Part shown: one piece after another, positions 1 to 60,938 of the stretch
Numbering within the stretch: position 1 is the stretch's first letter
How the letters are laid out: the number at the start of each line of letters is the position of its first letter
Assembly: GCA_046596195.1 (NCBI GenBank)
Contig: JBKJNA010000215.1
Coordinates: forward strand, 1 to 60,938
From: Acidimicrobiales bacterium
GTDB taxonomy: Bacteria; Actinomycetota; Acidimicrobiia; Acidimicrobiales; GCA-2861595
Direction of reading: 5' to 3'
Length of the DNA stretch: 60,938 nt
Made by a program: the position numbers and the translations under genes
The notes under the pieces: model-generated
What the model was told of the DNA's origin: nothing
Database searches by the model: none
Seen by the model: only the letters and a program-made list of their open reading frames with translations

Positions 1-289
1 AGCACCACCTCGAAGGCGGCCAGCAGGGCCATGAAGGGCGTGGCCGCCTGCGCCCGGGCCAGGGCCCGCAGCCCCTCGGCCACGCCGGGTTCGATGCAAA
101 AGGCGTGGGTGGCGCCGCGGTGGGAGGGCACCGGGGGGCGGGGGTGGTCGGCGGGCAGGTCGAGCACCAGGGGGTGGCCGGTCAGGCGGGTGGTCCAGTA
201 GGCCAGCTGGGCGTCGAGGGCCTCGCCCTCAAGGCTGTCGCCACCGGTGGGAGGACGGGGCCGCCGCCGGGGCGGTCGGCGCTCAGCAT
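1..289 (-). CDS. NRPS condensation-domain protein, 5' part only (runs off the window; start or frame uncertain)
   Basis: The minus frame from about 245 reads GGDSLEGEALDAQLAYWTTRLTGHPLVLDLPADHPRPPVPSHRGATHAF...QAATPFMALLAAFEVV, the typical second half of a C domain. The nearest ATG (289-287, just inside the 3' end of the upstream NRPS) is in a different frame. Confidence 0.7.
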
Positions 290-3200
290 GCCCGCCCGGC
301 CGGCTCGATGCCCGCCAGCTCGGAGAGCCTCGTCTGGGGGCGCTCGACGACCAACGACAGGATGGAGAGGAGCCGGGCGGCCAACTGCTCCACCGTGTCC
401 CGATCGAAGAACTCGGGGCGGTAGCGCAGCCGGAGCCAAAGCTGCTCGCCGTTGTCGTAGAAGGCGAAGACCAGGGGCTTGGTGGTCTCGCCGACGTCCT
501 CCACCCGGTGACCCGCGTGGCCGGGGGCGATCCCCATGGCCGCCGCTCCCGGCACCCACCCATCGGACGCGGCGGGGAAGAACTGGACGTCGACGGGGTG
601 CATGGCCCGGTAGAGCGCGACGCCCTCCCGCCCGAGGGCGGCGGCGATGTCGAGGGCGGCGACATTCTTGTGCTCGAACAACCCGAGCACGGCGTCCCTG
701 GCCCGCCCCACGATCTCGGCGAACGAGGGGTCTCCGGAGAGGTCGGTGAGCAGCGTGGCCGGCACGGCGAAGTAGCCGACCACCCGTTCCAGGTCCGGGC
801 GGTCGCGCGCCGACACGATCGTGGTCACCACCGCCGCGTCGCGCCCGATATACGGGGCGAGCAGCGCGTCGACGGCCGCCACGCAGAGCACGAACATGGT
901 GCTGTGGGTCGGCCCCAGGAGGGCGGTGAGGCCGGCCAGCACGGTGGCCGCCACCGTGACCTCGAAGACGTGTGGTGGCGCCAGCACCGAGTACATCTCC
1001 TCAGGACCGGCAGGCGGCCGATCGTACGGCAGGCCCACCACCATCGGCACGTCCCTGAGTCGCTCCACCCACCAGTTGCACTCTGCCTCCAGCCGCTCCG
1101 GTGTCAGCCAGCCGCGTTGCCAGACGGCATAGTCCACGCAGCCGACGGGCACCGGCTGCAGCTCGGGCTCCCTGCCAGCAGCAAAGGCGGCGTAGGCAGT
1201 CTTGAGCTCGTGCTCCAGCATGACGAGCGACTCCCCGTCGCCCACCAGGTGGTCAACCGTCAGCACCAGTTCGGCCCCCACCCCGTCGAGCAGGACCAGT
1301 CGGGCCCGGAACATCGGCCCGGTGGTCGTGTCGAACGGCTGCGCGTTCTCCCGGGCGACCAGCGCCCGCAGGGCCGGCTCCCGTTCCGCCGGCATCGCCT
1401 CTCCGAGGTCAGTGGTCGCCATCTCGAACGAGGGCACTGGTCCGACAGCCTGTTCGGGCCGGCCGGCCTCGACCGGGAACGTGGTGCGCAGCGCCTCGTG
1501 GCGCTCGACGAGGTACGCGACGGCGGCGCGCACGGCATCGGTGTCGACCGGAGCCGGGAAGCGGTGGCGGAGAGTGTCGTTGAGCCGACCCGGCTCGCCC
1601 CAGCCCTCCAGGGTCCAGAGCTGCTCCTGGAAGGTCGACAGCGGCCCCCGGCCGGCCGGCGTCGCCCGTAAGGGCGGGACAGGGGCAGCGCCGGCGGCGG
1701 TGAGCCCGCCCACGGCGGCGGCCAGGCCGGCGACCGTGGGTGCATCGAACAGGACCCGCAGGGGGAGGTCGATGCCCAGACGCTCGCCCAGCAGGGCTGC
1801 CGCCCGTGCCGCGTGGAGCGACCGCCCACCAAGCTCGAAGAAGTCGTGGTCCCGACCGACTCCGTCGACCCCGAGCACCTCAGCCCACACGTCGGCCACC
1901 AGCCCCTCGAGCCCGGCGCCCGGGACAACCAACGGCCGATGCCGCAGCGCGGCTCGATCGGGTGGCGGCAGCCGGAGGCGGTCCACCTTGCCGCTCGGCG
2001 TGAGCGGCAGGCCGTCCAGCACCACGAAGACCCCCGGCACCATCGGGGGCGTGAGGAACGCCAGGAGGTGGCGCCGCAGCTCAGCGGCCGCGGGCGCAGC
2101 GCCTTCGGGGACCACATAGGCGACGAGGCCGGCATAGCCGGACGCGTCCTCGGTCGCCACGACCACCGCTTGGCCGATTCCCGGATGGGCCAGCAGCCGC
2201 GCCTCCACCTCGCCGCACTCAACCCGCACCCCGTCCACCTTCACCTGGTGGTCGGCGCGGCCGGTGAACTCGAGCGTGCCGTCGGGGAGCTGCCGGCCGA
2301 GATCACCGGTGCGGAACAGGCGGGCGCCGGGATCGGACGAGAACGGGTCCGGCCCGAACCGTTCGGCAGTGAGGTCGGCGCGGCCCAGGTAGCCGCGTGC
2401 GAGACCCGTCCCACCCACGTACAGCTCCCCCGGCGCCCCGGCCGGTACCGGCGAGCCGTCGGCGTCGAGGACGTGGACGGCCACGCCGTCGACGGGGACA
2501 CCGATCGGGACAGGATCGGGGGTACCTGAGTTGACCTCGTACCACGTGGCGTCGGCTGCGACCTCGGAGGATCCGTAGAAGTTGAACAGGCGGCTGCCGG
2601 GCCGGTCATCGACGAACCGGCGGGCCAGCTGCGCAGGGAGCGTCTCGCCGCTCACGATCCAGGTGGTGAGGAGCGCCAGCCTGGTCGCCAGGTCGACCTC
2701 CTGGGACAGCGCCCGGAGCAGCGACGGGACGACCACGATGCGGGTCACGCCGGTGTCCTCGAGGAGCTCGACCAACCGGCGGGGGTCGGGCACGACGTCG
2801 GGCGGCACCACCACGGTCGCCACACCCTCTGACAGCGGGCGGAAGAGCTCGGCCACCGAGTCGACGAACGAGAGTGACGTCTTGTGGCACGCCACGTCGT
2901 CCGGGCCGAACGGCAGCAGCCGGCGGATCCAGCCCAGTCGGGAGACGAAGGCCCGGTGGGTGGCCATCACCCCCTTGGGGGTTCCGGTGGAGCCCGAGGT
3001 GTAGATGACGCAGGCGAGGGCGTCAGCCCCTGCGAGCGGCTCGGGCCGGGTGCAGGGCTCGGCCGCGATGGCCTCCCGGTCCTCGTCGACGTGGATGACG
3101 GGGCGGGCGGCGACCACGGCGGGCAGCTCCGCCCCCCGGGCATGGGCGAGCACGAGCAGAGGGGCGGCGGCGTCGAGCATGAAGTCCAGCCGCTCCGGCG

Positions 3201-3546
3201 GGTAGTCGGGGTCCAGTGGCACGTAGGCGCCGCCCGCCTTCAGGATGGCGAGTAGCCCCACCACCGCGTCGACCGAGCGGCGCATGCACAGGCCCACGAG
3301 CACCTCCGGCCCGACCCCGCTGGCGCGCAGGTGGTGCGCCAGCCGGTTGGCCCGCCCGTCCAACGCTCCGAAGGTGACCTTGGCGGCGCCCTCGAGCAAT
3401 GCGACCTTGTCCGGGCCGATGGCCGCCCGCTCCTCGACCAGTTGATGCAGGGTGACCTCGGGCCGGTATCCCGCCGGGGGGTTCCACGACGACCCCGCCG
3501 GTTCCGGGTCCTGCCTGGTGGACCGGCCGCCGCCCATGCCCACCAC
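283..3546 (-). CDS. Non-ribosomal peptide synthetase module A-T-C, probably activating a beta-amino acid
   Basis: A-domain motifs YTSGSTGTPKG, LFRTGD, QVKVDGVRVE and LPLTPSGKVDR; carrier motif FFELGGRSL; C-domain DHLVGDG; A4 motif FVDS. Confidence 0.93.
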   Translation of the reverse strand: MVGMGGGRSTRQDPEPAGSSWNPPAGYRPEVTLHQLVEERAAIGPDKVALLEGAAKVTFGALDGRANRLAHHLRASGVGPEVLVGLCMRRSVDAVVGLLAILKAGGAYVPLDPDYPPERLDFMLDAAAPLLVLAHARGAELPAVVAARPVIHVDEDREAIAAEPCTRPEPLAGADALACVIYTSGSTGTPKGVMATHRAFVSRLGWIRRLLPFGPDDVACHKTSLSFVDSVAELFRPLSEGVATVVVPPDVVPDPRRLVELLEDTGVTRIVVVPSLLRALSQEVDLATRLALLTTWIVSGETLPAQLARRFVDDRPGSRLFNFYGSSEVAADATWYEVNSGTPDPVPIGVPVDGVAVHVLDADGSPVPAGAPGELYVGGTGLARGYLGRADLTAERFGPDPFSSDPGARLFRTGDLGRQLPDGTLEFTGRADHQVKVDGVRVECGEVEARLLAHPGIGQAVVVATEDASGYAGLVAYVVPEGAAPAAAELRRHLLAFLTPPMVPGVFVVLDGLPLTPSGKVDRLRLPPPDRAALRHRPLVVPGAGLEGLVADVWAEVLGVDGVGRDHDFFELGGRSLHAARAAALLGERLGIDLPLRVLFDAPTVAGLAAAVGGLTAAGAAPVPPLRATPAGRGPLSTFQEQLWTLEGWGEPGRLNDTLRHRFPAPVDTDAVRAAVAYLVERHEALRTTFPVEAGRPEQAVGPVPSFEMATTDLGEAMPAEREPALRALVARENAQPFDTTTGPMFRARLVLLDGVGAELVLTVDHLVGDGESLVMLEHELKTAYAAFAAGREPELQPVPVGCVDYAVWQRGWLTPERLEAECNWWVERLRDVPMVVGLPYDRPPAGPEEMYSVLAPPHVFEVTVAATVLAGLTALLGPTHSTMFVLCVAAVDALLAPYIGRDAAVVTTIVSARDRPDLERVVGYFAVPATLLTDLSGDPSFAEIVGRARDAVLGLFEHKNVAALDIAAALGREGVALYRAMHPVDVQFFPAASDGWVPGAAAMGIAPGHAGHRVEDVGETTKPLVFAFYDNGEQLWLRLRYRPEFFDRDTVEQLAARLLSILSLVVERPQTRLSELAGIEPAGRAC

Positions 3547-3551
3547 AGGCG

Positions 3552-4913
3552 TCAGACGCCGATCGGCACGCCGTTGGACCAGGACTCGGCGAGCACGCCG
3601 TCGGCGGCGGCGATGAACTCGTCGATCTCGGCCCTGCCCACCGGCGTGGACAATGCCCCCATGCAGTGCTGGTTCAACAACACCCCGTGGTTGATGAGAC
3701 CGATGACGAAGCGACGGGTCTGCGCCGCGTCGCCCGCCCGCACGTCGCGGTGGTTGCGGACCGGGCCGCTCGTGAAGTGGATCGTGAACAGCGACGCGTC
3801 GCCGGTGACCTGGGCTGGGACGCTATGGGACGCGAGAAGAGCCCGGAGGCGGGTTCGCAGGTGGTCACCATTGGCATTGAGCTCGTCGTACACGTCGGGC
3901 GTGAGGCGCTCCAGCGTGGCCAGCCCGGCGGCCATCCCGAGCGGGTGGCCGTTGAAGCTGCCGGCATGCGGCATGGGCGTCGGCCGACGGGGGTCGAGCA
4001 CCTCCATGAACTCGCCACGTCCGCCGAAGGCGGCGACCGGCAACCCTCCGCCGAGCAACTTGCCGAGGGTGGTGAGATCCGGCGTCACCCCGTAGCGCTC
4101 CTGCGCCCCGCCGGACCCGGCCCGGAAGGAGATCACCTCGTCGAACACCAGGAGCATGCCGAGCGAGGTCGTGAGGTCGCGGAGCGCCTGGAGGTACCCC
4201 GGCTCGGCCGGGATGCACCCGCCGGAGCCGATGATCGGCTCCACGATGACCGCCGCCAACTCGTGGCGATGCCTGGTGAGCAGGCGCTCGGCCGCCTCGA
4301 CGTCGTTGAACGGGAGGATAACGGCGTGGTCGAGAACGGTGGACGGCACGCCCGCTGAGTCGAACACCGCCACGGGCTCATGCCCCGGGCCCGCCAGCGC
4401 CAGGTCAGGTGTGGTGCTCACCTGGGCGAAGTCGTGGCTGCCGTGGTAGCCGCCCTCGATGAAAGCCACCTTCGATCTCCCGGTGCACGCCCTGGCCACC
4501 CGGAGGGCAAGCATGGTGGCCTCCGTGCCGGAGTTGGTGAAGCGGACGAGATCGAAGGACGGCACCCGCTCGCAGAGAAGCGTGGCGAACTCCACCTCGA
4601 CCGTGTTCGCCGAGGCGAACGACGTGCCCTTGGCAACCTGCTCCTGCACTGCCGCCACCACGCCGGGATGGGCGTGGCCGAGGATCATCGCGGTGTAGTT
4701 GCAGATGAGGTCGAGGCGCTCGGCACCGTCGACGTCGCGGATCCGGCACCCCGCCCCCTCCTCGATGTACAGGGGATAGGGCTCGATGTAGATGCTGGTA
4801 CGGGTGGTGCCGCCGGGCATCACCCGGCAGGCCCGCTCGTACATGGCCCGCGAGCGCGGCGTGCTCCGAAGGTAGACCTCGTCGACCGAGAGCCCCTGGC
4901 TGAGAAGTGTCAT
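3552..4913 (-). CDS. Class III PLP aminotransferase (GSA-aminomutase fold, beta-amino acid transaminase-like)
   Basis: Motifs RFTNSGTEA, GGYHG, LVFDEVISFR, TLGKLLGGG and HAGSFNGHP. Stop lies 5 bp from the NRPS start. Confidence 0.9.
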   Translation of the reverse strand: MTLLSQGLSVDEVYLRSTPRSRAMYERACRVMPGGTTRTSIYIEPYPLYIEEGAGCRIRDVDGAERLDLICNYTAMILGHAHPGVVAAVQEQVAKGTSFASANTVEVEFATLLCERVPSFDLVRFTNSGTEATMLALRVARACTGRSKVAFIEGGYHGSHDFAQVSTTPDLALAGPGHEPVAVFDSAGVPSTVLDHAVILPFNDVEAAERLLTRHRHELAAVIVEPIIGSGGCIPAEPGYLQALRDLTTSLGMLLVFDEVISFRAGSGGAQERYGVTPDLTTLGKLLGGGLPVAAFGGRGEFMEVLDPRRPTPMPHAGSFNGHPLGMAAGLATLERLTPDVYDELNANGDHLRTRLRALLASHSVPAQVTGDASLFTIHFTSGPVRNHRDVRAGDAAQTRRFVIGLINHGVLLNQHCMGALSTPVGRAEIDEFIAAADGVLAESWSNGVPIGV

Positions 4914-5039
4914 GCCGCTCCTTGCAAGGCCTAGCCGTGGAGGCTACCACCCCGCTGCTATTTGCCTTCTACACATGTGACAGGAATGAAACGGCGCCGG
5001 CGTGCTGCACATCTCGTTGTGGAGCACGCCGGCGGTACG

Positions 5040-5489
5040 TCAGTCGCCCAGCTGCCCCCGGATGGCGCCGTCCGGGTAGGTCGTGGAGTGGAGGTTCACG
5101 TAGTAGTTGGACGGCGTCTTGGTCAGTGCCGAGATCTGTGAGCTGGTCACCGGCACGCAACCGGTCGCGCTGTCGGTCCCTCCGAAGGTCATGCCGCCGA
5201 ACAGGGCGACGAAACCCGGCCCGACCTGGCCCACGGGCGCGACGTGCACATGGGTAGCCGTCACCGTTCCGTCGACCGCCGACCAGTTCAGGTTGAAGCA
5301 CAGGCTCTTGGCCGACTTGTCGATGACGAGGGTGGCAAAACCGGTGGCGTCGCGGTCCCCGCCGGTGGGGACCTCCGCCCCGTTCAACGACGTGGTGAGG
5401 GTGACCGTGGAACCGGCCTGGGCCGGCTGGGCCAAGGCCACGCCGGTGCCCATCACGATGAACAGGGCTGCGACTCGTGCTTTCGACAT
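5040..5489 (-). CDS. Secreted CHRD-domain protein
   Basis: ATG at 5489 with GAGGAG SD; signal peptide ending AQA; motifs LNGAEVP, THVH and YYVNLHSTTYPDGAIRGQL. Confidence 0.88.
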   Translation of the reverse strand: MSKARVAALFIVMGTGVALAQPAQAGSTVTLTTSLNGAEVPTGGDRDATGFATLVIDKSAKSLCFNLNWSAVDGTVTATHVHVAPVGQVGPGFVALFGGMTFGGTDSATGCVPVTSSQISALTKTPSNYYVNLHSTTYPDGAIRGQLGD

Positions 5490-5629
5490 TCTGACTCCTC
5501 GGTAGGTAGTGATTACGGTGCGCTGCGTGGGCGAAAGGCGGCGCGGGAGCACCCGGACAGTCGATCCAACGATCGGCGCACCTCTGATCGGAGGGCGGAG
5601 CTTGTCCGCCGGGAGCGGCTCTCTGCGTT

Positions 5630-6607
5630 CTACAGCGGCGAGATGTTGCCGACCTTGTTGCCCAGGTACTCCACGAACCAGACGTTGCTGTCTGGTCCCG
5701 CCGTGACGCCGAAGACACCGCTGTTCGCGGTCGGCATGGTGAACTCGGTGATGACGCCGGCCGGGGTGATCCGCCCTATCTTGTTGGCGTCGTATTCCGA
5801 GAACCAAAGGTTTCCGTCCGCCCCGGCCGTGATCGATTTGGGCTTGGCGTTCGCAGAGGGGATCGGGAACTCGGTGAGGACGCCGGTCGGCGTGATGCGC
5901 CCGATCTTGTTGCCCTGGTTCTCCACGAACCACAGGTTCCCGTCGGGGCCTGCCGTGATCCCGAGTGGCTGGCTGGTCGCCGTGGGGATGGGGTACTTGT
6001 TGGCCACCTTGGTGGCGCCCGGGACGATCCTTCCGATGTAGTTGCCGCCGGTGGCGGTGAACCACATCGCGTTGTCCGGGCCCTTCGTGATGCCGTGGGG
6101 CTGGTCGTAGTTGCTCAACCGGTACTGCTTGACCGTCCCGGTGGGGGTCATCGTCCCGATCTTGTCGATCAGCTGCTCGGCGAACCACAGCTTGCCGTCC
6201 GGCCCGGTGGTCAGGATCCTCACGCCCGCGTTGTTTGCCACAGGGAAGGACGTGTAGCCGGTGCCGTCGATGTTGAGCCGGCCGATGCTCCCGCCGCCCG
6301 TGTGGCCCACAGCGGCCTCGCCGAACCATATCTGGTTGTTCAGATGGGTGATGCCGTACGGGCCGATCGGGACAGGGAACTCGGAGATGACCCCTGCCGG
6401 GGTGACGCGGGCGACCTTGGCGCCCAGGTTCTCGCTGAACCACACGTTGCCGTCGGGACCGGTGACGAGCTGCTGAGGACCGCTCCCCGCAGTGGGAATG
6501 GCGAACTCCGTGAAGGTCCCCGGAGCGGCCCACGCAGGGAGCGCCAATGTGAGCAGTGACGTGGCTGCGACGACGGCAGCCCTCGAGAAGTGTCGAGCAC
6601 GGTTCAC
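5630..6607 (-). CDS. Secreted Vgb (virginiamycin B lyase)-like beta-propeller protein
   Basis: Signal peptide ending AWA; about 7 repeats of P.GIT.GPDGNLWF.E...KIGRIT. Confidence 0.88.
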   Translation of the reverse strand: MNRARHFSRAAVVAATSLLTLALPAWAAPGTFTEFAIPTAGSGPQQLVTGPDGNVWFSENLGAKVARVTPAGVISEFPVPIGPYGITHLNNQIWFGEAAVGHTGGGSIGRLNIDGTGYTSFPVANNAGVRILTTGPDGKLWFAEQLIDKIGTMTPTGTVKQYRLSNYDQPHGITKGPDNAMWFTATGGNYIGRIVPGATKVANKYPIPTATSQPLGITAGPDGNLWFVENQGNKIGRITPTGVLTEFPIPSANAKPKSITAGADGNLWFSEYDANKIGRITPAGVITEFTMPTANSGVFGVTAGPDSNVWFVEYLGNKVGNISPL

Positions 6608-7178
6608 GAATCAACCTCCACGAGAGAACGCAATGCAATGCATGTTCGGGTGGGATGCCCGGCAGCAAATCTAGTCAATGGAACACACGACGACAACCAA
6701 TTTTGTAATCCTGCCGGAAGAGTTTTGGGGGTCTCAGGGCAATCTCGTCCAGGCCTTGCCCTCCCGGCCGGACGAAGAGACCGGGACTGAAAAGCCCCTT
6801 CACCGTCGCTCAGTTGACGCGCAGTTGGTTCCTCGTGCCATACGTATTGGCGGCCCAGACATTCGTGCCGCACGGCGGGGTGAGTTGTCGTCCTCCAAGT
6901 CGAAGCCGCTCGCACCGCCGGAAGATCGCCTTCCGGTAAGGCCCCCCAAGGGCGCGGCAATGGCCCTCCGGAACTCTAGGCGAGGCGGGTATATTTTTCG
7001 ATAGATGCCTTTCGCATCTACTGGTGAGAAAGCACACGCACAGCGGTCGAAGCGTGTCGCTTGCTGCGGAGCGCGCGATGTGGGAGGGGCGGCGATGGTA
7101 CGATTGAGGCCTGTCGAAGGCTCTGCGACGGATGGGGTCCAGAGTATTTTTGCTTCGTCGTCTCGAGGGGGAACAACG

Positions 7179-8108
7179 GTGGCAGCAACCGAGGAAGGGC
7201 ACGCAAGGACCGGGACGGTTCCCGTCGCGTCCGTCCCGGTTCCCGAGCCGTTGCTCCACGGGTTCCAGGAACTCGGCCTGAGTCCCTACGAGGCCCGGGT
7301 GCTCGTGGCGCTGCTGCGCCAGGGGTCGGCCAACAGCGTGGACCTGGCCCGGTTGTCCGGGGTGCCGCGCACGGCTGTGTACCCGGTCCTGCAGGGGTTG
7401 GGCGAGCGGGGCCTCGCCGAGCGGGTCAGCGGTCCGGGCCCGGCCGTCTGGGCAAGCAGGGGCCGCGATCAGGTCATCAGTCGCCTCAAGGCGGCGGCAG
7501 AGGAGCGGCTGCGGCTGCACCGCCAGCGGGCGGACGATCTGCGCGACCTGTTGGAACGCTCGTTCCCGGAGGCGCCGCCCGAGGTTCCGCTTCCCTTCGT
7601 CCACGTCCTTACCGGCGCCAGCCAGTTGAAGGGCACGCACGAACAGATGCTCGGCGCAGTGCAGACCGAGGTGATGATGTTCACCCGTCCCACGTCGACC
7701 TGGGCGTTCGTGAACCCCAGTCAGGACATTCTCGACATGCTGGCCGGCGGGGTGCAGATGCGGGTTCTCTACGAGGCGCAGCAGTGGAACTCCCCCGGCT
7801 CCGAGGCGTTCCGGACGGAGATGACCGTCTATCACGATGCCGGCATGGAAGCGCGGCTGGTCGACGAGCTGCCCGTGCAGCTGGTCGTGGTGGACCGCTC
7901 GGTCGCTCTCGTGCACATGCCACACCCCGACTCGGTGGACGGCTATCCCTCGACCCTCCACGTCCGCCATCCCGGGTTCGCCGAGATGGCCGCTCTCGCG
8001 TTCGAGCAATACTGGGCCGACGCCCGCCCCCTGCGACCCGGCCGCAGCCCCCGTACACCACGCAGCGACGCCCGTTCCTTGCGCGGGTCGTTTCGCAGCA
8101 CCGGCTGA
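7179..8108 (+). CDS. TrmB-family transcriptional regulator
   Basis: N-terminal ELGLSPYEARVLVALL...LARLSGVPRTAVYPVLQGL HTH, then a PLD-like effector domain. GTG at 7179 follows a GAGGGGG SD. Confidence 0.85.
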   Translation: MAATEEGHARTGTVPVASVPVPEPLLHGFQELGLSPYEARVLVALLRQGSANSVDLARLSGVPRTAVYPVLQGLGERGLAERVSGPGPAVWASRGRDQVISRLKAAAEERLRLHRQRADDLRDLLERSFPEAPPEVPLPFVHVLTGASQLKGTHEQMLGAVQTEVMMFTRPTSTWAFVNPSQDILDMLAGGVQMRVLYEAQQWNSPGSEAFRTEMTVYHDAGMEARLVDELPVQLVVVDRSVALVHMPHPDSVDGYPSTLHVRHPGFAEMAALAFEQYWADARPLRPGRSPRTPRSDARSLRGSFRSTG

Positions 8109-8200
8109 CGCCAGCCAGGGGCGACCGGGGCCCGAACCACCGCCGCTGTGTGGTTCCGGCCCTGGCCCCCATTCCACCTCGGTCGGGCTCTGGCCGCCCC

Positions 8201-9754
8201 TCACCGCCCCATGATGAGGCTCTGGGCCTTGCTGAAGGCCTGTGCGCCCGCCAGGCGGCCGGTGGCGCGGGCGTCGAGGTCGCCCTGCGCGAAGTGGATG
8301 CCGCCGTAGAGGCGGGAGATCCCCGCCTCGTCGGCGGCGTCGGAGAACGTGGGCCAGCTCAGCTTGACGTCGCCAGCAGGCGCAAAACCGGGTTCCACCA
8401 CTGAGCTCCCGGCCCGGATGGTCACCGAGGCGCCGAAGGTGTCCTTGCCGGTGAAGAGCCTGAGGACCTCGGCGCCGGCGGCGCTGAAGTTGCTGTGCCC
8501 CGAGGAGTACTCGCCGAACGGGGGCGTGGGAAAGTAGGAGGGCTGGTAGGGGCGCCAGCTCCCGCCGTCGATCATCTTCGTGCCCTGGTTCGGCCCGCCC
8601 CACGCCATGACCTGCTGCCCGTTGAACAGGGAGCGGATGGCGGTGATGGGCCGCACCGAGTCGAAGGCGATCTTGTTGTCCCACGCCACGATGCCTGCGT
8701 CGAAGATGGCGTTGGTGAGGGCGAAGAACATCTGCACGTCCTCGTTGATGCCATGGTTGTCACGTCGTGACACGTACTGGGCGAACAGGTTCCAGTGCCC
8801 CGGCGGGAGCTCGGATTTCGGCCCGTCGGCCCAGTACTCGGCGATCGCCTTCTGCCGGTCGGTCAGGTTGGCGCTTATCTCGAGGACGTCCCGGGCCTGC
8901 TGGACGAACTGCGGCGAGCCTGCACGGGCCGGGCCCGTCGCCGACCGGAACTGGCTGCCGCTCGTGAGGGCGAAGGGGGCGACGCGGTTCCAATAGGGAG
9001 CGAGGCAATCCGGCGTGACGGGGACGCCGGCTGCATCGGGGTACCGGAGCGGCTGCCAGCGGTTCAGGTCAGTGATGGTCGTGGGATCCAACGGGTTCGC
9101 AACCACCATGGGGTCGTTAACGGGCATGTACCCGCTGTACTCGGAGTACGGGGCGCCCCCGTTGATGTCGCCGAGCTGGTTGGACCCGTCGTGGTGGCGG
9201 AAGTCGAGCACCGCCGCGCATGCGACGTTGCCAATGCCGGCCGGCGTCGCCACGTCGGTGGTGATGTTCGCCGGGTCGTAGCCGTGGCCTGCCATCACCG
9301 CGTTGTACGAGGCAGCAGCGGCCGGCATCAGGTCCATGGCGGCCCGGTAGGCGGCGAAGCTGATCGCCTCCTCCTTGTTCGACTCCTTGCGATCCGTGAC
9401 GGGTCGGCGCAGCGTGGCTCCGAGCTGCGTCCCCACCGCCTTCTGGTCGTAGGCAGCCCAGGCGTCGAACATGCAGGTATGGACGATGGCGAGCGCCCGG
9501 GACACCTGCGGCGGCCCGAGCTTGGAGCGGCGGACGCCCTCGAGCACTGCCGCATTCCACTGCACGACGATGGTGTCCTGCGCCGGCTTTGCCTTCGGGG
9601 CGGCCCCTTCTGCCGAGCTGGGCGACGCCGGCCACGCCATCATCGATCCGAGGATGCCGGCTGCGCACAGCACGCCGACGCTCCGTCGGGCCGGCCCCGC
9701 ACCGAATCGCGAGCCCTGCCGCGCCGGGCCCTTCGCCCACACTTGCATGATCAT
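8201..9754 (-). CDS. Vanadium-dependent haloperoxidase / PAP2 superfamily protein, probably secreted
   Basis: Active-site motifs WDNK...VRP, PPFGEYSSGHS and SRLYGGIHF; N-terminal signal-like segment. Start could be 9754 or 9748. Confidence 0.85.
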   Translation of the reverse strand: MIMQVWAKGPARQGSRFGAGPARRSVGVLCAAGILGSMMAWPASPSSAEGAAPKAKPAQDTIVVQWNAAVLEGVRRSKLGPPQVSRALAIVHTCMFDAWAAYDQKAVGTQLGATLRRPVTDRKESNKEEAISFAAYRAAMDLMPAAAASYNAVMAGHGYDPANITTDVATPAGIGNVACAAVLDFRHHDGSNQLGDINGGAPYSEYSGYMPVNDPMVVANPLDPTTITDLNRWQPLRYPDAAGVPVTPDCLAPYWNRVAPFALTSGSQFRSATGPARAGSPQFVQQARDVLEISANLTDRQKAIAEYWADGPKSELPPGHWNLFAQYVSRRDNHGINEDVQMFFALTNAIFDAGIVAWDNKIAFDSVRPITAIRSLFNGQQVMAWGGPNQGTKMIDGGSWRPYQPSYFPTPPFGEYSSGHSNFSAAGAEVLRLFTGKDTFGASVTIRAGSSVVEPGFAPAGDVKLSWPTFSDAADEAGISRLYGGIHFAQGDLDARATGRLAGAQAFSKAQSLIMGR

Positions 9755-10026
9755 GCGTCCCCTTTTGTCGAGCCATTCGACTTGCACACAAGAACGAAGC
9801 AAAATTAGGTGCCTGCGACCGCCACGCAGCGCCGACGAATCGAAGACCGCCGCTTCGGACCGGTCCTTTGACGCCGTGAGCGCGTCACCCCATCTATTCG
9901 CGATGTACCGATAGAAACATACTGGTCCCCACTGCGACCGACAAGGGTCAAAGCGTCGAGATCAAGGTCCGAAATTGACACGGTTCACCCTCGCCGTGGC
10001 ATTTTCACGCGCCATCATGTCCCTTG

Positions 10027-10713
10027 ATGAACAGCGACGGCCGGCTTCCCCGCTTCCCGGCACCGACGGCACCCTTTCTTTTCCTCCCACCACCGCGTGC
10101 ATGCGACGTGTGGGTGCTTCCCGACAGCCTTGCGAAGGATGCGCGCCCGGCCGATCGGCGCGAGCGCAGATACCGCCTGAGGCGGGCCCTCGACAACCTT
10201 GTGCAGGCGTACCTCGCCACCGACGACGCGTCGATCGACCGGACCTGCGCTCGCTGCGGCGGGCCACACGGCAAGCCCCGGGTCCGTGTCGGCGGCCATC
10301 CTTCGCTGCTGCGGGTGAGCGTCGCCCACTCCGACGACATCGCCTTGTTCGCCTTCTCCGGACAGGCCGACATCGGCGTCGACGTGGAGGTCGTGCGGCC
10401 GGGCTTCGACTGGTCTCCCCTGCTCGACACCGTCTTCTCCGTCGCCGAGCAGCGTGAGACCGAGTCGTCGGAACCCGACGCCGCCTCGCGTCGGCGTCGC
10501 TACTACGAGCGGTGGGTTGCCAAGGAGGCCGTCCTCAAGGCGATGGGGGTGGGCCTGGCCGGGCCCGTCATCGAGGTCGACACCACGGGTGGGCCGGACA
10601 CGAGCTGGAACGGATGGGCCGTGCGGACACTGCCGCTCGGCCCCGACGTGGTCGGCGCCCTTGCATGCGCGGAGCGGCCGGAGACGATACGGCTGTTGAC
10701 CGCCACGGCCTGA
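10027..10713 (+). CDS. Sfp-type 4'-phosphopantetheinyl transferase
   Basis: Motifs HGKPRV, VSVAHS, IGVDVE and WVAKEAVLKAMGVGL. Confidence 0.9.
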   Translation: MNSDGRLPRFPAPTAPFLFLPPPRACDVWVLPDSLAKDARPADRRERRYRLRRALDNLVQAYLATDDASIDRTCARCGGPHGKPRVRVGGHPSLLRVSVAHSDDIALFAFSGQADIGVDVEVVRPGFDWSPLLDTVFSVAEQRETESSEPDAASRRRRYYERWVAKEAVLKAMGVGLAGPVIEVDTTGGPDTSWNGWAVRTLPLGPDVVGALACAERPETIRLLTATA

Positions 10714-10716
10714 CCA

Positions 10717-11955
10717 TCAGGTGCTCCGGACAGGACCTGCCGCCAGATCATTGTCCGCCTGGAGGTACGACAGGGCCACCCCGGCATGGAGCGCTATGCC
10801 CGTCGCCATCGCCGCCTCGTCGATCATCATCGCCCCTGAGTGATTCGGCGCCCCCTGTTCGACACCCGGCGGCAGGCTGCCCAGGGCAACCATGGCGCCG
10901 GGAACACGGGCGAGGAGGTAGGCGAAGTCGTCGGACGACATCACGGGCCGGTCCCAGACGTGGACGAACCGCTCTCCGATGACGTCCCTGGCCACGTCGA
11001 TGACCCAGCGGGTGAAGTCGGTGTCGTTGACCAGCGGCGGGTAGCCCTCCTCCACCACCACGTCGGCAACGAGCTCATGGGCCGAGGCCACGCCCTCGAG
11101 CACCCGGCGGACACCGCGCAACATGGCGGCACGCGCCGTTGCGGACAGCGCCCGCACCGTCCCCTCCATGGTGACGGAGTCCGGGATGACGCCGTCACCG
11201 GTGCCGGCATCCAACCGGGTGATGGAGAGCACCGCCGGGTCGGCCGGGTCGACTCGACGGGCCACGAAGCTCTGCAGGGCCAGGACGGCCTCGCATGCGG
11301 CGGGCACGGGATCGAGGGATTGCTCCGGTGCGCATGCGTGGCCCCCCCGGCCGCGCATCGTGATCCTCAACGTGTCGGACGAGGCCAGGAACGGACCCGG
11401 GAGACACCCCACATGACCACTGAGAGAGGTGGGGAGCGAGTGGATGGCGAAGGCGGCGCCCACGGGCGGCGCATCGAGCACGCCCTCCTCCAGCATCACC
11501 TTGGCGCCGTGGTGGCCCTCCTCGCCGGGCTGGAACATGAAGCGCACCGTCCCGGCCAGGTCGCCCCGGTGCCGGGCCAGCAGGCGGGCCGCCCCCACCA
11601 GCATCGCGATATGGGCGTCGTGCCCGCAGGCGTGCATGATGCCGTCGCGCTCGGACGCAAAGTCGAGCCCGGTCGCCTCGTGCTGCGCCAACGCATCCAT
11701 GTCGGCCCGGAGCAGGATCGTGGGACCGGGCGCCGAGCCTTCGAGGGTGGCCACCACCGACGAGATCCGCGACCCGACGACGACGTCGACCGGGATGCCC
11801 ACCAGCTCGTCGACGACGGCCTGCTGGGTACGGGGCAGGTCCAGGCCCAGCTCGGGCCAGCGATGGATGCGCCGGCGCAGGTCCACGGCATCCGACAGCA
11901 CCTCGAGGGCCTCCGCCCGCAACTGCTCACCCGACGGACCAGATCTCATCGGCAT
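10717..11955 (-). CDS. M20D-family amidohydrolase (hippuricase/AmaA-like)
   Basis: Motifs LRADMDAL, MHACGHDAH, FQPGEEG, GGH and a C-terminal NHS. Confidence 0.92.
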   Translation of the reverse strand: MPMRSGPSGEQLRAEALEVLSDAVDLRRRIHRWPELGLDLPRTQQAVVDELVGIPVDVVVGSRISSVVATLEGSAPGPTILLRADMDALAQHEATGLDFASERDGIMHACGHDAHIAMLVGAARLLARHRGDLAGTVRFMFQPGEEGHHGAKVMLEEGVLDAPPVGAAFAIHSLPTSLSGHVGCLPGPFLASSDTLRITMRGRGGHACAPEQSLDPVPAACEAVLALQSFVARRVDPADPAVLSITRLDAGTGDGVIPDSVTMEGTVRALSATARAAMLRGVRRVLEGVASAHELVADVVVEEGYPPLVNDTDFTRWVIDVARDVIGERFVHVWDRPVMSSDDFAYLLARVPGAMVALGSLPPGVEQGAPNHSGAMMIDEAAMATGIALHAGVALSYLQADNDLAAGPVRST

Positions 11956-12046
11956 CGGCCTCCCGCCTCGATTCCACCGGCCGCCGCCGTGGCCGCGAAC
12001 GCTACCCTGCGGCCGGAAACCGATCGATCACGGACGGGAGGTCGCC

Positions 12047-13225
12047 GTGCGGGTGCTGTTCACGTGTGCCGCCGGCTATGGCCATCTCCACCCGAAGCTG
12101 CCCCTCGCCGGCGCCCTTGTTCACTCGGGCCACGACGTCGCCTTCGCCATCCCCGAGCGCTTCTGCCCCCGCGTGCGCGACGCCGGCTTCACCGCCTTCC
12201 CGGCCGGGCCCGACGGCCCCGCCCTCGCCGACCAGGTTCGCCGCCGGTTCCCCGAGGGCGCCGACCTCGCTCCAGAGGAGCGACTGCGTTTCGCCTTCAC
12301 CAACATCATCAGGATCGCCGTGCCGGCGGTGCTGACCGACCTGGTGCCGCTGATAAAGGCCTGGGCGCCCGACCTTCTCATTCACGACCCGTCGGACTGG
12401 GCCGCGCCCGTCGCCGCCCACGCGACCGGCACCGTCTACGTCAACCAGAGCTGGGGGCCTCTCCTACCCCGAGCGGACCTTGACCTGGCCGCGGCCGCCG
12501 TTGCGCCCATCTGGGATACGTGGGGCCTGCCTGCGCAGGAGCTCGGGGGGATGTTCGGGCACCTGTACCTCGACCTGTGCCCGCCGAGCTTCCAGGCACC
12601 GCACGCCGCCGATCTCGGCGTAGCCCGCCAGCTCCTGCGGCCCGTCCCCTTCGACGCCGTCGGCGACGAGCACCTGCCGCCGTGGGTGGAGGCGCTGCCC
12701 GATCTCCCCACCGTCTACGTGACGCTCGGCACCTGGTTCAACCTCGAGACCGGGGTGTTCGACACGATCCTCGACGGCCTGCGCGAGGAGCCAGTCAACG
12801 TGGTGGTGACCGTCGGCCACGCCAACGACCCCGCCACCTTCGGCCCCCAGCCGGGCAACGTGCACCTCGAGCGCTACATCCCGGTCTCGCTGTTACTCCC
12901 CCACTGCGACGTGGTCGTCGGCCACGGCGGAGCCGGTTCCACGCTGGCGGCGCTGAGCCACGGGCTCCCGCTGCTCGTCCTGCCTCGCGGCGCCGACCAG
13001 TTCCACAACGCCGAACGCTGCATGGCGTGCGGCGTCGGCCGGTGCCTGCCTCCTCCCGAGCTGCACCCAGATGCGGTGCGGCGCGACGTACGTGCACTGC
13101 TCCGTGAGCCTGAGTTCCGCCGGGCCGCCGGAGCAATGCGCGATGAGATCGCCGCCATGCCGTCGCCGCTCGAGGTCGTCCCCGCGCTGGAGCGCCTGAC
13201 CGGAAAGGCCAGGCGCTCCAGGTAG
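12047..13225 (+). CDS. GT1 glycosyltransferase (MGT/EryCIII-like)
   Basis: GTG after a GGGAGG SD; motifs RVLFT...GYGHLHP, VYVTLGT, HGGAGS and PRGADQFHNA. Confidence 0.92.
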   Translation: MRVLFTCAAGYGHLHPKLPLAGALVHSGHDVAFAIPERFCPRVRDAGFTAFPAGPDGPALADQVRRRFPEGADLAPEERLRFAFTNIIRIAVPAVLTDLVPLIKAWAPDLLIHDPSDWAAPVAAHATGTVYVNQSWGPLLPRADLDLAAAAVAPIWDTWGLPAQELGGMFGHLYLDLCPPSFQAPHAADLGVARQLLRPVPFDAVGDEHLPPWVEALPDLPTVYVTLGTWFNLETGVFDTILDGLREEPVNVVVTVGHANDPATFGPQPGNVHLERYIPVSLLLPHCDVVVGHGGAGSTLAALSHGLPLLVLPRGADQFHNAERCMACGVGRCLPPPELHPDAVRRDVRALLREPEFRRAAGAMRDEIAAMPSPLEVVPALERLTGKARRSR

Positions 13226-13259
13226 GACAACCGCTGTATCGCCGCCGGGGCGGCATAGA

Positions 13260-15230
13260 TCACATGCCGAGCGGGATCCTCGCAACCTTGTTCCCGGTGT
13301 ACTCGGCCACCCAGATGGCGTCCGGCCCCGCAGCGAGGCCCGCCGGGCCGCTGTTGACGGTGGCGAGCGGGAACTCGGTCACCACCCCTGTGGTCGGCGA
13401 GTAGCGGGCCACATGGCCGGTCTCCTCGGTGATCCACAGGTTGCCGTCAGGCCCGCTCGTGATCTGGTGCGGGATGACGTTGGGGAACAACACGGGCAGC
13501 TCGGTGATGACGCCGCTCATGGTGATCCGGGCGATCCTGGCCCGGTCGGTGGCGGCCCCGGTGGACAGCCTGGCTCCATACTCCTCGGTGAAGTACAGGT
13601 CGTTGCCGGTGGGGCCGACGGTGAGGCCGTGTGGCCGGCTGGCCGCCCGGAAGTCCTTCGAGAAGCCCTTGCCTTCCAGTACCGGCGTGGGGAACTCGTC
13701 GATCTGGCCGGTCATGGGGTCGAGGCGGCCGATGGCGTAACCGTTGAGCTCGGTGAACCAGACCTTCCCGTCGGCGGTGACGGCCATGGTGTCGGGCCCG
13801 GCGTTCGGGGTGGGGACGTTGTACTCGGTGAGCTGGCCATCCAGGGTGAGGTGGCCGATCCGGTTCCCCAGCAACTCGCTGAACCACACGCTGCCGTCGG
13901 GTGCGGTGGTGATGTGGTGCGGGTCCGACCCGGCGATGGGAAGCGGGTACTCGTTGAGGTAGACGCCTTCGGGGGACAGCACGGCGATCTTGTCGGTCAT
14001 CGCCTCGGTGACCCAGATGTTGCCGTCACCCCCGATGGTGAGGACGCAGGGCATGCTGTGCTCGGTGGGCGTGGGGTAATGGGTGATCTCACCCGTGGAC
14101 GGCCGCAGGCGCCCGACTCCGTTGGTGTCCATCTCGGCGAACCAGATGTCGCCGTTGGGGTGGACAGCGACGGAGGACGGCCCGCTGCGCACGCCGTTGA
14201 CCATGCCGGCGTCGTACTCCGTGGCGGCGTAGGTGGGCATCAGCATGGCCGGGTCGAGGCGGGCCAGCTTGTTGGAGTAGAAGCCCCCGAACCACATGGC
14301 GTTGTCAGGCCCGCGCACGATTCCGGTGGGGAACGACCCGGCCCTCGACAGCGGGAACTCGGTGATCGTGCCCGTGGGCGTGACCCGGCCCACCTTGTCG
14401 ATCGCGGTGTACCACAGGTTGCCGTCCGGCCCGGCCGCGATCTGGTGGGGGTCGCTGCCCGTCTGGGGGACGGGGAACTCGGTGACGACGCCGGCCAGGG
14501 TCATGCGGGCGACCTTGTTGGCGCTCTCCTCGACGAACCAGATGTTCCCGTCGGGACCGACGGTGATGCCGTGCGGGTGGCTGGCGGCCGTGGGCACCAT
14601 GAACTCCGTGATGCTGCCCCCGGTGGTGATACGCCCGATCTTGCCCGACCCGTTCTCAGAGAACCACATGGCGCCGTCCGGCCCGGCGACGATCGAGTCG
14701 GGGTTGCTGTTCCTGGTGGGGATCGTGAACTCCGTGACGGCACCGGCCGTGGTGACCCGCGCGATCTTCCCGGCGCCGAACTCGGTGACCCACAGGTTGC
14801 CGTCGGGGCCGGCGGCGATGCCGTGGGGGCCGCTCTGACCACCCATCCTGAATTCGGAGATGGCACCGGTGGACGGGTTGAGCCTCCCGACCTTGTGGGC
14901 CAACGTCTCGGTGAACCAGATGTTGCCGTCCGACCCGGCGGCGATGCCCCGGGGGCTGGCCCCGGCCGTGGGGATGGCGTACTCCGTCATCATCCCCGAC
15001 GTGGTGCTGCGGGCGATCTTGTTGGAATCACGCTCGGCGAACCACAGCTCGCCCTGGCGCACGGTTATGGCCGAGGGGCCGGCGAACATCGTGGGGATCG
15101 GGTACTCGCTGAGCCCCGGGTAGACCGACGTCGTCGCCGCTCCCGACGGGAGGCTCGGCAGGGCACCGACCGCCACCACCAGACCGACCCCGAAGGCTGC
15201 AAAGCGCTTCTTCGCTACCAGTTTGGACAT
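13260..15230 (-). CDS. Secreted protein with two tandem Vgb-like beta-propellers
   Basis: Signal peptide followed by about 14 GPDG(N/A)(L/M/I)W(F/V)TE-type repeats. Confidence 0.87.
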   Translation of the reverse strand: MSKLVAKKRFAAFGVGLVVAVGALPSLPSGAATTSVYPGLSEYPIPTMFAGPSAITVRQGELWFAERDSNKIARSTTSGMMTEYAIPTAGASPRGIAAGSDGNIWFTETLAHKVGRLNPSTGAISEFRMGGQSGPHGIAAGPDGNLWVTEFGAGKIARVTTAGAVTEFTIPTRNSNPDSIVAGPDGAMWFSENGSGKIGRITTGGSITEFMVPTAASHPHGITVGPDGNIWFVEESANKVARMTLAGVVTEFPVPQTGSDPHQIAAGPDGNLWYTAIDKVGRVTPTGTITEFPLSRAGSFPTGIVRGPDNAMWFGGFYSNKLARLDPAMLMPTYAATEYDAGMVNGVRSGPSSVAVHPNGDIWFAEMDTNGVGRLRPSTGEITHYPTPTEHSMPCVLTIGGDGNIWVTEAMTDKIAVLSPEGVYLNEYPLPIAGSDPHHITTAPDGSVWFSELLGNRIGHLTLDGQLTEYNVPTPNAGPDTMAVTADGKVWFTELNGYAIGRLDPMTGQIDEFPTPVLEGKGFSKDFRAASRPHGLTVGPTGNDLYFTEEYGARLSTGAATDRARIARITMSGVITELPVLFPNVIPHQITSGPDGNLWITEETGHVARYSPTTGVVTEFPLATVNSGPAGLAAGPDAIWVAEYTGNKVARIPLGM

Positions 15231-15355
15231 GGAGCTGCGCCCTCGTCCCGTCAAAATGTCCCCCTCGCGTGCTCGCGGGCGCGCCGGCCACACGAGCAAG
15301 TAGTTGATGAGGCCTTTATACTAACGCAGCCATGCCCGAAACGGGGAAAGATCAC

Positions 15356-15478
15356 GTGACCGCCACCAACGGGTCCGAATGGGAGCTGGTGGCCGAGACA
15401 ATCCAGGTTCTTGCCGCCGATGAGGGGGGGAGCCGTGATCCCCGGGAGCGGCCGGCACCTCATCCGCACGGGCACTGA
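15356..15478 (+). CDS. Candidate small peptide upstream of lanB (possible leader or precursor)
   Basis: GTG after GGGGAAAG; 40 aa VTATNGSEWELVAETIQVLAADEGGSRDPRERPAPHPHGH; same strand as lanB and 69 bp upstream of it. It is below the ORF-track cutoff. Confidence 0.3.
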   Translation: MTATNGSEWELVAETIQVLAADEGGSRDPRERPAPHPHGH

Positions 15479-15547
15479 CCTGATTCACCGCCCGAGGACG
15501 CGCCTCCCCGGCGCCGCTGCGCCCGGTACCCCCGACCCACGAAGGCT

Positions 15548-18500
15548 GTGACTCCGCAGCTCTCGCCGTCGGGATTCTTCGTCCTGCGCACACCGCTTCT
15601 CCCGTACGAGGAGCTGGCGGCATGGGGCGACGGCCTGTCGCGCGCGGGGGGTGGCGACATCTCCGACCGGCAACTTGCCGCCGACCGCACACGACTTCGG
15701 CGCCGCCTCCAGGCCCTCGTCCAGCGTCCGGACGTGCGCGAGGCGCTGTTCCTCGGCTCGCCCGACCTGGAGGGCTCGCTGGATGTCTGGCTCCGGGACC
15801 CCGACTCCGAACGCGGGACCGGGATAGAGCGGGCCTTGGTGAGGTACCTGGTACGCATGGCATCGCGGCCCACCCCATTCGGGTTGTTCGCCGGCGTGTC
15901 ATCGGGCCGCATCGGCCAACGCACCACGCTCACCGTCGACGGGCGGGACCGCTACCGGCGCCACACGCGCGTTGACACCTCCTGCCTCGTCGCCCTGGCA
16001 CGCGACGTCGCCACCGCTCCCGGTGCCGAGCGCCATCTCGCCCTCGTGCCGAACCCCCTTCTCTACCGTTGGGCGGGCGGTTTCCGCTGGGCCCGGTCGT
16101 GCTCGGGCGCAGCAGGGGGCAAGGCCCTGATGGCCCTGCCCGGCACAGCCCTCCTGCGCTCCGCCCTGGCGCTGGCCGCGGGCGGCACGACGGCTGAACA
16201 GCTCGCGGCCGCACTTGCTGCGGGCGGCGGACCGGCGGAGCGTGCCCACCGGTTCGTCGACGAGCTGGTCGCACTCGAGGTGCTCGTACCCGCTCTCGGC
16301 GTCGTCGTCACGGGACGCGAGCCGATCGAGGCGCTCGTCGAACAGCTCGAAGCGTCGGCGCCCACCAGTGACGCGACGCGGCGCCTCCGGGGTGTCGCCG
16401 ACGGGCTGGCCGAACTCGACGGGGCAGGCTTGGGTGCAGCGCCCGAGCGCTATCACCGGTTGGCCCGCATGCTGGCCGAGGCGGGTGCCGCTGGTTCGGC
16501 GGGGATGTTCCACGTCGACCTGGTCAAGGCAGGCGAGGGCGCGACGTTGGGTGGCCAGGTGCTCGACGAGATCCGCCGCGGAGTGGCGCTGCTGCACCGC
16601 ATCTCGCGTCCCAGGCCGCCCGGCGACCTCGACCGCTTCCGGGACGCGTTCGAGCGGAGGTACGAGGGCCGGGAGGTCCCGCTGCTGGAGGCACTGGATG
16701 GTGACGCGGGCGTGGGGTTCGGTCCGTCGGTGTCGTCCGCGCCACTGCTCACCGGGCTGACCTTTCCAGCGGTCGGCGCCGGGGTCACCACCACGCACGC
16801 GGACGAGCTCCTGCTCGCGCGCCTGCTCTCGGCCGCCGGGGGGAAGGAGACGGAGGTCGTCCTGGACGGCGCCGACGTCGACGCCATGGCGACCGGGGCG
16901 GCCGACGTCCCGCTCCCCGGCGCCTTTGCCGTTCTCGCCTCCGTCGAGGCAGCCGGCCAGGAGGCGTTGGACCGTGGAGATTTCCGCGTCTTCGTCCGGG
17001 CCATGGGAGGTCCGTCGGGAGCGTGGCTCCTCGGACGCTTCTGCCACGCCGACGCCACCATCCGCGCCCACGTCGAGGACCACCTGAGGTCAGAGGAGGC
17101 ACAGGACGGCGGAGCGGTGTGGGCCGAGGTCGCCCACCTGCCGGACGGCGCGTATGCCAACGTGGTGGTGCGGCCGGTCCTGCGACCGTACGAGATCCCG
17201 TGCTTCGGGAGGTCCGGCGCCCCGGACGACCGCCAGCTGGCGTTGGACGACCTCCTGGTGTCACTCGTCGGCGGTCGGGTGGTGCTGCGATCGCGCCGGC
17301 TGGGACGGCGGGTGATCCCGAGGATCACGACGGCCCACGACTTCGCCCGCCCGGGGCCGCCCGCGTACCGGTTCCTGGCGGCACTCCAGGTGCAGGGCGT
17401 CACCGCCGGGCTGACGTGGACCTGGGGAGCGCTGACGAGTGCCCCGTTCCTGCCCCGCGTTCGCCACGGCAGGGTGGTCCTGTCCCTCGCCCGCTGGAAC
17501 ATCAGCCGTGCCGAACTGGGCCTGCTGCGCGGCCTCAGCGCAGCGGACCTCGTCCGCCATCTCCACCGGTGGCGGTCGCAGCGGGGGATCCCGCGCCTGG
17601 TGTCGCTGGCCGACGGAGATGCGACCCTGCTCGTCGACTTCGAGAACGTGCTGTCGGCCGAGTCCTTCGCCCACCTCGTCAGAGGTCGTGACCACGCCGT
17701 GGTCGAGGAGGTCTTCCCTTCACCGGACCGGTTGTGCGCCACCGGGCCCGACGGGTCGTTCCTGCACGAGCTGGTCGTCCCCTTCCTCTCCTCGTCGCCC
17801 CCACCTTCGGACAGTGCGCGACCGGAGGTGGCCGCGTCCGTGCGCAGGAGCTTTCCACCGGGCTCGGATTGGGTCTCGGCCAAGCTCTACGCCGGCCCGT
17901 CCACGGTGGACGGGCTCCTGCGAGACGTCATCGAGCCGCTCAGGCGGGAGCTGCTGGGGTCGGGCCGGGCCGACGGCTGGTTCTTCGTGCGCTACGGCGA
18001 TCCGAACTGGCACCTGCGGGCTCGGTTCCACGCCGGACCGGCGGGCGACGGGCGGCAGCTCCTCGACGGGATCTCCGGCGCCCTCGCCGTCGCCCTCGAC
18101 TCCGGCCGGGTCTGGCGGCTCCAGCTCGACACGTACGAGCGGGAGGTCGAGCGGTACGGCGGCGCCCAGGGCATGGCGCTGGCCGAGGAGATGTTCGCCG
18201 TCGACAGCGACGCCGTGATGGAGCTGCTGCACCGGATCCCCAAGGGTGATGCAGGCGCCGAGGACCGCTGGATGATAGCGATGCGAGGGGTCGACCAGCT
18301 GCTCGACGACCTCGGGCTGCTTGGCGCCGGCAAGCTGGCGGTCCTGAAGCGAGGCCGGGACATCTACGCCAGGGAGCACCGGGTCGACGGGAGGCTGGAG
18401 GAGCAGCTCAGCCGGCGCTTCCGCACGAATCGCCCCGCCCTGGAGGCCCTCCTCGAGCCGGCGGCCACACCAGTTGGCGCCCTCGGGGCGTGTGTCCAGG

Positions 18501-18730
18501 CCCTGCGCGAGCGGTCGCTGCGCATTGCCCCGCTGGCCGCCGCCCTGAGAGCCCTGGAGCGAGAGGGCGAGCTGAGCTGCAGCGTGGAGGACCTGGCCAC
18601 CAGCTACGTCCACCTCCACCTCAACCGGGTGCTCGCATCGGCGCACCGGGCCCAGGAGCTGGTGGTGTACGACTCCCTCCTGCGGCTCCACCGGTCGCGC
18701 ACCGCCCGGCAGCGGCCGGCCGAGCGCTAG
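15548..18730 (+). CDS. lanB: Full-length class I lanthipeptide-type dehydratase (glutamylation plus elimination domains)
   Basis: Motifs FVLRTPLLP, YLVRMASRPTPFGLFAG, GPSGAWLLGRF, FLPRV, WVSAKLY, WFFVRYGDP.WHLRARF, YEREVERYGG and SYVHLHLNR. Confidence 0.93.
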   Translation: MTPQLSPSGFFVLRTPLLPYEELAAWGDGLSRAGGGDISDRQLAADRTRLRRRLQALVQRPDVREALFLGSPDLEGSLDVWLRDPDSERGTGIERALVRYLVRMASRPTPFGLFAGVSSGRIGQRTTLTVDGRDRYRRHTRVDTSCLVALARDVATAPGAERHLALVPNPLLYRWAGGFRWARSCSGAAGGKALMALPGTALLRSALALAAGGTTAEQLAAALAAGGGPAERAHRFVDELVALEVLVPALGVVVTGREPIEALVEQLEASAPTSDATRRLRGVADGLAELDGAGLGAAPERYHRLARMLAEAGAAGSAGMFHVDLVKAGEGATLGGQVLDEIRRGVALLHRISRPRPPGDLDRFRDAFERRYEGREVPLLEALDGDAGVGFGPSVSSAPLLTGLTFPAVGAGVTTTHADELLLARLLSAAGGKETEVVLDGADVDAMATGAADVPLPGAFAVLASVEAAGQEALDRGDFRVFVRAMGGPSGAWLLGRFCHADATIRAHVEDHLRSEEAQDGGAVWAEVAHLPDGAYANVVVRPVLRPYEIPCFGRSGAPDDRQLALDDLLVSLVGGRVVLRSRRLGRRVIPRITTAHDFARPGPPAYRFLAALQVQGVTAGLTWTWGALTSAPFLPRVRHGRVVLSLARWNISRAELGLLRGLSAADLVRHLHRWRSQRGIPRLVSLADGDATLLVDFENVLSAESFAHLVRGRDHAVVEEVFPSPDRLCATGPDGSFLHELVVPFLSSSPPPSDSARPEVAASVRRSFPPGSDWVSAKLYAGPSTVDGLLRDVIEPLRRELLGSGRADGWFFVRYGDPNWHLRARFHAGPAGDGRQLLDGISGALAVALDSGRVWRLQLDTYEREVERYGGAQGMALAEEMFAVDSDAVMELLHRIPKGDAGAEDRWMIAMRGVDQLLDDLGLLGAGKLAVLKRGRDIYAREHRVDGRLEEQLSRRFRTNRPALEALLEPAATPVGALGACVQALRERSLRIAPLAAALRALEREGELSCSVEDLATSYVHLHLNRVLASAHRAQELVVYDSLLRLHRSRTARQRPAER

Positions 18731-18765
18731 CGAGGACGGTCGATGCCGGGAACGGGGCGCCGCTA

Positions 18766-19899
18766 CTACGACCCGAGAACGGCCTCGGGCTGGAGGGCGT
18801 CGCAGGCCGGACAGGCAGGCACCGGCAAGAGCGCCTCGCGGCGCACCTGCGACGTGCGAAGGTCGGCGACCAACACACCGCCGGTGGACACCGGGTTCTG
18901 AAAGCGGCCGACGCTGCGGAGCGCCTCCATGGAGACGAGGCCGGCCACAAGCGAGGCGAAGCCGGCCAGGAGCCCGGGCTCGGGGGCGATGCCGCCCTCG
19001 CCGAGCCATTGCTGGTAGGCGACATGCTCGTCGTAGTGGCGTATGTGTGACAGCCGGCGCTCGACCAGGCACTCGTGGCACCCGGGCGTGCCCGGCGTGA
19101 CACATGGCCCGACCACAGCGTCAAGCGCAGTTACCGAATGGAACAGGGAGACAACCCCCGCCGCCATGCACGCCCGGTTCGCCAGCGAAGCGGCCGCCCC
19201 GACCTCGTCGACCTCCACCACGACCAGGTCGACGTCGGTGGCGATCGACCCGACAGGATCGGTCGTAGAGCGCACGGCCGGGCGTGGCCGACGGCCGGGA
19301 CGCACGGCCACGCATTCCTCGGCCGTCACCTCGGACCTCGGTCTCCCCAGGTCGGACGGCACACCGGGCACGGCCCACTGGTCGCCCGGCGTGACCGCTG
19401 CCGCGTCCGCCAGGACCAACTCGCCGATGCCTGCTGCCGCCAGCTGGCGCGCCGCCAGCCGGCCCACCGGACCGAGCCCCACCACGGCCACGCGCGCCGC
19501 CGTGGTGGCCACCCGCACGGCAACGGGGCTGCGGCCCAGCTCGCTGACGACCTCATCGGTCGGCCCGCCGGCCCTACCCGCCGGCCAGCCAAACTCCTTG
19601 CCGTCTGCATCGGCGCCGTCCGATACGACGCCCTGGGAGTAGAGGTGTGCGATCAGGTCGGTCGCCGGTCCGGGCTCCAATTCCATGCGATCCACGAGGT
19701 CGGCCAGACTGCAGCCACCTTCGAGAGCGCCCAGCAGGCGCGGGCCGAAGTCGCCCACGCCGGGCCCGCCGACGCGCAGCACCCGCCCCGCGCTGCGCAG
19801 CTGGAGCATATCGGGGCCCATCGGGATGACACGGAAGAAGCCCGGCAGCATCGGCCGGGCCGGGATGGGGGCGACATCGTCTCCGCCGCCGGCCGTCAC
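18766..19899 (-). CDS. E1/ThiF-like leader-binding partner of YcaO (TOMM C protein) with an N-terminal RRE-like domain
   Basis: N-terminal winged-helix-like segment, VAVVGLGPVG, GCHECL and a C-terminal CPAC. Start overlaps the cupin stop (GTGA). Confidence 0.85.
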   Translation of the reverse strand: MTAGGGDDVAPIPARPMLPGFFRVIPMGPDMLQLRSAGRVLRVGGPGVGDFGPRLLGALEGGCSLADLVDRMELEPGPATDLIAHLYSQGVVSDGADADGKEFGWPAGRAGGPTDEVVSELGRSPVAVRVATTAARVAVVGLGPVGRLAARQLAAAGIGELVLADAAAVTPGDQWAVPGVPSDLGRPRSEVTAEECVAVRPGRRPRPAVRSTTDPVGSIATDVDLVVVEVDEVGAAASLANRACMAAGVVSLFHSVTALDAVVGPCVTPGTPGCHECLVERRLSHIRHYDEHVAYQQWLGEGGIAPEPGLLAGFASLVAGLVSMEALRSVGRFQNPVSTGGVLVADLRTSQVRREALLPVPACPACDALQPEAVLGS

Positions 19900-20501
19900 C
19901 GGCGGCCCGGGGCGGAGTCATAGGCGAGCGGCCCCGTGCCACGAGGTGCGTAGCCGGGGGGGAGGTAGAGGTTGAAACCCTCGGCCAACGGGTCGTCGGC
20001 GAACAGGTGGATGCACACAGACCACTCCAGGCCGGCGTTGGCGACGGCGTGGATGTCGGCCGGCGGCGGCCGGATCGGCATGACGTCCCCGGGGGCGTGC
20101 ACCACCCGTGCCACCTCGACGAGCATCGGCTCCCCTGGCAACAGCTGCGACGACGGCTCGTACCTGGTCTCCTCCTCCGTCCCCCGGTACACCCCGACGA
20201 CGCCCCAGCTGCCGTGGTCGTGGGCGGGCAACGAGAGGCCCGGCGCCGTGATGGTGGTGAAGACGGAAAAGTCCGGACCGGAGTGCAGGAGGTGCTTGCC
20301 GAACCCCGTCGCCGGGCGATCGGATGCAACGGCCTCGGGCAGCAGGTCCGGATCGGCGAGGGCGGCTGCGAGTACGGGGCACAGCGCCTCCGGCACCCCG
20401 TAGTCGCCGCTCCCCCGCTGCGCGGCCAGCACCCCGGCCACGGCACCGAAGAGGTGCTCGAGGCCGGGGGTGCTCGCTGTCTGCATGCTGACGGTCGCCA
20501 C
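19896..20501 (-). CDS. Cysteine dioxygenase-like cupin
   Basis: HDHGSWGVVGVYRGTEEETRY...DIHAVAN...IHLF, a 3-His CDO-type pattern. Confidence 0.82.
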   Translation of the reverse strand: MATVSMQTASTPGLEHLFGAVAGVLAAQRGSGDYGVPEALCPVLAAALADPDLLPEAVASDRPATGFGKHLLHSGPDFSVFTTITAPGLSLPAHDHGSWGVVGVYRGTEEETRYEPSSQLLPGEPMLVEVARVVHAPGDVMPIRPPPADIHAVANAGLEWSVCIHLFADDPLAEGFNLYLPPGYAPRGTGPLAYDSAPGRR

Positions 20502-20512
20502 GTGCGTGTTAC

Positions 20513-21721
20513 CTAAACGCCCGGACGGAACAACTCGGTGGTCGCAGTGGTGAAGTACCCGCTCGGCCCTGCCGAGAAGCCACCCACGATGAGCAGGTCA
20601 CCGGCGGTGAGGGTCACCAGCTGGGCGTCGTCGCGAACTCTGCTCATGGACTGGGTGAAGGACCAGGTGCCGGTGGCCGGGTTGTAGATCTCGGCTGTGG
20701 CCGACAGGCCCCCACCGGCCATCAGGAACCGGCCGTCGGCCAGCATCTGTGAGGATCCCTCGACCCTTGGCAGGTTCATGGCGCCGGTGTAGGACCAGGT
20801 GCCGGTGTTGACGTGGTAGATCTCGGCGGTCGAACTCGTGCAGGCATCGGGCATCGGCGGAGAGACGTTCCCGCCGGGGCAGTGGCCACCGGCCACGATG
20901 ACGTCGCCGGACGCGAGCAGGCCCGCGCTCTGGAGGAATCGCGGCTCGTGCATCGAACCGGTCTCCGTCCACACGCCCGTTGCCGGGTCGTAGATCTCGG
21001 CCGAGGCGCTCACCGCCTCGGTTGGAGCGCCGACCTGGGACTGGCGACCGCCCGTGACCAGCACGCGCCCGTCGGCCAGTGTGGTGGCGCTGTGGCCCCA
21101 GCGCGGGTGGTTCATGGGAGCGACCCCAACCCACTTCCCGCCGTGCGCCGAATCGAAGATCTCGGCGGTGGCCTGGCTGGCGCCGGTGCAGCCGATCCCA
21201 CCGGCCAGCAGGACCTGGCCACCGGCGAGCAGGGAGGCCGTGGCGCTCACCCGGCAGGTGCTCATGGGCTTGGCGGACCGCCACTTCCCGTTCTTCGGGT
21301 TGTACACCTCTGCCGTCGCCGTGATGGGGGCGTTCCTGCCGGCGACGCCGCCGGCGGCCAGCACGTTGCCGTTGGGCAGCGTGACGAGCGCGTGCGCGTA
21401 CCGGGCCTCGCTCATGCTGCCGGTGGCCGACCAGGTCCCGGTCGCCGGGTCGTACAACTCTGCGGCGGCCACGTAGTACTTCGCATCGAGGCTGAAGATG
21501 CCGTCGAAGGCGTTGTACCCGCCGGCGACCAACACCTGCCCGCTCTGCAGGAGGGTCGCTACGGCACCGAGGCCAGCGCCACCCCCCTCTCGAGCCACCG
21601 CCATGCTGCCCGTCGGGCCCCACGACCCTCCAGTGTCGGCTGATGCCGGGAGCCCGGCGCTCCCGGTGAGCGCCACCGCCGCCACCACCGCCACCCGCGC
21701 CACAGTCGTCCTGATCTTCAC
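20513..21721 (-). CDS. Secreted Kelch-repeat protein
   Basis: GTG after an AAGGGGA SD; signal peptide; about 7 repeats of R..H.ATLL.DG.VL.AGG...AE.YDP.TG.W...GSM. Confidence 0.88.
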   Translation of the reverse strand: MKIRTTVARVAVVAAVALTGSAGLPASADTGGSWGPTGSMAVAREGGGAGLGAVATLLQSGQVLVAGGYNAFDGIFSLDAKYYVAAAELYDPATGTWSATGSMSEARYAHALVTLPNGNVLAAGGVAGRNAPITATAEVYNPKNGKWRSAKPMSTCRVSATASLLAGGQVLLAGGIGCTGASQATAEIFDSAHGGKWVGVAPMNHPRWGHSATTLADGRVLVTGGRQSQVGAPTEAVSASAEIYDPATGVWTETGSMHEPRFLQSAGLLASGDVIVAGGHCPGGNVSPPMPDACTSSTAEIYHVNTGTWSYTGAMNLPRVEGSSQMLADGRFLMAGGGLSATAEIYNPATGTWSFTQSMSRVRDDAQLVTLTAGDLLIVGGFSAGPSGYFTTATTELFRPGV

Positions 21722-21743
21722 AGTGTCCCCTTTGCAGTTGGTT

Positions 21744-22637
21744 TCAAGGCCCGGCATTGCTGCCGGAGCCCGGTCGCGACGCCAGCCCACCGGGCGACGA
21801 CGAAACCTCCCCATCGGGAGCCTTGCCCGCCGAGGAATCCCTGACCGAGGCCGAAGACTTCCCGCCGCCTGTCGGCTCCCCCGACATTCGGACCTCAGTA
21901 TGCACGGTGAAGGGCGTCCGCAAAAGGCCTTCTTTGAAATGAACGCCGGAATAGCCTTCGCCGCAGTAACAGCGGAGAATGTCCAGCAGCCGCCCGACCT
22001 TCATCGTCGCACCACGGTCGAGGCGGCGAAGCTCCTCGCAGTCAAGCAGGCTGTGGTATGTCGCCAGATCTTCGTCCTGCGGCGTACCCGAAAGATCACC
22101 CCGCCGTATCCTCGGCCAGCACCCGCGGAACACGTCGAACGCGAGCAGGTCCGCCCTCCTTTCGAGCGCGGGGCCATCGTCGGTGGGCAGCACCGGCATC
22201 TCGGCCTGGGCCACGATGGCACCGGCGTCGACCTCGGCGGTCATCACGTGCACGGACACGCCTGCGGGCGTGCCGTCGATCACCGCCCATTGGAGCGGGT
22301 CCAGCCCACGGTTGTACGGCAGGTACGAACGGTGGACGTTCACCCAGCCCCACCTCGGGAGGTCCAGCACCCGGCGCGGCACGATGGGAGCGAAGCCGCA
22401 GCACACTCCCACGTCCGGGGCGACGGCCTCGAGCTTGCGGTGGGCGACCGCACTGGTGAAGCTGCGGCCGTAGAAGACGAGACCGGGATCGACCCCGGCC
22501 GCATCGGCGATCACCCGGGAATGTGGGCTGGGCGGTGAGTTGAGCCCGAGACCGACGATCTGGTCACCCTGCTCGACGATCAGCTCCACGATCCGTGCGC
22601 CCACGTGCCGGTCGCCACAGAACAGCACCTTGGTCAC
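21744..22637 (-). CDS. N10-formyl-THF-dependent formyltransferase (Fmt-like N-terminal domain)
   Basis: Motifs VNVHRSYLPYNRG, GVSVH and VDAGAI. Start overlaps the peptidase stop (GTGA). Confidence 0.88.
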   Translation of the reverse strand: MTKVLFCGDRHVGARIVELIVEQGDQIVGLGLNSPPSPHSRVIADAAGVDPGLVFYGRSFTSAVAHRKLEAVAPDVGVCCGFAPIVPRRVLDLPRWGWVNVHRSYLPYNRGLDPLQWAVIDGTPAGVSVHVMTAEVDAGAIVAQAEMPVLPTDDGPALERRADLLAFDVFRGCWPRIRRGDLSGTPQDEDLATYHSLLDCEELRRLDRGATMKVGRLLDILRCYCGEGYSGVHFKEGLLRTPFTVHTEVRMSGEPTGGGKSSASVRDSSAGKAPDGEVSSSPGGLASRPGSGSNAGP

Positions 22638-23389
22638 CGTGCGTGCGCCACGATGGCCAGGGAACGATCGCGGAGGCGGCGCTCCTCCTCGGTCAGTGGC
22701 GCGCCCAGGGTTGCCAGCCAGCCCTCCTCGACCGAGGCTGCGTCAGCGCCCGTCGGCATCGCCCGCCCGGAACGGAACGCTTGCCAGAACTCGGCTTCTC
22801 CGAGCCGCTCGAACAGGTGCCCCGTGAACGAGGCGGCGTGCAGGTACTGCACCGCGCGGGACCTGACCGAATCGCGATGCTCGCTCACCGGGCGTGCGCC
22901 TGCCATCGCGGTCAGGTCGGCCAGCGAGATGCGCCAGCCCTCCTCCCGGAAGACCTCCATCCAGCGGTGGGGGCTCAGGTGGTAGAAGGGCCATGCCGGC
23001 CCGGCCAGGCGGAGCCGGCCGTCCACGTGCACCGCCAGGCCCTCGTTGAGCACCGGGTCCGGCGAACGCCCGGCAACGGCGTGGACGAGCTCGTGCGCCA
23101 ACCCGGCCAGCACGCCGTGGCCGTCGCCGTTCACCGGCAGCACGACGTGCGAACCCCTGGTCCGCGCCACCCCGCTACCGCCGTAGACGGTCACCACGAC
23201 CGGATCGGGCGCCACCGAAAGGAAGGCGGCGATGCGAGCCACCCACGCCTCCGCCCGCTGCTCGACCGCCGGCACCACGTCAGCGAGGACGCCGGCCGAC
23301 GGTTGGCCACCTTCCCCGGGCACGTAACCCACGGAGCAGACGACCGCCGCTACAGCCCCGTGCTCGCCCGCCTCCTCGTCGGCGCTCAT
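22634..23389 (-). CDS. Cytoplasmic HExxH zinc metallopeptidase (gluzincin/MA-like)
   Basis: LAHELVHAV followed by LNEGLA; no signal peptide; ATG overlaps the YcaO stop (ATGA at 23389-23386). Confidence 0.75.
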   Translation of the reverse strand: MSADEEAGEHGAVAAVVCSVGYVPGEGGQPSAGVLADVVPAVEQRAEAWVARIAAFLSVAPDPVVVTVYGGSGVARTRGSHVVLPVNGDGHGVLAGLAHELVHAVAGRSPDPVLNEGLAVHVDGRLRLAGPAWPFYHLSPHRWMEVFREEGWRISLADLTAMAGARPVSEHRDSVRSRAVQYLHAASFTGHLFERLGEAEFWQAFRSGRAMPTGADAASVEEGWLATLGAPLTEEERRLRDRSLAIVAHAR

Positions 23390-24762
23390 GACATCGGGCA
23401 CGGCAACCGGTTGAGGTCCTCCTCAGCCAGGTGGGGCCATCCCAGGGTAGATGCCATCGTCCGAATGCGCTCCGACCCCAGGTGCGGGTAACGGGCGTCA
23501 CCGTGGATGTCGACGGCGCCGGGGGCGAAGACCTTTACCGTCCGAAAGCCGCACCTCGCCGCATCCGAGCTGGTGAGCTCGGTGACGAGCGCCTCGAGCC
23601 CCACTCCCCCGAGCCGGCTGACGCAGGCATCGAGGTCGCCCCGCGTGGTCCCGGTGCTCAGGTTCGCGAGGGCGCCGAGCGCGACCTCCTCCTCCGACGC
23701 GGCCAGGAAGGCGGCCCGGCCGCCGCCTTCGGCGCCGGCGTAGTAGTGGGCATTGTCCCACAGGGTGCGGATCTCGGCCTGCGGGAACGACGACCGGCTG
23801 TCCCAGGCCAGCCCGTGGAAGCCGGCCAGGAGCTGGGCCGTCTCGAACAGCGCCTTGCGCGCCGCCTCAGCGGGATCGAGCCGGCTCGCCGCGCCCATTA
23901 CCAGGGACGGGCGATCCTCGCTGTCACTCATGGCAAGGCAGGCGATGGTGGGGATCCCGGAGTCCGGCGTCATGTCCAGCAGCACGAACTTGAAGTCGGG
24001 GAGCGAGAAGTGGGCCTCGATGAGACCGGCCACACCGTCAGCCGCCCCTGGCTGCGGGACCACCCGTCGCGGCGTCCGGTGGTGCAGCCAGTGGATCATC
24101 AAGGCGTCGCGCTCGACGACCTCGTAGAGCCCGGCGAGGACAGCCGCGTCCATGGAGACGTGGGCTGCCAAGCCTGTGCTCATCACCCACCGGGTGAAGT
24201 TGTTCGGTGGTTGCAATCCCACGGACGGATGCACGAGCGCAGCGGGGACGAGTGCGTAGCAGCGCCGGCTCAGCGACCATGCCCACGCCCAGTCGATGGC
24301 CTCGGAGCTGGCCCGACGTGTGACTCCTGGTGTGGTCGCGTACTGCCGGTCGGAGAGGAGGCCGAACCGCCTGAGGGGCACGGCCCACGCCGAGACGTCG
24401 TCCTCCGACGCCCGCAGGATCGTCGACCGGTCATGGGCGAGTGCGAAGCAGTACCGTTCGATCGCCTCGGCTACTGCCTTCAACCAGGCCAACTCCGGGT
24501 CCTCGGCGACACCCATGCCGATGATGTCGAAACCGTGGTCGTGGTCACCGACGCCGCGTCTCGGCCCCCTCGCCACGTACACCGGAAGGGTGGGAAGTCC
24601 GGGGGCGGTGGCGAAGCTGCGACATCGCGAGACGATGCCATACGGACCGGCCGCGGCCCGGGCGGCGACCATCGCCCGTTCCAGGGGACCGGGCCCGGGC
24701 GTGCCGAGGTTGAACCCCAGGTATTCGGGCCTCAGATGCGCCGGAAGGTCAACACTGCGCAT
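23386..24762 (-). CDS. YcaO-family cyclodehydratase
   Basis: ATP-binding motifs AEAIERY, STGLAAH and LYEVVERDA; Pro-containing C-terminus LNRLPCPMS, like azoline-forming YcaOs. Confidence 0.93.
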   Translation of the reverse strand: MRSVDLPAHLRPEYLGFNLGTPGPGPLERAMVAARAAAGPYGIVSRCRSFATAPGLPTLPVYVARGPRRGVGDHDHGFDIIGMGVAEDPELAWLKAVAEAIERYCFALAHDRSTILRASEDDVSAWAVPLRRFGLLSDRQYATTPGVTRRASSEAIDWAWAWSLSRRCYALVPAALVHPSVGLQPPNNFTRWVMSTGLAAHVSMDAAVLAGLYEVVERDALMIHWLHHRTPRRVVPQPGAADGVAGLIEAHFSLPDFKFVLLDMTPDSGIPTIACLAMSDSEDRPSLVMGAASRLDPAEAARKALFETAQLLAGFHGLAWDSRSSFPQAEIRTLWDNAHYYAGAEGGGRAAFLAASEEEVALGALANLSTGTTRGDLDACVSRLGGVGLEALVTELTSSDAARCGFRTVKVFAPGAVDIHGDARYPHLGSERIRTMASTLGWPHLAEEDLNRLPCPMS

Positions 24763-24920
24763 GGGCCCTGCACTCCAAGGATGTAGCGAACCGGCTCAAC
24801 GGGGTGCTCACTGCAAGTGCTTCGGAGGTCTGCATCGGCCAGCAAGGTACTTCCTGCGCTGACGCCGCCAACCGTCGGGTCTGCGACCGGGGTGCCGGCA
24901 CGGCCCGCCGTTCTCACGAC

Positions 24921-24940
24921 GGGAACCGTGCACGGTCCCC
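24921..24940 (-). terminator. Stem-loop just downstream of the precursor gene
   Basis: GGGAACCGTG/CACGGTCCCC near-palindrome with one mismatch, 14 nt past the precursor stop. Confidence 0.45.
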
Positions 24941-24954
24941 CAGCTAGAGCAGTG

Positions 24955-25317
24955 TCAGTCGCTGCTCGCCATAGCGGTCATGGTCGAGTTGGTGGTGGTG
25001 CAGAAGCTGACGTCGTCGGCATCCCACTCGGCCTCGTCGAGCGACGTGACCTGCATGGCCGTCATCGTCGAGTTGGTCGTGGTGCAGAAGCTGACATCGT
25101 CGGCATCCCACTCGGCCTCGTCGAGCGACGCGACCTGCATGGCCGTCATTGTCGAGTTGGTCGTCGTACAGAAGCTGACGTCGTCGGCATCCCACTCCGC
25201 CTCGTCGAGCGACGCTACCTGCATGGCCGTCATTGTCGAGTTGGTCGTCGTGCAGAAGCTGACATCGTCGGCATCCCACTCGGACTCGTCCAGGAACCAC
25301 GTATTGATGGCACCCAT
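24955..25317 (-). CDS. Multi-core RiPP precursor peptide (120 aa, four cassettes)
   Basis: ATG at 25317 after AGAAGGAGGT; MGAINTWF then four copies of LDE(S/A)EWDADDVSFCTTTNSTMTAM(QVAS/QVAS/QVTS/ASSD); lies between the dehydrogenase and YcaO genes. Confidence 0.9.
   Translation of the reverse strand: MGAINTWFLDESEWDADDVSFCTTTNSTMTAMQVASLDEAEWDADDVSFCTTTNSTMTAMQVASLDEAEWDADDVSFCTTTNSTMTAMQVTSLDEAEWDADDVSFCTTTNSTMTAMASSD
24958..25293 (-). repeat. Four tandem 84-bp coding repeats (precursor cassettes)
   Basis: GCATCCCACTC recurs every 84 bp; differences between copies are mostly at synonymous positions. Confidence 0.97.
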
Positions 25318-25465
25318 GCCACCACCTCCTTCTGGTCGGTACGGATTCGACCACATCGGGCCGCACCATGCAAGCCTTTCCTGCTGAACTCTTACAAAAT
25401 CGGAGGCTATGTGTCTACCACACCTAGAATGAGCCCTACTGTGAGTAGGAGTCACCCCCAAACGG

Positions 25466-26932
25466 TCACTTCGGGTGTTGATCCCCACCCGAAGACACGG
25501 ACGGTCTCGAGCCGACGAGGAACTCGCCGACGCTCGTCTCCTCGTAGTAGTTCAGCCCCGCCAACGCGGCGAAGGCATCGGAGTCGCCCCCACCCACCGC
25601 ACACGGCGCAAGGCCCATGGCGGTGGCCACCAGGTACATCGTCTGGTAGAGGACGCCGACGTTCTTCAGGATCGTGGCGTACGGGATGGCCTCGTACTTG
25701 AACATCACCTTTCCGAAGCGGGCGGTGACGGCCAGGAGCACCTGGGGCCGATCGCGCATGCCCGTCTTGGCGCACGTCTGCTGGAGCAGGGACTCGATGC
25801 CCGGGTTCAGCCCCGCCGTCACCACGCCGAGCTGATGGCGCACCGGGTCGTAGTGGTAGAGGCCGGGGTCGAGGCCGTCGCAATGGCGCACCACAGGGTA
25901 GAGCTCCAGCTCGTACAGGGCTCCCCCGGTGGGGTACGGCCGGGCCATGCCGAGCGGCCGTGGGCTGCCGTCGGAGAAGGTGGTGACCTCGTGGCGGACG
26001 CCGGCGCTGCGGTAGAGGAACTCGCCGAGCTGCCCGACAGTGATGGGGGCGTCGTCGTCCTGCAGCCGCCGCGACTGTCGCCCTTCGAGCACGGTCGTGA
26101 ACGACGGGTCGCAAGAGGCGAGGGCGCTGATGTCGGGTCGCCGTAGGTGGACGACCTCGGTGGCGGGCGGGTCGACCAGCGGCAGCGGCGGAAAGCGGTC
26201 CCGGAGCGGCCACGTCGCGCCGTAGCCGTTGGCATGGCGTCCCTGGCGGCTGCGGGAATGGAAGAACAGGTCAGGGAGGCTCCACTGCGCCAGGGCCATG
26301 GTGGAGTCCTCCTCGTCGCCGTCGGCGCCCACCAGCAGCGTGACGTCGACCAGCAGGGCGGCGAGCGCGGTAAGGACCTCCGCAGGAAGGCCGAGCCCGG
26401 CGGCGAGGTCGGCCACGCGCGCCGGTCGGGCGAGCGACGCGACGAAGGCCGCCACCCGGGCGTCGTGCAGGACGGCCAGGGCGGAGGAGCGTGGCGACTC
26501 GAGCACCATCTCGCCCCCGGCCCTGTGCAGCAAGGCGAACCGGGACAGGACGACGGCGCCGTCGGCGACAGAAGCCGGCGAGGCATGAGCCATCCTCGCG
26601 ACCAGTGGCTTCACCGTGACCAGTGGCACGCCGTGGAAACGGAGCTCGCGCTGGATCCAACCCCGCTCGTCGAGCCGATCGAGCACCGACGCCAGCAGCG
26701 AGGCCGCGGCGGCGTCGCCGGGCGGCGCTGCGGCCCGCAGCTGCGCCTCCGGCGCTCCCGTCCCGAGCAGGATCTCCAGCGGGGCGCTCAGCTCGTCCAC
26801 GAGCGGGCCCAATGCAAACCGCTTGGAGCCACGCGACAGCAGCAGGCGGCCGTCCGTGCCCATCTCTGCGGTGGCGTCGTCACGCAGGCGCAGTGACGCC
26901 TCTAGCCCCGCCTCCCCCTCAGTGGCAACCAC
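25466..26932 (-). CDS. ThcOx/SagB-type FMN-dependent azoline dehydrogenase with N-terminal RRE-like domains
   Basis: Motifs VLSRFA...MVLESP, DLFFHSRSRQGRH, RQSRR, PYPTGGALYELELY and catalytic KY (MFKY); GAGGAGG SD. Confidence 0.92.
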   Translation of the reverse strand: MVATEGEAGLEASLRLRDDATAEMGTDGRLLLSRGSKRFALGPLVDELSAPLEILLGTGAPEAQLRAAAPPGDAAAASLLASVLDRLDERGWIQRELRFHGVPLVTVKPLVARMAHASPASVADGAVVLSRFALLHRAGGEMVLESPRSSALAVLHDARVAAFVASLARPARVADLAAGLGLPAEVLTALAALLVDVTLLVGADGDEEDSTMALAQWSLPDLFFHSRSRQGRHANGYGATWPLRDRFPPLPLVDPPATEVVHLRRPDISALASCDPSFTTVLEGRQSRRLQDDDAPITVGQLGEFLYRSAGVRHEVTTFSDGSPRPLGMARPYPTGGALYELELYPVVRHCDGLDPGLYHYDPVRHQLGVVTAGLNPGIESLLQQTCAKTGMRDRPQVLLAVTARFGKVMFKYEAIPYATILKNVGVLYQTMYLVATAMGLAPCAVGGGDSDAFAALAGLNYYEETSVGEFLVGSRPSVSSGGDQHPK

Positions 26933-26998
26933 GGCTGTGCCCTCCTCCTCGCGGCGCGCCGGACCCCGGACGCCCGAAACCCGGTCATGGTACCCGGC

Positions 26999-28180
26999 TC
27001 AGGCCGGCAGGAGATCGGCGCCGTTGGCCACGAAGAACCGCTCGGCCACGTGCCCACCGAGCGGCGCCAGCGATGCGTGGAAGGCGTCCACCGGGCTCAC
27101 GCCGCCCTCCAGGTGCGGGTAGTCCGTCGAGAAGGCGTAGACCTCCTCGAACCCGCTCTGCTCGATCCACGTTCCGACCGGCTCGAACTCGAAGGGGGTG
27201 ACGCGCACCTGGCGGCGCACGTACTCCGACGGCTTGAGCGCCAATTGGCGCGAGAGGTACCCGGACGTGGTGGTGGCCAGGTTGTCCATACGGTCACACC
27301 AGGACGCCACCCAGCTGGCGCCCGACTCGATGACGCCGAACCGCAGGCCGGGATGGCGTTCGAACACGCCGCCGAGCACCATGAAGGTCAGGGTCAGCTC
27401 GGCGAAGAGGTGGGTGGTCATCCAGAAGAAGGGGCGGGCGTGGAAGTCATCGGCGCTCGGGTCCGACGGCGGTGGCCGAAGGCTCCATGCGGCCTGGTAC
27501 CAACTCGGCTCCAGGAGCGTGGGGGCCCCTCCACTGCCGCCGTAATGGAGAAGCGCCGGCACTCCGGCCTCCGACAGCATGGCCCACAGCGGCTCCCACT
27601 CCGGGGCGGCCGGGGAAAGGCCTCCCGGCGGCCGGATGGCGGAGAAGTGGATCCCCCCGGCGCCCTTCTCCAGGGCCCTTTTCGCCTCGCCGAGGGCCAC
27701 GGTGACGTCGTAGGTGTTGAGCAGGCATACCGGCACGACCCGGTCGTCGACGCCCTTGGCCCAGTTGAGCACGTAGTCGTTGTAGCGCGCGACAGCGGCC
27801 GCCCCCTCCGGGCAGTCGGCGTTGAGCGGCGGCTCCATGTACTGCGAGAACACGAGCTGGCGACCGATGCCCATCTGGTCGAGGGCATCCACCCGGTCAG
27901 CAGCCACCTGCGCTCCGTGTGCCCCCCACAGCCGCACGTTCCACACGTCGGAACGGGCCTTCCTGCGACGGGCCAGCAGCGCCTCGCCCTCCCCGGACGG
28001 GTTCAGCCCGTCCGCCAGGATCATCTCCCGAACCTCGTCTACCAACGACCCGCCGCCCCCGCGGCCCGGCCATGGCCCGCCACCCGGCCCGGCGCCGAGG
28101 ATCTCCTCCACGTCGGGCAGGTAGAGCATCAGGTGCGCGTCGAGGTCGACCATGCGGCCCTGTAGGTCGTCCGGCATCAT
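26999..28180 (-). CDS. Amidohydrolase_2-family metal-dependent hydrolase or decarboxylase
   Basis: Motifs DLDAH, LLHYG, GVFERHPGLRFGVIESG and FSTDYPH. Confidence 0.88.
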   Translation of the reverse strand: MMPDDLQGRMVDLDAHLMLYLPDVEEILGAGPGGGPWPGRGGGGSLVDEVREMILADGLNPSGEGEALLARRRKARSDVWNVRLWGAHGAQVAADRVDALDQMGIGRQLVFSQYMEPPLNADCPEGAAAVARYNDYVLNWAKGVDDRVVPVCLLNTYDVTVALGEAKRALEKGAGGIHFSAIRPPGGLSPAAPEWEPLWAMLSEAGVPALLHYGGSGGAPTLLEPSWYQAAWSLRPPPSDPSADDFHARPFFWMTTHLFAELTLTFMVLGGVFERHPGLRFGVIESGASWVASWCDRMDNLATTTSGYLSRQLALKPSEYVRRQVRVTPFEFEPVGTWIEQSGFEEVYAFSTDYPHLEGGVSPVDAFHASLAPLGGHVAERFFVANGADLLPA

Positions 28181-28228
28181 GCGATGTCACCCCCTGCGCG
28201 CCACAGCACGCATACGTCGTGGCGGGCG

Positions 28229-28257
28229 AGCGTAAGGACCGCCCGCCCACCCGTCAA
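28229..28257 (-). promoter_or_regulatory. Housekeeping sigma70-type promoter for the RiPP operon
   Basis: Minus strand TTGACG (28257-28252), 17-nt spacer, TACGCT (28234-28229), about 50 bp upstream of the amidohydrolase start. Confidence 0.6.
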
Positions 28258-28403
28258 GGACCGTCAGCGCGTCCCGTCACGATGCCTCGCGATCCGCTGA
28301 CCCAGTTCTTCGTGCCTGCCCAGGCGCGGGCGTGCCCCGCCCTGCCCAGGAAAGACAGAGAGGGGCGCGAACCGCCCAAACGGGATGCTGTGCTGCTCGT
28401 GGG

Positions 28404-29504
28404 CTACTTGGTCGTGTCCTTGTCGTGGAGGATGGCGTTGAAGTAGCTCACGCAGTCGCCCTGGTTCTTGAAGCTCGGGCTCGAGTAGGTCTTGTACTGG
28501 CCGTTCTTGCAGGCGTCCTTGGTGGCCGGCCCCGGCGGGACGACCGGCGCAGCCGTGCCCCAGTCCGGCCGGACGTCGGCCCCGCTGGAGTTGGTGAGGT
28601 TCACCTGGTTGGCGCCGGTTGCCGCGTCCATCCTCCACAGGTCCTGGTCGCTGTTGCGGTTGGCGTCCCACACGATGTACTGCCCGTCGGGCGAGAACGC
28701 GCCGAAGGAGTCGAACTCCGGGCTGTTGGTGATGTTCACCGGGTTGGTGCCGTCGGCGTTCATGGTGAAGATGTCGAACTGGCCGAACGTCGTCCCGTCG
28801 GGCAGCGCGTTGTTCCACACGATCTTCTGGCAGTCGGGCGACCAACCGGGGGCGCTGTCGAGCAGCGTGTCGTTGGTGAGGCGCGTCAGGTTCGTGCCGG
28901 TCACGGAGATGGTGTAGATCTCGAAACCATTCGCGCCCAGCGCCACGTTGTCCATGTTGGAGTTGAACACGATCGTGCCTGCCGTGGAGGTCCCACAGAC
29001 GTAGGGGGCGGAGCCCGAACCGGCGCCGGTGAGGTTCACCGGGCTGGTGCCGTCGGCGTTCATGATCCACACGTCGCCGGCGGCGGAGAAGACGATCTTG
29101 AGCCCGTCGGAGGTGAAGCTCGGGCCATTGGTGCCGCCGGTGAAGGTAATCTGGACCTGCCCGGTGCCGTCGGCGTTCATCACCCAGACGTTGCCGGCCC
29201 TCACGAAGACGATCTTCGACCCGTCAGGCGACCAGGCCGGATCCGTCTCGCCCAGCGTCGGCGTGTTGGTCAAGTTGGTCTGCGCCGTGCCGTCGGGGTT
29301 CATGACGTAGATCTCGCCGTTGCCGTCGCGGGTGCTGGCAAAGGCGATGAGCCCGTTGGGCCCCGGTACGACGGCCTCTGCCGGCCCCGTCAGCATCGCC
29401 GCCGATACGGCAAGCGAAGCCCCTCCGACGAAGAGACGCTTCGCGAGCCCGCTCGTCGCGCGCGTTGAAGTCGCGCGCGTTGAAGCTGTGGAGTGGTCGG
29501 TCAA
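28404..29504 (-). CDS. Secreted TolB-like PD40 beta-propeller with a C-terminal Cys-pair motif
   Basis: P.WSPDG.KI.F...EIY.MN.DGT repeats; C-terminal CKNG...FKNQGDCVSYF. Confidence 0.85.
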   Translation of the reverse strand: MTDHSTASTRATSTRATSGLAKRLFVGGASLAVSAAMLTGPAEAVVPGPNGLIAFASTRDGNGEIYVMNPDGTAQTNLTNTPTLGETDPAWSPDGSKIVFVRAGNVWVMNADGTGQVQITFTGGTNGPSFTSDGLKIVFSAAGDVWIMNADGTSPVNLTGAGSGSAPYVCGTSTAGTIVFNSNMDNVALGANGFEIYTISVTGTNLTRLTNDTLLDSAPGWSPDCQKIVWNNALPDGTTFGQFDIFTMNADGTNPVNITNSPEFDSFGAFSPDGQYIVWDANRNSDQDLWRMDAATGANQVNLTNSSGADVRPDWGTAAPVVPPGPATKDACKNGQYKTYSSPSFKNQGDCVSYFNAILHDKDTTK

Positions 29505-29762
29505 GGTCTCGCTCCCCCATTGCCATTATCCGTCGGGCGAAGGTCGCCCACATGACTCGGCCCACCATTCGGACCGCCTAGCGAACGTAGCGAGGCGCCG
29601 CCCATGATGCAATGCATGCAGTTCGCACCTACCGCCGAGGACAGACCCCGCAAGGGTTCATGCGAATCCAGGCGAATCCAGGCGAATTGGCTTGACTGGC
29701 ACAGAGAGGCGCGCAACACTCCAAGTGGTTTGCCGAACCGGCGCACCCCGTTGGCGAACTCA

Positions 29763-29811
29763 TGAAGAACCGGCCGCCGGTTAAGTCCCTTTCCCGGCGG
29801 CCGGTTCTTCA
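29763..29811 (-). terminator. Intrinsic terminator-like hairpin
   Basis: Perfect 18-bp inverted repeat TGAAGAACCGGCCGCCGG / CCGGCGGCCGGTTCTTCA with a 13-nt loop, 2 bp after the SBP stop. Confidence 0.75.
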
Positions 29812-29813
29812 GA

Positions 29814-31550
29814 TCAACGCCGCCGCCGCCGTCGGCCCTCGCGTCGCCCGCTTGCCAACGCGACGAGTGCGAGCAGCATGGCCGTAGCCACCGCGCCAAC
29901 CGCGATGCGGCCGGCGAGCGACCTCTTCTCGCCGCCGGCCTCGGCCTCGGCCTCGGGGGCACCGGTACCCGGCGGTCCAGGTGCCGGCGCCACCTTTCTC
30001 GCCACGAACGAGCGCTTGTCGAGGATGCCGGACCCTTTGACGAAGGTCCAGCCGTCATAGACGGCGGGGCGGTAGGCGAATGCGCCACCCGCGAAGTACA
30101 GCGGGACGACGGGGACGTCGGCCGCCAGCAGCGCCAGGGCCTCGGCCACGGCCGCCTTTCGGGCCGCCGGTTCGGTGGTCGTGGCCACCCGGCGGGCCAC
30201 CTCGTCGAAGGCGGGGCTGCGATAACCGGAGAAGTTCAACGGCGCGGTCGCCGTGTCCGAGCCGAAGAGCCGTCCCAGGAACGTGGGGTCGTAGGAAGCA
30301 AGGGGCGGGCTGGTCCACACGGCGACCTGGAACGACGGGGGCGAGCCGTCCTCGCCGACGGCGTGCCCCAGCTCGTCCCGTGTCACCAGCTTCAGCTCAG
30401 CAGTGGCGCCGGCGTCCAAAAGCGCCTGGACCACGCGTCGGCCGGCCTCCGCCTTCGCCGGGTCGTTGCTCGGAGCCAGGAGGGTGATCGGGACGCCGGT
30501 CGTCCGTAGCACCGGTCGGGCTGCGCCGGGCTCGAACGAGTGAAGCGGCTCGGCTGACGCGAAAGGCGACTGCGGGTGCAGGTAACCGTGGTCCGCGGCC
30601 ACGGCATTGCCCACCGCCCTCGATATGCGGCCGAGGTCGATCGCCCCCGCGAAGGCCCGGCGGACGTCGACACTGTCGAACGGTGGTGAGCGGACGTTGA
30701 ACAGCACGACAGTCCCCAGGTACGAGGGGCCCTCGTCCACCCGGACCGAAAGGGTGTCGACCTGCTCCTTCAAGCCCTCCGGGAGGTTTACCGGGACCAT
30801 GTCGACCTGGCCACGCTGGAGGGCACGGACGGTCTCGTCGACGGCGGTGATGATGGGCACCTCGATGGTGGTCACCGCCGGCGGGCCGCGGAAGTACCCC
30901 GGTGCGGCTTCGAAGCGGTAGCGCTGCCCGGGGACGTGCTCGACGAGGCGGTAGGGCCCGCTCCCCACAGGGAGCCCATCAGGCGCCAACTTGGTTCTCG
31001 CCAGCACCTCCCAGAGGTGCTTCGGGATGATGGGGAGGTCGGCCAGAGGCTGGTCCATGAAGCCGGGCGCCGGTTGGCGGAGGGCGATGACAGCGGTGGT
31101 TGCGTCCGGCGTGTCCACCCGTTCCACCGCTGCCACCTCCCCGCTGAACCGGGGGTGGGGGTGGGCGGCGACGTAGGCGAAGGTGAACGCGACGTCGGCG
31201 GAGGTGACGGGGGCGCCGTCGTGCCATCGCGCTCCCTCGGCCAGGCGGACGGTGACCTTGCGGCCGTTGGGGCTCGTCTCCACCGACCGCGCCAGCCACG
31301 GCTGGGGAACGCCCTCGGCGTCGCGCCACAGGAGGGTGTCGTAGACCAGGGTCATCAGCGGGTACCCCAGCTCGAAGGTGTAGGGCGTGAGCGAGCCATC
31401 ATCCTGCGGGAAGGGCAGGCGCACGACCGCCACCGGCGCTGGCGCGCCACCGGGGGGCCCCGCGGGCTGGGAAGCCGCCGGTCCGTCGGGGCGCAGGGCG
31501 ACCACGCCAAGCGCGAGCGCGGCCAGGATGCGCCACCCCCGTCGTGTCAT
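29814..31550 (-). CDS. Family 5 (peptide/nickel) ABC substrate-binding protein with a C-terminal membrane anchor
   Basis: Motifs VYDTL, P.LA, RWHDGAPVTSADVAFTF and PVGSGPY; C-terminal hydrophobic helix followed by RRRRR. Start codon uncertain. Confidence 0.85.
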   Translation of the reverse strand: MTRRGWRILAALALGVVALRPDGPAASQPAGPPGGAPAPVAVVRLPFPQDDGSLTPYTFELGYPLMTLVYDTLLWRDAEGVPQPWLARSVETSPNGRKVTVRLAEGARWHDGAPVTSADVAFTFAYVAAHPHPRFSGEVAAVERVDTPDATTAVIALRQPAPGFMDQPLADLPIIPKHLWEVLARTKLAPDGLPVGSGPYRLVEHVPGQRYRFEAAPGYFRGPPAVTTIEVPIITAVDETVRALQRGQVDMVPVNLPEGLKEQVDTLSVRVDEGPSYLGTVVLFNVRSPPFDSVDVRRAFAGAIDLGRISRAVGNAVAADHGYLHPQSPFASAEPLHSFEPGAARPVLRTTGVPITLLAPSNDPAKAEAGRRVVQALLDAGATAELKLVTRDELGHAVGEDGSPPSFQVAVWTSPPLASYDPTFLGRLFGSDTATAPLNFSGYRSPAFDEVARRVATTTEPAARKAAVAEALALLAADVPVVPLYFAGGAFAYRPAVYDGWTFVKGSGILDKRSFVARKVAPAPGPPGTGAPEAEAEAGGEKRSLAGRIAVGAVATAMLLALVALASGRREGRRRRRR

Positions 31551-31636
31551 GGCCGGCGCCGCATCATGGCGGCCAGTCTCGCCCCGCTGCGACCGCATGT
31601 CAGGTCGGGCGGTGTCGGTGCTTCGCATGAAGCGAC

Positions 31637-31672
31637 TGGGGAGAGGGGGCCCGATCGGGCCCCCTCTCCCCA
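31637..31672. terminator. Perfect 36-bp palindrome (terminator-like)
   Basis: TGGGGAGAGGGGGCCCGA/TCGGGCCCCCTCTCCCCA, 22 bp downstream of the stop at 31695. Confidence 0.7.
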
Positions 31673-31694
31673 TTCCATCAGTCGCTACCTGCGC

Positions 31695-33779
31695 TCAGCA
31701 AGCCACCGCCGGGTCACGAAGGACATAGAGCCCCGAGTTGATGTCGGTGATGACCACCTTGCAGCCCGAGACGGCGACGCCGGTCACGTACGCCTTGGCC
31801 GGGATGGTGGCCGTGGGGTCCGCCGTGTCGGGCGGAACGAAGTGACCGACCTCGACCGGCGCCGCCGGGTTGGAGATGTCGAGGATGCGCACCCCGTCGG
31901 AGTTCCAGGCCACGTAGGCCCGGCTTCCGGCGGTGACCGCGTGGTGCACCGAGTACACACCCAGGTCGGGCGGGGGGAACACCTGCGACCTGGCCGTCGA
32001 GTACTGCCCGACCTGGGCGTGGCTGGCCAGGTCGGCGATGCGCAGGCCGCCCCATGCGCCGGGGCTGTCCACCATGGCTCCCGTGACCGCCGTGCCCAGG
32101 GTGCAGTTCCCGCTTCCGCCGGGGGACACCGAGGGGCACAGCGTGGTGCGGAGCCGCGTGGCGCCCGGCCGGTCGAGGGCGATCATGGGGATGTCGATGC
32201 CGACCGAGACGCCGTCGGGCCCGAAGGCGTTGTTGAAGAAGTTGGCGTCGACAGCCACGCCGATGGCGCCTGCCGCCTGGGCCCGCGTGGCCCGGGCGGC
32301 CAGCGAGCAGCCGGCTGCCGCGATCTGGCCGGTCTGGAATGCCGTCCTGCCCCGATCGACTACGGCGATCTTGCCGGCGACGCTGAACGGCGCATTGGTG
32401 GCCGGGTCGGTGAGGTAGGCGTCGGCCGGGCAGCCGCGCCCGACGTACACCAGGTCGGCGTTGGCCAGCCCGGCCGCATCGGCCGGCACCTGGGCGCCGG
32501 CCCTGCGGTAGACCTGGGCGGTGTTCTCGGGGTCGAAGAGGGTGAACGGCGCCTCACAGGCCACGATGGACGACCCTGCGGCGAGCCCCTGCGGCGAAGT
32601 GCCGGATGGGCTGCCGCCCACGGTGGCGATGCGCAGCGAGCTGTCGGGCGCATTCCAGTCCTGGTCGGAGAACAGTGCCAGGCTCTCGCCGGGCCCGCCC
32701 ACGGTGGCGAAGCTGGCGTTGCCCTCGGTGCGGCGGTCGGCCACGGGGTAGGGATCGACCGAGCCGGCCAGCGTGGCCGCCGGGCCGGTCGAGAACACTG
32801 GCGGGCCGGCGGGCAGGGCCACGTTCAGGTCGAGCAGGCCGTCGTCCATGTCGGCCGCCACCGCCTTGGTGCCGCCGGCGTACAGCTCGGCGCTCATGAT
32901 GCCGGTGAACGGCCGGCAGCCGTTGTTGGAGAAGCCGGCAGCCGGCGGCTGGGCGTTGGGCGGGTTGTAGTCCCCGACCTGCACCGGGTTGGTGGGATCA
33001 GTCACGTCGACGATGCGCAGGTCGCCCGATGTGAACCGGGAGGCGGTGGCGAACGGCTCGGTGGAGATGGACAGCACCCGCCCGTCGCCGCGCTGCACGA
33101 GCGACACCGCGTCCTGCGACGAGGCGCAGGCGTCGGGCCCCTTGTTCGGGTCGGACTCGCTGGGCGGGGTCTCGTCGCACTTCTTGTGCTCGGGGTTGAA
33201 CTGCTCGAGGTCGGCCTGGTAGCGACCGAGGAACCGCGGCAGGCTCGGCTTGGTGATGTCGTAGTACGCGACGCCGCGGGCCACGGCCTCGAAGCCGTTG
33301 TTTTTCAACGTGGTGAGGCCGCACCGTGCCAGGGCGACGGCCAGGAGGTCGCCGGTGAAGGTCGGCGTGGTGACATGGATGGCCGCCACGTCACGGGCCG
33401 TGATGCCCTGCTCGACCTGGATCTGCCCGACCCTGGCCGGGGCAGCGGGATTGCTGATGTCCACGAGCTGGATGCGGGGGGTGGCGCAGGGGTACGGGTT
33501 GTAGAAGTGGCTCCGGAGCCCGCCCGCCGGCTGGATGCCGGTGGCCACGACGGCCGTGTTCCCCACGATGGCGACCTCGCCGTTCAGGCCCTTGCCCCCG
33601 AGGTCGGTCTGGCCCAGCAGCGCCAGGTCGGTGCTCGTCGCAGGGTCGGGCGCGTGCGCCCGCACCGGGGCGATGGACGGGGCCGAAACAAGGCCCATCG
33701 TCACCAGCACGGCGCCGCCCAAGAGGCGTCGGCGCCTGCCCCTGGCTTCGGTATGGACGGTCCCTGGACGCGATCTCAT
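31695..33779 (-). CDS. Secreted LVIVD-repeat protein with an inserted PA domain
   Basis: LVDISNPAAP, LRIVDVTDP and VRILDISNP repeats; PA motif GKIAVVDRG...AQAAGAIGV. Confidence 0.8.
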   Translation of the reverse strand: MRSRPGTVHTEARGRRRRLLGGAVLVTMGLVSAPSIAPVRAHAPDPATSTDLALLGQTDLGGKGLNGEVAIVGNTAVVATGIQPAGGLRSHFYNPYPCATPRIQLVDISNPAAPARVGQIQVEQGITARDVAAIHVTTPTFTGDLLAVALARCGLTTLKNNGFEAVARGVAYYDITKPSLPRFLGRYQADLEQFNPEHKKCDETPPSESDPNKGPDACASSQDAVSLVQRGDGRVLSISTEPFATASRFTSGDLRIVDVTDPTNPVQVGDYNPPNAQPPAAGFSNNGCRPFTGIMSAELYAGGTKAVAADMDDGLLDLNVALPAGPPVFSTGPAATLAGSVDPYPVADRRTEGNASFATVGGPGESLALFSDQDWNAPDSSLRIATVGGSPSGTSPQGLAAGSSIVACEAPFTLFDPENTAQVYRRAGAQVPADAAGLANADLVYVGRGCPADAYLTDPATNAPFSVAGKIAVVDRGRTAFQTGQIAAAGCSLAARATRAQAAGAIGVAVDANFFNNAFGPDGVSVGIDIPMIALDRPGATRLRTTLCPSVSPGGSGNCTLGTAVTGAMVDSPGAWGGLRIADLASHAQVGQYSTARSQVFPPPDLGVYSVHHAVTAGSRAYVAWNSDGVRILDISNPAAPVEVGHFVPPDTADPTATIPAKAYVTGVAVSGCKVVITDINSGLYVLRDPAVAC

Positions 33780-34133
33780 AGCAGTTCTCCCATCGTCGGC
33801 TTCACGGTTGTGGGCGCGCCGACTACCGGCACCCCGCGGTATATGTTCCGGACACGCACTGCCACGAACACCGTGGATATGCTGTCGTCCCCCGTTCGCC
33901 CCGATACACGCGGGCGCAGTGGAAGATAGCGGGAGTCACCTCGGACTACAACGTTAATCGGTACTTATTTCTGGAGGAGCGAACTACTGAGATTTCAGGG
34001 CTTCTCGTGAGCACGACGGAGGTTGGCGTACCACCGCCTACCGCCACCTTTTTGGGGCGCCCCGGCGAAGGCAGCGCCCCGGAAGGTGGGGTGGTGGTGG
34101 AAGCGGGCCAGGGGGATCATCTTCCCGAGGAGG

Positions 34134-35165
34134 CTAATCCTGGCCGCGTGGCCGCCAGTCGCAGATCCCGTCGAAGCCCGGCGCGTTGGTGAGCCGCCGC
34201 ACCTCACCGCCATCGGCGTTCATCACGTAGACCTCCGGATTGGCCGGATCGTCACGGTTGCTGGTGAACGACAGCAGGGTGCCGTCGGGCGACCACGAGG
34301 CGAAGGTGTCCCTGGCCAGGCTGTCGGTGATGCGGGTCTGGCCGGTGCCGTCGGCGTTCATCACGTAGATCTCGAAGTTGCCGTCTCGGTTGCTGTGGAA
34401 GGCGATCTTGCTGCCGTCGGGCGACCAGGACGGCCCCGCGTCGATGCCGGGCACATTGGTGACACGGGTCAGGCCGGTGCCGTCGGGGTTGATCACGTAG
34501 ATCTCGGTCTCCGGCGGGTGGTTGGGAACGGCCACATCCTGGTCCCGGTTGCTGTTGAAGGCGATCCTGCTGCCGTCGGGCGACCAGTCGGGAAGCGCGT
34601 CCTGGGCCGGATGGTTGGTGAGCCGGACCGGGTCGGTGCCGTCGGCGTCCATCACGTAGACCTCGGTGTTGCCATCGCGGTTGCTGGTGAAGCCGAGGCG
34701 AGCGGAATCGGGAGACCAGGTCGGGAACAGCTCGCCGCCGGTGGCGAAGTTCGACACGTTGGTCAGGGTGTCGGCAACCAGGTCCTTGACGTAGATCTCG
34801 AAGTTGCCGTCGCGATTGGTGTGGAAGGCGAACCTGTTGCCGTCGGCCGTGAACGCAGGCCCCTGGTCGGTCGCCGGGCTGCGAGTGAGGTTGATCTGCG
34901 GGTTCCCCTTGAGGCTCAGCAGGTAGATCTCGGCGAAGCTGGGGTCTCGGGCGCTCTGGCAGGCCACCCACATGTTGTCGCCCGGGAAGGTGGCGAGGGC
35001 CGGTGCCACGGCGCGCACCCCGGGGAGCAAGGCCAAGAGGACGACCACGGCGAACCCTGCGCCAGTCCTCCTGCCCGCCCGAACCCGCCCCCACGTTCGC
35101 CGTGGTCCGCGCCCGGCAACAGTCGATCGTGAGCTACCTCGGGCCACCTGCAAGTGAAGCGACAT
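34134..35165 (-). CDS. Secreted TolB-like PD40 beta-propeller
   Basis: ATG after AGGAGG; repeated WSPDG.RIAF.SNRDG..EIYVM.ADG. Confidence 0.88.
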   Translation of the reverse strand: MSLHLQVARGSSRSTVAGRGPRRTWGRVRAGRRTGAGFAVVVLLALLPGVRAVAPALATFPGDNMWVACQSARDPSFAEIYLLSLKGNPQINLTRSPATDQGPAFTADGNRFAFHTNRDGNFEIYVKDLVADTLTNVSNFATGGELFPTWSPDSARLGFTSNRDGNTEVYVMDADGTDPVRLTNHPAQDALPDWSPDGSRIAFNSNRDQDVAVPNHPPETEIYVINPDGTGLTRVTNVPGIDAGPSWSPDGSKIAFHSNRDGNFEIYVMNADGTGQTRITDSLARDTFASWSPDGTLLSFTSNRDDPANPEVYVMNADGGEVRRLTNAPGFDGICDWRPRGQD

Positions 35166-35353
35166 GTTCGTTCCTCCTGTCAGTCGAGTACGACGCGCAC
35201 CCCTGCCGTCAGCCGACGAAACCAGCTGATCTGATCGACCACGCTTTCTAATCGCCATGTCAGGCATCGTCAACGAATGACCGGGCCGGGCCGGTGATCG
35301 CCCGGTCAGGTCGGGCGGTGGCGGCTCCCCACGGGGAGCCCGGCCTACATGCC

Positions 35354-36601
35354 TCAGCCGCCGCCCGGTTTCTTCTCCGGTGCCGGAGCCGCTCCCGCCT
35401 CGGTGGCCCCCGCCCGGGCCCAACCCCTTCTCTTCACGACCACCGAGGTGACGAGGGTGTCGGCGAACGTCTGGCGCTTGGGGTCCCACGTCGGCCGCAG
35501 CCAGCCGGCGAAGGCGGGGAGGGTGTCGAGGACGTGGAGCACCTGACGGGCGATCGACCGCCATGGGCCCACCGGTTCTCCGTCGCGCTCGCGCACGAGG
35601 CAGATCCCGACTCCGCGCTTACCCCGCGTCTGGCCGGTATGGCCCTGCTCCACGAGCGAGCGTACGACGAGGACGACTGCGGCAACCAGGCCCAGGGCGG
35701 CGAACGCAGTCGCCGCCCCCTGGTACTGGAACACGCTCTGGAAGAACAGGCCCGTAGCCGCCGCAAGGCTCACCACGGCCAAGGGGATGGCGGCGTCCAC
35801 GAGGGAAGCCCGCGCCCGGGCTGACCACGGGGCGAGGGCCGCCCCCGACCAGATGGCCTGGCGCACCGCCGCCTGCGGGGCCCCGCCTTTCCCGGCGAAG
35901 GCGGCGCCGCGATAGTCGGGGTCGTGGCGGAAGCGGGCCTGCTCGAGTCTGGCCTCGCCGAGGAAGGTGACGTCAGGGAAGAGGGCATGGCAGTCGAAGG
36001 CGGCGCCGTCGAAGGTGGTGTCCCCCTTGAACGTTGCCCCGTCGAAGTGCGCGTCAGTGGCGAAGGCGGCCCGGCCGAACCAGGCCAGGTTGGCGAACTC
36101 CGCCTGCATGAACGAAGCCGGCCCCTCGAACCTGGCGCCCCCGAACCACGCCTGGCCGGCGAACGCTGCACCCTCGAAGCTCGCCCGGCCTGCGAGCGAT
36201 ACCCGGGCGAAGCGGACGTTGCCATCGAAGCGGGTCCCCTCGAAGGCGGCATCGCCCTCGAAGCGGGCGCGGTCGAAGGAGGTTTCCTTTGCGAAAACCA
36301 CCCCGGCGAAGCCGGTGCCAGGGGCGAACGTAGCGCGGTCGAAGCGGGCCCTGGTGAGGATCGGCCTACCGGCACCGTCGCACGGCGTGGCGTCGAAGAT
36401 CTGGCCGAGCAGGCCGGCGTCGACGTGCACGCCCCGGGCGTCGAGCGGCCTGCCGCGTGCGAGCGCGCCCATCGCCGACGCCCGCTCCGTGTCGTCCAGG
36501 TGGGCGAGGCAGGCGCCGGCGGCGGTGCGCACCCCGGTGCACCCCGGTTCACGACACCGCTCCCAGGGAACCTCGGAGGCCTCGACCTCGGTCACCGTCA
36601 C
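35354..36601 (-). CDS. Pentapeptide-repeat plus RDD-domain membrane protein
   Basis: A.F.GA.F.G repeats, then RARASLVD...GQTRGKR..GI...KRQTFAD of the RDD type. Start overlaps the upstream stop (GTGA). Confidence 0.8.
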   Translation of the reverse strand: MTVTEVEASEVPWERCREPGCTGVRTAAGACLAHLDDTERASAMGALARGRPLDARGVHVDAGLLGQIFDATPCDGAGRPILTRARFDRATFAPGTGFAGVVFAKETSFDRARFEGDAAFEGTRFDGNVRFARVSLAGRASFEGAAFAGQAWFGGARFEGPASFMQAEFANLAWFGRAAFATDAHFDGATFKGDTTFDGAAFDCHALFPDVTFLGEARLEQARFRHDPDYRGAAFAGKGGAPQAAVRQAIWSGAALAPWSARARASLVDAAIPLAVVSLAAATGLFFQSVFQYQGAATAFAALGLVAAVVLVVRSLVEQGHTGQTRGKRGVGICLVRERDGEPVGPWRSIARQVLHVLDTLPAFAGWLRPTWDPKRQTFADTLVTSVVVKRRGWARAGATEAGAAPAPEKKPGGG

Positions 36602-37866
36602 GGAGCAGGCGCCGCCTTCCGGATGTACTCGCGGGTGAAGCCTTCCAGATCCTCGACCCCGATCCGGTAGTAGCGGCGCAGGAGCCGTTCGTCAAGGCGC
36701 GACCGGACAGTACCAACCTGCCCTGAGCAGAGCAGGGTGGGCTCGGGGAGGTTCTTGAAGTTCTGGTAGAAGTCGAAGAACTTCTCGGACCCGCCCTTCT
36801 CGACGAGATAGAGAGCAGCGGCGTAGGCGAAGGCGTAGTCGAGGGGGGGTTCGTTGGGGTTCAACCGCAGACCGGCGAGCTCGTCCGCGGCGACGATCGC
36901 CCGCCACTCGGCGCTTCGAACGGCGTGCTCCTCGGCCAGGAGCATGGCCCCCCCTTCTGCCACCCAGCCGTTCGTGCACGGCCGGGTGAAGCGGGACAGG
37001 GCGAGGTGGGCAAGCTCGTGGCGGAAGACCTCGTCGGGCTGGACGGGCCTCAGGCTCTGCTCGAGCTTGACCTCGCCCACCTCGGACAACGCCTGGAGAT
37101 TGGCCATCGCCAGACGCTCCTCCGGGCGGGCCGGGTGGCCAGCCGTCACGATGAACGGGTGACGAGCGAGTGCCACGCTGCCCTCGTCCCCGTAGTTGTC
37201 CATGTACTCCTTGCGGTCCGTGGCGAGGACGAGGAGAAGACGGTCGTCGGGCGTGAGGGTCAGCCGGGGTCGAAGCTCGGCGTAGGCCTTCTCGGCCTGA
37301 TCGGTGATCTCGGCCACGCTGGAGACGCCAGGACGGGCCATGACCAGGAAGTGGGGCGAGCGGGTGATCTCGACGGGCCCGAACGGCCAGAGCGGGGGGG
37401 GTGGCGGCGCGTCAGGGGGGAGAATGAACTGGGACTTCGTGACCACCCAGCCTTCCTGGCGTCGCTCGATGTCGTACAGGAACCGCAGGCGGAACGGGTT
37501 GTCGGCGGGCAGCTCTTTGAACGAGTACTGCATCGTGACGCTGGCGTTGCGGAAGCTGCTGCCGTCGTCGGAGATGGTGGCCTCTCCCACGGTGAGGTCG
37601 ATCTTGGAGAGGGGAAGGGTCACCGCCACCCGGGCGATCGGCTCCTCGAAAGCCCGGGCCTCGGGGCTGAGGGCGGCCAGGTAACCCTCCACGTCACCGG
37701 CCAGCAGGCGCTTCGCCCGCTCCCGAAGCATGAGCTGCACGGGCCGGCGGGGGTTGGCGACCAGGCCCTGTCCCTCGGCGTCGGTGACGGCCTGCGTGTC
37801 GCCCTGGCATGCAGCCAGGGTCGTGGCCGCCGCCAGGAACAACGCCAGCCACCGGACTCGGCCCAC
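36598..37866 (-). CDS. Lipoprotein with an HExxH (peptidase MA-like) domain
   Basis: Lipobox LAAC; FRHELAH...WVAEGGA. GTG at 37866 chosen because the longer ORF overlaps the FtsH-like gene. Confidence 0.75.
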   Translation of the reverse strand: MGRVRWLALFLAAATTLAACQGDTQAVTDAEGQGLVANPRRPVQLMLRERAKRLLAGDVEGYLAALSPEARAFEEPIARVAVTLPLSKIDLTVGEATISDDGSSFRNASVTMQYSFKELPADNPFRLRFLYDIERRQEGWVVTKSQFILPPDAPPPPPLWPFGPVEITRSPHFLVMARPGVSSVAEITDQAEKAYAELRPRLTLTPDDRLLLVLATDRKEYMDNYGDEGSVALARHPFIVTAGHPARPEERLAMANLQALSEVGEVKLEQSLRPVQPDEVFRHELAHLALSRFTRPCTNGWVAEGGAMLLAEEHAVRSAEWRAIVAADELAGLRLNPNEPPLDYAFAYAAALYLVEKGGSEKFFDFYQNFKNLPEPTLLCSGQVGTVRSRLDERLLRRYYRIGVEDLEGFTREYIRKAAPAP

Positions 37867-37932
37867 CGAGCTTAATGTAGGCGACGGCGCGCCCCGGCGT
37901 CTTGCTACCCTCGACCCGACCAGGGGGACGCT

Positions 37933-40900
37933 ATGGCAGACAAGCGCCAGGCCACGCGCAAGAAGGCCCGGAAAGAGAACAAGAAGAGCATGCTCGGCGT
38001 GTGGACGGCGGTGATCGTCCTCGTGCTCGTCGGCTCCTACTTCGCCGTCATCGAGGTGAACCGGCCGAAGGTGCCCGGTGACAACCTGCGCCTCGACTCC
38101 TTCGTCGACCTGGCCGAGCGCGGCCGTCTCAAGAGCGCCACGATCCTCAATTACGACTCGTACGCCGTGGGGAACTACGTGCGGGACGACGAGACGACCC
38201 ACAAGTACAACGCCGTGTACCTCAAGGAGAGCCAGGGCCTCCTGGTCGACGTGCTGCTCGAGAACCGGGTCGCCACAACCGTCGACCAGCAGACCAAGAA
38301 GCGGCTGATCTCCCTCGTCGCCACCGTCCTCCCCGGCTTCGTCCTCATCGTGTTGTTCGTGTACCTGATCCTGTCGTCGCGCCGCGGGACGGGCCTGTTC
38401 AAGGTCAAGAGCGGCGCCCGCAAGATCGAGCCCGAGCCCGGCGGCGTCACCTTTGCCGACGTGGCCGGCCAGGACGCAGCGGTGGCCGAGCTGCGGGAGA
38501 TCAAGGACTTCCTGGCCGACCCGGGGCGCTACGCCGCCGTCGGCGCCCAGATCCCCAAAGGGGTGCTGCTCTACGGCCCTCCGGGGTGCGGCAAGACCCT
38601 GCTGGCCAAGGCGGTGGCGGGCGAGGCGGGGGCCAGCTTCTATTCCATCTCCGGTTCCGACTTCGTGGAGATGTACGTGGGGGTGGGCGCCGCCCGCGTG
38701 CGGGACCTGTTCAGGGTCGCCCGCGAGAATGCCCCGGCGGTGATCTTCATCGACGAGCTCGACTCCATCGGCCGGTCGCGCGGTGGTGCGTCCTCCACCG
38801 TGAACGACGGGGGCGAGCGCGAGCAGGCGCTCAACCAGATCCTCGCCGAGATGGACGGGTTCTCCGCGTCCGACGGCATCATCGTCCTGGCCGCCACCAA
38901 CCGCCCTGACATCCTCGACCAGGCGCTCCTCCGGCCGGGCCGCTTCGACCGCAGCATCGGCCTGGAGCGGCCCGACGAGAGCGCCAGGGTGGCCATCCTC
39001 GCCATCCACGCCAAGGGCAAGCAGCTCGACGCCGACGTCGACCTGGCGGCGGTGGCGGCGCAGGCTGTGGGCTTCACGGGCGCAGACCTGGCCAGCGTGC
39101 TCAACGAGGCCGCCCTGCTGGCGGCCCGGGCGGGCAGGTCCGAGATCTCCCAGGCAGAGCTCGACGAGGCCGTGCAGCGCATCCTCAGCGCGCCCGAGCG
39201 CCAGCGCCGCCTGTCCATGCGCGACAAGAGCATCGGCCGGCGCTACAGCGAGCAGGACAAGGTCACCTTCGCCGACGTAGCCGGCCAGGACCCGGCCGTC
39301 GAGGAGCTGCGGGAGATCAAGGAGTACCTGTCCGAGCCCGAGCGCTACGCGGCGCTGGGTGCGGCTGTGCCCAGGGGGGTCCTGTTGTTCGGGCCGCCCG
39401 GGTGCGGCAAGACCCTCATGGCCAGGGCGCTGGCGGGCGAGGCCAACGCCGCCTTCCTCTCGGTGAGCGCCAGCGAGGTCGCCGGGTCGCTCGTGGGGGA
39501 AGGCGCGTTGAGGATCCGCGACCTGTTCGCCGAAGCCAGGCAGATGGCGCCCGCCATCTTGTTCATCGACGAGCTCGACTCGCTGGGCCGCTCACGAGCG
39601 GGCACGACGGGGGCCGACCGGGGCTCCAACTCCAGCCACGACGACCAGGCCATCAACCAGATCCTCACCGAGCTCGACGGCTTCACCCCCTCCACCGGCG
39701 TCATCGTGCTCGGCGCCACCAACCGGCCCGACGTGCTCGACCCCGCCCTGCTCCGGCCGGGCCGCTTCGACCGCACCATCGGGCTCGATTGGCCCAACGA
39801 CGTGGCCCGCCTCGCCATCCTCACCCTGCACGCGAAGGGAAAGGCACTCTCGGCTGACGTCGACCTCGAGGCCATCGCCGGTCGGGCCAACGGGCTGAAC
39901 GGCGCCGACCTGGCCAACATCATGAACGAGGCCGCCCTCCTCGCCGCCCGCCACGAGCAGGAGTCGGTGTCGCAGGAGGACCTGGACCTCGCGCTCCAAC
40001 GAACCCTCCAGGCCCCCGACCGCCAGCGCCGGCTGTCCATGCGGGCCCGCAGCGTCGGCCGGCGCTTCGCGGCGGACGAACGGGTCACCTTCGCCGACGT
40101 GGCGGGCGTCGACGACGCCGTCGAGGAGCTTCTCGACGTGCGGGACTACCTGGCCGAGCCCGACCGCTTCGCCAAGCTGGGCGCCACCCCGCCCAAGGGG
40201 ATCCTTCTCACCGGGCCCCCGGGCTGCGGCAAGACCCTCCTGGCCAGGGCCGTGGCCGGGGAGGCCAACGCCGCCTTCATCTCCGCCTCCGGCGCCGACT
40301 TCGTCGAGATCTTCGTGGGCGAGGGGGCGGCTCGTGTGCGTGACCTGTTCGCCGAGGCGAGGTCGATGGCGCCGGCCATCGTGTTCATCGACGAGATCGA
40401 CGCCATGGCCGGGCACCGCTCGTCCGGCCCCGACGCCTACGGGGGCAGCCGGGAACAGGACGCCACGCTCAACCAGCTACTGGTCGAGCTCGACGGGTTC
40501 GAGGGCCGCGAGGCGGTGATCGTCATGGCTGCCACCAACCGCCCTGACATGCTCGACCGTGCCCTCCGCCGCCCGGGCCGGTTCGACCGCCAGGTCGAGA
40601 TCACCCTCCCCGACCGCAACGGGCGGCTGGCCGTGCTCGAGGTCCACGCCAAGGGCAAGGCGCTCGGTCCCGACGTCGACCTCGCGAAGCTGGCCGGCCT
40701 GACCCCGCAGTTCTCGGGCGCCGACCTTGCCAACGTGCTCAACGAGGCCGCCCTCCTGGCCACGCGCCGAGGCATACCCCACGTCACGATGGACCTCCTC
40801 GACGAGGCCATCGACCGTGCCTTCCTGGGCATCACGTCGCGGCGCCACATCATGTCCGAGGAGGAACGCCGGGTCACCGCCTACCACGAGGCCGGCCACG

Positions 40901-41418
40901 CCCTGGTGGCCCTCGGCGTCGCGGGCGCCACCCCGCCCTACAAGGTCACCATCCTGCCCCGGGGCGGCACCGCCGGGCACTGCACGTTGCTCGACGACCA
41001 CGATCCGCTGATGCCGTCGCGCTCGGCCATGCTGGCCCAGATGGCGGTGTCCGTCGGCGGGTGGGCGGCGGAGATGCTCGTGTTCGACGAGGCGTCGTGG
41101 GGGTCGGGCAGCGATCTCAAGAAGTTGAACCGGATGGCCCAGGAGATGGTGTGCGAGCTGGGGATGAGCGAGGAGTTCGGGCCCATGACACCGGTCGACG
41201 GCCGGGGCTACGACGGGCGGGCGGCGCCGTTGTCGCCCGAAGCCACCGCGGCGATCAGGCGGCTGGTCGACGAAGCCACCGCCAAGGCGCGCGCAGCGCT
41301 CGTCGCCCGCCGCGATGCGCTGGACCGGGTGGCAGCGGCCCTGGTCGAGCGCGAGACCCTCACCAGGGCCGACATCGAGGCATTGGCCGGGGACGGCACG
41401 CCGGCCGCCACCCGCTGA
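37933..41418 (+). CDS. FtsH-like membrane metalloprotease with three tandem AAA+ modules
   Basis: Two N-terminal TM segments; three copies of [20 protein letters not shown] and ATNRPD...RPGRFDR; one M41 domain with HEAGH and GSDL. Confidence 0.92.
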
Positions 41419-41434
41419 GTCCGGCGACGGGCGG

Positions 41435-41869
41435 TCAGCTCCCGCAGATGTTCAGCCCGTAGGCGGTGAGGCGCCTGTTCACGTCGTCGAAGCTGTGCCC
41501 GTCGATGGTGGAGGGGTCGCGTTCCGCTCGGCGCAGCACCGCCTCGGCGTCGTCGAAGATGGCCACCAGGACGGCCTTGTCGCCCTCGGGGTAGCCGAGG
41601 GCACGCAGCTGGCGGAGCTGGTCGCGGATGCCGGGGACGAATACCCGCACGAACGTGGCCAGCGCGTCGGGATCGGCCCCCGCCGCCGGCTGGCGGGCGA
41701 CGGCGGCGATGCGCTCGTTGCCGTTGACGCAGATGACGTTTCCGAGCTTGAGGTACTCCACCTTCGAGATGGCCGGGCTGTCGTCACCTCCTCCGCACCC
41801 GGTGGCGACGAGCGCCAGGAGCACGAGCGCGGCTGCCCGTCCCCACAGTCGCCAGGTGACCACCCTCAT
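41435..41869 (-). CDS. Small lipoprotein of unknown function
   Basis: MRVVTWR...VATGC lipobox; Cys pair (NVIC...LNIC). Confidence 0.7.
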   Translation of the reverse strand: MRVVTWRLWGRAAALVLLALVATGCGGGDDSPAISKVEYLKLGNVICVNGNERIAAVARQPAAGADPDALATFVRVFVPGIRDQLRQLRALGYPEGDKAVLVAIFDDAEAVLRRAERDPSTIDGHSFDDVNRRLTAYGLNICGS

Positions 41870-42378
41870 TCGGCCGCCCGTGCCGGCTGGCGGCGGCGTG
41901 TGACGGGGGCGACAAGGAGCACCAGCCCGATGACGCCGGCGGCCACTCCGCCGAGGCGGAGCCCCCTGCGCAGGGGGGCTCGGCGCTGGGAAGTCGACCA
42001 CGGCACTGGCGAGGTCCTGTCGTCCGTCGGCCACGGTGCCGGCGCGGGTGTCGGTCCACACGGCGAGCGCCCGCCCGTCGGTGGCCACCAGGCCGAGGCG
42101 GTCGCCGAGGTCCGCCATCCCCCGGTCGCCGCCGAGGCCCATGCGGGAGTCGAAGGCCCGGTCCGACAGGCGCAGGCTCGGGGCGAAGGTCCGGCCCCCG
42201 TCGAACGACGAGCGCAGCGACACGGTGTTCATCGTGTCGCCCGGGTCTGCGCCACGGTCGTAGTACACCACGTCGAGGCGCCCCCCGGCGCCACCGCCAG
42301 CTGCGAGAGGTACTGGGCCCGGTCGCCGCCGGGGCCCGCCTCGTTGACCCGGCGGGGCGCAGACCATTGCCAGCCGCC
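41866..42378 (-). pseudogene. 5'-truncated, doubly frameshifted paralogue of the BNR protein at 44383-45990
   Basis: RVN...RAQYL.QLAVAP / GRLDVVYYDR...SFDG.RTF...DLGDRLG...AVWTDTRAG...QDLA matches the paralogue. Frameshifts fall in the C6 run at 42281-42286 and the G6 run at 41973-41978. Confidence 0.75.
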
Positions 42379-42469
42379 CCACGGCCGCCCGAGCCCATCT
42401 CCGCCCATTATCCGGTGGGCCGGGATCCCCGGCCCACCGGATACCGTCTTCAGGCGATGCCCGCCGTCG

Positions 42470-43462
42470 TCAGGGAACGAGGCGTGCGACCTTGCTGCCG
42501 AAGTTCTCCGTGAACCACAGGTTGTTGTCAGCCCCGACGGTGATGCCGAAGGGGCCGCTTCCGGCTGAGGGTACGGAAGTCTCGGTGAACACCCCGGCAG
42601 TGGTCATCATCGTGACCTTGTTCGCCGCCAGCGCGAACTCGGTGAACCATAGGTTGTTGTCGGGCCCGGTGACGATCATCTTCGGCTGAGAGTTCGCAGT
42701 CGGGATGGTGAACTCCGGACCGAAGACGCCGGCGGTGGTGATGCTGCCGACCTTGTTCGCCGCCGACTCGGTGAACCACATCTTGCCATCGGGACCGACG
42801 GTGAGCCCGTTCGGCTGGCTGTTGGCGGTGGGAATGGCGTAGTGGATGAACTTCGCCGTGCCCATGTTGAACTTCCCGATCTTGCTGGCTCCCGTCTCGG
42901 TGAACCACAGGTTGTTGTCGGGGCCGACGATGACCTTGAACGGGTCGGTGCCATTCGGGAGCCTGTACAGGGTCCATACCCCGGCGAGCGTCATCCTGCC
43001 GAGCTTCTGGACGCCGGGTAGTGTGACCCAGATGTTGCCGTCCGGCCCGGTCACGATGCCGCGGGGCTTCGAGTTCGCGTCGGGGACGGGGAACTCGGTG
43101 ATGGCGCCGGCGGGCGTGATCTTCGCGATCTTGTTGGCCGAAAGCCCAGCCTCTGTGAACCACACGTTGCCGTCAGGTCCCAGGGTGACACCGGAGGGAC
43201 CGGCATTGGCCGTGGGCACCAGGTACTCCGTTATGACACCCGCCGTGGTGACCTTCGCCACCTTGTTGGCGCCGCTGTTGCTCTCGGTGAACCAGACGTT
43301 GCCATCTGCGCCCTTGACCGCCTCGTTCGGGCTACTGGCCCCCGTCGGTGTGGCGAACTCGGTGATGGTGACCGCCTTCGCCGGTCCGACCCCCATGAAC
43401 GTGCTTACCAGCACGAGCGCCGCAACTGTCCCGCCGAACCACGTCCTGCGTGGGCTGACCAT
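42470..43462 (-). CDS. Secreted Vgb-like beta-propeller protein
   Basis: ATG after AAAAGGAG; signal peptide ending AKA; about 7 GPD.N.WFTE repeats. Confidence 0.88.
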   Translation of the reverse strand: MVSPRRTWFGGTVAALVLVSTFMGVGPAKAVTITEFATPTGASSPNEAVKGADGNVWFTESNSGANKVAKVTTAGVITEYLVPTANAGPSGVTLGPDGNVWFTEAGLSANKIAKITPAGAITEFPVPDANSKPRGIVTGPDGNIWVTLPGVQKLGRMTLAGVWTLYRLPNGTDPFKVIVGPDNNLWFTETGASKIGKFNMGTAKFIHYAIPTANSQPNGLTVGPDGKMWFTESAANKVGSITTAGVFGPEFTIPTANSQPKMIVTGPDNNLWFTEFALAANKVTMMTTAGVFTETSVPSAGSGPFGITVGADNNLWFTENFGSKVARLVP

Positions 43463-43667
43463 GAAATCTCCTTTTGCTTGGTAGCTTCCGATCGACTTCC
43501 GCGGTTTCCCCAATTTGTGTCTTCCCTGTACTACCGGCGAAGGGAACCTACCCCGCCGACGGGCGGCGGCACAAGGGGAACATGCTGGCGCTCCCGCTTC
43601 CGTTCCGGTGTGATCGGGGGTCTCAGGCGGACGACGCCGGTTGCGAAATGCACGTCCGCGACCCTGT

Positions 43668-44204
43668 TCACATGGCGGGCGTAGGACCCGGCCGCGGTCG
43701 CCGCCGGGAGAGGGCGAAGCCTCCGGCACCGCCCAGGAGCACCAGCACCGCGCCGCCACCGGCAGCCGCAGCGGGGTTGACGCCGTCCGGAGATGAGTCT
43801 CCAGGGGGGGCCGGGGGCGCCGGGCGTGATCGTTGTTCCCTCGGCGCCGTCGGGGACGGCTGATCGGTGCCGGTGACCTGGAAGACGACGGCTGCCTTCG
43901 TGTCGTTCAAGCTTCCGTCCGCCCGGCGGGACAGGACGACGATCGTGTAGAGCCCTGCTGGGGCATCAGGTATGCGTACCTCCGTCGAGAACTCCATCCC
44001 CTCCGTCGTGGCGAGCACGGGGCCGTCGACCTCGTTCCAGCGGATGTCGATCGTGCCCCTCTCGAGAAAATAGGTCCCGCGCACGGTGACCAGGGTGCCG
44101 GGGGGGCCGGACGATGAGGGTTGCAGGGTGACGATGGGGATCGGGACACACGCCCACGCCGACGCAGTCGCAGCGAACACGGCTGCCGCCATCCCGACCG
44201 CCAA
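43668..44204 (-). CDS. Secreted Ig-like protein with a C-terminal membrane anchor
   Basis: Signal ending AWA-C, a beta-rich domain, a Pro-rich linker, then TM plus RRRPR. Start uncertain. Confidence 0.7.
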   Translation of the reverse strand: MAVGMAAAVFAATASAWACVPIPIVTLQPSSSGPPGTLVTVRGTYFLERGTIDIRWNEVDGPVLATTEGMEFSTEVRIPDAPAGLYTIVVLSRRADGSLNDTKAAVVFQVTGTDQPSPTAPREQRSRPAPPAPPGDSSPDGVNPAAAAGGGAVLVLLGGAGGFALSRRRPRPGPTPAM

Positions 44205-44382
44205 CGCGAGGATGGCACGCGGCCTGATCCTCAGAGCGGCTCGCGGAGTTCCTGGTGACCGGTGCGGAATCCACGAAACCTATTTGATCCGCGCCGGACG
44301 CGCCACCACCAATTCCCCACGCAGGCTGATCGGCCCAATTCGACCGCTGCGAGCCGGGCGTGTTCGGGGTAGTTTCCGCCCG

Positions 44383-45990
44383 ATGCATGAGCCACGCGCC
44401 ATCGTGACGGCGGGAACTCACCGTCGGCGCCGGTGGCCCGTCGTCGTAGCCGGAGTGGCGCTGGCCGCCATCGGGGGTACGGCGGTGCGGTTCTCGGCCG
44501 GAGCGAGTGCCGGCACGGCGCGTGTCGTCGGCGGGAACCGCCCGGTGAACGCGGGCGCCACTGATCCGGTGGACCTCACGGCGCACAACTCGCCCGCCCT
44601 CCGGGCCAACCCCACCGACCCGCGCAATCTGGCCGTGGCCAACCGGATCGACGGCCAGGCGTCGTCATGCGCCCTGCACGTCTCCTTCGATGGCGGCGCC
44701 TCCTGGACGGCCACGCCGCTGGCGCTGCCGGAAGGTCGGACCGTCGCCTGCTTCTCGCCGGACCTGTCCTTCGGGGCAGACGGCACGCTCTACGTCGTCT
44801 TCACCTCCTTCGCTCCCGTGGAGGGCGCCGGCACCATGCCCGACGCGGTGTGGCTCGTCACCTCGGCAGACGGTGGGCGCACGCTCGGGCCGGCGATGAA
44901 GATCGGTGGCCCCCGTGCGTTCCAGTTGCGGGTCGCCGCCGATCCCGCTCACGCCGGCCGCCTCTACCTCGCCTGGCTCCAAGGGGGCCAGACCTCGAGC
45001 TGGGGCTTCGCAGGTGTCGACAACCCGGTGGTGGTCTCGCGCTCCGACGACGGCGGGGAAACATGGGGCTCGCCAGTGAGGGCGAGCGGGCCGTCCCGGG
45101 CGAGGGTGATCGCCCCGTCGATCGCCGTCGGGCCCACCGGCGATGTGGCCGTCGCCTACCTGGATGTGGGCGACGACCGCCTCGACTACCAGGGCGCCCA
45201 TGAAGGCCGGGGCGGCGATCCCTACGCCGGTCATTGGGCGCTGGTCGTGGCCCGGTCCTCGGGCAACGGGACGACGTGGCGCGAGGTGGTCGTCGACGCG
45301 GCTGTGGTCCCCACCCAGCGCTTCCTCGTCCTGTTCCCGCCGGCGCCGGCACTGGCCGTCGACCGCCGTAACGGTGCGCTGTACGTCGCGTTCCACAGCA
45401 GCCGTATGGGTGACCCCGACGTGTGGGTCTGGGCGTCCGACGACGGCGGGACGAAGTGGCGGGCGGCGAAGCGGGTCAACGACACCCAACCGCGCGACGG
45501 GCGGGCGCAGTACCTGCCGCAACTGGCTGTCGCTCCGGACGGGCGCCTCGATGTCGTGTACTACGACCGCCGCAGGGATTCCGGCAACGTGATGAACACG
45601 GTGTCCATGCAATCGTCGTTCGACGGAGCAAGGACATTCGGTCCGCACGTGGTCCTCTCCGACGGGTCCTTCGATGCCCGGATCGGCTTCGGCAGCGACC
45701 GTGACCTCCCCGACCTCGGCGATCGCCTGGGCATCGTGGCGACGACCGCTGGTGCGCTGGCGGTGTGGACGGACACCAGGGCCGGGTTGCGGGAGACCGG
45801 GAAGCAGGATCTCGCCGGCGCGGTCGTCGCCGTGACGCCGCCACCGCGCCCGAAGGAGGCCCTGAGGGTGGCCGGCGCTGCTGTCGCCGCCGCCGGCGTC
45901 ATCGTGGCGCTCGCGGGCGTCGTGTGGCGCCGGCGTGTGGGGGCTGGATCGGCCGATCCAGCCCCGAACGGCTCCCATGCGGTCGCGTAA
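44383..45990 (+). CDS. BNR/Asp-box (sialidase-fold) surface protein
   Basis: Repeated S.DGG.(S/T)W Asp-boxes; N-terminal hydrophobic segment; C-terminal TM plus WRRR. Confidence 0.82.
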   Translation: MHEPRAIVTAGTHRRRRWPVVVAGVALAAIGGTAVRFSAGASAGTARVVGGNRPVNAGATDPVDLTAHNSPALRANPTDPRNLAVANRIDGQASSCALHVSFDGGASWTATPLALPEGRTVACFSPDLSFGADGTLYVVFTSFAPVEGAGTMPDAVWLVTSADGGRTLGPAMKIGGPRAFQLRVAADPAHAGRLYLAWLQGGQTSSWGFAGVDNPVVVSRSDDGGETWGSPVRASGPSRARVIAPSIAVGPTGDVAVAYLDVGDDRLDYQGAHEGRGGDPYAGHWALVVARSSGNGTTWREVVVDAAVVPTQRFLVLFPPAPALAVDRRNGALYVAFHSSRMGDPDVWVWASDDGGTKWRAAKRVNDTQPRDGRAQYLPQLAVAPDGRLDVVYYDRRRDSGNVMNTVSMQSSFDGARTFGPHVVLSDGSFDARIGFGSDRDLPDLGDRLGIVATTAGALAVWTDTRAGLRETGKQDLAGAVVAVTPPPRPKEALRVAGAAVAAAGVIVALAGVVWRRRVGAGSADPAPNGSHAVA

Positions 45991-46014
45991 CTGTGGTGAC
46001 ACAGCTACTGGCAG

Positions 46015-46046
46015 TTGACACCCTTTGCGGATCATGGTGTTATTAG
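46015..46046 (+). promoter_or_regulatory. Possible sigma70 promoter
   Basis: Perfect TTGACA at 46015-46020 and an AT-rich TGTTATTA 17 nt later; the -10 match is imperfect. Confidence 0.35.
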
Positions 46047-46089
46047 CACAGCCGTAGGACCCGACAGGCGCTGAGCGGAGGAGCACGAC

Positions 46090-47031
46090 ATGAGGGCCAG
46101 ACGAATCGTCGTTGTTTGTGCGGGAGGCATCGCCGTCTTCCTCGGTATGGCCAGTGCCGGGTGGGCGTGCTACGTGGCCGGGACCAGCCCGTATGTCGCC
46201 ATGGAGCCGCACAACGCCCCGGCGGGGGCCCGAGTCAGCGTGACGGGCGGCAATTGGGTCGCCAATGCCGATGCCGTGCAGATCCGCTGGGACAGCGCCA
46301 ACGGCCCGCTCAAGGCGCAAGCCCAGCCCAACCCGGCCAACCAAGGCAGTTTCTCGGTGGTCGTCACCGTTCCCGAAGATTCGCCGGGACCGCACATGAT
46401 CTACGCCGTCCAGCCCGGCAGCGAGACGCAGGCCACCGTCGTGCAGATCACGGCACCGGCCCAGGCTACCGTCGCAGTTGATCCCGGCGTCGGTACCCGC
46501 CCGTCGAACACCGCCGTGTCCACCAATGGCGGTGCGGCAAGGACGCCGGCACCTGTCGCTCCCGCCGCAGTGGTGCAGCCCTCGGCGAACACCGCGGTCG
46601 CAGCGATCGTGTTCCCCGACTCGGCGGCGTCAGCCTCGGGTGCTGTCGCCGGCCAGGCCCCCGCTCGAGCCTCCGCTGCTTCGACCGGTGCGCAGCGCAG
46701 CGCCCAGAACACCCGAGCGGCACAGAGCAATGCCCTCGCCGGTGCTCCGGCGGCTGATGACCGCCAACGTGCGACAGAGCCTGTTGGCGGTGTGCCGTCG
46801 GCCAGGTCGGCCTCCGGCGACGTCTGGAGCGGTCTGGCCAATGGCTCGGACCGTGCTCGCGGCCTCGCCGATCTGCCCGGCGCAACAGCTTCGGCCCAGG
46901 GAGCGAACAGCGCGCTGGTCGGGGTCGGCCTGCTCGTCGCCGGCATGGCGGCACTCCTCGGCGGCTTCGGTGTCGCCGAGGTCCGCCGCCGCAAGGTGGC
47001 TGTCACCCCCTCCGCCCGCCCCAGCCGGTAG
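46090..47031 (+). CDS. Secreted Ig-like protein with an Ala/Pro-rich stalk and C-terminal anchor (paralogue of 43668-44204)
   Basis: GGAGGAG SD; signal ending GWA-C; shared I.IRW....GP and FS..V..P patterns; TM plus RRRK. Confidence 0.78.
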   Translation: MRARRIVVVCAGGIAVFLGMASAGWACYVAGTSPYVAMEPHNAPAGARVSVTGGNWVANADAVQIRWDSANGPLKAQAQPNPANQGSFSVVVTVPEDSPGPHMIYAVQPGSETQATVVQITAPAQATVAVDPGVGTRPSNTAVSTNGGAARTPAPVAPAAVVQPSANTAVAAIVFPDSAASASGAVAGQAPARASAASTGAQRSAQNTRAAQSNALAGAPAADDRQRATEPVGGVPSARSASGDVWSGLANGSDRARGLADLPGATASAQGANSALVGVGLLVAGMAALLGGFGVAEVRRRKVAVTPSARPSR

Positions 47032-47088
47032 GCGGCAGACAGGCAATCGCCCGTACTTCTTCTAGAGCAGTCCTTGTCGTGATGTGCG

Positions 47089-47125
47089 CCGGGAAGGAAC
47101 CGAATGTCCTTCGGTTCCTTCCCGG
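47089..47125 (+). terminator. Terminator-like hairpin
   Basis: Perfect 16-bp inverted repeat CCGGGAAGGAACCGAA / TTCGGTTCCTTCCCGG with a 5-nt loop. Confidence 0.7.
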
Positions 47126-47331
47126 ATGCGCGTCCAGGAGCCGAATCGAATCCTCGAACCCACGGCTGCATCGGACGCGGCGTCGCCGATCCAGCACGCC
47201 AGTTCGGCCTTTTCACCGCTTGTGAGCATGACGGCCCACTCCAGTCCCTGACCGATCGACGTTTCGAGGGATCTGCAGCGTTTATAGGAAGTTCATTTAC
47301 AACCGTCGCAGACGGCTATCATCGCGGGTTC

Positions 47332-48507
47332 ATGGATCGCGTCCGGAACCCGTTCACCCCAGGCGCTGGCAGCCGGCCGCCACTGCTGGTGGGCCGCAAC
47401 GCCCAGCTCGACGCCATGTCGGTTGCCGTGCAACGCATGGCCCTCGGACGCTTCGAGCGCAGCATCCTGCTCACGGGTCTCCGAGGCGTCGGCAAGACCG
47501 TGCTCCTCAATGAATTTGGCCGCATCGGCGAGCAGCACGGCTGGATCCACGAGCACATGGAGGCCACCGAGAACACCCGGGTCGCTGGCGCCATCGCCGC
47601 TCTCTCCCGCCGTGTCCTCCTCGAGCTCAGTCTCAAAGAGCGCGTGAAGGACCGAGCGAAGACCGCGCTGGGCGCGTTGCGCGCCTTCGTCAAGGTGCAC
47701 GTGCCCACCGGCGACGGCGGCGCCCTCACGATCGACTTCGAAACCCGGCCCGGCGTCGCCGACTCCGGCGACCTCGATGGCGACCTCGGCGGCGTGTTCC
47801 GCGAGGTCGGCGAAACCGCCCGCCAAGCGGAGACTGGCGTGCTTCTCACGATCGACGAGATCCAGTACCTCGGTCGCAACGAGTTGGGCGCGCTCATCGT
47901 CGGCCTCCACCGCGTCTCCCAGCTCGGGCTCCCGCTGCTCGTCGCCGGCGCCGGCCTCCCGTCCCTGCCAGGGCTCGCTGGCGAGGCCCGCTCCTACGCC
48001 GAGCGCCTGTTCAGCTACGTCGAGGTCGGGTCCCTCGGCGACGACGACGCCCGCCGGGCGCTCATCGGGCCCGTCGAACAAGAAGGCGCGGCATGGGACG
48101 CGGCCGCGGTAGACAGAGTGCTCGCCGACACCGAGGGCTATCCGTACTTCCTCCAGGAGTTCGGTAAGCAGGCCTGGAACGTTGCCGCCGGACCGACGAT
48201 CACGCTGGCTGAAGTCGAAGCGTCTGTGACCCTGGCCCTCGACGACTTAGACCAGGGATTCTTCCGGGCCCGCATCGACAAGACCACCGACGCCGAGCGC
48301 GACTACCTCCGAGCGATAGCCAGCCTCGGCGGCCCAGCGCCGTATCGCTCCGGCGACGTCTCGGCGGTGTTGGGCAAGATCACGACGCAGACCGGCCCGA
48401 TCCGCGACAGCCTGATCAAGCGAGGCCTGTGCTATGCCCCCCGCCACGGCTTGATCGCCTTCACCGTCCCCATGTTCGATCAGTTCATCCGACGCGCCCT
48501 GCCATGA
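47332..48507 (+). CDS. P-loop ATPase (AAA_16 / archaeal-ATPase-like) with a C-terminal winged helix
   Basis: Motifs NPFTPGAG..P..LVGR, Walker A GLRGVGKT, Walker B LLTIDEIQ and GYPYFLQ. Confidence 0.88.
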   Translation: MDRVRNPFTPGAGSRPPLLVGRNAQLDAMSVAVQRMALGRFERSILLTGLRGVGKTVLLNEFGRIGEQHGWIHEHMEATENTRVAGAIAALSRRVLLELSLKERVKDRAKTALGALRAFVKVHVPTGDGGALTIDFETRPGVADSGDLDGDLGGVFREVGETARQAETGVLLTIDEIQYLGRNELGALIVGLHRVSQLGLPLLVAGAGLPSLPGLAGEARSYAERLFSYVEVGSLGDDDARRALIGPVEQEGAAWDAAAVDRVLADTEGYPYFLQEFGKQAWNVAAGPTITLAEVEASVTLALDDLDQGFFRARIDKTTDAERDYLRAIASLGGPAPYRSGDVSAVLGKITTQTGPIRDSLIKRGLCYAPRHGLIAFTVPMFDQFIRRALP

Positions 48508-48604
48508 CCGACGATCAGCCCTACAAGAAAGAAGCTCAGGCCACGCACGCAGCAGTCGAGGCGCCCCTCCGGCACCCGACAGAGATGCTCAGCGCGCGCC
48601 CAGA

Positions 48605-51600
48605 TCACCGGCTCGACGGTCGGGCTCGCGCGGCGCCCGCCACCACCGGGCGGGTCAGGCGCAGCGCCCCGGTGGAGCCGGCGAAGCGGGCGTCGCCGAA
48701 GGCGAACACCCCACCGTCGCCCGCCACCAGCCAGTAGCCGTTGCCGCTCGGGGTGGCGGCCATACCCACCACCGGGCGGGTCAGGCGCAGGGCGCCGGTG
48801 GAGCCAAAGAAGCGGGCGTCGCCGAAGGCGAACACCCCACCATCAGAGGCCACCAGCCAGTAGCCGTTGCCGCTCGGGGTGGGGGCCATGCCCACCACCG
48901 GTTGGGTCAGGCGCAGGGCCCCGGTGGAGCCAAAGAAGCGGGCGTCGCCGAGGGCGAACACCCCACCGTCGGAGGCCACCAGCCAGTAGCCCTTGCCGCT
49001 CGGGGTGGGCGCCATGCCCACCACCGGTTGGGCCAGGCGCAGGGCGCCGGTGGAGCCGAAGAAGCGGGCGTCACCGAAGGCGAACACCCCACCGTCGGAG
49101 GCCACCAGCCAGTAGCCCTTGCCGCTCGGGGTGGCGGTCGGCGGTGTGGTGGTGGGAGGGGCGTCGGCGGCGGTGTTGGTGAGCGAGAAGGAGGCCGGAG
49201 CAGCCACCCCACCGACCCGGGCCTCGACGACGTACGTGCCCATCACAGCGTTGGCCGTGAAGGTGGGGGCCGTGGCCAACCCGTCGCCGCCGGTGGAGGC
49301 GGTGGCCGTGGTGGCGCCACCAGGGAACGACCCACCCGCTCCGGCGCCGGGAGCGCTGAAGGTGACCACCGCGTCCGCCACGGGCTTGCCCCCGACGTCG
49401 CGCACCGCCGCCTTGAGGGCGGTGGCGAACGCGGCGCCGGCGGTGGCGCCCTGGAAGCTGCCGGCCACCACCACCACGGTGGCCGGCCTGCGGGTGTTGG
49501 CCAGCGCCAACGAGGCGGGGCCCGCCCCTGCGGTGCTCGCCGCCACCGCGTAGGCCCCATCGGTGGCGTTGGCCGTGAATACCGGTGCGGTGGCCACCCC
49601 GCCGGCATCGCTGGCCACGGTGACGGAACGGCCGGCGGGGAACGACCCGCTGGCGCCGTCGGGGGGGGCGGTGAAGGTGACCCGCACACCGGGCACGGGG
49701 CGGCCGCCCGAGTCGGTGACCACCACCTGGAGGGCAGCGGCGAAGGCCTCGGTGACCACGGCGCTCTGGCCGGTGCCGGCGGCGACGCCGAGATGCGCCG
49801 GCGGGCCGGTGTTGGTGAGGGCGAAGAGGGCGACAGCGGCCGCGGCCGTGGCCGACACCGTGTAGGCGCCCACCTCGGCGTTGGCGGTGAACTCGGCGGT
49901 GGCGTGGCCGCTCGGGCTGGTGCGCACCGTGGCGGTGGCGGCGCCGTCGAAGGTGCCGCCGGGGCCGCCGGGGGGGGCGGTGAAGGTGACCTCGACGTCG
50001 CCCACCGGCCGACCCGCGGCATCGCTCACCACGGCGGTGAGGGGAGTGGCGAAAGCGGTGCCCCGTTGGGCGAACTGCCCGCTGCCGGCGGCCACGGCGA
50101 TGGCGGACGGCGTGCGGGCCAGGTTGGTGAGCTCGAACCGCGCCGCGGCCGGCCCCGGGGTGCCGTCAGGGGGAGCGGGGGCGGCGGCCACCACCGTGAA
50201 CGACGGCGGGCCGGGCGTGAAGTTGGCCGTGAAGGGGGGGGCGGTGGCCAGGCCGTCGGGCCCGGTGGCCACCGTCGCAGTCGTGCTCCCCCCCGAGAAC
50301 GCACCGCTCGGCCCGCTACCCGGTGCGGTGAAGGTCACCGCCACGCCGGGGGCCGGCCCGCCGGCGTCGGTCACCCGCACCTGCAGGGCCGTGGCGAAGG
50401 CATCGCCCACCAGTGCGCCCTGCCCCGAGCCGGCGGTGGCGGTGACCGCCCTGGTGGGGCCGGGCGGGGCCGCCACCCGCCGGATGCGGTCGTCGCCCGA
50501 GTCGGCGATGAACAGGTTGCCGGTCCCGTCGACCACGACATCGCTCGGGGTGTTCAACCGCGCCGCGGTGGCCGGCCCGCCGTCCCCACAGGGGTCCGAC
50601 GGACTGGTGCAACTGTCGCCGGCCCCGCCGGCCACGACGGCGGCCTCCCCGGACCCGTCTACCCGGAACACCCTGTGGCCCTTGGTACCGCCGACAATGG
50701 CGCTGATGAACAGGGTGCCCGACGGGGCGACCGCCACGCTCAACAACATCAGGGGAGTCCCGGTATTGACGGGCACATTCTCGACCATGCCGGCGGCGGA
50801 GACCCGACGGACGCGGCTGGGGCCCAGGCCGTCGACCACGTAGAGCCCACCGGTGGTGCCATCGACGGCGACGTCGATGGGGTGGTCGAACTGGGTCGTC
50901 GTGCCGTCGCCGGCCACCGTGGTGATAGTGCCGTCGGGGGCGACCCTGCGAACCCGATTGTCGCCACTGTCGGCCACGAAGAGGTTGCCGGCGCGGTCGA
51001 TGCCGATGCCCCGGGGGTGGTTGAGCTGCGCCGAGGTGGCGGGGCCGCCGTCACCACAGGGCGACGTGGCCAGCACGCACGCCGCCCCGGTGCCGGCCAC
51101 CGTGGACACGATGCCGTCGGGGTCGACCCTGCGGATGCGGTTGCTGAAGGTGTCGGAGATATAGAGGTCGCCGCCGGCGCCGACAGCCACCGCCCGAGGG
51201 CCGTCGAACCGGGCGGCGGTGGCCGGCCCGCCGTCACCGAGGAACCCGCCCACGCCGGTGCCGGCCACCGTGGTCATGGCGCCCGAGGGGTCGATGATGC
51301 GGATGCGGTTGTTGGCGGTGTCGGCCACGAACACGTTGCCGGCGCTGTCGACGGCCACGCCCTCGGGACCGCTCAGCTGGGTCCGGACGCCGTCGCCGGC
51401 CAGGGTCGAGATGACGCCTGCGGTGATCCGCCGTACGCGGTTGTCGCCCGTGTCGGCCACGTACACATCGCCGCCACCGTCGGCCACGCTGAGGGGGGTG
51501 GCGAGCAGGCCGGCGGCGGCGGGGCCGCCGTCGCCGCACGGCGAGGCCGGCGACGGGCAGGGCCCAGCGCCGCCGGCCACAGTCTCGAGCGTGGCACCGG

Positions 51601-52534
51601 CCGCCACCCGCCGCACCCGGTGATTGGCGGAATCGGCCACGTAAACGCCGCCCGGACCCACCGCCACCGCCGACGGGAAGCTGAGCTGGGTGGTGCTGCC
51701 GTCTCCTGCCACCGTGGTGATGGTGCCGCTCGCATCCACCCTGCGGACGCGGTTGTTGCCGCTGTCGGCGATGTAGAGATCGGGGCCGTCCACCGCCACC
51801 CCGACGGGGAAGTTCAGTTGTGCCGAGGTGGCGGGGCCGTCGTCGCCGCTGAAACCGGGTGCGGCCGTGCCCGCCACCGTGGTGATGGTGCCGTCGGGAG
51901 CCACCCTGCGGATGCGGTTGTTGCCGGCGTCGGCGATGTAGAGGTTGCCCGAGGCGTCCACCGCCAGCCCGCTCGGGTAGCTGAGCAGGGCCGAGGTGGC
52001 GGGGCCACCGTCGCCGCTGTAGCCCCGCACGCCGATGCCCGCCACGATGGTAGTGGTGCCGGCGGGGTCCACCCTCCTCACCAGGTGTTCGGCATCCCGG
52101 GCGAGATAGACCGTGCCGGAGACCGACACGGCCAGGCCGGCGAACTCGGTCGTGGGAGACCGCCCGACCACGGCGACGACGGTCTCCTGGCCGCCGGCCA
52201 CGTCGACGGCGCGGACGGCCGTGTCGTCGGCCACGTAGACGGTGGTGGCCCCTGCCGCCGTGCGCACGGCCACCGCCGCCGGGCGCTGGCTCACCGACGT
52301 TGCCGGCTGGGCGCGCGAGGGGGCCGGGATGGTGGTGATGTCGCCGGGCGCCGCCGCCGCCTGGTGCGCCGGGACGATGGCGCCTGCGAGTGCGACCGCT
52401 GACGCCAGCACCCCGGCCAGTGCCCGCCGCCGCCGACCACCGCCATGGCCCGGCCACCGCCCGACCTCCGGGCACCCCTGGCCCACCCGCCCCGGGCCCA
52501 CCCGCCCGGCAGTTCCCCGCCTCGGTCCTCGCAT
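48605..52534 (-). CDS. Large surface protein: NHL repeats, Ig-like (Big) repeats and C-terminal [10 protein letters not shown] repeats
   Basis: [27 protein letters not shown] repeats; four GSGQ.A....AF...L repeats; four GYWLVA(S/G)DGGVFA(F/L)GDARF repeats. Confidence 0.9.
48640..49135 (-). repeat. Four 126-bp coding repeats (42-aa [10 protein letters not shown] unit)
   Basis: CCAGTAGCC recurs every 126 bp (e.g. 48731 and 48857). Confidence 0.9.
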
Positions 52535-52641
52535 ATCCGCCTCTTTCTCATCCCGGGTCGGCCCCGCACGCCGCCGTAGACACGTCGTGCTACCACCATC
52601 GCACTGTCCAGAACTGCCGCCCCGCCGCACCCGCGGCCCCG

Positions 52642-55600
52642 TCATTTCGATCCATCCGACATGGCCTCGACGACGGCGCGGGCATACTCGACGGCCTCCG
52701 TCGCCGACAGCGCCGATCCCTCCGCCCACGCGGCGGCAAACTCAGTCGGAGGGAGGTGGTTCCGCACCTTCTGCAATGTGGGCTCGATCAACCAGTGCTC
52801 GGACCACCCGGCGGCGAAGCCGAGTGGGCCCCGCAGGTTCTTCGCCGCACCCCCGAGGCGGGCGGCTTCACGGGGCTTTCCGTGGAGCATGGCGAGGGCC
52901 CCGAGGACGCCGAGCGACCGGCCGACACCCGGGAGGTCGCCCACTGCGGCCCGGTGGGCGAGAGCATCGCGGTGGAGGGACAAGGCGTCGAGCCCGTCAC
53001 AGCCCCGGAGGGCGAGATTGCCCAGCTCGTGAAGGGCCCAGGACATGCCGCTCCTGTTGCCCTTGGCCTGTGCCACGGAGAGAGCGGCGGCGAAGTAGTC
53101 CCGCGCCCTTTCCGTTTCTCCTCGCGCCCCGCATACCGCCCCCAGACCCAAGAGTGCCTCGCCGTTCAATTTTCCCTTCTGCTCGGCCATCGTCCTCGCC
53201 TCCTCGAAGCAGGCGACGGCGGCGTCGAGGTCATTTCTTGCCTGCTCCACTCTGCCAAGCGCACAGAGGCAGTCACTGACGCCTCCCGGTGTCCCAGCCC
53301 GGCGAAGGATGCTCCGGGCCTCATGAAGGAGCGCTTCGGCCCTGGCGAAATCCCCAGCATCTGCGGCCAGCTCCCCGAGGCGGCACAGGGTGGTGCCTTC
53401 CACGTATTCATGGCCCAGCTCTCTCGCCACATCCAGTGCTGCGCAGAGGGTCCGCTCCGCCATCGGATGGTCCCCCTGGGCCATCGCCACCTCTCCGGCG
53501 CCGGTGAGCGAGATCTCGAGGCCGAGACGGTCCGCCGTGCGGCGCGCCACGCCCAATGCCTGCTCGAACAGTGGACCAGCACTGTTGGCCGAACCGCCGT
53601 GCATCTCCGACCACCCCGCCATGGACAGGGCGAGGGAGGAGCACCACTCATCGCCGACCTGCCCGGCCGCGGCCTCGCTCAGGTCGAACAGGCGACGGGC
53701 GCGCACTGGCCCGTCGTCGATTTTCGTGAGCAGGCACGCGCCCAGCCACAGCCGCGACCGCGCCACCCCCCGGCCGTCGCCGTGCTCGGCGAAGATCGCT
53801 CCTGCCTGGTCGATGCTGGGCACGGCCTTGTCGTGGTCCTCGAGCATGCAGGACAGCACGCCGATTCCCAACAATGCCTTGGCCCGCACCAGTTGTGGCG
53901 GGCGGCCCGCCTCGAGCGCCCGCTCCAGCCACCCACGGCCTTCGCTGAAACAGCCGCGAAGGTCCCAGAACAGCGTCAGTGCCCCGGCCAGGCGGACGCC
54001 GAGCTCGGCCTCACCGTCGGCCACGGCCCAGGCGAGGGCGGCACGAAGGTTGTCGTGCTCGGCGTCGAGGCGGGCCAGCCAGGCGAGCTGGTCGGGTCCC
54101 TCGAGGCGGGGCTCGGCCCGCTCGGCCAACCCCACACACCACTCGGCGTGGGCGCGGGCCATTGCGGGTGCCTCCCCGCTGGCGACGAGGCGGTCCCGGG
54201 CGTAGGCACGGACGGTGTCGAGCAGGCGATAGCGGATCCGGGCCCCGGTGGTGGTCGTCACGACCAACGTCGTCGCCACCAGCCGGGCGAGCAGTCCGTG
54301 CACGGCGTGAGGATCGAGGCCCTGGCCGGCGCAGACGACCTCCACCGCATCGAGCGCCGCGCCCCCCTCGAACCACGACAGGCGGCGGAGCAGGAGCCGC
54401 TCCGGCTCGGCGAGCAGGTCGTGGCTCCATTCCAGGGTGTCCAGCAGGTTGGCGTGACCGACGGGGACCATGCGGTCGCCTCCGGCGAGGAGGCCGAACC
54501 GGGCACCCAGCACCTGGGCCACCTCGTCCAGGCGGAGCGTCTCCAGGCGCGCCGCGGCCAATTCGAGGGCCAGGGGGAGGCCGTCGAGGCGACGACAGAT
54601 CGACGCCACCTCGGCCGCGTTGTCGGGGCCCAGGACGAAGTCGGGCCGCACGCGCACGGCCCGGTCGACGAACAGCTGGACGGACTCGGCGGCTGCGATC
54701 GCCTCGGGCGTCGCCGCATGGTCGCCAGGAGGTGCGGAAAGTGGCGGGACCGGGTACACAACCTCGCCGGCCACGCCGAGCACCTCGCGGCTGGTGGCCA
54801 GGACCCGCAGGTTCGGGCACGAGGCCAACAGCGTGGCGACCAGATCGCCCACCGGCGCCGACAGGTGCTCGCAGTTGTCGACCACGACGAGCATCTCCGA
54901 TGTCCTCACTGCGGCGACGACACTGTCGAGGAGGGCCACGCCGGGCTGCTCACGCACGCTCAGCGCGGCGGCGACGCAAGGCAGGACCCCCGTCGCGTCG
55001 GCCAGGCCCGACACGTCGACCAGCCACACGCCGCCGGCCGGGGGAGGGAGCATGCCGGCGGCCACCTCCAGGGCCAGGCGGGTCTTTCCGACGCCGCCGA
55101 TCCCGGTGAGGGTGACCAGCCGGTCGGTGACCAGCTGCTCGGTCAGCTCCGCTCGCTGCGTCCCACGGCCGACGAACCGGCTGACCAGCGCCGGCAGGTT
55201 GTGGGCGGCTCGGCGCTCCGCCGTCCACGCCGCGCCGCCCGGGTAGCGCCCGAGGGCCACGGCGAGGCCGGGTTCCTGGCGAAGTATGGCCAGCTCCAGG
55301 TCGCGCACCTCCGGGCTCGGTCTGAGGCCCAGCTCCTGTCCGAACAGCGCGCACAGGCGTTGGTAGGTGCGCAGCGCCTCGGCCTGGCGACCGCAGCGGG
55401 CCAGGGCCACCATGAGCAGGCTCCACAGCCGCTCGCGGAGCGGATGCTCGGCCACCAGCGCCTCCAGCTCCGCCACCACCTCCCGCGCCGCCCCCAGCGC
55501 CAGGCCCGCCGCCGCATGGTCCTCCCGGGCGCACAGCCGCAACTCCTCCAGGCGGGCCGCCTCCGCCAGCGCGAAGTCGGCCAGGGCGACGTCGGCCAGC

Positions 55601-56013
55601 GCTGCGCCCCGCCACAGCGAAAGCGCTTGGCCCAGAAGATCGGCGGCCCGGGCCGGCTCGCCGTCGTTGAGGTGGCCTCGACCTGCGCCGGCCAGGGTCT
55701 CGAAGCGCCATGCGTCGAGGTCGCCGGGCTCGATCTCGAGGCAGAAACCTGCGCCCTTCCTCACGACAACGTCCACCGGGTTCCGCCCGGCCGCGCCGAG
55801 CGCCTTGCGAAGCCGGGAGACCTGGTTGTGCAGGGCGGCTTCTGGGCTGGCCAGGCGGTCCCCTGCGAACAGGTCCTCGATGAGCCGCTCGACCGAGACC
55901 GTGTGGTTGGCATCGATGAGCAACCGGGCCACCAGTGCCCGCTGCTTGGTGGTGATCTTGAGCGCGCTCGTGCCGTCGAGCACCAGCAACGGGCCCAGGA
56001 TGGCGAATTCCAC
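52642..56013 (-). CDS. AfsR/SARP-family regulator (wHTH, BTAD, NB-ARC-like ATPase, TPR)
   Basis: Motifs [27 protein letters not shown]...[24 protein letters not shown] and [14 protein letters not shown]; TPR-like tail. Confidence 0.93.
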
Positions 56014-56052
56014 TGTCGTAGGGTACGACCGCCGAGCACCGACGTTCCCGGC

Positions 56053-56072
56053 CTGATAACGGACTGATAACG
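56053..56072. promoter_or_regulatory. Candidate SARP operator: 9-bp direct repeat on an 11-bp period
   Basis: CTGATAACG at 56053-56061 and 56064-56072, in the divergent gap next to the SARP gene. Confidence 0.55.
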
Positions 56073-56145
56073 CTGTCCGCGAGGATCTACCTCCGGTACG
56101 GCGCCCCTATTGGCGCGTGTGCATCGGGGACGAGAAGGGGACGTC

Positions 56146-59100
56146 ATGCCTGCAGGACGCCGTAGGACAGGGATCGCCACGGCCATCATCGCCGTGGTGA
56201 CCGGGGTAGGCCTTCTGCCCGGAATCCAAGCCGCGGGCGCCCGCCCTTCCTCCAGCACCGCTCCGCCGGCCACCGCCGCACAGGCCCGGGCCGCCCTCGA
56301 GGCGCTGCCCGTGCGCTTCGAGGCCAACGAGGGACAATTCGACGCCGCCGTGCGCTACGTGGCCAGGGGTGGCGGCTACACCTTGTTCCTCACCTCAGAC
56401 GAGGCGGTGCTCTCCCTGGCCCGGCCCGGGCCCGCACGCGGGGAGAACGACAAGGAAGGGCCGCCCGAGCCCGGCGCAGCCGGCCACGACGTGGTGCGCA
56501 TGAGCCTGTCGGCTGCCAACCCGAAGGCGGCGTTGGCACCCATCGGGCGCCTCCCCGGCGTCACCAACTACCTGCTCGGTGACGACCCCGAGGCCTGGCA
56601 CACCGGTGTCGCCTCCTATGCCGGCGTGCGCTACCAGGGCGTGTACCCCGGCATCGACCTGGTGTTCCGCCAGGGTAGCGACGCGGTGGAGTACGACTTC
56701 GAGGTCGCCCCCGGCGCCGATCCGGGCGCCATCGCCTTGGCCTTCGAGGGGGGCGGGCGGCCCGCCGTCGACACCCGGGGCGACCTGGTGCTCAGCCCCG
56801 GCGCATCGGGCCAGCTGCGCCAGTCCAAGCCGAAGCTCTACCAGGATGTCGCAGGCTCGCGCCGGCCGGTGGCTGGAGCGTTCAAGGTGGCCGGGGGCGA
56901 CAAGGTGGGCTTCGAGGTCGGCGACTACGACCACTCCAAGGCCCTGGTGATCGACCCCGTTCTCACCTACTCCTCCTACCTGGCCGGAGCGGTCGGCGGG
57001 GGCTCGGTGGCCACCGCAGTGGCCACCGGCGCATCCGGCGCGGCCTACGTGACCGGCTCCACCGAGGTCAGCGACTTCCCCACCAAGCCTGCCCCGGGGG
57101 CGGCCCAAGCCGTCTACGCCGGGCGCACCGACCGCTTCGTGGCCAAGTTCAACACCGCCTCGTCGGGCGCCGCCTCCCTGGCGTACTCCACCTACCTGGG
57201 CGGCAGCAGGTCCGAAAGCGGACCGGCGGCATCGCCGTCGATGCCTCGGGCAACGCGGTCGTCACCGGGACCACCACCTCGGCCAACTTCCCCGTCACCG
57301 CCGGCGCCTTCGACCCCGGCTGCGGCACGAATGTGCCCGCCACCTGCAACGGCGCCTCCATGACCTACACCGACGGGGCGACCACGATCAATTCCGCCAT
57401 CCTCACGTCGCCGCTGGTGGGGGGTTCGGTTGCCGACCTGGGTCTCGGCGTCAGCGGGCCCGGCATCCCGGCCGGCGCCACCATCGTGGCGACCGCCTTC
57501 GCCCAGAACCAGATCACTCTCTCCGCTGCCGCAACTGCAACCGGCACCAACGTCACCTTCACCATCGCCGACCGCAAGGCCTCGTCCGACGGCTTCCTCG
57601 CCAAGCTGAATGCAGGCGGTACGGCGCTGCTCTACTCCACCTACCTGGGGGGCGCCGACGATGACGACGCCAATGCCGTCGCCCTCGACGCGGCAGGCGT
57701 GGCCCACGTGGCGGGGCGGACCACCTCGACTGCGATGCCGGTGACGGCCGGCGCCTACGACAGCGGGTGCGGCACCGACGGGCAGTGCGACGGCACCGAC
57801 GGCGACACCGACGGCATCGCCACCAGCGGCTCCACCACTTACAGCGTCGCCAACGCCACCAACGGAGCCCAATTCTCCGGGGCCGACGTGGGCAAGGCCA
57901 TCAGCGGCACCCACATCCAAGCCGGCACCACCATCGCCGGGATCGTCAACCACTTCACCGTCACCTTGTCGCTCCCGGCCACCGGCACCGGTTCTGGCCT
58001 GACCTATACCGTCGCCGGCCTCTCCCCGATCAGCGATGGCTTCGCCGCCAAGATCGACACGGCCGGCTCGCTGCTCTACGCCACCTTCCTCGGGGGCGAA
58101 GGAGCCGACCTGGCCTCGGGGGTCGCGGTGGACTCGGCGGGCCGCTTCCACCTGGTCGGCGAGACCGACTCGGTCTCCTTCCCGACGAACGGCGCCTTCC
58201 AGGGCACCAGGGGAGGAGGCACCGACGGGTTCGTGGCGAAGCTCGACCCGGCCGGCGGTACCGGCGGGCTGACCTACGCCAGCTACCTGGGTGGTGCAGG
58301 CGTGGACAAAGCGGCAGCCGTCGCCATCGACGGCGCCGGCAACGCCTACGTCACCGGCGAGACCTCGTCGGCCAACTTCCCCACCAAGGCGCCCACCGGG
58401 TTCTCCCCCCTCGATGCGACGGCCAACGGCGGCGCCGACGCCTTCGTGGCCAAGGTGGACACCATCGCAGCGGGCGCGGGGTCGTCGGTGTACTCGACCT
58501 ATCTGGGCGGCTCCGCAAGCGACAGTGGCCTCGGTGTCGCCGTCGACAACGCCGCCCCACCCAATGTCACCGTCGTCGGCTCCACTGCGTCGACCGGCTT
58601 CCCCCAGGTCCGTCCCTTCCAGCTGTACGGGGGCGGCGGCGACGCCTACGTGGCCCAGCTCAACGGCACCGGGTCGGCCCTCGGCTACTCCACCTTCCTC
58701 GGCGGCAGCAATAACGACAGCGCCGCGGCCGTGGCCCTCGACAGCACCAACAACCCCTATGTGGCGGGCAACACCAGCTCGTCCGACTTCCCGACGTCGG
58801 CAGGCGCCTACCAGGCGACGGCGCAGGGGACGACCAGCGCCTTCCTCACCAGGCTCGATCCCGCCACCGACGCCTCCCTCCTCACCGGCGCCAACCCCCG
58901 GAGCGGCCCTGACACCGGTGGCACGACAGTGGTGATCACCGGCCAGAACCTGCCCGTGACCCCCGGTGCCGTCTCCGCCGTCAACTTCGGCGCCAACCCT
59001 GCGGTGACGACGACGCCGTGCCCGGCCACCCCGACCGGCGCCGGTTGCTTCACGGTCAACTCGCTCACCCAGATCACCGCCGTCAGCCCGGCATGCTCGT

Positions 59101-60938
59101 CGTCATGCACCACGGCCAACATCACCGTGACCACCGCCCAGGGCGCCTCGAACTCGACCCAGTTCATCTACGGCGAGGGTTTGTCCACGCCCACCGGCCC
59201 CTGTACGGGCGCCGCCTGCACGACGACCGACACCTCGAACAGTGCCACCGCCGTGCGGCTCAACGATGGCAGGGTGCTCTCCGTGCGTGGGGCGAACCCC
59301 GCCCAGCTGTACAACCCGGCCACCGGCGCATGGAGCGCCACCGGCGCATGCCCAGCAGGCTGTCCCACCGTGGGCTTCTCGCTCACGGTGCTCACCAGCG
59401 GCAAGGTCCTGCTCGCCGGGGGCTCCAACGCGGTCAGCAACCCTGCGGTCAGCGCGGCGGCGTTCCTGTACGACCCGGGCACCGGTGCATGGACGACGGC
59501 CGGCTCGTTCGTCCAGGCGCGCTCGTACCATAGCGCCACCCTGCTCAACGACGGGCGGGTCCTCGCCGCCGGCGGCTGCACGTTCAATAGCAACTTGAAT
59601 TGTGAGACTCCATCGCCGGGGATCAAGACAGCCGAGGTGTTCGACCCGGCAGCAAACAGCGGGGCAGGTGTGTGGACGAACACCGCCGCCATGTCAACCG
59701 GCCGCTGGGGTCACACCGCCACCCTGCTGACCGGACCGGCGTGCACCGTGGCCTCGCCCCCTGCGTACTGCGGACGCGTGGTGGTAGCGGGTGGCTACGA
59801 GGCCAACCTGACCACCACGAACTCAGCAGAGCGCTACGACCCGGCAGGTGGGGGTGCGTGGGCCACGGCCGGCACCATGAACTCGGCCCGGATGCGACAT
59901 TCCGCCACCCTGCTCATCGGTGGGGCGTGCAACGGCGCTTCCCCGCCGTCGTACTGCGGCAAGGTGCTCATCGCCGCCGGTGGCGGTTTCACTAGCAGCA
60001 GCACCCTGCTCATCAGCTCCGAACTCTACGATCCTGCCGCCACCGGCCCGTCCCGCTGGGTCCTGACCGGGTCCCTCGCCAATCTCCACTACGAGCACCG
60101 CGCCGTGCTGCTCCCCAACGGCAACGCGCTGGTCGCCGGCTACAAGGACACCAATAACTCTGATGTCATCGAGCGCTACAACCCGGCCACCGGCACGTGG
60201 CTCTCGGCCGGGGCCGTGAGCTGGGCCACGACCCCTAACGGGACCACCGGCGAACGCGGGACCGTCGGCCAACTGGTCCTGCTGGCCCCCGGCCCGGCGT
60301 CTGCCTGCGGGGCGAACTGCGGCAAGGTGCTCCTGGCCGGCGCGCGCACCACCAGCGACAGGAGGGCCGACCTCTACACCCCCCGCCCCACCGTCACCTC
60401 CATCACTCCCATCGCCGACTGCACCGTCGGCGGGGCGGCGGTCACCATCACCGGCACCGGCCTGACCGGGGTCACCAAGGTGAACTTCGGCACCGTGACG
60501 TCCACCAGGGTGATCCCCGACCCCGGCACCCCCGACACCCGCCTGGTGGCAGTGGCGCCCCCGGGCACCGCCGGTGTGGTCAGCATCAAGTTGTTCAGCC
60601 CCGGCGGCGAGTCGGTCACCACCACCACGGCCGACGACCTGGCCTACTCGGCCACCCTGGTCAGCGGGGTGCCCTGCGCGCCCCAGAACGTCGCCGGCAT
60701 CGGCAGCAACACCGCCGCCACCGTGACGTGGAGCGCACCCACGGCCGGGCCCGCCCCCACCGGCTACACCGTCACCGCCATCGCCTCCGCCACCACCTAC
60801 TTTGACGGGGTGTCCACCAACAACTCCACCACCTACACCTCGGCGTCGGCCGCCTTCGGTGCCGCCGACGTGGGCAAGGCCATCCGGGGGCCCAACATCC
60901 CCGCCGGCGCCACCATCGCCTCGGTCACCAACGCCACC
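56146..60938 (+). CDS. Very large secreted protein (SBBP propeller, IPT/TIG, Kelch, FN3-like), with a frameshift near 57220; runs off the window
   Basis: ATG after GAAGGGG; motifs FEANEGQ, VYPGIDL, EYDF and IDPVLTYSSYL. After a -1 shift at about 57221 the frame continues with YSTYLGG/GIAVD repeats, Kelch repeats and TIG-like domains to the window end. Confidence 0.85.

Follow-up and report, generated by a model that had tools for sequence, protein, structure and literature searches.

A multi-core RiPP gene cluster with azole machinery and a full-length LanB in an uncultured soil actinobacterial genus

A stretch of 60,938 nucleotides from an Acidimicrobiales bacterium (assembly GCA_046596195.1, contig JBKJNA010000215.1; hereafter the window) carries a real, uncharacterised gene cluster, whose host is an uncultured soil actinobacterial genus. 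Its genes mark it as a RiPP cluster with TOMM-type azole machinery, one that varies a known RiPP kind in an unusual way and does not represent a new class. The explanation that we favour, with a probability of roughly 0.6, is a genus-restricted RiPP cluster centred on a multi-core precursor. The product is most likely an extensively modified linear peptide of 11 to 13 residues with azoles and dehydroamino acids, of which each precursor gives several copies; it is probably dehydrated and possibly N-formylated.

Results

The gene content and order reported in the first-pass annotation agreed with the ORF list and with Pfam and NCBIfam, both of which were run on the ten cluster ORFs, seven of them having a Pfam match. 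The cluster comprises the following features, in window coordinates.

15548-18730 (+): lanB, full-length class-I-type dehydratase, 1060 aa (Lant_dehydr_N E 8.5e-157, Lant_dehydr_C E 9.1e-60)
18766-19899 (-): ThiF-like F protein, 377 aa (Pfam ThiF E 4.7e-19)
19896-20501 (-): cupin of the thiol-dioxygenase family, 201 aa (PDB matches)
20513-21814 (-): Kelch beta-propeller protein (Kelch_6 E 1.9e-33, Kelch_1 E 7.7e-32)
21744-22637 (-): formyltransferase, 297 aa (Formyl_trans_N E 3e-23)
22634-23389 (-): zinc peptidase, HExxH...E type, 251 aa when started at the ATG at 23389 (motif; ORF as called 22634-23401, 255 aa)
23386-24762 (-): YcaO cyclodehydratase, a discrete D protein, 458 aa (Pfam YcaO E 8.8e-59)
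24886-24944 (-): strong stem-loop immediately behind the stop codon of the precursor gene
24955-25317 (-): precursor gene, 120 aa (translation; AGGAGG ribosome-binding site 7 nt upstream)
25466-26932 (-): SagB-type FMN dehydrogenase with N-terminal ThcOx domain, 488 aa (PF22767 ThcOx E 2.8e-26, Nitroreductase E 1e-11)
26999-28180 (-): amidohydrolase-related dinuclear oxygenase (ARO), 393 aa (PF04909, Amidohydro_2, E 2.8e-15)
28229-28257 (-): promoter-like site, a weak match found by eye (TTGACG at 28257-28252, 17 nt, TACGCT at 28234-28229)

The junctions were as first described. The three 4-bp start/stop overlaps lie between ThiF and cupin (19896-19899, from coordinates and sequence), between formyltransferase and HExxH protein (22634-22637), and between HExxH protein and YcaO, where the overlap holds with the HExxH ATG at 23389; the stop codons of lanB (18730) and ThiF (18766) are separated by the 35-bp gap. 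The promoter, which had been called good, proved weaker than claimed, as a consensus scan of 24700-28500 gave no promoter-like site. The site listed above is located 48 nt upstream of the operon's first ATG, and the scan did not list it because its -10 hexamer matches at only three of six positions. No exporter was found among the roughly 40 window ORFs scanned, as the first-pass annotation had noted.

A second genome contains collinear orthologues of all ten proteins at 50-85% identity; the arrangement is not due to chance. The operon is present in all three other species of the genus (G401, G402 and G403) and on a soil metagenome contig (L047), and it was not found in any other genome sampled. 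Since all cluster-bearing genomes belong to one genus, the co-occurrence counts as one evolutionary event. Some rearrangement was observed: in G402 sagB has been relocated between ThiF and lanB, and in G403 the operon copy is without a precursor, which, along with a second sagB gene, is located on a third contig.

The precursor consists of four tandem 28-residue units by translation, a repeat number that rests on a short-read MAG assembly; among contigs from four soil runs, none spans the repeat array. Each unit is composed of a recognition stretch, LDE(S/A)EWDADDV, then the core SFCTTTNSTMTAM and then a 4-residue spacer, with core boundaries that we infer. The core is rich in Ser, Thr and Cys and is identical in all four repeats. 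The DNA repeat has a period of 84 bp with 3.8 copies and 93% matches (Tandem Repeats Finder), and six of the 13 core codons vary among the four copies, all differences being synonymous. Orthologues of the precursor hold two to four repeats, and four shorter metagenomic relatives exist. Across the nine family members, with one to four repeats, the recognition stretch is conserved, SFCTT is invariant, position 11 of the core holds only Thr, Cys or Ser, and the spacers are variable. The first-pass annotation had missed this multi-core architecture, as well as the NRPS condensation genes embedded in the relatives' operon. The stem-loop behind the precursor gene folds at -56 kcal/mol (z = -4.56; equally good folds in 0 of 200 shuffles), lacks a U tract and has no Rfam match. 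It may raise the precursor:enzyme ratio, acting as a putative partial terminator or mRNA stabiliser.

The azole machinery proposed earlier is supported, as the F protein, YcaO and the SagB dehydrogenase each score above the curated NCBIfam cut-off. YcaO reaches 254 bits with TIGR03604 (SagD-type; cut-off 219), and among solved structures it is closest to LynD and TruD, heterocyclases of cyanobactin pathways (E about 5e-17), with MusD also among the nearest. The F protein reaches 65 bits with TIGR03882, the "TOMM precursor leader peptide-binding protein" (cut-off 36.9), and contains GLGPVG and CxxC...CxxC motifs; it is the predicted leader-binding partner of YcaO, with its N-terminal ~100 residues as a putative RRE. 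The SagB dehydrogenase gives 174 bits with TIGR03605 against a cut-off of 78. Two elements that define the linear azol(in)e-containing peptides (LAP/TOMM) are present, namely a YcaO with its leader-binding partner and an FMN-dependent azoline dehydrogenase of the nitroreductase fold; the third, a linear product with azol(in)es, is predicted.

The protein first called an amidohydrolase is most likely an oxygenase. Among solved structures the closest match is the diiron monooxygenase PtmU3 (6omp, E 2.2e-23), with DitZ second, and the protein carries both PtmU3/LynB7-type signature motifs, D14-A15-H16 (D-x-H) and D353-Y-P-H-L-E358 (D-x-P-H-x-D/E); the corresponding motifs of the L047 orthologue are DSH and DYPHEE. 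According to the available part of PMC13154177, these motifs define AROs and are absent in the characterised hydrolases and decarboxylases of the fold. LynB7, as the available part of PMC10127204 describes, converts a C-terminal thiazoline-4-carboxylate to a thiazole. The fold family and both motifs are common to LynB7/BarH, PtmU3 and the protein analysed here, whose last motif residue is Glu as in PtmU3, whereas LynB7 has Asp. Substrates of the known members are small molecules, CoA esters or NRPS/PKS products.

The cupin is renamed a thiol-dioxygenase homologue on the strength of PDB matches and of a 3-His iron site in a cupin fold, as in CDO/MDO-type thiol dioxygenases. The matching structures are those of a type I cysteine dioxygenase (6xb9, E 8.8e-14), 3-mercaptopropionate dioxygenase (3uss, E 2.3e-12) and mercaptosuccinate dioxygenase (8vni, E 8.6e-9). 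In the alignment with 6xb9 and 3uss, H94, H96 and H151, invariant in five orthologues, fall on the HDH and DIH histidines. Thiol dioxygenases have a Ser-His-Tyr catalytic triad. The Tyr of this triad is missing here: the positions read Cys/Ser-x-His-x-Phe, and Phe167 aligns with the Tyr of ...SIHVY... in all five orthologues. If Cys3 of the core becomes a thiazole, no obvious thiol substrate remains for this protein.

The peptidase of the first-pass annotation is retained as a zinc peptidase with an HExxH...E motif and is here renamed as a member of a rare family, since a search of 1.84 billion proteins gave 53 representatives at E<=1e-3. It has no Pfam match above threshold and no NCBIfam match. 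Among 36 sequences, H99 and E116 never vary, and 90% or more retain E100 and H103. Gluzincin (MA clan) peptidases combine an HExxH motif and a downstream Glu ligand with a thermolysin-like fold; of these, the motif is present here, and the evidence on the fold comes from structure comparison. Its AF2 model (pLDDT 91.4) gave weak Foldseek matches (best E 4.3e-3, none at E<=0.001; TMq 0.28-0.44), all of those listed being M1/M61 aminopeptidases, and the protein atlas assigned it, as a lead, to the Peptidase_MA_2 cluster with a score of 0.94. It is a candidate for leader or spacer removal. With the formyltransferase, the fmt and ArnA-type NCBIfam models score under their cut-offs. Asn100, His102 and Asp137, in a VNVH...VDAG context, form what we take to be the catalytic triad, as in GAR transformylase and Fmt; the role of this enzyme in the pathway is a guess. 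If Ser1 of the core is dehydrated, no N-terminal amine is left to formylate. The Kelch gene lies between those of the formyltransferase and the cupin in all five loci. Its product is probably secreted, judging from the signal-peptide-like stretch VKIRTTVARVAVVAAVALTGSAGLPASA, and its true start is likely at 21757 or 21721.

Three further features on the lanB side of the cluster were considered.

283-3546 (-): NRPS module A-T-C, 1087 aa (domain search)
3552-4913: class-III aminotransferase gene, after the NRPS gene
13260-15299 (-): secreted double Vgb-lyase-family beta-propeller protein (Vgb_lyase E 7.5e-174; signal peptide read from the sequence)

The Vgb-lyase gene is divergent from lanB and adjoins the cluster in G401 and G403. 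Because Vgb_lyase matches occur at two more window genes (42470-43759, E 8.1e-91; 48605-52729, E 1.9e-14, mainly an NHL-repeat protein), this adjacency may be vertical synteny; the gene is a conserved neighbour of uncertain relevance to the cluster.

The A-T-C gene may be linked to the cluster. It is conceivable, though we consider it unlikely, that the pathway is a RiPP-NRPS hybrid in which a condensation domain attaches an A-T-loaded NRPS unit to the ribosomal core. The product would then bear an acyl or aminoacyl group of non-ribosomal origin, or an ester or amide bond formed by the condensation domain; this reading has some overlap with the favoured explanation. The relatives provide the evidence for it. 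G401 has a free-standing condensation-domain gene (504 aa, E 5.8e-57) between the oxygenase gene and sagB, its stop 2 nt before the sagB ATG; G403 shows the same arrangement (58% identity) and carries a C-A-T gene immediately upstream of, and co-oriented with, the oxygenase gene; and a condensation-domain gene adjoins lanB in G402. The window's contig adds the A-T-C gene at 283-3546, but this lies 12 kb from lanB with about eight genes between, its C domain and the in-operon one share only 37% identity, and the window's own operon is without a condensation gene. The visible part of L047 has no NRPS gene, and an NRPS C domain acting on a RiPP was not met in our literature survey, which was not aimed at this chemistry. 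Perhaps two neighbouring clusters have been co-inherited within one genus.

LanB was confirmed as full-length, with both domains in a single 1060-aa protein. Among solved structures it is closest to MibB (E 2.2e-44) and MadB (E 2.4e-42), and the split thiopeptide enzyme TbtB matches at only 2.4e-11. The gene forms a separate transcription unit convergent with the operon, and in G403 it resides on another contig; both observations count against the favoured explanation, as do the precursor-less operon copy of G403, the restriction of cluster-bearing genomes to one genus and the difficulties noted above for the formyltransferase and the cupin. Convergence and the separate contig would suit an arrangement in which LanB is a mere neighbour, with its substrate elsewhere or none, and the operon alone makes a purely azole, cyanobactin-like multi-core peptide. 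The resemblance of YcaO and the ThcOx domain to cyanobactin enzymes points the same way, and multi-core precursors are typical of cyanobactins. We regard this arrangement as improbable. Co-occurrence of lanB with the operon, checked in relatives, holds in all four genus genomes; the two are adjacent and convergent in three of these, including G402 after the sagB move. A strong LanB is restricted to these four among 22 family genomes. Moreover, no other LanB substrate is evident, because no LanA-like ORF occurs in the 250 nt upstream of lanB and no LanC in the window's genome. The cores also appear richer in Ser and Thr than azole formation alone usually uses.

The absence of LanC and of a pyridine synthase, claimed for the window, extends to the rest of the window's genome (G000, 95% complete), which has no PF05147 match and whose sole PF14028 (Lant_dehydr_C) match lies inside lanB. 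As a positive control, the same search across 201 genomes of the phylum detected LanC in 12, among them the unpublished G001. G401 also has no PF05147 match, and weak matches (E about 5e-5) occur on other contigs in G402 and G403. No Lant_dehydr_C domain was found outside LanB in G401 or G403; G402 has two further PF14028 matches, 24 kb and >40 kb away. A macrocyclic product (a pyridine-ringed thiopeptide or pyritide, a lanthipeptide with a thioether ring, or a head-to-tail cycle) would be in keeping with a Ser/Thr/Cys-rich core that has Ser as its first residue, with the presence of LanB and with the precedent, in principle, for thioether formation without LanC. Such a product is nevertheless very improbable given these LanC and Lant_dehydr_C results, the unsplit LanB, unlike that of thiopeptide clusters and distant from TbtB, and the lack of any PatA/PatG subtilisin-type protease or macrocyclase among the ten cluster proteins.

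Discussion

In the favoured explanation, the genus-restricted multi-core cluster would operate by the following chemical steps, each of which we infer. The LDExEW...V stretch of each repeat would recruit YcaO and the RRE-bearing F protein to the core next to it (SFCTT...S/T/C), where Cys and probably some Ser or Thr would be cyclodehydrated to azolines, which the SagB/ThcOx flavoprotein would then oxidise to azoles. Some of the remaining Ser/Thr would probably be converted to dehydroalanine or dehydrobutyrine by the neighbouring full-length LanB. The HExxH...E peptidase, with other peptidases, would excise the two to four cores, and the formyltransferase may cap the freed N-terminus of the presumably linear product. 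Oxidative tailoring would involve the PtmU3/LynB7-type dinuclear oxygenase and the thiol-dioxygenase-like cupin.

The first-pass annotation had proposed a new RiPP class, which is overstated. The pairing of azoles with dehydration by a LanB-type enzyme, in the absence of LanC and of any [4+2] enzyme, is the logic of goadsporin and that predicted for the coryneazolisins (available part of PMC4603692), and the dehydrazoles reach the same chemistry via a LanM-like enzyme (available part of PMC10676384). Goadsporin, a linear azole-containing Streptomyces peptide with dehydroalanines, shares azole formation by a YcaO-type cyclodehydratase and an FMN dehydrogenase as well as dehydration of this type, and its N-terminal acyl cap is N-acetyl (available parts of PMC4603692 and PMC5303826); here a formyltransferase is found, and no acetyltransferase domain was detected in the ten cluster proteins by Pfam or NCBIfam. 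The goadsporin pathway has a split LanB, a fused cyclodehydratase and a single core, whereas this cluster has a full-length LanB, discrete F and YcaO proteins and a multi-core precursor, and additionally the ARO, the thiol-dioxygenase-like cupin and the Kelch protein. The coryneazolisins, known from prediction only, likewise pair TOMM clusters with lanthipeptide-like dehydratases, have no [4+2] protein and are predicted to be non-macrocyclic; they differ in having two YcaO proteins and dehydratases that group with the split type, and the available part of PMC4603692 describes no multi-core precursor or oxygenases for them. Dehydrazoles such as carnazolamide also combine azoles and dehydrated Ser in a linear hypermodified peptide, with dehydration by an azole-dependent DUF4135 LanM-like enzyme (available part of PMC10676384), in contrast to the glutamyl-tRNA-type LanB here; the cluster has no Pfam match to DUF4135.

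Thiopeptides and pyritides share the F protein, YcaO, dehydrogenase and LanB chemistry on a Ser/Thr/Cys-rich core, but this cluster has no separate pyridine-synthase-type domain, and it has a class-I-lanthipeptide-like full-length LanB and a multi-core precursor. Class I lanthipeptides share LanB; LanC was not found here (G000, G401). In cyanobactins, multi-core precursors have each core flanked by its own recognition sequences. Patellamide, trunkamide and the lyngbya-type members therefore share with this cluster the precursor design, and also the ThcOx-type oxidase domain and a YcaO whose nearest relatives among solved structures are LynD, TruD and MusD; unlike theirs, the YcaO here is unfused and a LanB is present. 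New in this cluster are a multi-core precursor, a full-length LanB, oxygenases, a formyltransferase and NRPS condensation genes inside the relatives' operons.

A more specific version of the hybrid pathway, which we hold to be rather doubtful, joins two of these elements: a free-standing C domain, fed by A-T, would acylate or esterify the azole/dehydro core, and a LynB7/BarH-like oxygenase would make a C-terminal azole. For the latter, the follower residues would be removed and the resulting azoline-4-carboxylate at position 11 converted to a terminal azole by the dinuclear oxygenase. If true, a ribosomal peptide would be finished by the chemistry of a non-ribosomal pathway, and both steps would be new for RiPPs.

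Gene content and layout of the cluster

The metagenome-assembled genome of the window comprises 3.74 Mb in 244 contigs at 95% completeness and about 70% G+C, and one of these contigs (C24) makes up the entire window. The gene order proposed in the first-pass annotation was borne out by the ORF list together with Pfam and NCBIfam scans, as listed below.

Genes of the cluster (coordinates, strand, description)
15548-18730, plus, lanB, 1060 aa, both LanB domains in a single protein
18766-19899, minus, ThiF-like F protein, TIGR03882 score above cut-off
19896-20501, minus, 201-aa cupin, no Pfam match
20513-21814, minus, Kelch protein, Kelch repeats
21744-22637, minus, formyltransferase, Formyl_trans_N
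22634-23389, minus, HExxH protein, no Pfam match
23386-24762, minus, YcaO, TIGR03604 score above cut-off
24955-25317, minus, precursor, four repeats
25466-26932, minus, ThcOx/SagB dehydrogenase, TIGR03605 score above cut-off
26999-28180, minus, Amidohydro_2 protein, PF04909

Coordinates and sequence likewise bore out the three overlaps of 4 bp and the 35 bp that separate the operon from the convergent lanB, and no exporter was found among the approximately 40 window ORFs scanned, as had been stated. The promoter had been described as good. Its site is readable (TTGACG, 17 nt, TACGCT at 28257-28229) but weaker than claimed. A consensus scan of 24700-28500 listed neither promoters nor terminators. 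An Rfam scan of 13000-30000 matched no family.

A precursor with repeated cores

The precursor ORF of 120 aa, with an AGGAGG site in front, starts with MGAINTWF and continues with four 28-residue units, each of which reads in translation as LDE(S/A)EWDADDV, SFCTTTNSTMTAM and a 4-residue spacer. Tandem Repeats Finder reported the array with a period of 84 bp, 3.8 copies and 93% matches. Six of the 13 codons vary among the four core copies and all of the differences are synonymous; hence, the core peptide sequence is under selection. The copy number of four is the value of a short-read assembly. Seven soil-metagenome DNA runs from three studies were listed, with no RNA run among the holders, and none of the contigs from the four runs checked spans the array. 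A hairpin lies 3' of the precursor stop (-56 kcal/mol, z = -4.56, with 0 of 200 shuffles folding as well) and may hold the precursor transcript in excess, a common device. A 61-aa ORF at 24732-24917 was also considered as a precursor and dropped, as it has neither a family match nor repeats.

Precursors in the window's genome (G000), three other species of the genus (G401-G403), a soil metagenome contig with the same operon (L047) and metagenomic relatives (P0067-P0070)
G000 and G401: 4 repeats, identical core
G403: 2 repeats, core SFCTTTNSSMTAM
G402: 2 repeats, core SFCTTGSSSMCVE
L047: 3 repeats, core SFCTTSSSSMC(A/V)E
P0067: 2 repeats
P0068: 2 repeats
P0069: 1 repeat
P0070: fragment

LDExEW, V and SFCTT are constant across all precursors tabulated. 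Core position 11 is always Thr, Cys or Ser, and is followed by at least five residues.

Re-annotation of proteins in the cluster

Three of the earlier labels required revision. Among solved structures, the protein called an amidohydrolase is nearest to PtmU3, a diiron monooxygenase (E 2.2e-23), with DitZ second, and it carries the motifs D14-A-H16 and D353-Y-P-H-L-E358. PMC13154177 reports that both motifs define the amidohydrolase-related dinuclear oxygenases (AROs) and that characterised hydrolases and decarboxylases with this fold lack them. LynB7 of the same superfamily converts thiazoline-4-carboxylate to thiazole, as described in PMC10127204.

For the cupin, the matches (E 9e-14 to 9e-9) are dioxygenases that act on cysteine, 3-mercaptopropionate and mercaptosuccinate. 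Its three iron-binding His residues are invariant in five orthologues, and Phe takes the place of the Tyr of the Ser-His-Tyr triad found in the matched dioxygenases.

The protein called a peptidase is one of a rare family and has a conserved HExxH...E motif. Its family has 53 representatives among 1.84 billion proteins, with 32 homologues at E<=1e-10; all ten homologues looked up by cluster came from metagenomes, none with an informative name, and a profile run against a 401-genome sample of the phylum returned only the window's genome and one weak match. The predicted model, though confident (pLDDT 91.4), gave weak fold matches, all of them to M1/M61 aminopeptidases, and the protein atlas offered a Peptidase_MA_2 cluster as a lead.

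The formyltransferase retains Asn, His and Asp, which we take to be its catalytic triad. Two proteins have signal peptides, namely the Kelch protein and the Vgb-lyase-family product of the gene beside lanB.

Association of lanB with the operon

Strong LanB matches (E below 1e-130) occurred in exactly the four genomes of the genus out of 22 family genomes, a tally that takes in the unpublished G404 and G420; in three other family genomes the matches were weak and to a smaller protein. All four operon-bearing genomes of the genus have lanB, as the first-pass reading led one to expect. In G000 and G401 the gene adjoins the operon in convergent orientation, and it is also adjacent in G402 although sagB has moved between the ThiF gene and lanB. 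Against a link, all carriers belong to one genus, so that this co-occurrence counts as a single evolutionary event.

Also against it, lanB of G403 lies on a separate contig from the operon; the operon copy has no precursor, and a two-repeat precursor and a second sagB are on a third contig of 8 kb. Pieces of the scattered cluster lie at L030 10676-11012, L046 6102-7918 and L045 8687-11950. This arrangement may reflect rearrangement, duplication or mixed-strain assembly. On the 8-kb contig the precursor stands beside a homologue of the M20/glycosyltransferase region. The G403 oxygenase match is split in two at L030 14736, a possible frameshift.

LanB is similar to MibB and MadB, two enzymes of class I lanthipeptide pathways, and not to the split thiopeptide enzyme TbtB; MadB was identified through PMC12241602. 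No LanA-like ORF was found upstream of lanB, where the ORFs at 15332-15478 and 15411-15551 were rejected as LanA (no Cys, few Ser/Thr). The stated lack of LanC also held in the window's genome, in a search that finds LanC in 12 of 201 phylum genomes. Complex prediction with LanB 1-720 (4-row alignment) and precursor 1-62 scored 0.00 against a mark of 0.32, which counts neither way. Taken together, we consider it probable, at roughly two chances in three, that LanB takes part in the pathway.

The 339-kb contig of G402 holds further LanB-type fragments at C64 80712-81467, 13291-13689 and 7338-8255, namely a Lant_dehydr_C standing alone (E 1.7e-18), a further match to the C domain and a weak one to the N domain. 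Situated at least 24 kb from the cluster, they may be part of another LanB-related system.

Distribution

YcaO had no match above 32% identity in the 401-genome phylum sample and one relative (69%) in a contig collection of 185,579 species. Among 61 relatives, it was present in all three other species of the genus (75, 69 and 50%) and in none of the 18 genomes from the family's other genera, with two remote matches of about 30% within the order. A class-level sample of 401 genomes yielded the precursor in two, each a member of this genus. Beyond these, one soil metagenome contig (L047) has the same operon, and four shorter precursor relatives were found among 5.8 billion proteins; a precursor search restricted to proteins of 66-210 aa returned nothing.

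Among more distant metagenome loci, L048 (38% YcaO identity) has ycaO, the HExxH gene and thiF, with no repeat precursor seen upstream. L049-L051 (27-29%) were rejected as relatives, having only generic ThiF or ABC matches in common, and L052-L103 have YcaO identities of at most 39%.

Between the oxygenase gene and the precursor, two more distant loci carry transposase-like ORFs of 436-473 aa (L031 7613-8923 in G402; L047 5406-6827), which are similar by eye. In L047 this gap additionally contains an ORF that may encode a 2-oxoglutarate/Fe oxygenase-like protein (2731-4098), as well as a membrane protein.

NRPS genes and other neighbours

Condensation and other NRPS genes in the four genomes
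G401: free-standing condensation gene, flanked by the oxygenase gene and sagB and ending 2 nt ahead of the sagB start
G403: same in-operon condensation gene, plus a C-A-T gene immediately upstream of the one for the oxygenase
G402: condensation gene adjoining lanB
G000: operon without an NRPS gene; A-T-C gene and aminotransferase at 283-4913, minus strand

In the window, the A-T-C module (1087 aa) and, close behind it, a class-III aminotransferase gene occupy the extreme beginning of the contig, whose end would cut off any additional genes of the system.

In G401, a pair of ABC-transporter genes, for proteins of 675 and 606 aa, immediately precedes the oxygenase gene on its upstream side (L014 662-4506, plus strand). 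The window has none at the matching place, and the best paralogues in its genome show only 43-46% identity (contig C217).

The window encodes an unusual number of large beta-propeller proteins, from the Vgb-lyase, NHL, Kelch and PD40 families (13260-15299, 28404-29504, 34134-35564, 42470-43759, 48605-52729 and 57333-60938), and any inference from the Vgb-lyase-like gene adjoining lanB is thereby weakened. The protein at 13260-15299, when read through, has a signal peptide. A DUF6851 and vanadium-chloroperoxidase-like helical-bundle protein is encoded 6 kb left of lanB (8201-9802, minus), and a large SARP-type regulator (BTAD and TPR) 24 kb to the right (52642-56013, minus).

Proposed pathway

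We infer each step of the following scheme, from recruitment to the cupin. Each mini-leader would recruit YcaO together with the F protein; LanB is probably recruited as well. Azolines would form at Cys3 and position 11, perhaps also at Thr4 or Thr5, and be oxidised by the flavoprotein, while some of the remaining Ser/Thr would be dehydrated by LanB. The zinc peptidase and other peptidases would release the cores; a candidate is the nearby M20 peptidase (10717-11955), which is syntenic in G403 and adjoins the G403 precursor. The formyltransferase possibly caps the new N-terminus. The dinuclear oxygenase would either hydroxylate the peptide or act as LynB7 does, forming a terminal azole from an azoline carboxylate at the C-terminus, and the cupin may oxygenate sulfur. 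The scheme gives no part to the secreted Kelch protein.

Relation to known systems and significance

Goadsporin and the predicted coryneazolisins combine azoles with dehydration of the LanB type and have neither LanC nor a [4+2] enzyme (PMC4603692), and dehydrazoles reach similar chemistry through another enzyme (PMC10676384). Because this logic already exists in goadsporin and the predicted coryneazolisins, the claim of a new RiPP class is not supported. None of the three, as described in those two papers, has the full combination of this cluster. What is new here is the combination of a multi-core precursor, full-length LanB, formyltransferase, ARO and thiol-dioxygenase-like cupin, to which the relatives add an in-operon condensation domain. 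No cluster of this composition was found in the literature searched, a negative that is not proof, as most subscription journals and MIBiG lay outside its scope. Searches for the two enzymes found no RiPP cluster with a formyltransferase or cysteine dioxygenase in the literature covered.

If the scheme is true, a multi-core precursor would be handled by azole-forming and LanB dehydration machinery, for which no case appeared in the literature searched, and three enzyme types (ARO, thiol-dioxygenase-like cupin and dedicated formyltransferase) would be placed in a RiPP pathway. The in-operon condensation domain of the relatives makes a RiPP-NRPS link testable. Since the producers, which are soil actinobacteria, are uncultured, heterologous expression is the only route to the compound. 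The invariant SFCTT and the natural core variants form a ready substrate set for asking how one short recognition stretch steers several enzymes.

Follow-up and report, generated by a model that had tools for sequence, protein, structure and literature searches.

Most bacterial ribosomal peptide pathways employ one leader per core, and to our knowledge a very short recognition element that travels with each core is rare outside cyanobacteria, fungi and plants. The cyanobactin E-peptides (patellamide/trunkamide type) are described as carrying one to four hypervariable cores, each situated between short recognition sequences; a YcaO enzyme that has an E1-like part for leader binding forms their heterocycles, which are then oxidised (PMC4663559). 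Precursor repeats encoded beside a YcaO gene are also described for the actinobacterial thiovarsolin precursor VarA, whose family extends from a non-repeating member to one with five repeats; small products are reported from each repeat, and the cluster as described is without a dedicated protease (PMC6511847). Several cores per polypeptide, served by the same processing enzyme, are reported for the microviridins and other graspetides (PMC5934393; PMC8939145). Azole formation is combined with LanB-type dehydration on a linear peptide in the goadsporin type (PMC5303826), and the dehydrazoles, exemplified by carnazolamide, are described as hybrid peptides containing azoles and dehydroamino acids (PMC10676384).

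The window considered here is the whole stretch of 60,938 nucleotides analysed from an Acidimicrobiales bacterium, and the features of interest are collected in Table 1. We assign a probability of roughly 0.6 to the reading that the precursor gene listed there belongs to a ribosomal azol(in)e peptide family not described so far, with several cassettes per chain. The observations behind this reading concern the gene itself, its tandem repeats, how well it is conserved, how cassette number varies and to which families the neighbouring enzymes belong.

Table 1. Positions of the precursor gene, its parts and the neighbouring genes in the window.
Feature	Position	Strand	Composition or basis
Precursor gene	24955..25317	(-)	120 codons + stop: 8 N-terminal residues + four 28-aa cassettes; translation, period-84 repeat, homologues
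N-terminal octapeptide MGAINTWF	25294..25317	(-)	pattern M-x-x-hydrophobic-x-x/hydrophobic-x-aromatic/aliphatic
Cassette 1	25210..25293	(-)	LDESEWDADDV + SFCTTTNSTMTAM + QVAS
Cassette 2	25126..25209	(-)	LDEAEWDADDV + SFCTTTNSTMTAM + QVAS
Cassette 3	25042..25125	(-)	LDEAEWDADDV + SFCTTTNSTMTAM + QVTS
Cassette 4	24958..25041	(-)	LDEAEWDADDV + SFCTTTNSTMTAM + C-terminal tail ASSD
Shine-Dalgarno GGAGG	25325..25329	(-)	7 nt upstream of the ATG at 25317
Intergenic region, putative promoter/regulatory	25318..25465	(-)	conserved blocks in a 5-locus alignment
FMN-dependent azoline dehydrogenase, SagB type, with ThcOx N-terminal domain	25466..26932	(-)	PF22767 (93 bits), PF00881
YcaO cyclodehydratase, SagD family	23386..24762	(-)	PF02624 199.9 bits; TIGR03604 254 bits (cut-off 219.25)
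255-aa HExxH protein, candidate zinc hydrolase or protease	22634..23401	(-)	invariant HELVH...NEGLA in 3 orthologues
Formyltransferase-like protein, start uncertain	21744..22637	(-)	PF00551 82.9 bits; under the cut-offs of all NCBIfam equivalogs
Kelch beta-propeller protein	20513..21814	(-)	Kelch families; true start probably downstream, before a signal-peptide-like stretch (hydrophobic, judged by eye)
Cupin, thiol dioxygenase family	19896..20501	(-)	3-orthologue profile
ThiF/E1-like partner of YcaO	18766..19899	(-)	PF00899 68.9 bits; conserved ~95-aa N-terminal domain, putative leader-binding
Full-length LanB-type dehydratase, 1060 aa, glutamylation + elimination domains	15548..18730	(+)	convergent with the operon; PF04738 523 bits, PF14028 203 bits

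The first-pass annotation had divided the peptide into 8 residues and four 28-aa units, each composed of an acidic element, a core and a 4-aa spacer, and this division is confirmed by the translation and by the tandem repeat. Tandem Repeats Finder returns a single array at 24970-25290 (period 84, 3.8 copies, 93% matches, 0 indels, score 544), and the four units differ at 6-19 positions per 84 nt. The 13-aa core, SFCTTTNSTMTAM, is the same in all four cassettes, and the acidic element varies at position 4 only (S/A). Three further points of that annotation are upheld: Cys, Ser and Thr make up 8 of the 13 core residues (1 Cys, 2 Ser and 5 Thr), the gene has a strong Shine-Dalgarno sequence, given the GGAGG ahead of its ATG, and it lies between the dehydrogenase and YcaO genes, as profile matches of both neighbours show. 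An AGGAGG-type site also precedes the start (ATG, TTG or GTG) in the related genomes G460, G295 and G649, and in the aligned relatives 8-10 residues with the same alternating pattern as the octapeptide stand ahead of the first acidic element. The precursor has no match in NCBIfam or Pfam. Because a scan for sigma-70 promoter and terminator consensus around the gene gave 0 and 0 sites, the function of the upstream intergenic region is putative.

The window is part of a metagenome-type assembly. Logan contigs from four soil runs break within the repeat, none spanning it, so that the evidence for exactly four cassettes is the assembly together with a second four-cassette genome (G460/L021), whose cassettes carry their own substitutions. 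All copy numbers derive from short-read assemblies, which are able to collapse 84-nt repeats. We also note that position 25047 is C rather than T in the Logan contigs from four runs, by which the spacer of cassette 3 would be QVAS. Word depth in Logan, which is not to be equated with copy number, is 14-21 in repeat pieces versus 5.6-7.3 in the flanks for run X1, and 72-101 versus about 16 for run X4.

The comparison set comprises ten precursors, from 4 genomes of one genus and 6 metagenome proteins, the short ones among the latter being possibly incomplete. L(D)ExEW..(D/E)V-SFCTT is common to all ten. Cassette number, whose possible variation the first-pass annotation had raised, ranges from 1 to 4 (counts of 4, 4, 2, 2, 2, 2, 1, 1 and 1, with one fragment). 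The three single-cassette precursors are 36-42 aa long; their acidic element is located directly ahead of SFCTT and constitutes most of an 18-21-aa leader. The cores of the relatives align as SFCTT-x-x-(S/T)-(S/T)-(M/H)-(C/T/S)-(A/V), and an acidic tail comes next. At core position 11 all members have Cys, Thr or Ser, each of which is cyclisable, and position 8 is Cys, not Ser, in P0059. The junction between V and SFCTT is the most conserved boundary of the alignment. At the other end the first-pass boundary does not hold so well: judged from the aligned relatives, the core probably stops 1-2 residues short of the 13-aa guess. A short, usually acidic tail follows each core in all members, the last core included, which suggests that trimming or recognition at the C-terminus is a built-in part of the pathway.

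Codon differences were counted over ten cassettes (45 pairs). In the core, 126 differences are synonymous and 16 non-synonymous, with 21 and 0, respectively, inside the window; in the spacer, 13 are synonymous versus 112 non-synonymous. The acidic element is invariant at L1, D2, E3, E5, W6, D7 and D10 over the ten cassettes, and it is equally conserved in first and internal cassettes, which the spacer is not. The earlier idea that a putative recognition element is repeated with each core is consistent with this comparison, in which one to four cassettes, a conserved element, a free spacer and single-cassette leaders are found together.

The synonymous count by itself does not separate the strands, as the synonymous fraction is 0.71 in the sense frame versus 0.66 in the antisense frame, with which the wobble positions coincide. 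This near equality, and the breaking of the Logan contigs inside the repeat, would suit the view that there is no real gene here, the array being a non-coding tandem repeat, an antisense ORF (24980-25387, (+)) or four copies made by the assembly. Such a view is scarcely credible: four genomes have a GGAGG-type site and a start 8-9 codons ahead of the first cassette, with a stop 4-6 codons beyond the last core, the precursor is co-directional with the operon, gene calls made independently in other data sets picked the sense frame, and the four cassettes of G460 differ by substitutions of their own.

The cluster is present in all four genomes of the genus. It was found in none of 18 genomes from the other 9 genera of the same family, and searches of 401 genomes of the order and 401 of the class showed it in no further genus. 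A class-wide six-frame search with the precursor gave matches at E<=1 in 79 of the 401 genomes, of which those in G000 and G295 alone are convincing. The next-best matches (E 7.9e-4 and 9.2e-4, 24-31% identity) lie in open frames of 673 and 160 aa and were treated as compositional. Against 1.84 billion representatives, phmmer returned 31 matches at E<=0.001. Four of these were read, namely the family members P0059 and P0082 and the unrelated repeat proteins P0083 and P0072; the other 27, of 350-2542 aa and 19-36% identity, were assumed to be compositional. A word-indexed search among proteins of 66-210 aa gave no relative. The exact precursor sequence is absent from that word-indexed collection, and the gene was therefore probably never called. 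Scans of metagenome contigs yielded no relative with the precursor (116 pattern matches) or by YcaO alignment (194 pattern matches), and in the scan of genome contigs 1 of 85 pattern matches was a relative. The precursors P0084 and P0059 match the related YcaOs P0012 (29874) and P0027 (6805) in the size of the longest contig and are therefore probably linked to them. Two related YcaO records are labelled Acidimicrobiales and Actinomycetota by their sources. In the searchable article texts, neither the motif word SFCTT nor the precursor family was found.

Within the genus, G460/L021 retains the gene order of the window from the dehydrogenase to LanB. The operon is kept from the precursor to the ThiF-like gene in G649, where the dehydrogenase gene has moved. 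LanB adjoins the cluster in 3 of the 4 genomes and is on another contig in G295. In the main cluster of G295 no precursor gene separates the dehydrogenase gene from that for YcaO; the 2-cassette gene of this genome shares an 8-kb contig with another dehydrogenase gene, whose product shows only 70% identity, so that mis-binning or rearrangement is possible. A conserved family beside YcaO and dehydrogenase genes agrees with the first-pass assignment of a real RiPP-type precursor in a YcaO context.

The precursor gene is situated 190 nt upstream of the YcaO gene, and the operon continues with the genes for the HExxH protein, the formyltransferase-like, Kelch, thiol-dioxygenase-like and ThiF-like proteins, which LanB then adjoins. 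The YcaO is the only PF02624 match in the genome, and its best solved relatives are LynD, TruD and MusD (E about 1e-17 to 1e-12). The dehydrogenase scores 174.3 bits with TIGR03605 (cut-off 78.4), and its residues 52-476 match CyaGox (5lq4, E=3e-85). The ThiF-like protein matches TIGR03882, 'TOMM precursor leader peptide-binding protein', at 65 bits (cut-off 36.9). The cupin profile matches the 3-mercaptopropionate and cysteine dioxygenases 3uss and 6xb9 (E=3e-14 and 8e-14). The HExxH protein has no match in Pfam or NCBIfam at E<=0.01 and its profile none of meaning in the PDB; a weak match to PF13699 (E=0.022) covers the HExxH region. LanB matches MibB (5ehk, E=2e-44). The single YcaO and the single LanB of the genome are both located at the precursor locus. 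An upstream 48-aa ORF (15332-15478) was considered as LanA and rejected, having no Cys and few Ser/Thr. The combination of thiol dioxygenase, HExxH protein, Kelch protein and formyltransferase was not found in literature searches.

The company of LanB, YcaO, dehydrogenase and ThiF-like protein would also suit a thiopeptide- or pyritide-like macrocycle, formed by [4+2] cycloaddition of dehydroalanines from core Ser1 and Ser8. The core does open with Ser and has its second Ser at position 8, and the C-terminal domain of LanB matches TIGR03891, 'thiopeptide-type bacteriocin biosynthesis protein'. The sole Lant_dehydr_C (PF14028) match of the genome sits inside the full-length LanB, however, so that no stand-alone [4+2] pyridine synthase is seen; membership of the thiopeptides or pyritides was rejected on this ground, in a genome whose 95% completeness limits the weight of absent genes. 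The replacement of Ser8 by Cys in P0059 likewise argues against the macrocycle, which is very improbable.

The N-terminal domain of the ThiF-like protein was also considered as the docking site. When residues 1-130 were co-folded with the N-terminal 36 residues of the precursor, the score was 0.02 against a mark of 0.32, which speaks neither for nor against binding. The domain was further compared by sequence as a candidate recognition element of the wHTH type: a phmmer search of the PDB gave chance matches alone (E>=0.49), and hhalign of its alignment with that of the dehydrogenase N-domain gave a probability of 1.2%.

How the cores leave the chain bears on the nature of the product. No recognised family of dedicated RiPP proteases was found in the operon, and none of the 16 subtilisin-family (S8, PF00082) matches in the genome is on the window's contig. 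Both observations would favour cassettes that are modified and never separated, giving a chain of ~110-120 aa or a few large pieces with four modified modules in the manner of the graspetides, for which precursors with several core repeats are described (PMC8939145). This outcome is unlikely, since single-cassette relatives already flank the same core with a leader and a C-terminal tail, an arrangement that points to a small excised product. The spacer, moreover, evolves as freely as expected of a discarded linker, and synteny with the cluster extends to the HExxH protein and an M20 peptidase. Less probable again is cleavage confined to the bond between ..DV and S, by which three products of 28 aa, retaining the spacer and the next acidic element, and one of 17 aa would result. 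The conservation of the boundary ahead of SFCTT would agree with it, and the constraint on internal acidic elements could also be explained by a role in the product. It would yield unequal products from one gene, and the single-cassette relatives have their acidic element upstream of the core only, so that it cannot join their product in the same way.

Under the preferred reading, that of an azol(in)e peptide precursor with several cassettes, the ancestral unit would resemble the single-cassette relatives, with a leader of 8-10 residues, hydrophobic at alternating positions, then L(D)ExEW..(D/E)V as the acidic element, ~11-13 core residues from SFCTT onwards and a short acidic tail. Tandem duplication in the genus of a block consisting of the first four tail residues, the acidic element and the core would have given two or four cassettes behind one start codon. 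We infer the following course for binding, for the residues that are modified, for cleavage and for what the tailoring genes do. The acidic element of each cassette would dock on the ThiF-like protein at its N-terminal domain, and perhaps also on LanB and on the dehydrogenase through its ThcOx-type domains. YcaO would cyclodehydrate Cys3 and the Cys, Thr or Ser at core position 11, after which the dehydrogenase would oxidise the azolines to azoles, and LanB would probably dehydrate some Ser/Thr. The core would be released by cuts between ..(D/E)V and S and after position 11-13, the HExxH protein of the operon and the nearby M20 peptidase being candidate cutters. With four near-identical cassettes in one gene, several copies of a modified peptide probably arise per translation; one translation would give four copies of a single small product.

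A stronger version of this reading is possible, though on balance doubtful. It holds that the 28-aa unit is an autonomous leader-core-tail module, in which the ~11-residue recognition element suffices, wherever it stands in the chain, to bring in the full set of enzymes. The product would then be a new hybrid scaffold of azoles and dehydroamino acids, perhaps bearing a sulfinate made by the thiol dioxygenase, and N-formylated or closed head to tail with no PatG-type enzyme. Should the 11-residue acidic element suffice for recognition, it would be among the smallest portable tags for a YcaO/dehydrogenase/LanB set and a natural template for making several, or several different, peptides from one gene. 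Shifts in cassette number between close relatives would provide a simple route to an altered product dose, which, if the cassettes are autonomous, would be tunable by tandem duplication (1, 2, 4, perhaps more). The locus points to a peptide not yet characterised, made by a soil actinobacterial genus without cultured members.

In terms of known classes, the SagD-family YcaO, the ThiF-like partner, the SagB-type dehydrogenase and the adjacent Cys/Ser/Thr-rich precursor are those of an azol(in)e peptide (TOMM / linear azole peptide) locus, and the leader next to the Cys/Ser/Thr-rich core is unusually short and repeated. The locus resembles the cyanobactins, as far as these are described in the source cited above, in having 1-4 flanked cores per precursor, four of them in the window. 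It resembles them further in an oxidase closest to CyaGox, in a YcaO closest to LynD, TruD and MusD, and in the C-terminal tail on every core, the last included. Cyanobactins, by contrast, have a single long N-terminal leader in which an RSI element guides heterocyclisation, whereas the present precursor has no more than 8 residues ahead of its first cassette and repeats its sole conserved leader-like element with every cassette. The heterocyclase, unlike that of the cyanobactins, is split over two genes, the host is an actinobacterium, and LanB, thiol-dioxygenase-like, HExxH, Kelch and formyltransferase-like genes are present. Cyanobactin membership was rejected, since the window's contig carries no PatA/PatG-type subtilisin and the precursor no long N-terminal leader.

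VarA has an aligned N-terminal leader followed by its repeats and undergoes thioamidation with TfuA, whereas a ThiF-like protein and a SagB dehydrogenase are present here; a thioamide peptide (thioamitide/thiovarsolin) was rejected, no TfuA (PF07812) match being found in the genome at E<=0.01. In goadsporin there is one core, and the N-terminus is acetylated. Compared with the goadsporin genes, the present locus has several cassettes, a full-length single LanB, a formyltransferase-like gene and no recognised acetyltransferase. A class I lanthipeptide was likewise rejected, as LanB is present but LanC (PF05147) has no match in the genome at E<=0.01. Graspetides have one leader for all cores and ATP-grasp chemistry, and their enzymes are unrelated to those found here. 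The dehydrazoles, as described, differ in LanM-like DUF4135 dehydration, a long NHLP leader, a single core and an S8 leader protease (PMC10676384). By analogy of precursor and enzymes, the closest analogues of the present family appear to be the cyanobactin E-peptides and the repeating thiovarsolin precursor.

The gene described here is genuine and conserved, and encodes a multi-cassette precursor belonging to a previously undescribed family of predicted azole peptides. Its 120 residues comprise MGAINTWF and four 28-residue units, or cassettes. Each cassette consists of an acidic element (LDESEWDADDV in unit 1, LDEAEWDADDV in units 2-4), a 13-residue core, SFCTTTNSTMTAM, that is the same in all four units, and four variable residues, which read QVAS, QVAS, QVTS and ASSD in units 1 to 4. 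Tandem Repeats Finder reports a single array of period 84 with 3.8 copies, 93% matches and 0 indels, and the four units differ pairwise at 6-19 of 84 nucleotides. GGAGG is situated 7 nt 5' of the ATG. The first-pass annotation had described four cassettes with identical cores and their own acidic elements behind a strong Shine-Dalgarno (SD) site; the translation, the repeat scan and the SD site bear out every detail checked. We also note that position 25047 is T in the window and C in contigs from all four soil sequencing runs, by which spacer 3 would become QVAS; alternatively, a piece of cassette 2 may have been aligned to cassette 3. The N-terminal octapeptide (25294-25317) and the core end with spacer MTAMQVAS (25210-25233), both on the reverse strand, are alike at M1 and A3 and similar at positions 4-5, and roughly half of the 24 nucleotides match when counted by eye. 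This weak likeness suggests that the octapeptide may be a decayed cassette piece.

Codon differences were counted over all 45 pairs among ten cassettes; the window supplied four, as did G460, and the other two came from G295. G460 and G295 belong to the same genus as the window's genome. The core carries 126 synonymous and 16 non-synonymous differences, all 16 representing a single Thr/Ser change, and the spacer 13 and 112, respectively. The six pairs within the window give 21 synonymous and 0 non-synonymous differences in the core. In the control, the same count in all six frames, the antisense frame with coinciding wobble positions reaches 0.66 synonymous versus 0.71 in the sense frame (acidic element plus core). 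Since the two scores are close, the count indicates selection on a reading frame and leaves the strand undecided. Four further features settle the strand: in four genomes the first cassette is preceded, 8-9 codons upstream, by a start codon (ATG, TTG or GTG) with its AGGAGG-type site, a stop codon follows 4-6 codons past the last core, the precursor runs in the direction of the operon, and independent gene calls in unrelated data sets also chose the sense frame.

Precursor locus and other features of the window
Feature	Position	Strand	Basis or remark
Precursor	24955-25317	-	
SagB-type dehydrogenase with ThcOx domain	25466-26932	-	upstream of precursor; best solved relative CyaGox, E=3e-85
YcaO, SagD family	23386-24762	-	TIGR03604, 254 bits (cut-off 219)
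255-aa protein	22634-23401	-	conserved motif, invariant HELVH...NEGLA
Formyltransferase-like protein	21744-22637	-	
Kelch propeller	20513-21814	-	signal-peptide-like start
Cupin, thiol dioxygenase match	19896-20501	-	profile search, 3uss, E=3e-14
ThiF-like protein	18766-19899	-	TIGR03882, 'TOMM precursor leader peptide-binding protein'
LanB, full-length	15548-18730	+	convergent with operon
Vgb-lyase propeller	13260-15299	-	four matched stretches
Vgb-lyase propeller	42470-43759	-	
M20 peptidase	10717-11955	-	
Vanadium-chloroperoxidase-like protein	8201-9802	-	DUF6851 + VCPO_2nd
Class III aminotransferase	3552-4913	-	
NRPS module (A-T-C)	283-3546	-	window start
FtsH-like protein, 1161 aa	37933-41418	+	three AAA stretches ahead of M41 peptidase domain

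Several operon genes overlap by a few bases. The window's genome, which is 95% complete, has a single YcaO and a single Lant_dehydr_C domain, each encoded at the precursor locus; neither LanC nor TfuA was found in it, and its 16 subtilisin-family matches all fall on contigs other than the precursor's. LanB is a sole copy lacking a LanC partner and is adjacent to the cluster in three of four genomes. The mechanism advanced by the first-pass annotation, in which the modifying enzymes recognise every cassette, is the best-supported reading of these sequences, with a probability of about 0.6. The acidic element would dock on the ThiF-like protein at its conserved N-terminal domain, YcaO would form azolines at Cys3 and position 11, the dehydrogenase would oxidise them, and LanB would dehydrate some Ser/Thr residues. 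Excision would fall to the 255-aa protein with the HExxH motif, to the syntenic M20 peptidase, or to both. In G460, the ThiF-like protein (locus record L021, 15400-16377, forward strand) misses ~50 Rossmann-like residues relative to the window and G295, with its N-terminal 95 residues conserved, which would fit docking better than adenylation.

Within the ribosomal-peptide operon, the thiol dioxygenase homologue (cysteine/3-mercaptopropionate dioxygenase family) is kept in all four genomes of the genus; no paper naming both YcaO and cysteine dioxygenase came up in a search of the literature. The M20 peptidase gene, overlapped by an opposite-strand ORF (10840-12483), shows synteny with the cluster at both G295 loci as well as in the window. 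The first of the two Vgb-lyase propeller genes abuts LanB; in G460 and G295 its homologue likewise borders the cluster. The NRPS module, the aminotransferase and the chloroperoxidase-like gene may form a second biosynthetic locus.

The exact precursor peptide is absent from the large protein collection searched; genus relatives were found by six-frame and pattern searches. G460 has four cassettes, G295 has two, and G649, the remaining genome, has two with a differing core, SFCTTGSSSMCV, and a YcaO of just 50% identity. The YcaO was found in 4/4 genomes of the genus and in 0/18 genomes of the family's other nine genera; scans of 401 genomes from the order (E<=1e-40) and of 401 from the class (E<=1e-30) showed it in no further genus. 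The gene order from dehydrogenase to LanB in G460 is that of the window. In G649 (L032), the dehydrogenase retains just the nitroreductase part and has been relocated behind the ThiF-like gene (~17200-18241), and a DDE transposase (PF07592, 9613-10923) lies directly 5' of the precursor. Between its dehydrogenase and YcaO genes (11100-11255), the main cluster of G295 (L025) retains the conserved upstream blocks but lacks a precursor; the two-cassette gene is located on an 8-kb contig (L022, region 4519-7918) with a second, 70% identical dehydrogenase and an M20 peptidase directly downstream, and LanB is on a third contig. This split could stem from mis-binning, from a rearrangement or from a satellite locus. 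Between amidohydrolase and dehydrogenase, G460 (L021, 6894-8408, forward) and G295 (L025, 12771-14177, reverse) have a stand-alone gene for an NRPS condensation domain; the window has none at that site, its nearest match (37% identity) being within the NRPS at the window start.

Beyond the genus, a HMMER scan with the precursor gave 31 matches, of which four were inspected and two were real, and a short-protein search gave six, all with the motif. The searches combined yielded six metagenome precursor proteins. Two cassettes are present in P0084 and in P0059 and one in each of P0085, P0086 and P0087, and P0082 represents the final cassette of a longer gene. Related YcaO proteins form ~25 clusters in public assemblies (41-96% identity), and the longest contigs of two clusters equal in size those of P0084 and P0059. 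In a comparison over window 24600-25700, one soil run from another study, X4, shows a close relative on a 6263-nt contig, the same size as the longest contig of the 96% identical YcaO P0005. Word depth in its repeat pieces is 4.5-6.4 times the flanking depth, which weakly hints at four cassettes or more.

The ten precursors are built alike. At the N-terminus, hydrophobic positions alternate over 8-10 residues; L(D)ExEW..(D/E)V and SFCTT come next, then a variable stretch ending in (M/H)-(C/T/S)-(A/V), and last a tail, acidic in most members. Position 11 of the core is a YcaO-cyclisable residue in every member. Cassette number, whose variation the first-pass annotation had proposed to look for, is 1, 2 or 4 across the relatives. 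Where there are several cassettes, the spacer equals the first four tail residues, so the simplest history is that a block of tail start, acidic element and core was duplicated in tandem. The tail after every last core implies that C-terminal trimming or recognition is part of the pathway in single-cassette members too. The acidic element is conserved in internal cassettes as the spacer drifts, and makes up more than half of the entire leader in single-cassette members (36-42 aa). Together with the last-core tail, these comparisons support the proposal that every core comes with its own copy of the recognition element and that a product could arise from each cassette. The guessed core boundary fares less well, the alignment suggesting a C-terminal end at position 11-12 rather than 13.

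Literature searches of article texts returned neither a paper containing the motif nor the family. Goadsporin-type, thiopeptide, dehydrazole and graspetide membership was rejected, the locus failing a defining feature of each. The nearest actinobacterial YcaO-linked repeating precursor is that of thiovarsolin, whose family has zero to five repeats (PMC6511847); it has a leader and its chemistry is TfuA thioamidation. The nearest in logic, and also in oxidase, are the cyanobactin E-peptides, with 1-4 cores and recognition sequences flanking each (PMC4663559). In contrast to cyanobactins, the window locus has neither a long leader nor PatA/PatG proteases, splits the heterocyclase over two genes and adds a LanB.

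Follow-up and report, generated by a model that had tools for sequence, protein, structure and literature searches.

The window analysed here, 60,938 nucleotides of DNA in full, comes from a soil actinobacterium and carries a gene for an FtsH-type protein with three AAA+ modules and a single protease domain. The protein is a membrane-anchored FtsH paralogue, and we consider it likely that it forms a hexamer in which three ATPase rings are stacked, p97-style, on top of a single protease ring. FtsH has one AAA module per chain and is hexameric. The open reading frame described here encodes 1161 aa with two membrane helices, three complete AAA+ modules and one M41 protease, and the following features were located in it and directly upstream:

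37922..37928, + strand: purine-rich stretch upstream of the ATG, resembling a ribosome binding site (seen in the sequence; putative function)
37933..41418, + strand: whole open reading frame, in the order TM1, outside domain, TM2, AAA1, AAA2, AAA3, M41
37993..38061, + strand: predicted TM helix 1 (aa 21-43), from hydropathy and a helix in the model
38062..38292, + strand: small alpha/beta domain between the TM helices (aa 44-120; model pLDDT 84-91), likely extracytoplasmic by analogy with FtsH topology
38305..38373, + strand: predicted TM helix 2 (aa 125-147), from hydropathy and the model
38446..39192, + strand: AAA module 1 (aa 172-420), pore loop YVG, all catalytic motifs intact
39193..39261, + strand: linker 1 (aa 421-443), with Ala-Pro in place of the FtsH hinge Gly
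39262..40014, + strand: AAA module 2 (aa 444-694), pore loop LVG, catalytic motifs intact, a mosaic of first-type and last-type segments
40015..40083, + strand: linker 2 (aa 695-717)
40084..40827, + strand: AAA module 3 (aa 718-965), pore loop FVG, catalytic motifs intact
40828..41388, + strand: hinge Gly966 and M41 zinc protease domain
40885-40899, + strand: HEAGH
41113-41115, + strand: third zinc ligand, Asp1061

The Pfam domains AAA and AAA_lid_3 were each found three times in the 1161-aa protein and Peptidase_M41 once (score 147.6, cutoff 29.9). TIGR01241 reached 1364.6 bits, summed over three stretches (cutoff 600), and both results agree with the three tandem AAA+ modules and one protease of the preliminary description. 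The Cdc48 model TIGR01243 remained below its cutoff (695 versus 803). All three modules have the features of the FtsH family, namely Walker A and B, sensor-1, two arginines and the DGF motif. VTFADVAG starts at 38446, 39262 and 40084 (aa 172, 444 and 718, a spacing of 272 and 274), Walker A lies at aa 215, 487 and 761, Walker B at aa 271, 543 and 817, RPGRFDR at aa 334, 608 and 880, and the linker motif at aa 421 and 695; a module alignment gave YVG, LVG and FVG as pore loops of modules 1, 2 and 3. All of these elements are where they had been placed before. HEAGH occurs only once, at aa 985. The N-terminal anchor consists of two hydrophobic helices according to both hydropathy and the model, and the M41 domain lacks the FLG loop as well as four residues of the next helix.

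An assembly repeat as the source of this arrangement was ruled out by the divergence of the modules, by contigs that bridge the junctions, by homologues and by purifying selection. The modules are 55-63% identical to each other (170/272, 148/269 and 148/271 aa; 66-69% for DNA), and both linkers are bridged by contigs from two studies, which upholds the earlier view that this is not a simple assembly repeat. Linker 1 is crossed by near-identical contigs from runs X1, X2 and X4, and linker 2 by such contigs from X1, X4 and X5; none of them covers the gene from end to end, and X1 is possibly the source sample itself. Comparison of the G000 gene with its G001 orthologue resulted in dN values of 0.10-0.12 versus dS values of 0.60-0.92 in each of the three modules, and by this measure each module is under purifying selection. 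Degeneration of the extra modules was ruled out as well, with catalytic motifs intact in every module. Judged by these comparisons, the three-module gene is real and selected.

Among 120 homologues listed, 74 have three modules and M41 (73 of them other than the query), 42 have two, 2 have four, and 2 are without the protease stretch. A search directed at the linker was added (120 matches listed of 380), giving a combined set of 218 proteins, from which 20 partial proteins were dropped. The remaining 198 full-length chains comprise 124 two-module, 72 three-module and 2 four-module members. Their source names are mainly Acidimicrobiales, with Solirubrobacterales, Thermoleophilaceae, Gaiellaceae, Egibacteraceae, Mycobacteriales and one Chloroflexota bin also present. 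With a linker profile, matches were obtained in 13 of the 22 family genomes, a tally that takes in six unpublished genomes (G004, G009, G010, G011, G018 and G020), none of them matching, and in 4 of 401 genomes sampled across the phylum. The 120 homologues listed (638-2032 aa) included no member with five or six modules, which is weak evidence of absence, and a search for longer proteins gave one match at E<=1e-150, a dinoflagellate protein with alternating AAA-M41 units. A scan of genome contigs was dominated by canonical FtsH (one multi-module locus in 80) and served as control set only.

The catalytic residues are strongly conserved throughout this family. In all 464 modules of the two- and three-module chains the Walker A Lys, the Walker B Asp and both arginines are invariant, the Walker B Glu is absent once and the sensor-1 Asn twice; the motifs are also intact in the diverged extra modules of the four-module chains. 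In three-module chains the pore-loop aromatic is present in 72 of 72 first, 45 of 72 middle and 70 of 72 last modules, and in two-module chains in 124 of 124 first and 114 of 124 last modules. The zinc site (H, E, H, D) is complete in 75 of 75 three-module chains. Thus, from their motifs, all modules look active.

In order to follow the history of the modules, trees were built with FastTree. First, middle and last modules form position-specific lineages, with 5 changes compared to 149 after shuffling, and 71 of 73 middle modules are nearest to the middle module of another protein. For most members this rules out that module 2 was copied, recently and repeatedly, from the modules beside it. P0060 clearly departs from this, with a middle module that most resembles the last module of the same chain (77% identity) and points to recent re-duplication or gene conversion. 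In the middle module, a mosaic, the segment that holds the pore loop falls with last modules (support 95) and the C-terminal half with first ones (93). This pattern fits duplication of a unit spanning a junction, or selection for neighbours above and below. In the protease tree the multi-module chains form one clade (99) that has one long-branched single-module paralogue inside, and 15 switches between two and three modules were counted. The modules group with FtsH paralogues, apart from the sampled protease-free double-AAA proteins.

A wider scan covered 150 proteins (149 representatives at 50% identity and one match from the long search). Tandem AAA modules placed before an M41 domain, without the family linker, were present in 33 of these, 25 with two, 7 with three and one with four modules. 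In a tree with 43 randomly chosen family modules, a branch with support 94 sets the family apart; in at least 12 of the remaining proteins with several AAA modules and M41, modules of one protein are each other's sisters. Such sister relations in other lineages indicate that the duplication happened many times. Several of these unrelated proteins have a degenerate first module. The same scan contained six representatives with five tandem AAA-like modules and without M41 (P0129, P0131, P0136, P0140, P0154 and P0236), and there were two proteins with repeated whole AAA-M41 units (P0121, a named dinoflagellate protein, and P0133), a different architecture and possibly polyproteins or gene-model fusions. 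The sequence comparisons thus indicate that the three-module architecture is not unique, being found in an actinobacterial family and in independent recurrences. As to the idea that it is already common and characterised, the family exists and the architecture recurs in other lineages, and no characterising paper was found.

Structure models were used to ask how the modules are placed relative to each other. The AF2 model of the full-length protein (74 rows) is locally good and globally uncertain (pLDDT 82, pTM 0.47), with low-confidence linkers. Module 3 and the protease of this model matched 3kds with a Z of 41.0 and an rmsd of 4.2 Å over 421 residues, while modules 1-2 matched p97 only at 9.3-10.4 Å, Sec18 at 5.8 Å and Rix7 at 7.3 Å. 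Module 2, linker and module 3 were modelled with an alignment of 125 rows that included 124 two-module relatives, and this model reached a pLDDT of 90.9 and a pTM of 0.82. Across both modules it superimposes on substrate-engaged p97 (TMq 0.78-0.79, rmsd 4.3-4.4 Å; for 7lmz_E and 7ln2_E, TMq 0.79 and 4.3 Å), compared to about 9 Å only for resting p97. VIA-align gave 489 residues at 3.7 Å for p97 (9yrc_A), 493 at 4.0 Å for NVL (9bji_E), 494 at 4.1 Å for Cdc48 (8u8i_A) and 473 at 4.6 Å for Rix7 (7swl_E). In a rough, toy point-cloud geometry, an arrangement of the modules as ring neighbours was 12-26 Å away from the stack. The predicted pose of modules 2-3 is thus of the stacked D1-D2 kind, and AF2 may favour a p97-like pose from solved structures. 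The last lid helix runs on into the first half of the linker in both models; for the 22-residue D1-D2 linker of p97, a conserved first half with helical propensity is described (PMC4730245). No solved chain spanning three modules was among the structure matches listed, and none of the 50 structure matches listed was a dynein or midasin chain, which excludes nothing.

The preliminary description had left the choice between a hexamer with three rings and a dimer that builds one six-module ring. The latter can be generalized to a dynein-like ring made of two three-module or three two-module chains, which would contain only two or three proteases. We regard this arrangement as unlikely, and the evidence is divided. 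Two or three modules, both divisors of six, are found in 196 of 198 full-length members, which is a point against stacking. The diverged four-module members count for stacking, because four modules do not fill six ring seats; the extra modules of these chains share 70% and 76% identity with the modules next to them. Compared to that of p97, the linker has about 10 residues more, which would suit a concatenated ring, but junctions of 9-12 residues exist in other lineages. Junction gaps range from 9 to 30 residues in unrelated lineages versus 24-25 in the actinobacterial family, and junctions as short as 9 residues support stacked rings. A first, under-powered covariation run (effective number about 41) had its top pairs in a cyclic in-ring pattern, 1-2, 2-3 and 3-1, with z up to 4.7, and this also speaks for ring neighbours. 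Pooled covariation (effective number about 75) did not reproduce these in-ring pairs and mildly favoured contacts within the same module; its best same-module pairs had z values of 4.3 and 3.1 and pairs with the next module at most 2.3, in a likewise under-powered analysis of two pre-chosen lateral-interface blocks in which the signal stayed below the 99.9% level of 4.7. The low pTM of the full-length model and the loose match of its modules 1-2 to p97 are further points against stacking; the confident two-module model, being D1-D2-like, argues against the single ring.

The protease domain also bears on this question. Some protease-ring positions are less conserved in three- than in two-module chains (Asp in 24/75 versus 32/41, Glu in 55/75 versus 39/41), a point for the concatenated ring. 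Four residues of the protease-ring helix are missing in 11 of 75 three-module chains, the query and 10 others, which again counts against stacking. The FLG loop is absent also in 17 of 27 single-module paralogues; its loss is therefore not tied to module number and does not favour the concatenated ring. Met and Gly residues that we take to match M666 and G671 of AFG3L2, placed by motif spacing, are kept in 74 of 75 and 72 of 75 three-module chains. In AFG3L2 the residues of the protease-ring interface include M666 and G671 (10.1101/551085), and conservation of this Met and Gly may speak for a stacked hexamer, although the interface comparison as a whole is mixed. The hinge Gly before the protease is kept in 196 of 198 chains, and the corresponding position at the inner junctions is Ala at 251 of 274, with 21 of the 274 not parsed. 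Since the hinge Gly is required for degradation and protease coupling in YME1 (10.1101/189316), its retention at the protease and the Ala at the inner junctions support the stacked model as well. Taken together, the two-module model, the four-module members and the short linkers favour the stacked arrangement and disfavour the dimer ring.

Rather improbable, somewhat more so than the single ring, are mixed hexamers, in which three-module chains would combine with one- or two-module paralogues, leaving the upper rings incomplete or in the role of regulatory appendages. Heteromeric FtsH complexes exist in cyanobacteria and mitochondria, two- and three-module genes occur together in five genomes (G001, G002, G003, G006 and G019), and single-module FtsH-type paralogues number at least 8 in G000. 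In every module, however, the arginine fingers and Walker B hardly vary, which implies lateral neighbours for every module. In addition, G000 and G013 (95% and 85% complete) have a three-module gene without a two-module partner among the linker matches, and this counts for a stacked homohexamer, as does the similar dN/dS in all three modules. That only the last module and the protease work, the others being duplications that are merely put up with, or spacers that sense ATP and fix the distance to the membrane, is very hard to believe: the pore-loop aromatic of middle modules is relaxed and module number changes often, but the first-module aromatic is kept in 196 of 196 two- and three-module chains, catalytic residues are kept, the three modules resemble each other in dN/dS, and the lineages by position go far back.

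In the stacked hexamer, like modules of six chains would form each ring, so that a presumed hexamer would have 18 ATPase sites. Ring 1 may grip the substrate at the membrane, ring 2 could pass it on as an ATP-burning relay that holds it less tightly, and from ring 3 it would enter the protease via the retained glycine hinge.

The source genome, G000, has 3.74 Mb, a GC content of 71% and a completeness of 95%. Besides the three-module gene, 8 other ORFs match the protease domain and one divergent AAA ORF carries HExxH; each has one Walker A. Single-module FtsH-type paralogues are strongly expanded in this genome (contigs C228, C174, C11, C238, C63, C222, C5 and C151), and several of them are without the FLG loop of the protease domain. 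A separate canonical ftsH is present, as the ORF on C174 groups with canonical actinobacterial FtsH. The three-module gene is consequently an extra paralogue and likely accessory. Another frame, L114:585-6140 on the + strand, encodes 1851 aa and ends in a single AAA-M41 unit; its approximately 1390 N-terminal residues have no Pfam match, and it may be only a long GC-rich open frame.

The neighbours of the gene were compared with 17 multi-module loci of relatives. A gene for a BNR-repeat membrane-anchored protein is near 10 of the 17; this link is weak, because the source genome has 18 tblastn matches to BNR genes. In the window, an apparently fragmented BNR-repeat copy (41966-42378, - strand) lies beside an intact one (44290-45987, + strand). 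A TrmB regulator is near 6 of the 17 loci, one of which is the query itself. The gene at 29814-31673 (- strand) encodes a family-5 solute-binding-like protein with a hydrophobic C-terminal tail, and genes of this type are near 8 of 17 loci, mostly head-to-head, including all 6 three-module loci. About 70 bp upstream of the three-module gene, a divergent gene (36601-37860, - strand) encodes a predicted lipoprotein with HExxH and a downstream Glu; it has no Pfam match, and genes of this type accompany the multi-module ftsH at 2 of 17 loci of relatives. The surroundings of the gene point to surface or membrane-anchored proteins and name no substrate. We infer that the protein probably does not serve as the housekeeping FtsH and instead takes on, as an accessory enzyme, membrane-associated substrates that are stable or hard to extract.

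With canonical FtsH, YME1 and AFG3L2 (PDB 3kds, 6nyy and 6az0) the protein shares two N-terminal TM helices, FtsH-type AAA, the hinge Gly and HExxH...D. It differs from canonical FtsH in having three AAA modules per chain instead of one, in its Ala-Pro inner hinges, in the absence of the FLG loop and in coexisting with a canonical ftsH. Tandem classical-clade modules, a predicted D1-D2-like pose and a linker with a helical first half are shared with the type II proteins p97/Cdc48/VAT and NVL/Rix7, whereas the three modules, the FtsH ancestry, the longer linker, the membrane anchor, the fused protease and the lack of an N domain set it apart from them. Dynein and midasin have six AAA modules in one chain that forms one ring; several AAA modules concatenated in one polypeptide are thus common to them and the protein described here, but they belong to a different AAA clade (for dynein, see PMC5039278), and the pose predicted here is stacked, not side by side. 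Like ClpAP/ClpCP and Cdc48-20S, it would have more than one ATPase ring feeding a protease (PMC5039278, PMC7226402); those systems have two rings and a separate soluble protease, whereas here three modules and the protease are in the same membrane-anchored chain. The protein is hence an FtsH/M41 family member, not a canonical FtsH, and is predicted from the models to work like a type II AAA+ unfoldase with an extra ring and a fused protease.

The AAA+ protein translocases treated in the reviews consulted have a single ring, as in FtsH and PAN, or two, as in Cdc48 and ClpA; why some require two is described as unclear (PMC5039278). Two is also the largest number of AAA+ modules per chain described for such unfoldases in the relevant parts of PMC5039278 and PMC7226402. 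No description of a multi-module FtsH was found in a literature search that left most subscription journals and supplements outside, and the architecture is apparently undescribed. This is a real family, which annotation pipelines hide under 'FtsH' or 'AAA family ATPase'.

We lean towards the view that these proteins represent a three-ring, 18-ATPase "type III" AAA+ machine in which ring number would be an evolvable dial, set from one to four and often to several values per genome, and arrived at separately in many bacterial lineages as a way to gain pulling force or processivity at the membrane. A three-ring stack would extend the known architecture of AAA+ motors. The family provides a natural series of closely related one- to four-module proteases with intact ATPase sites and a built-in proteolytic read-out, by which the contribution of each ring to force, processivity and inter-ring coordination becomes testable.
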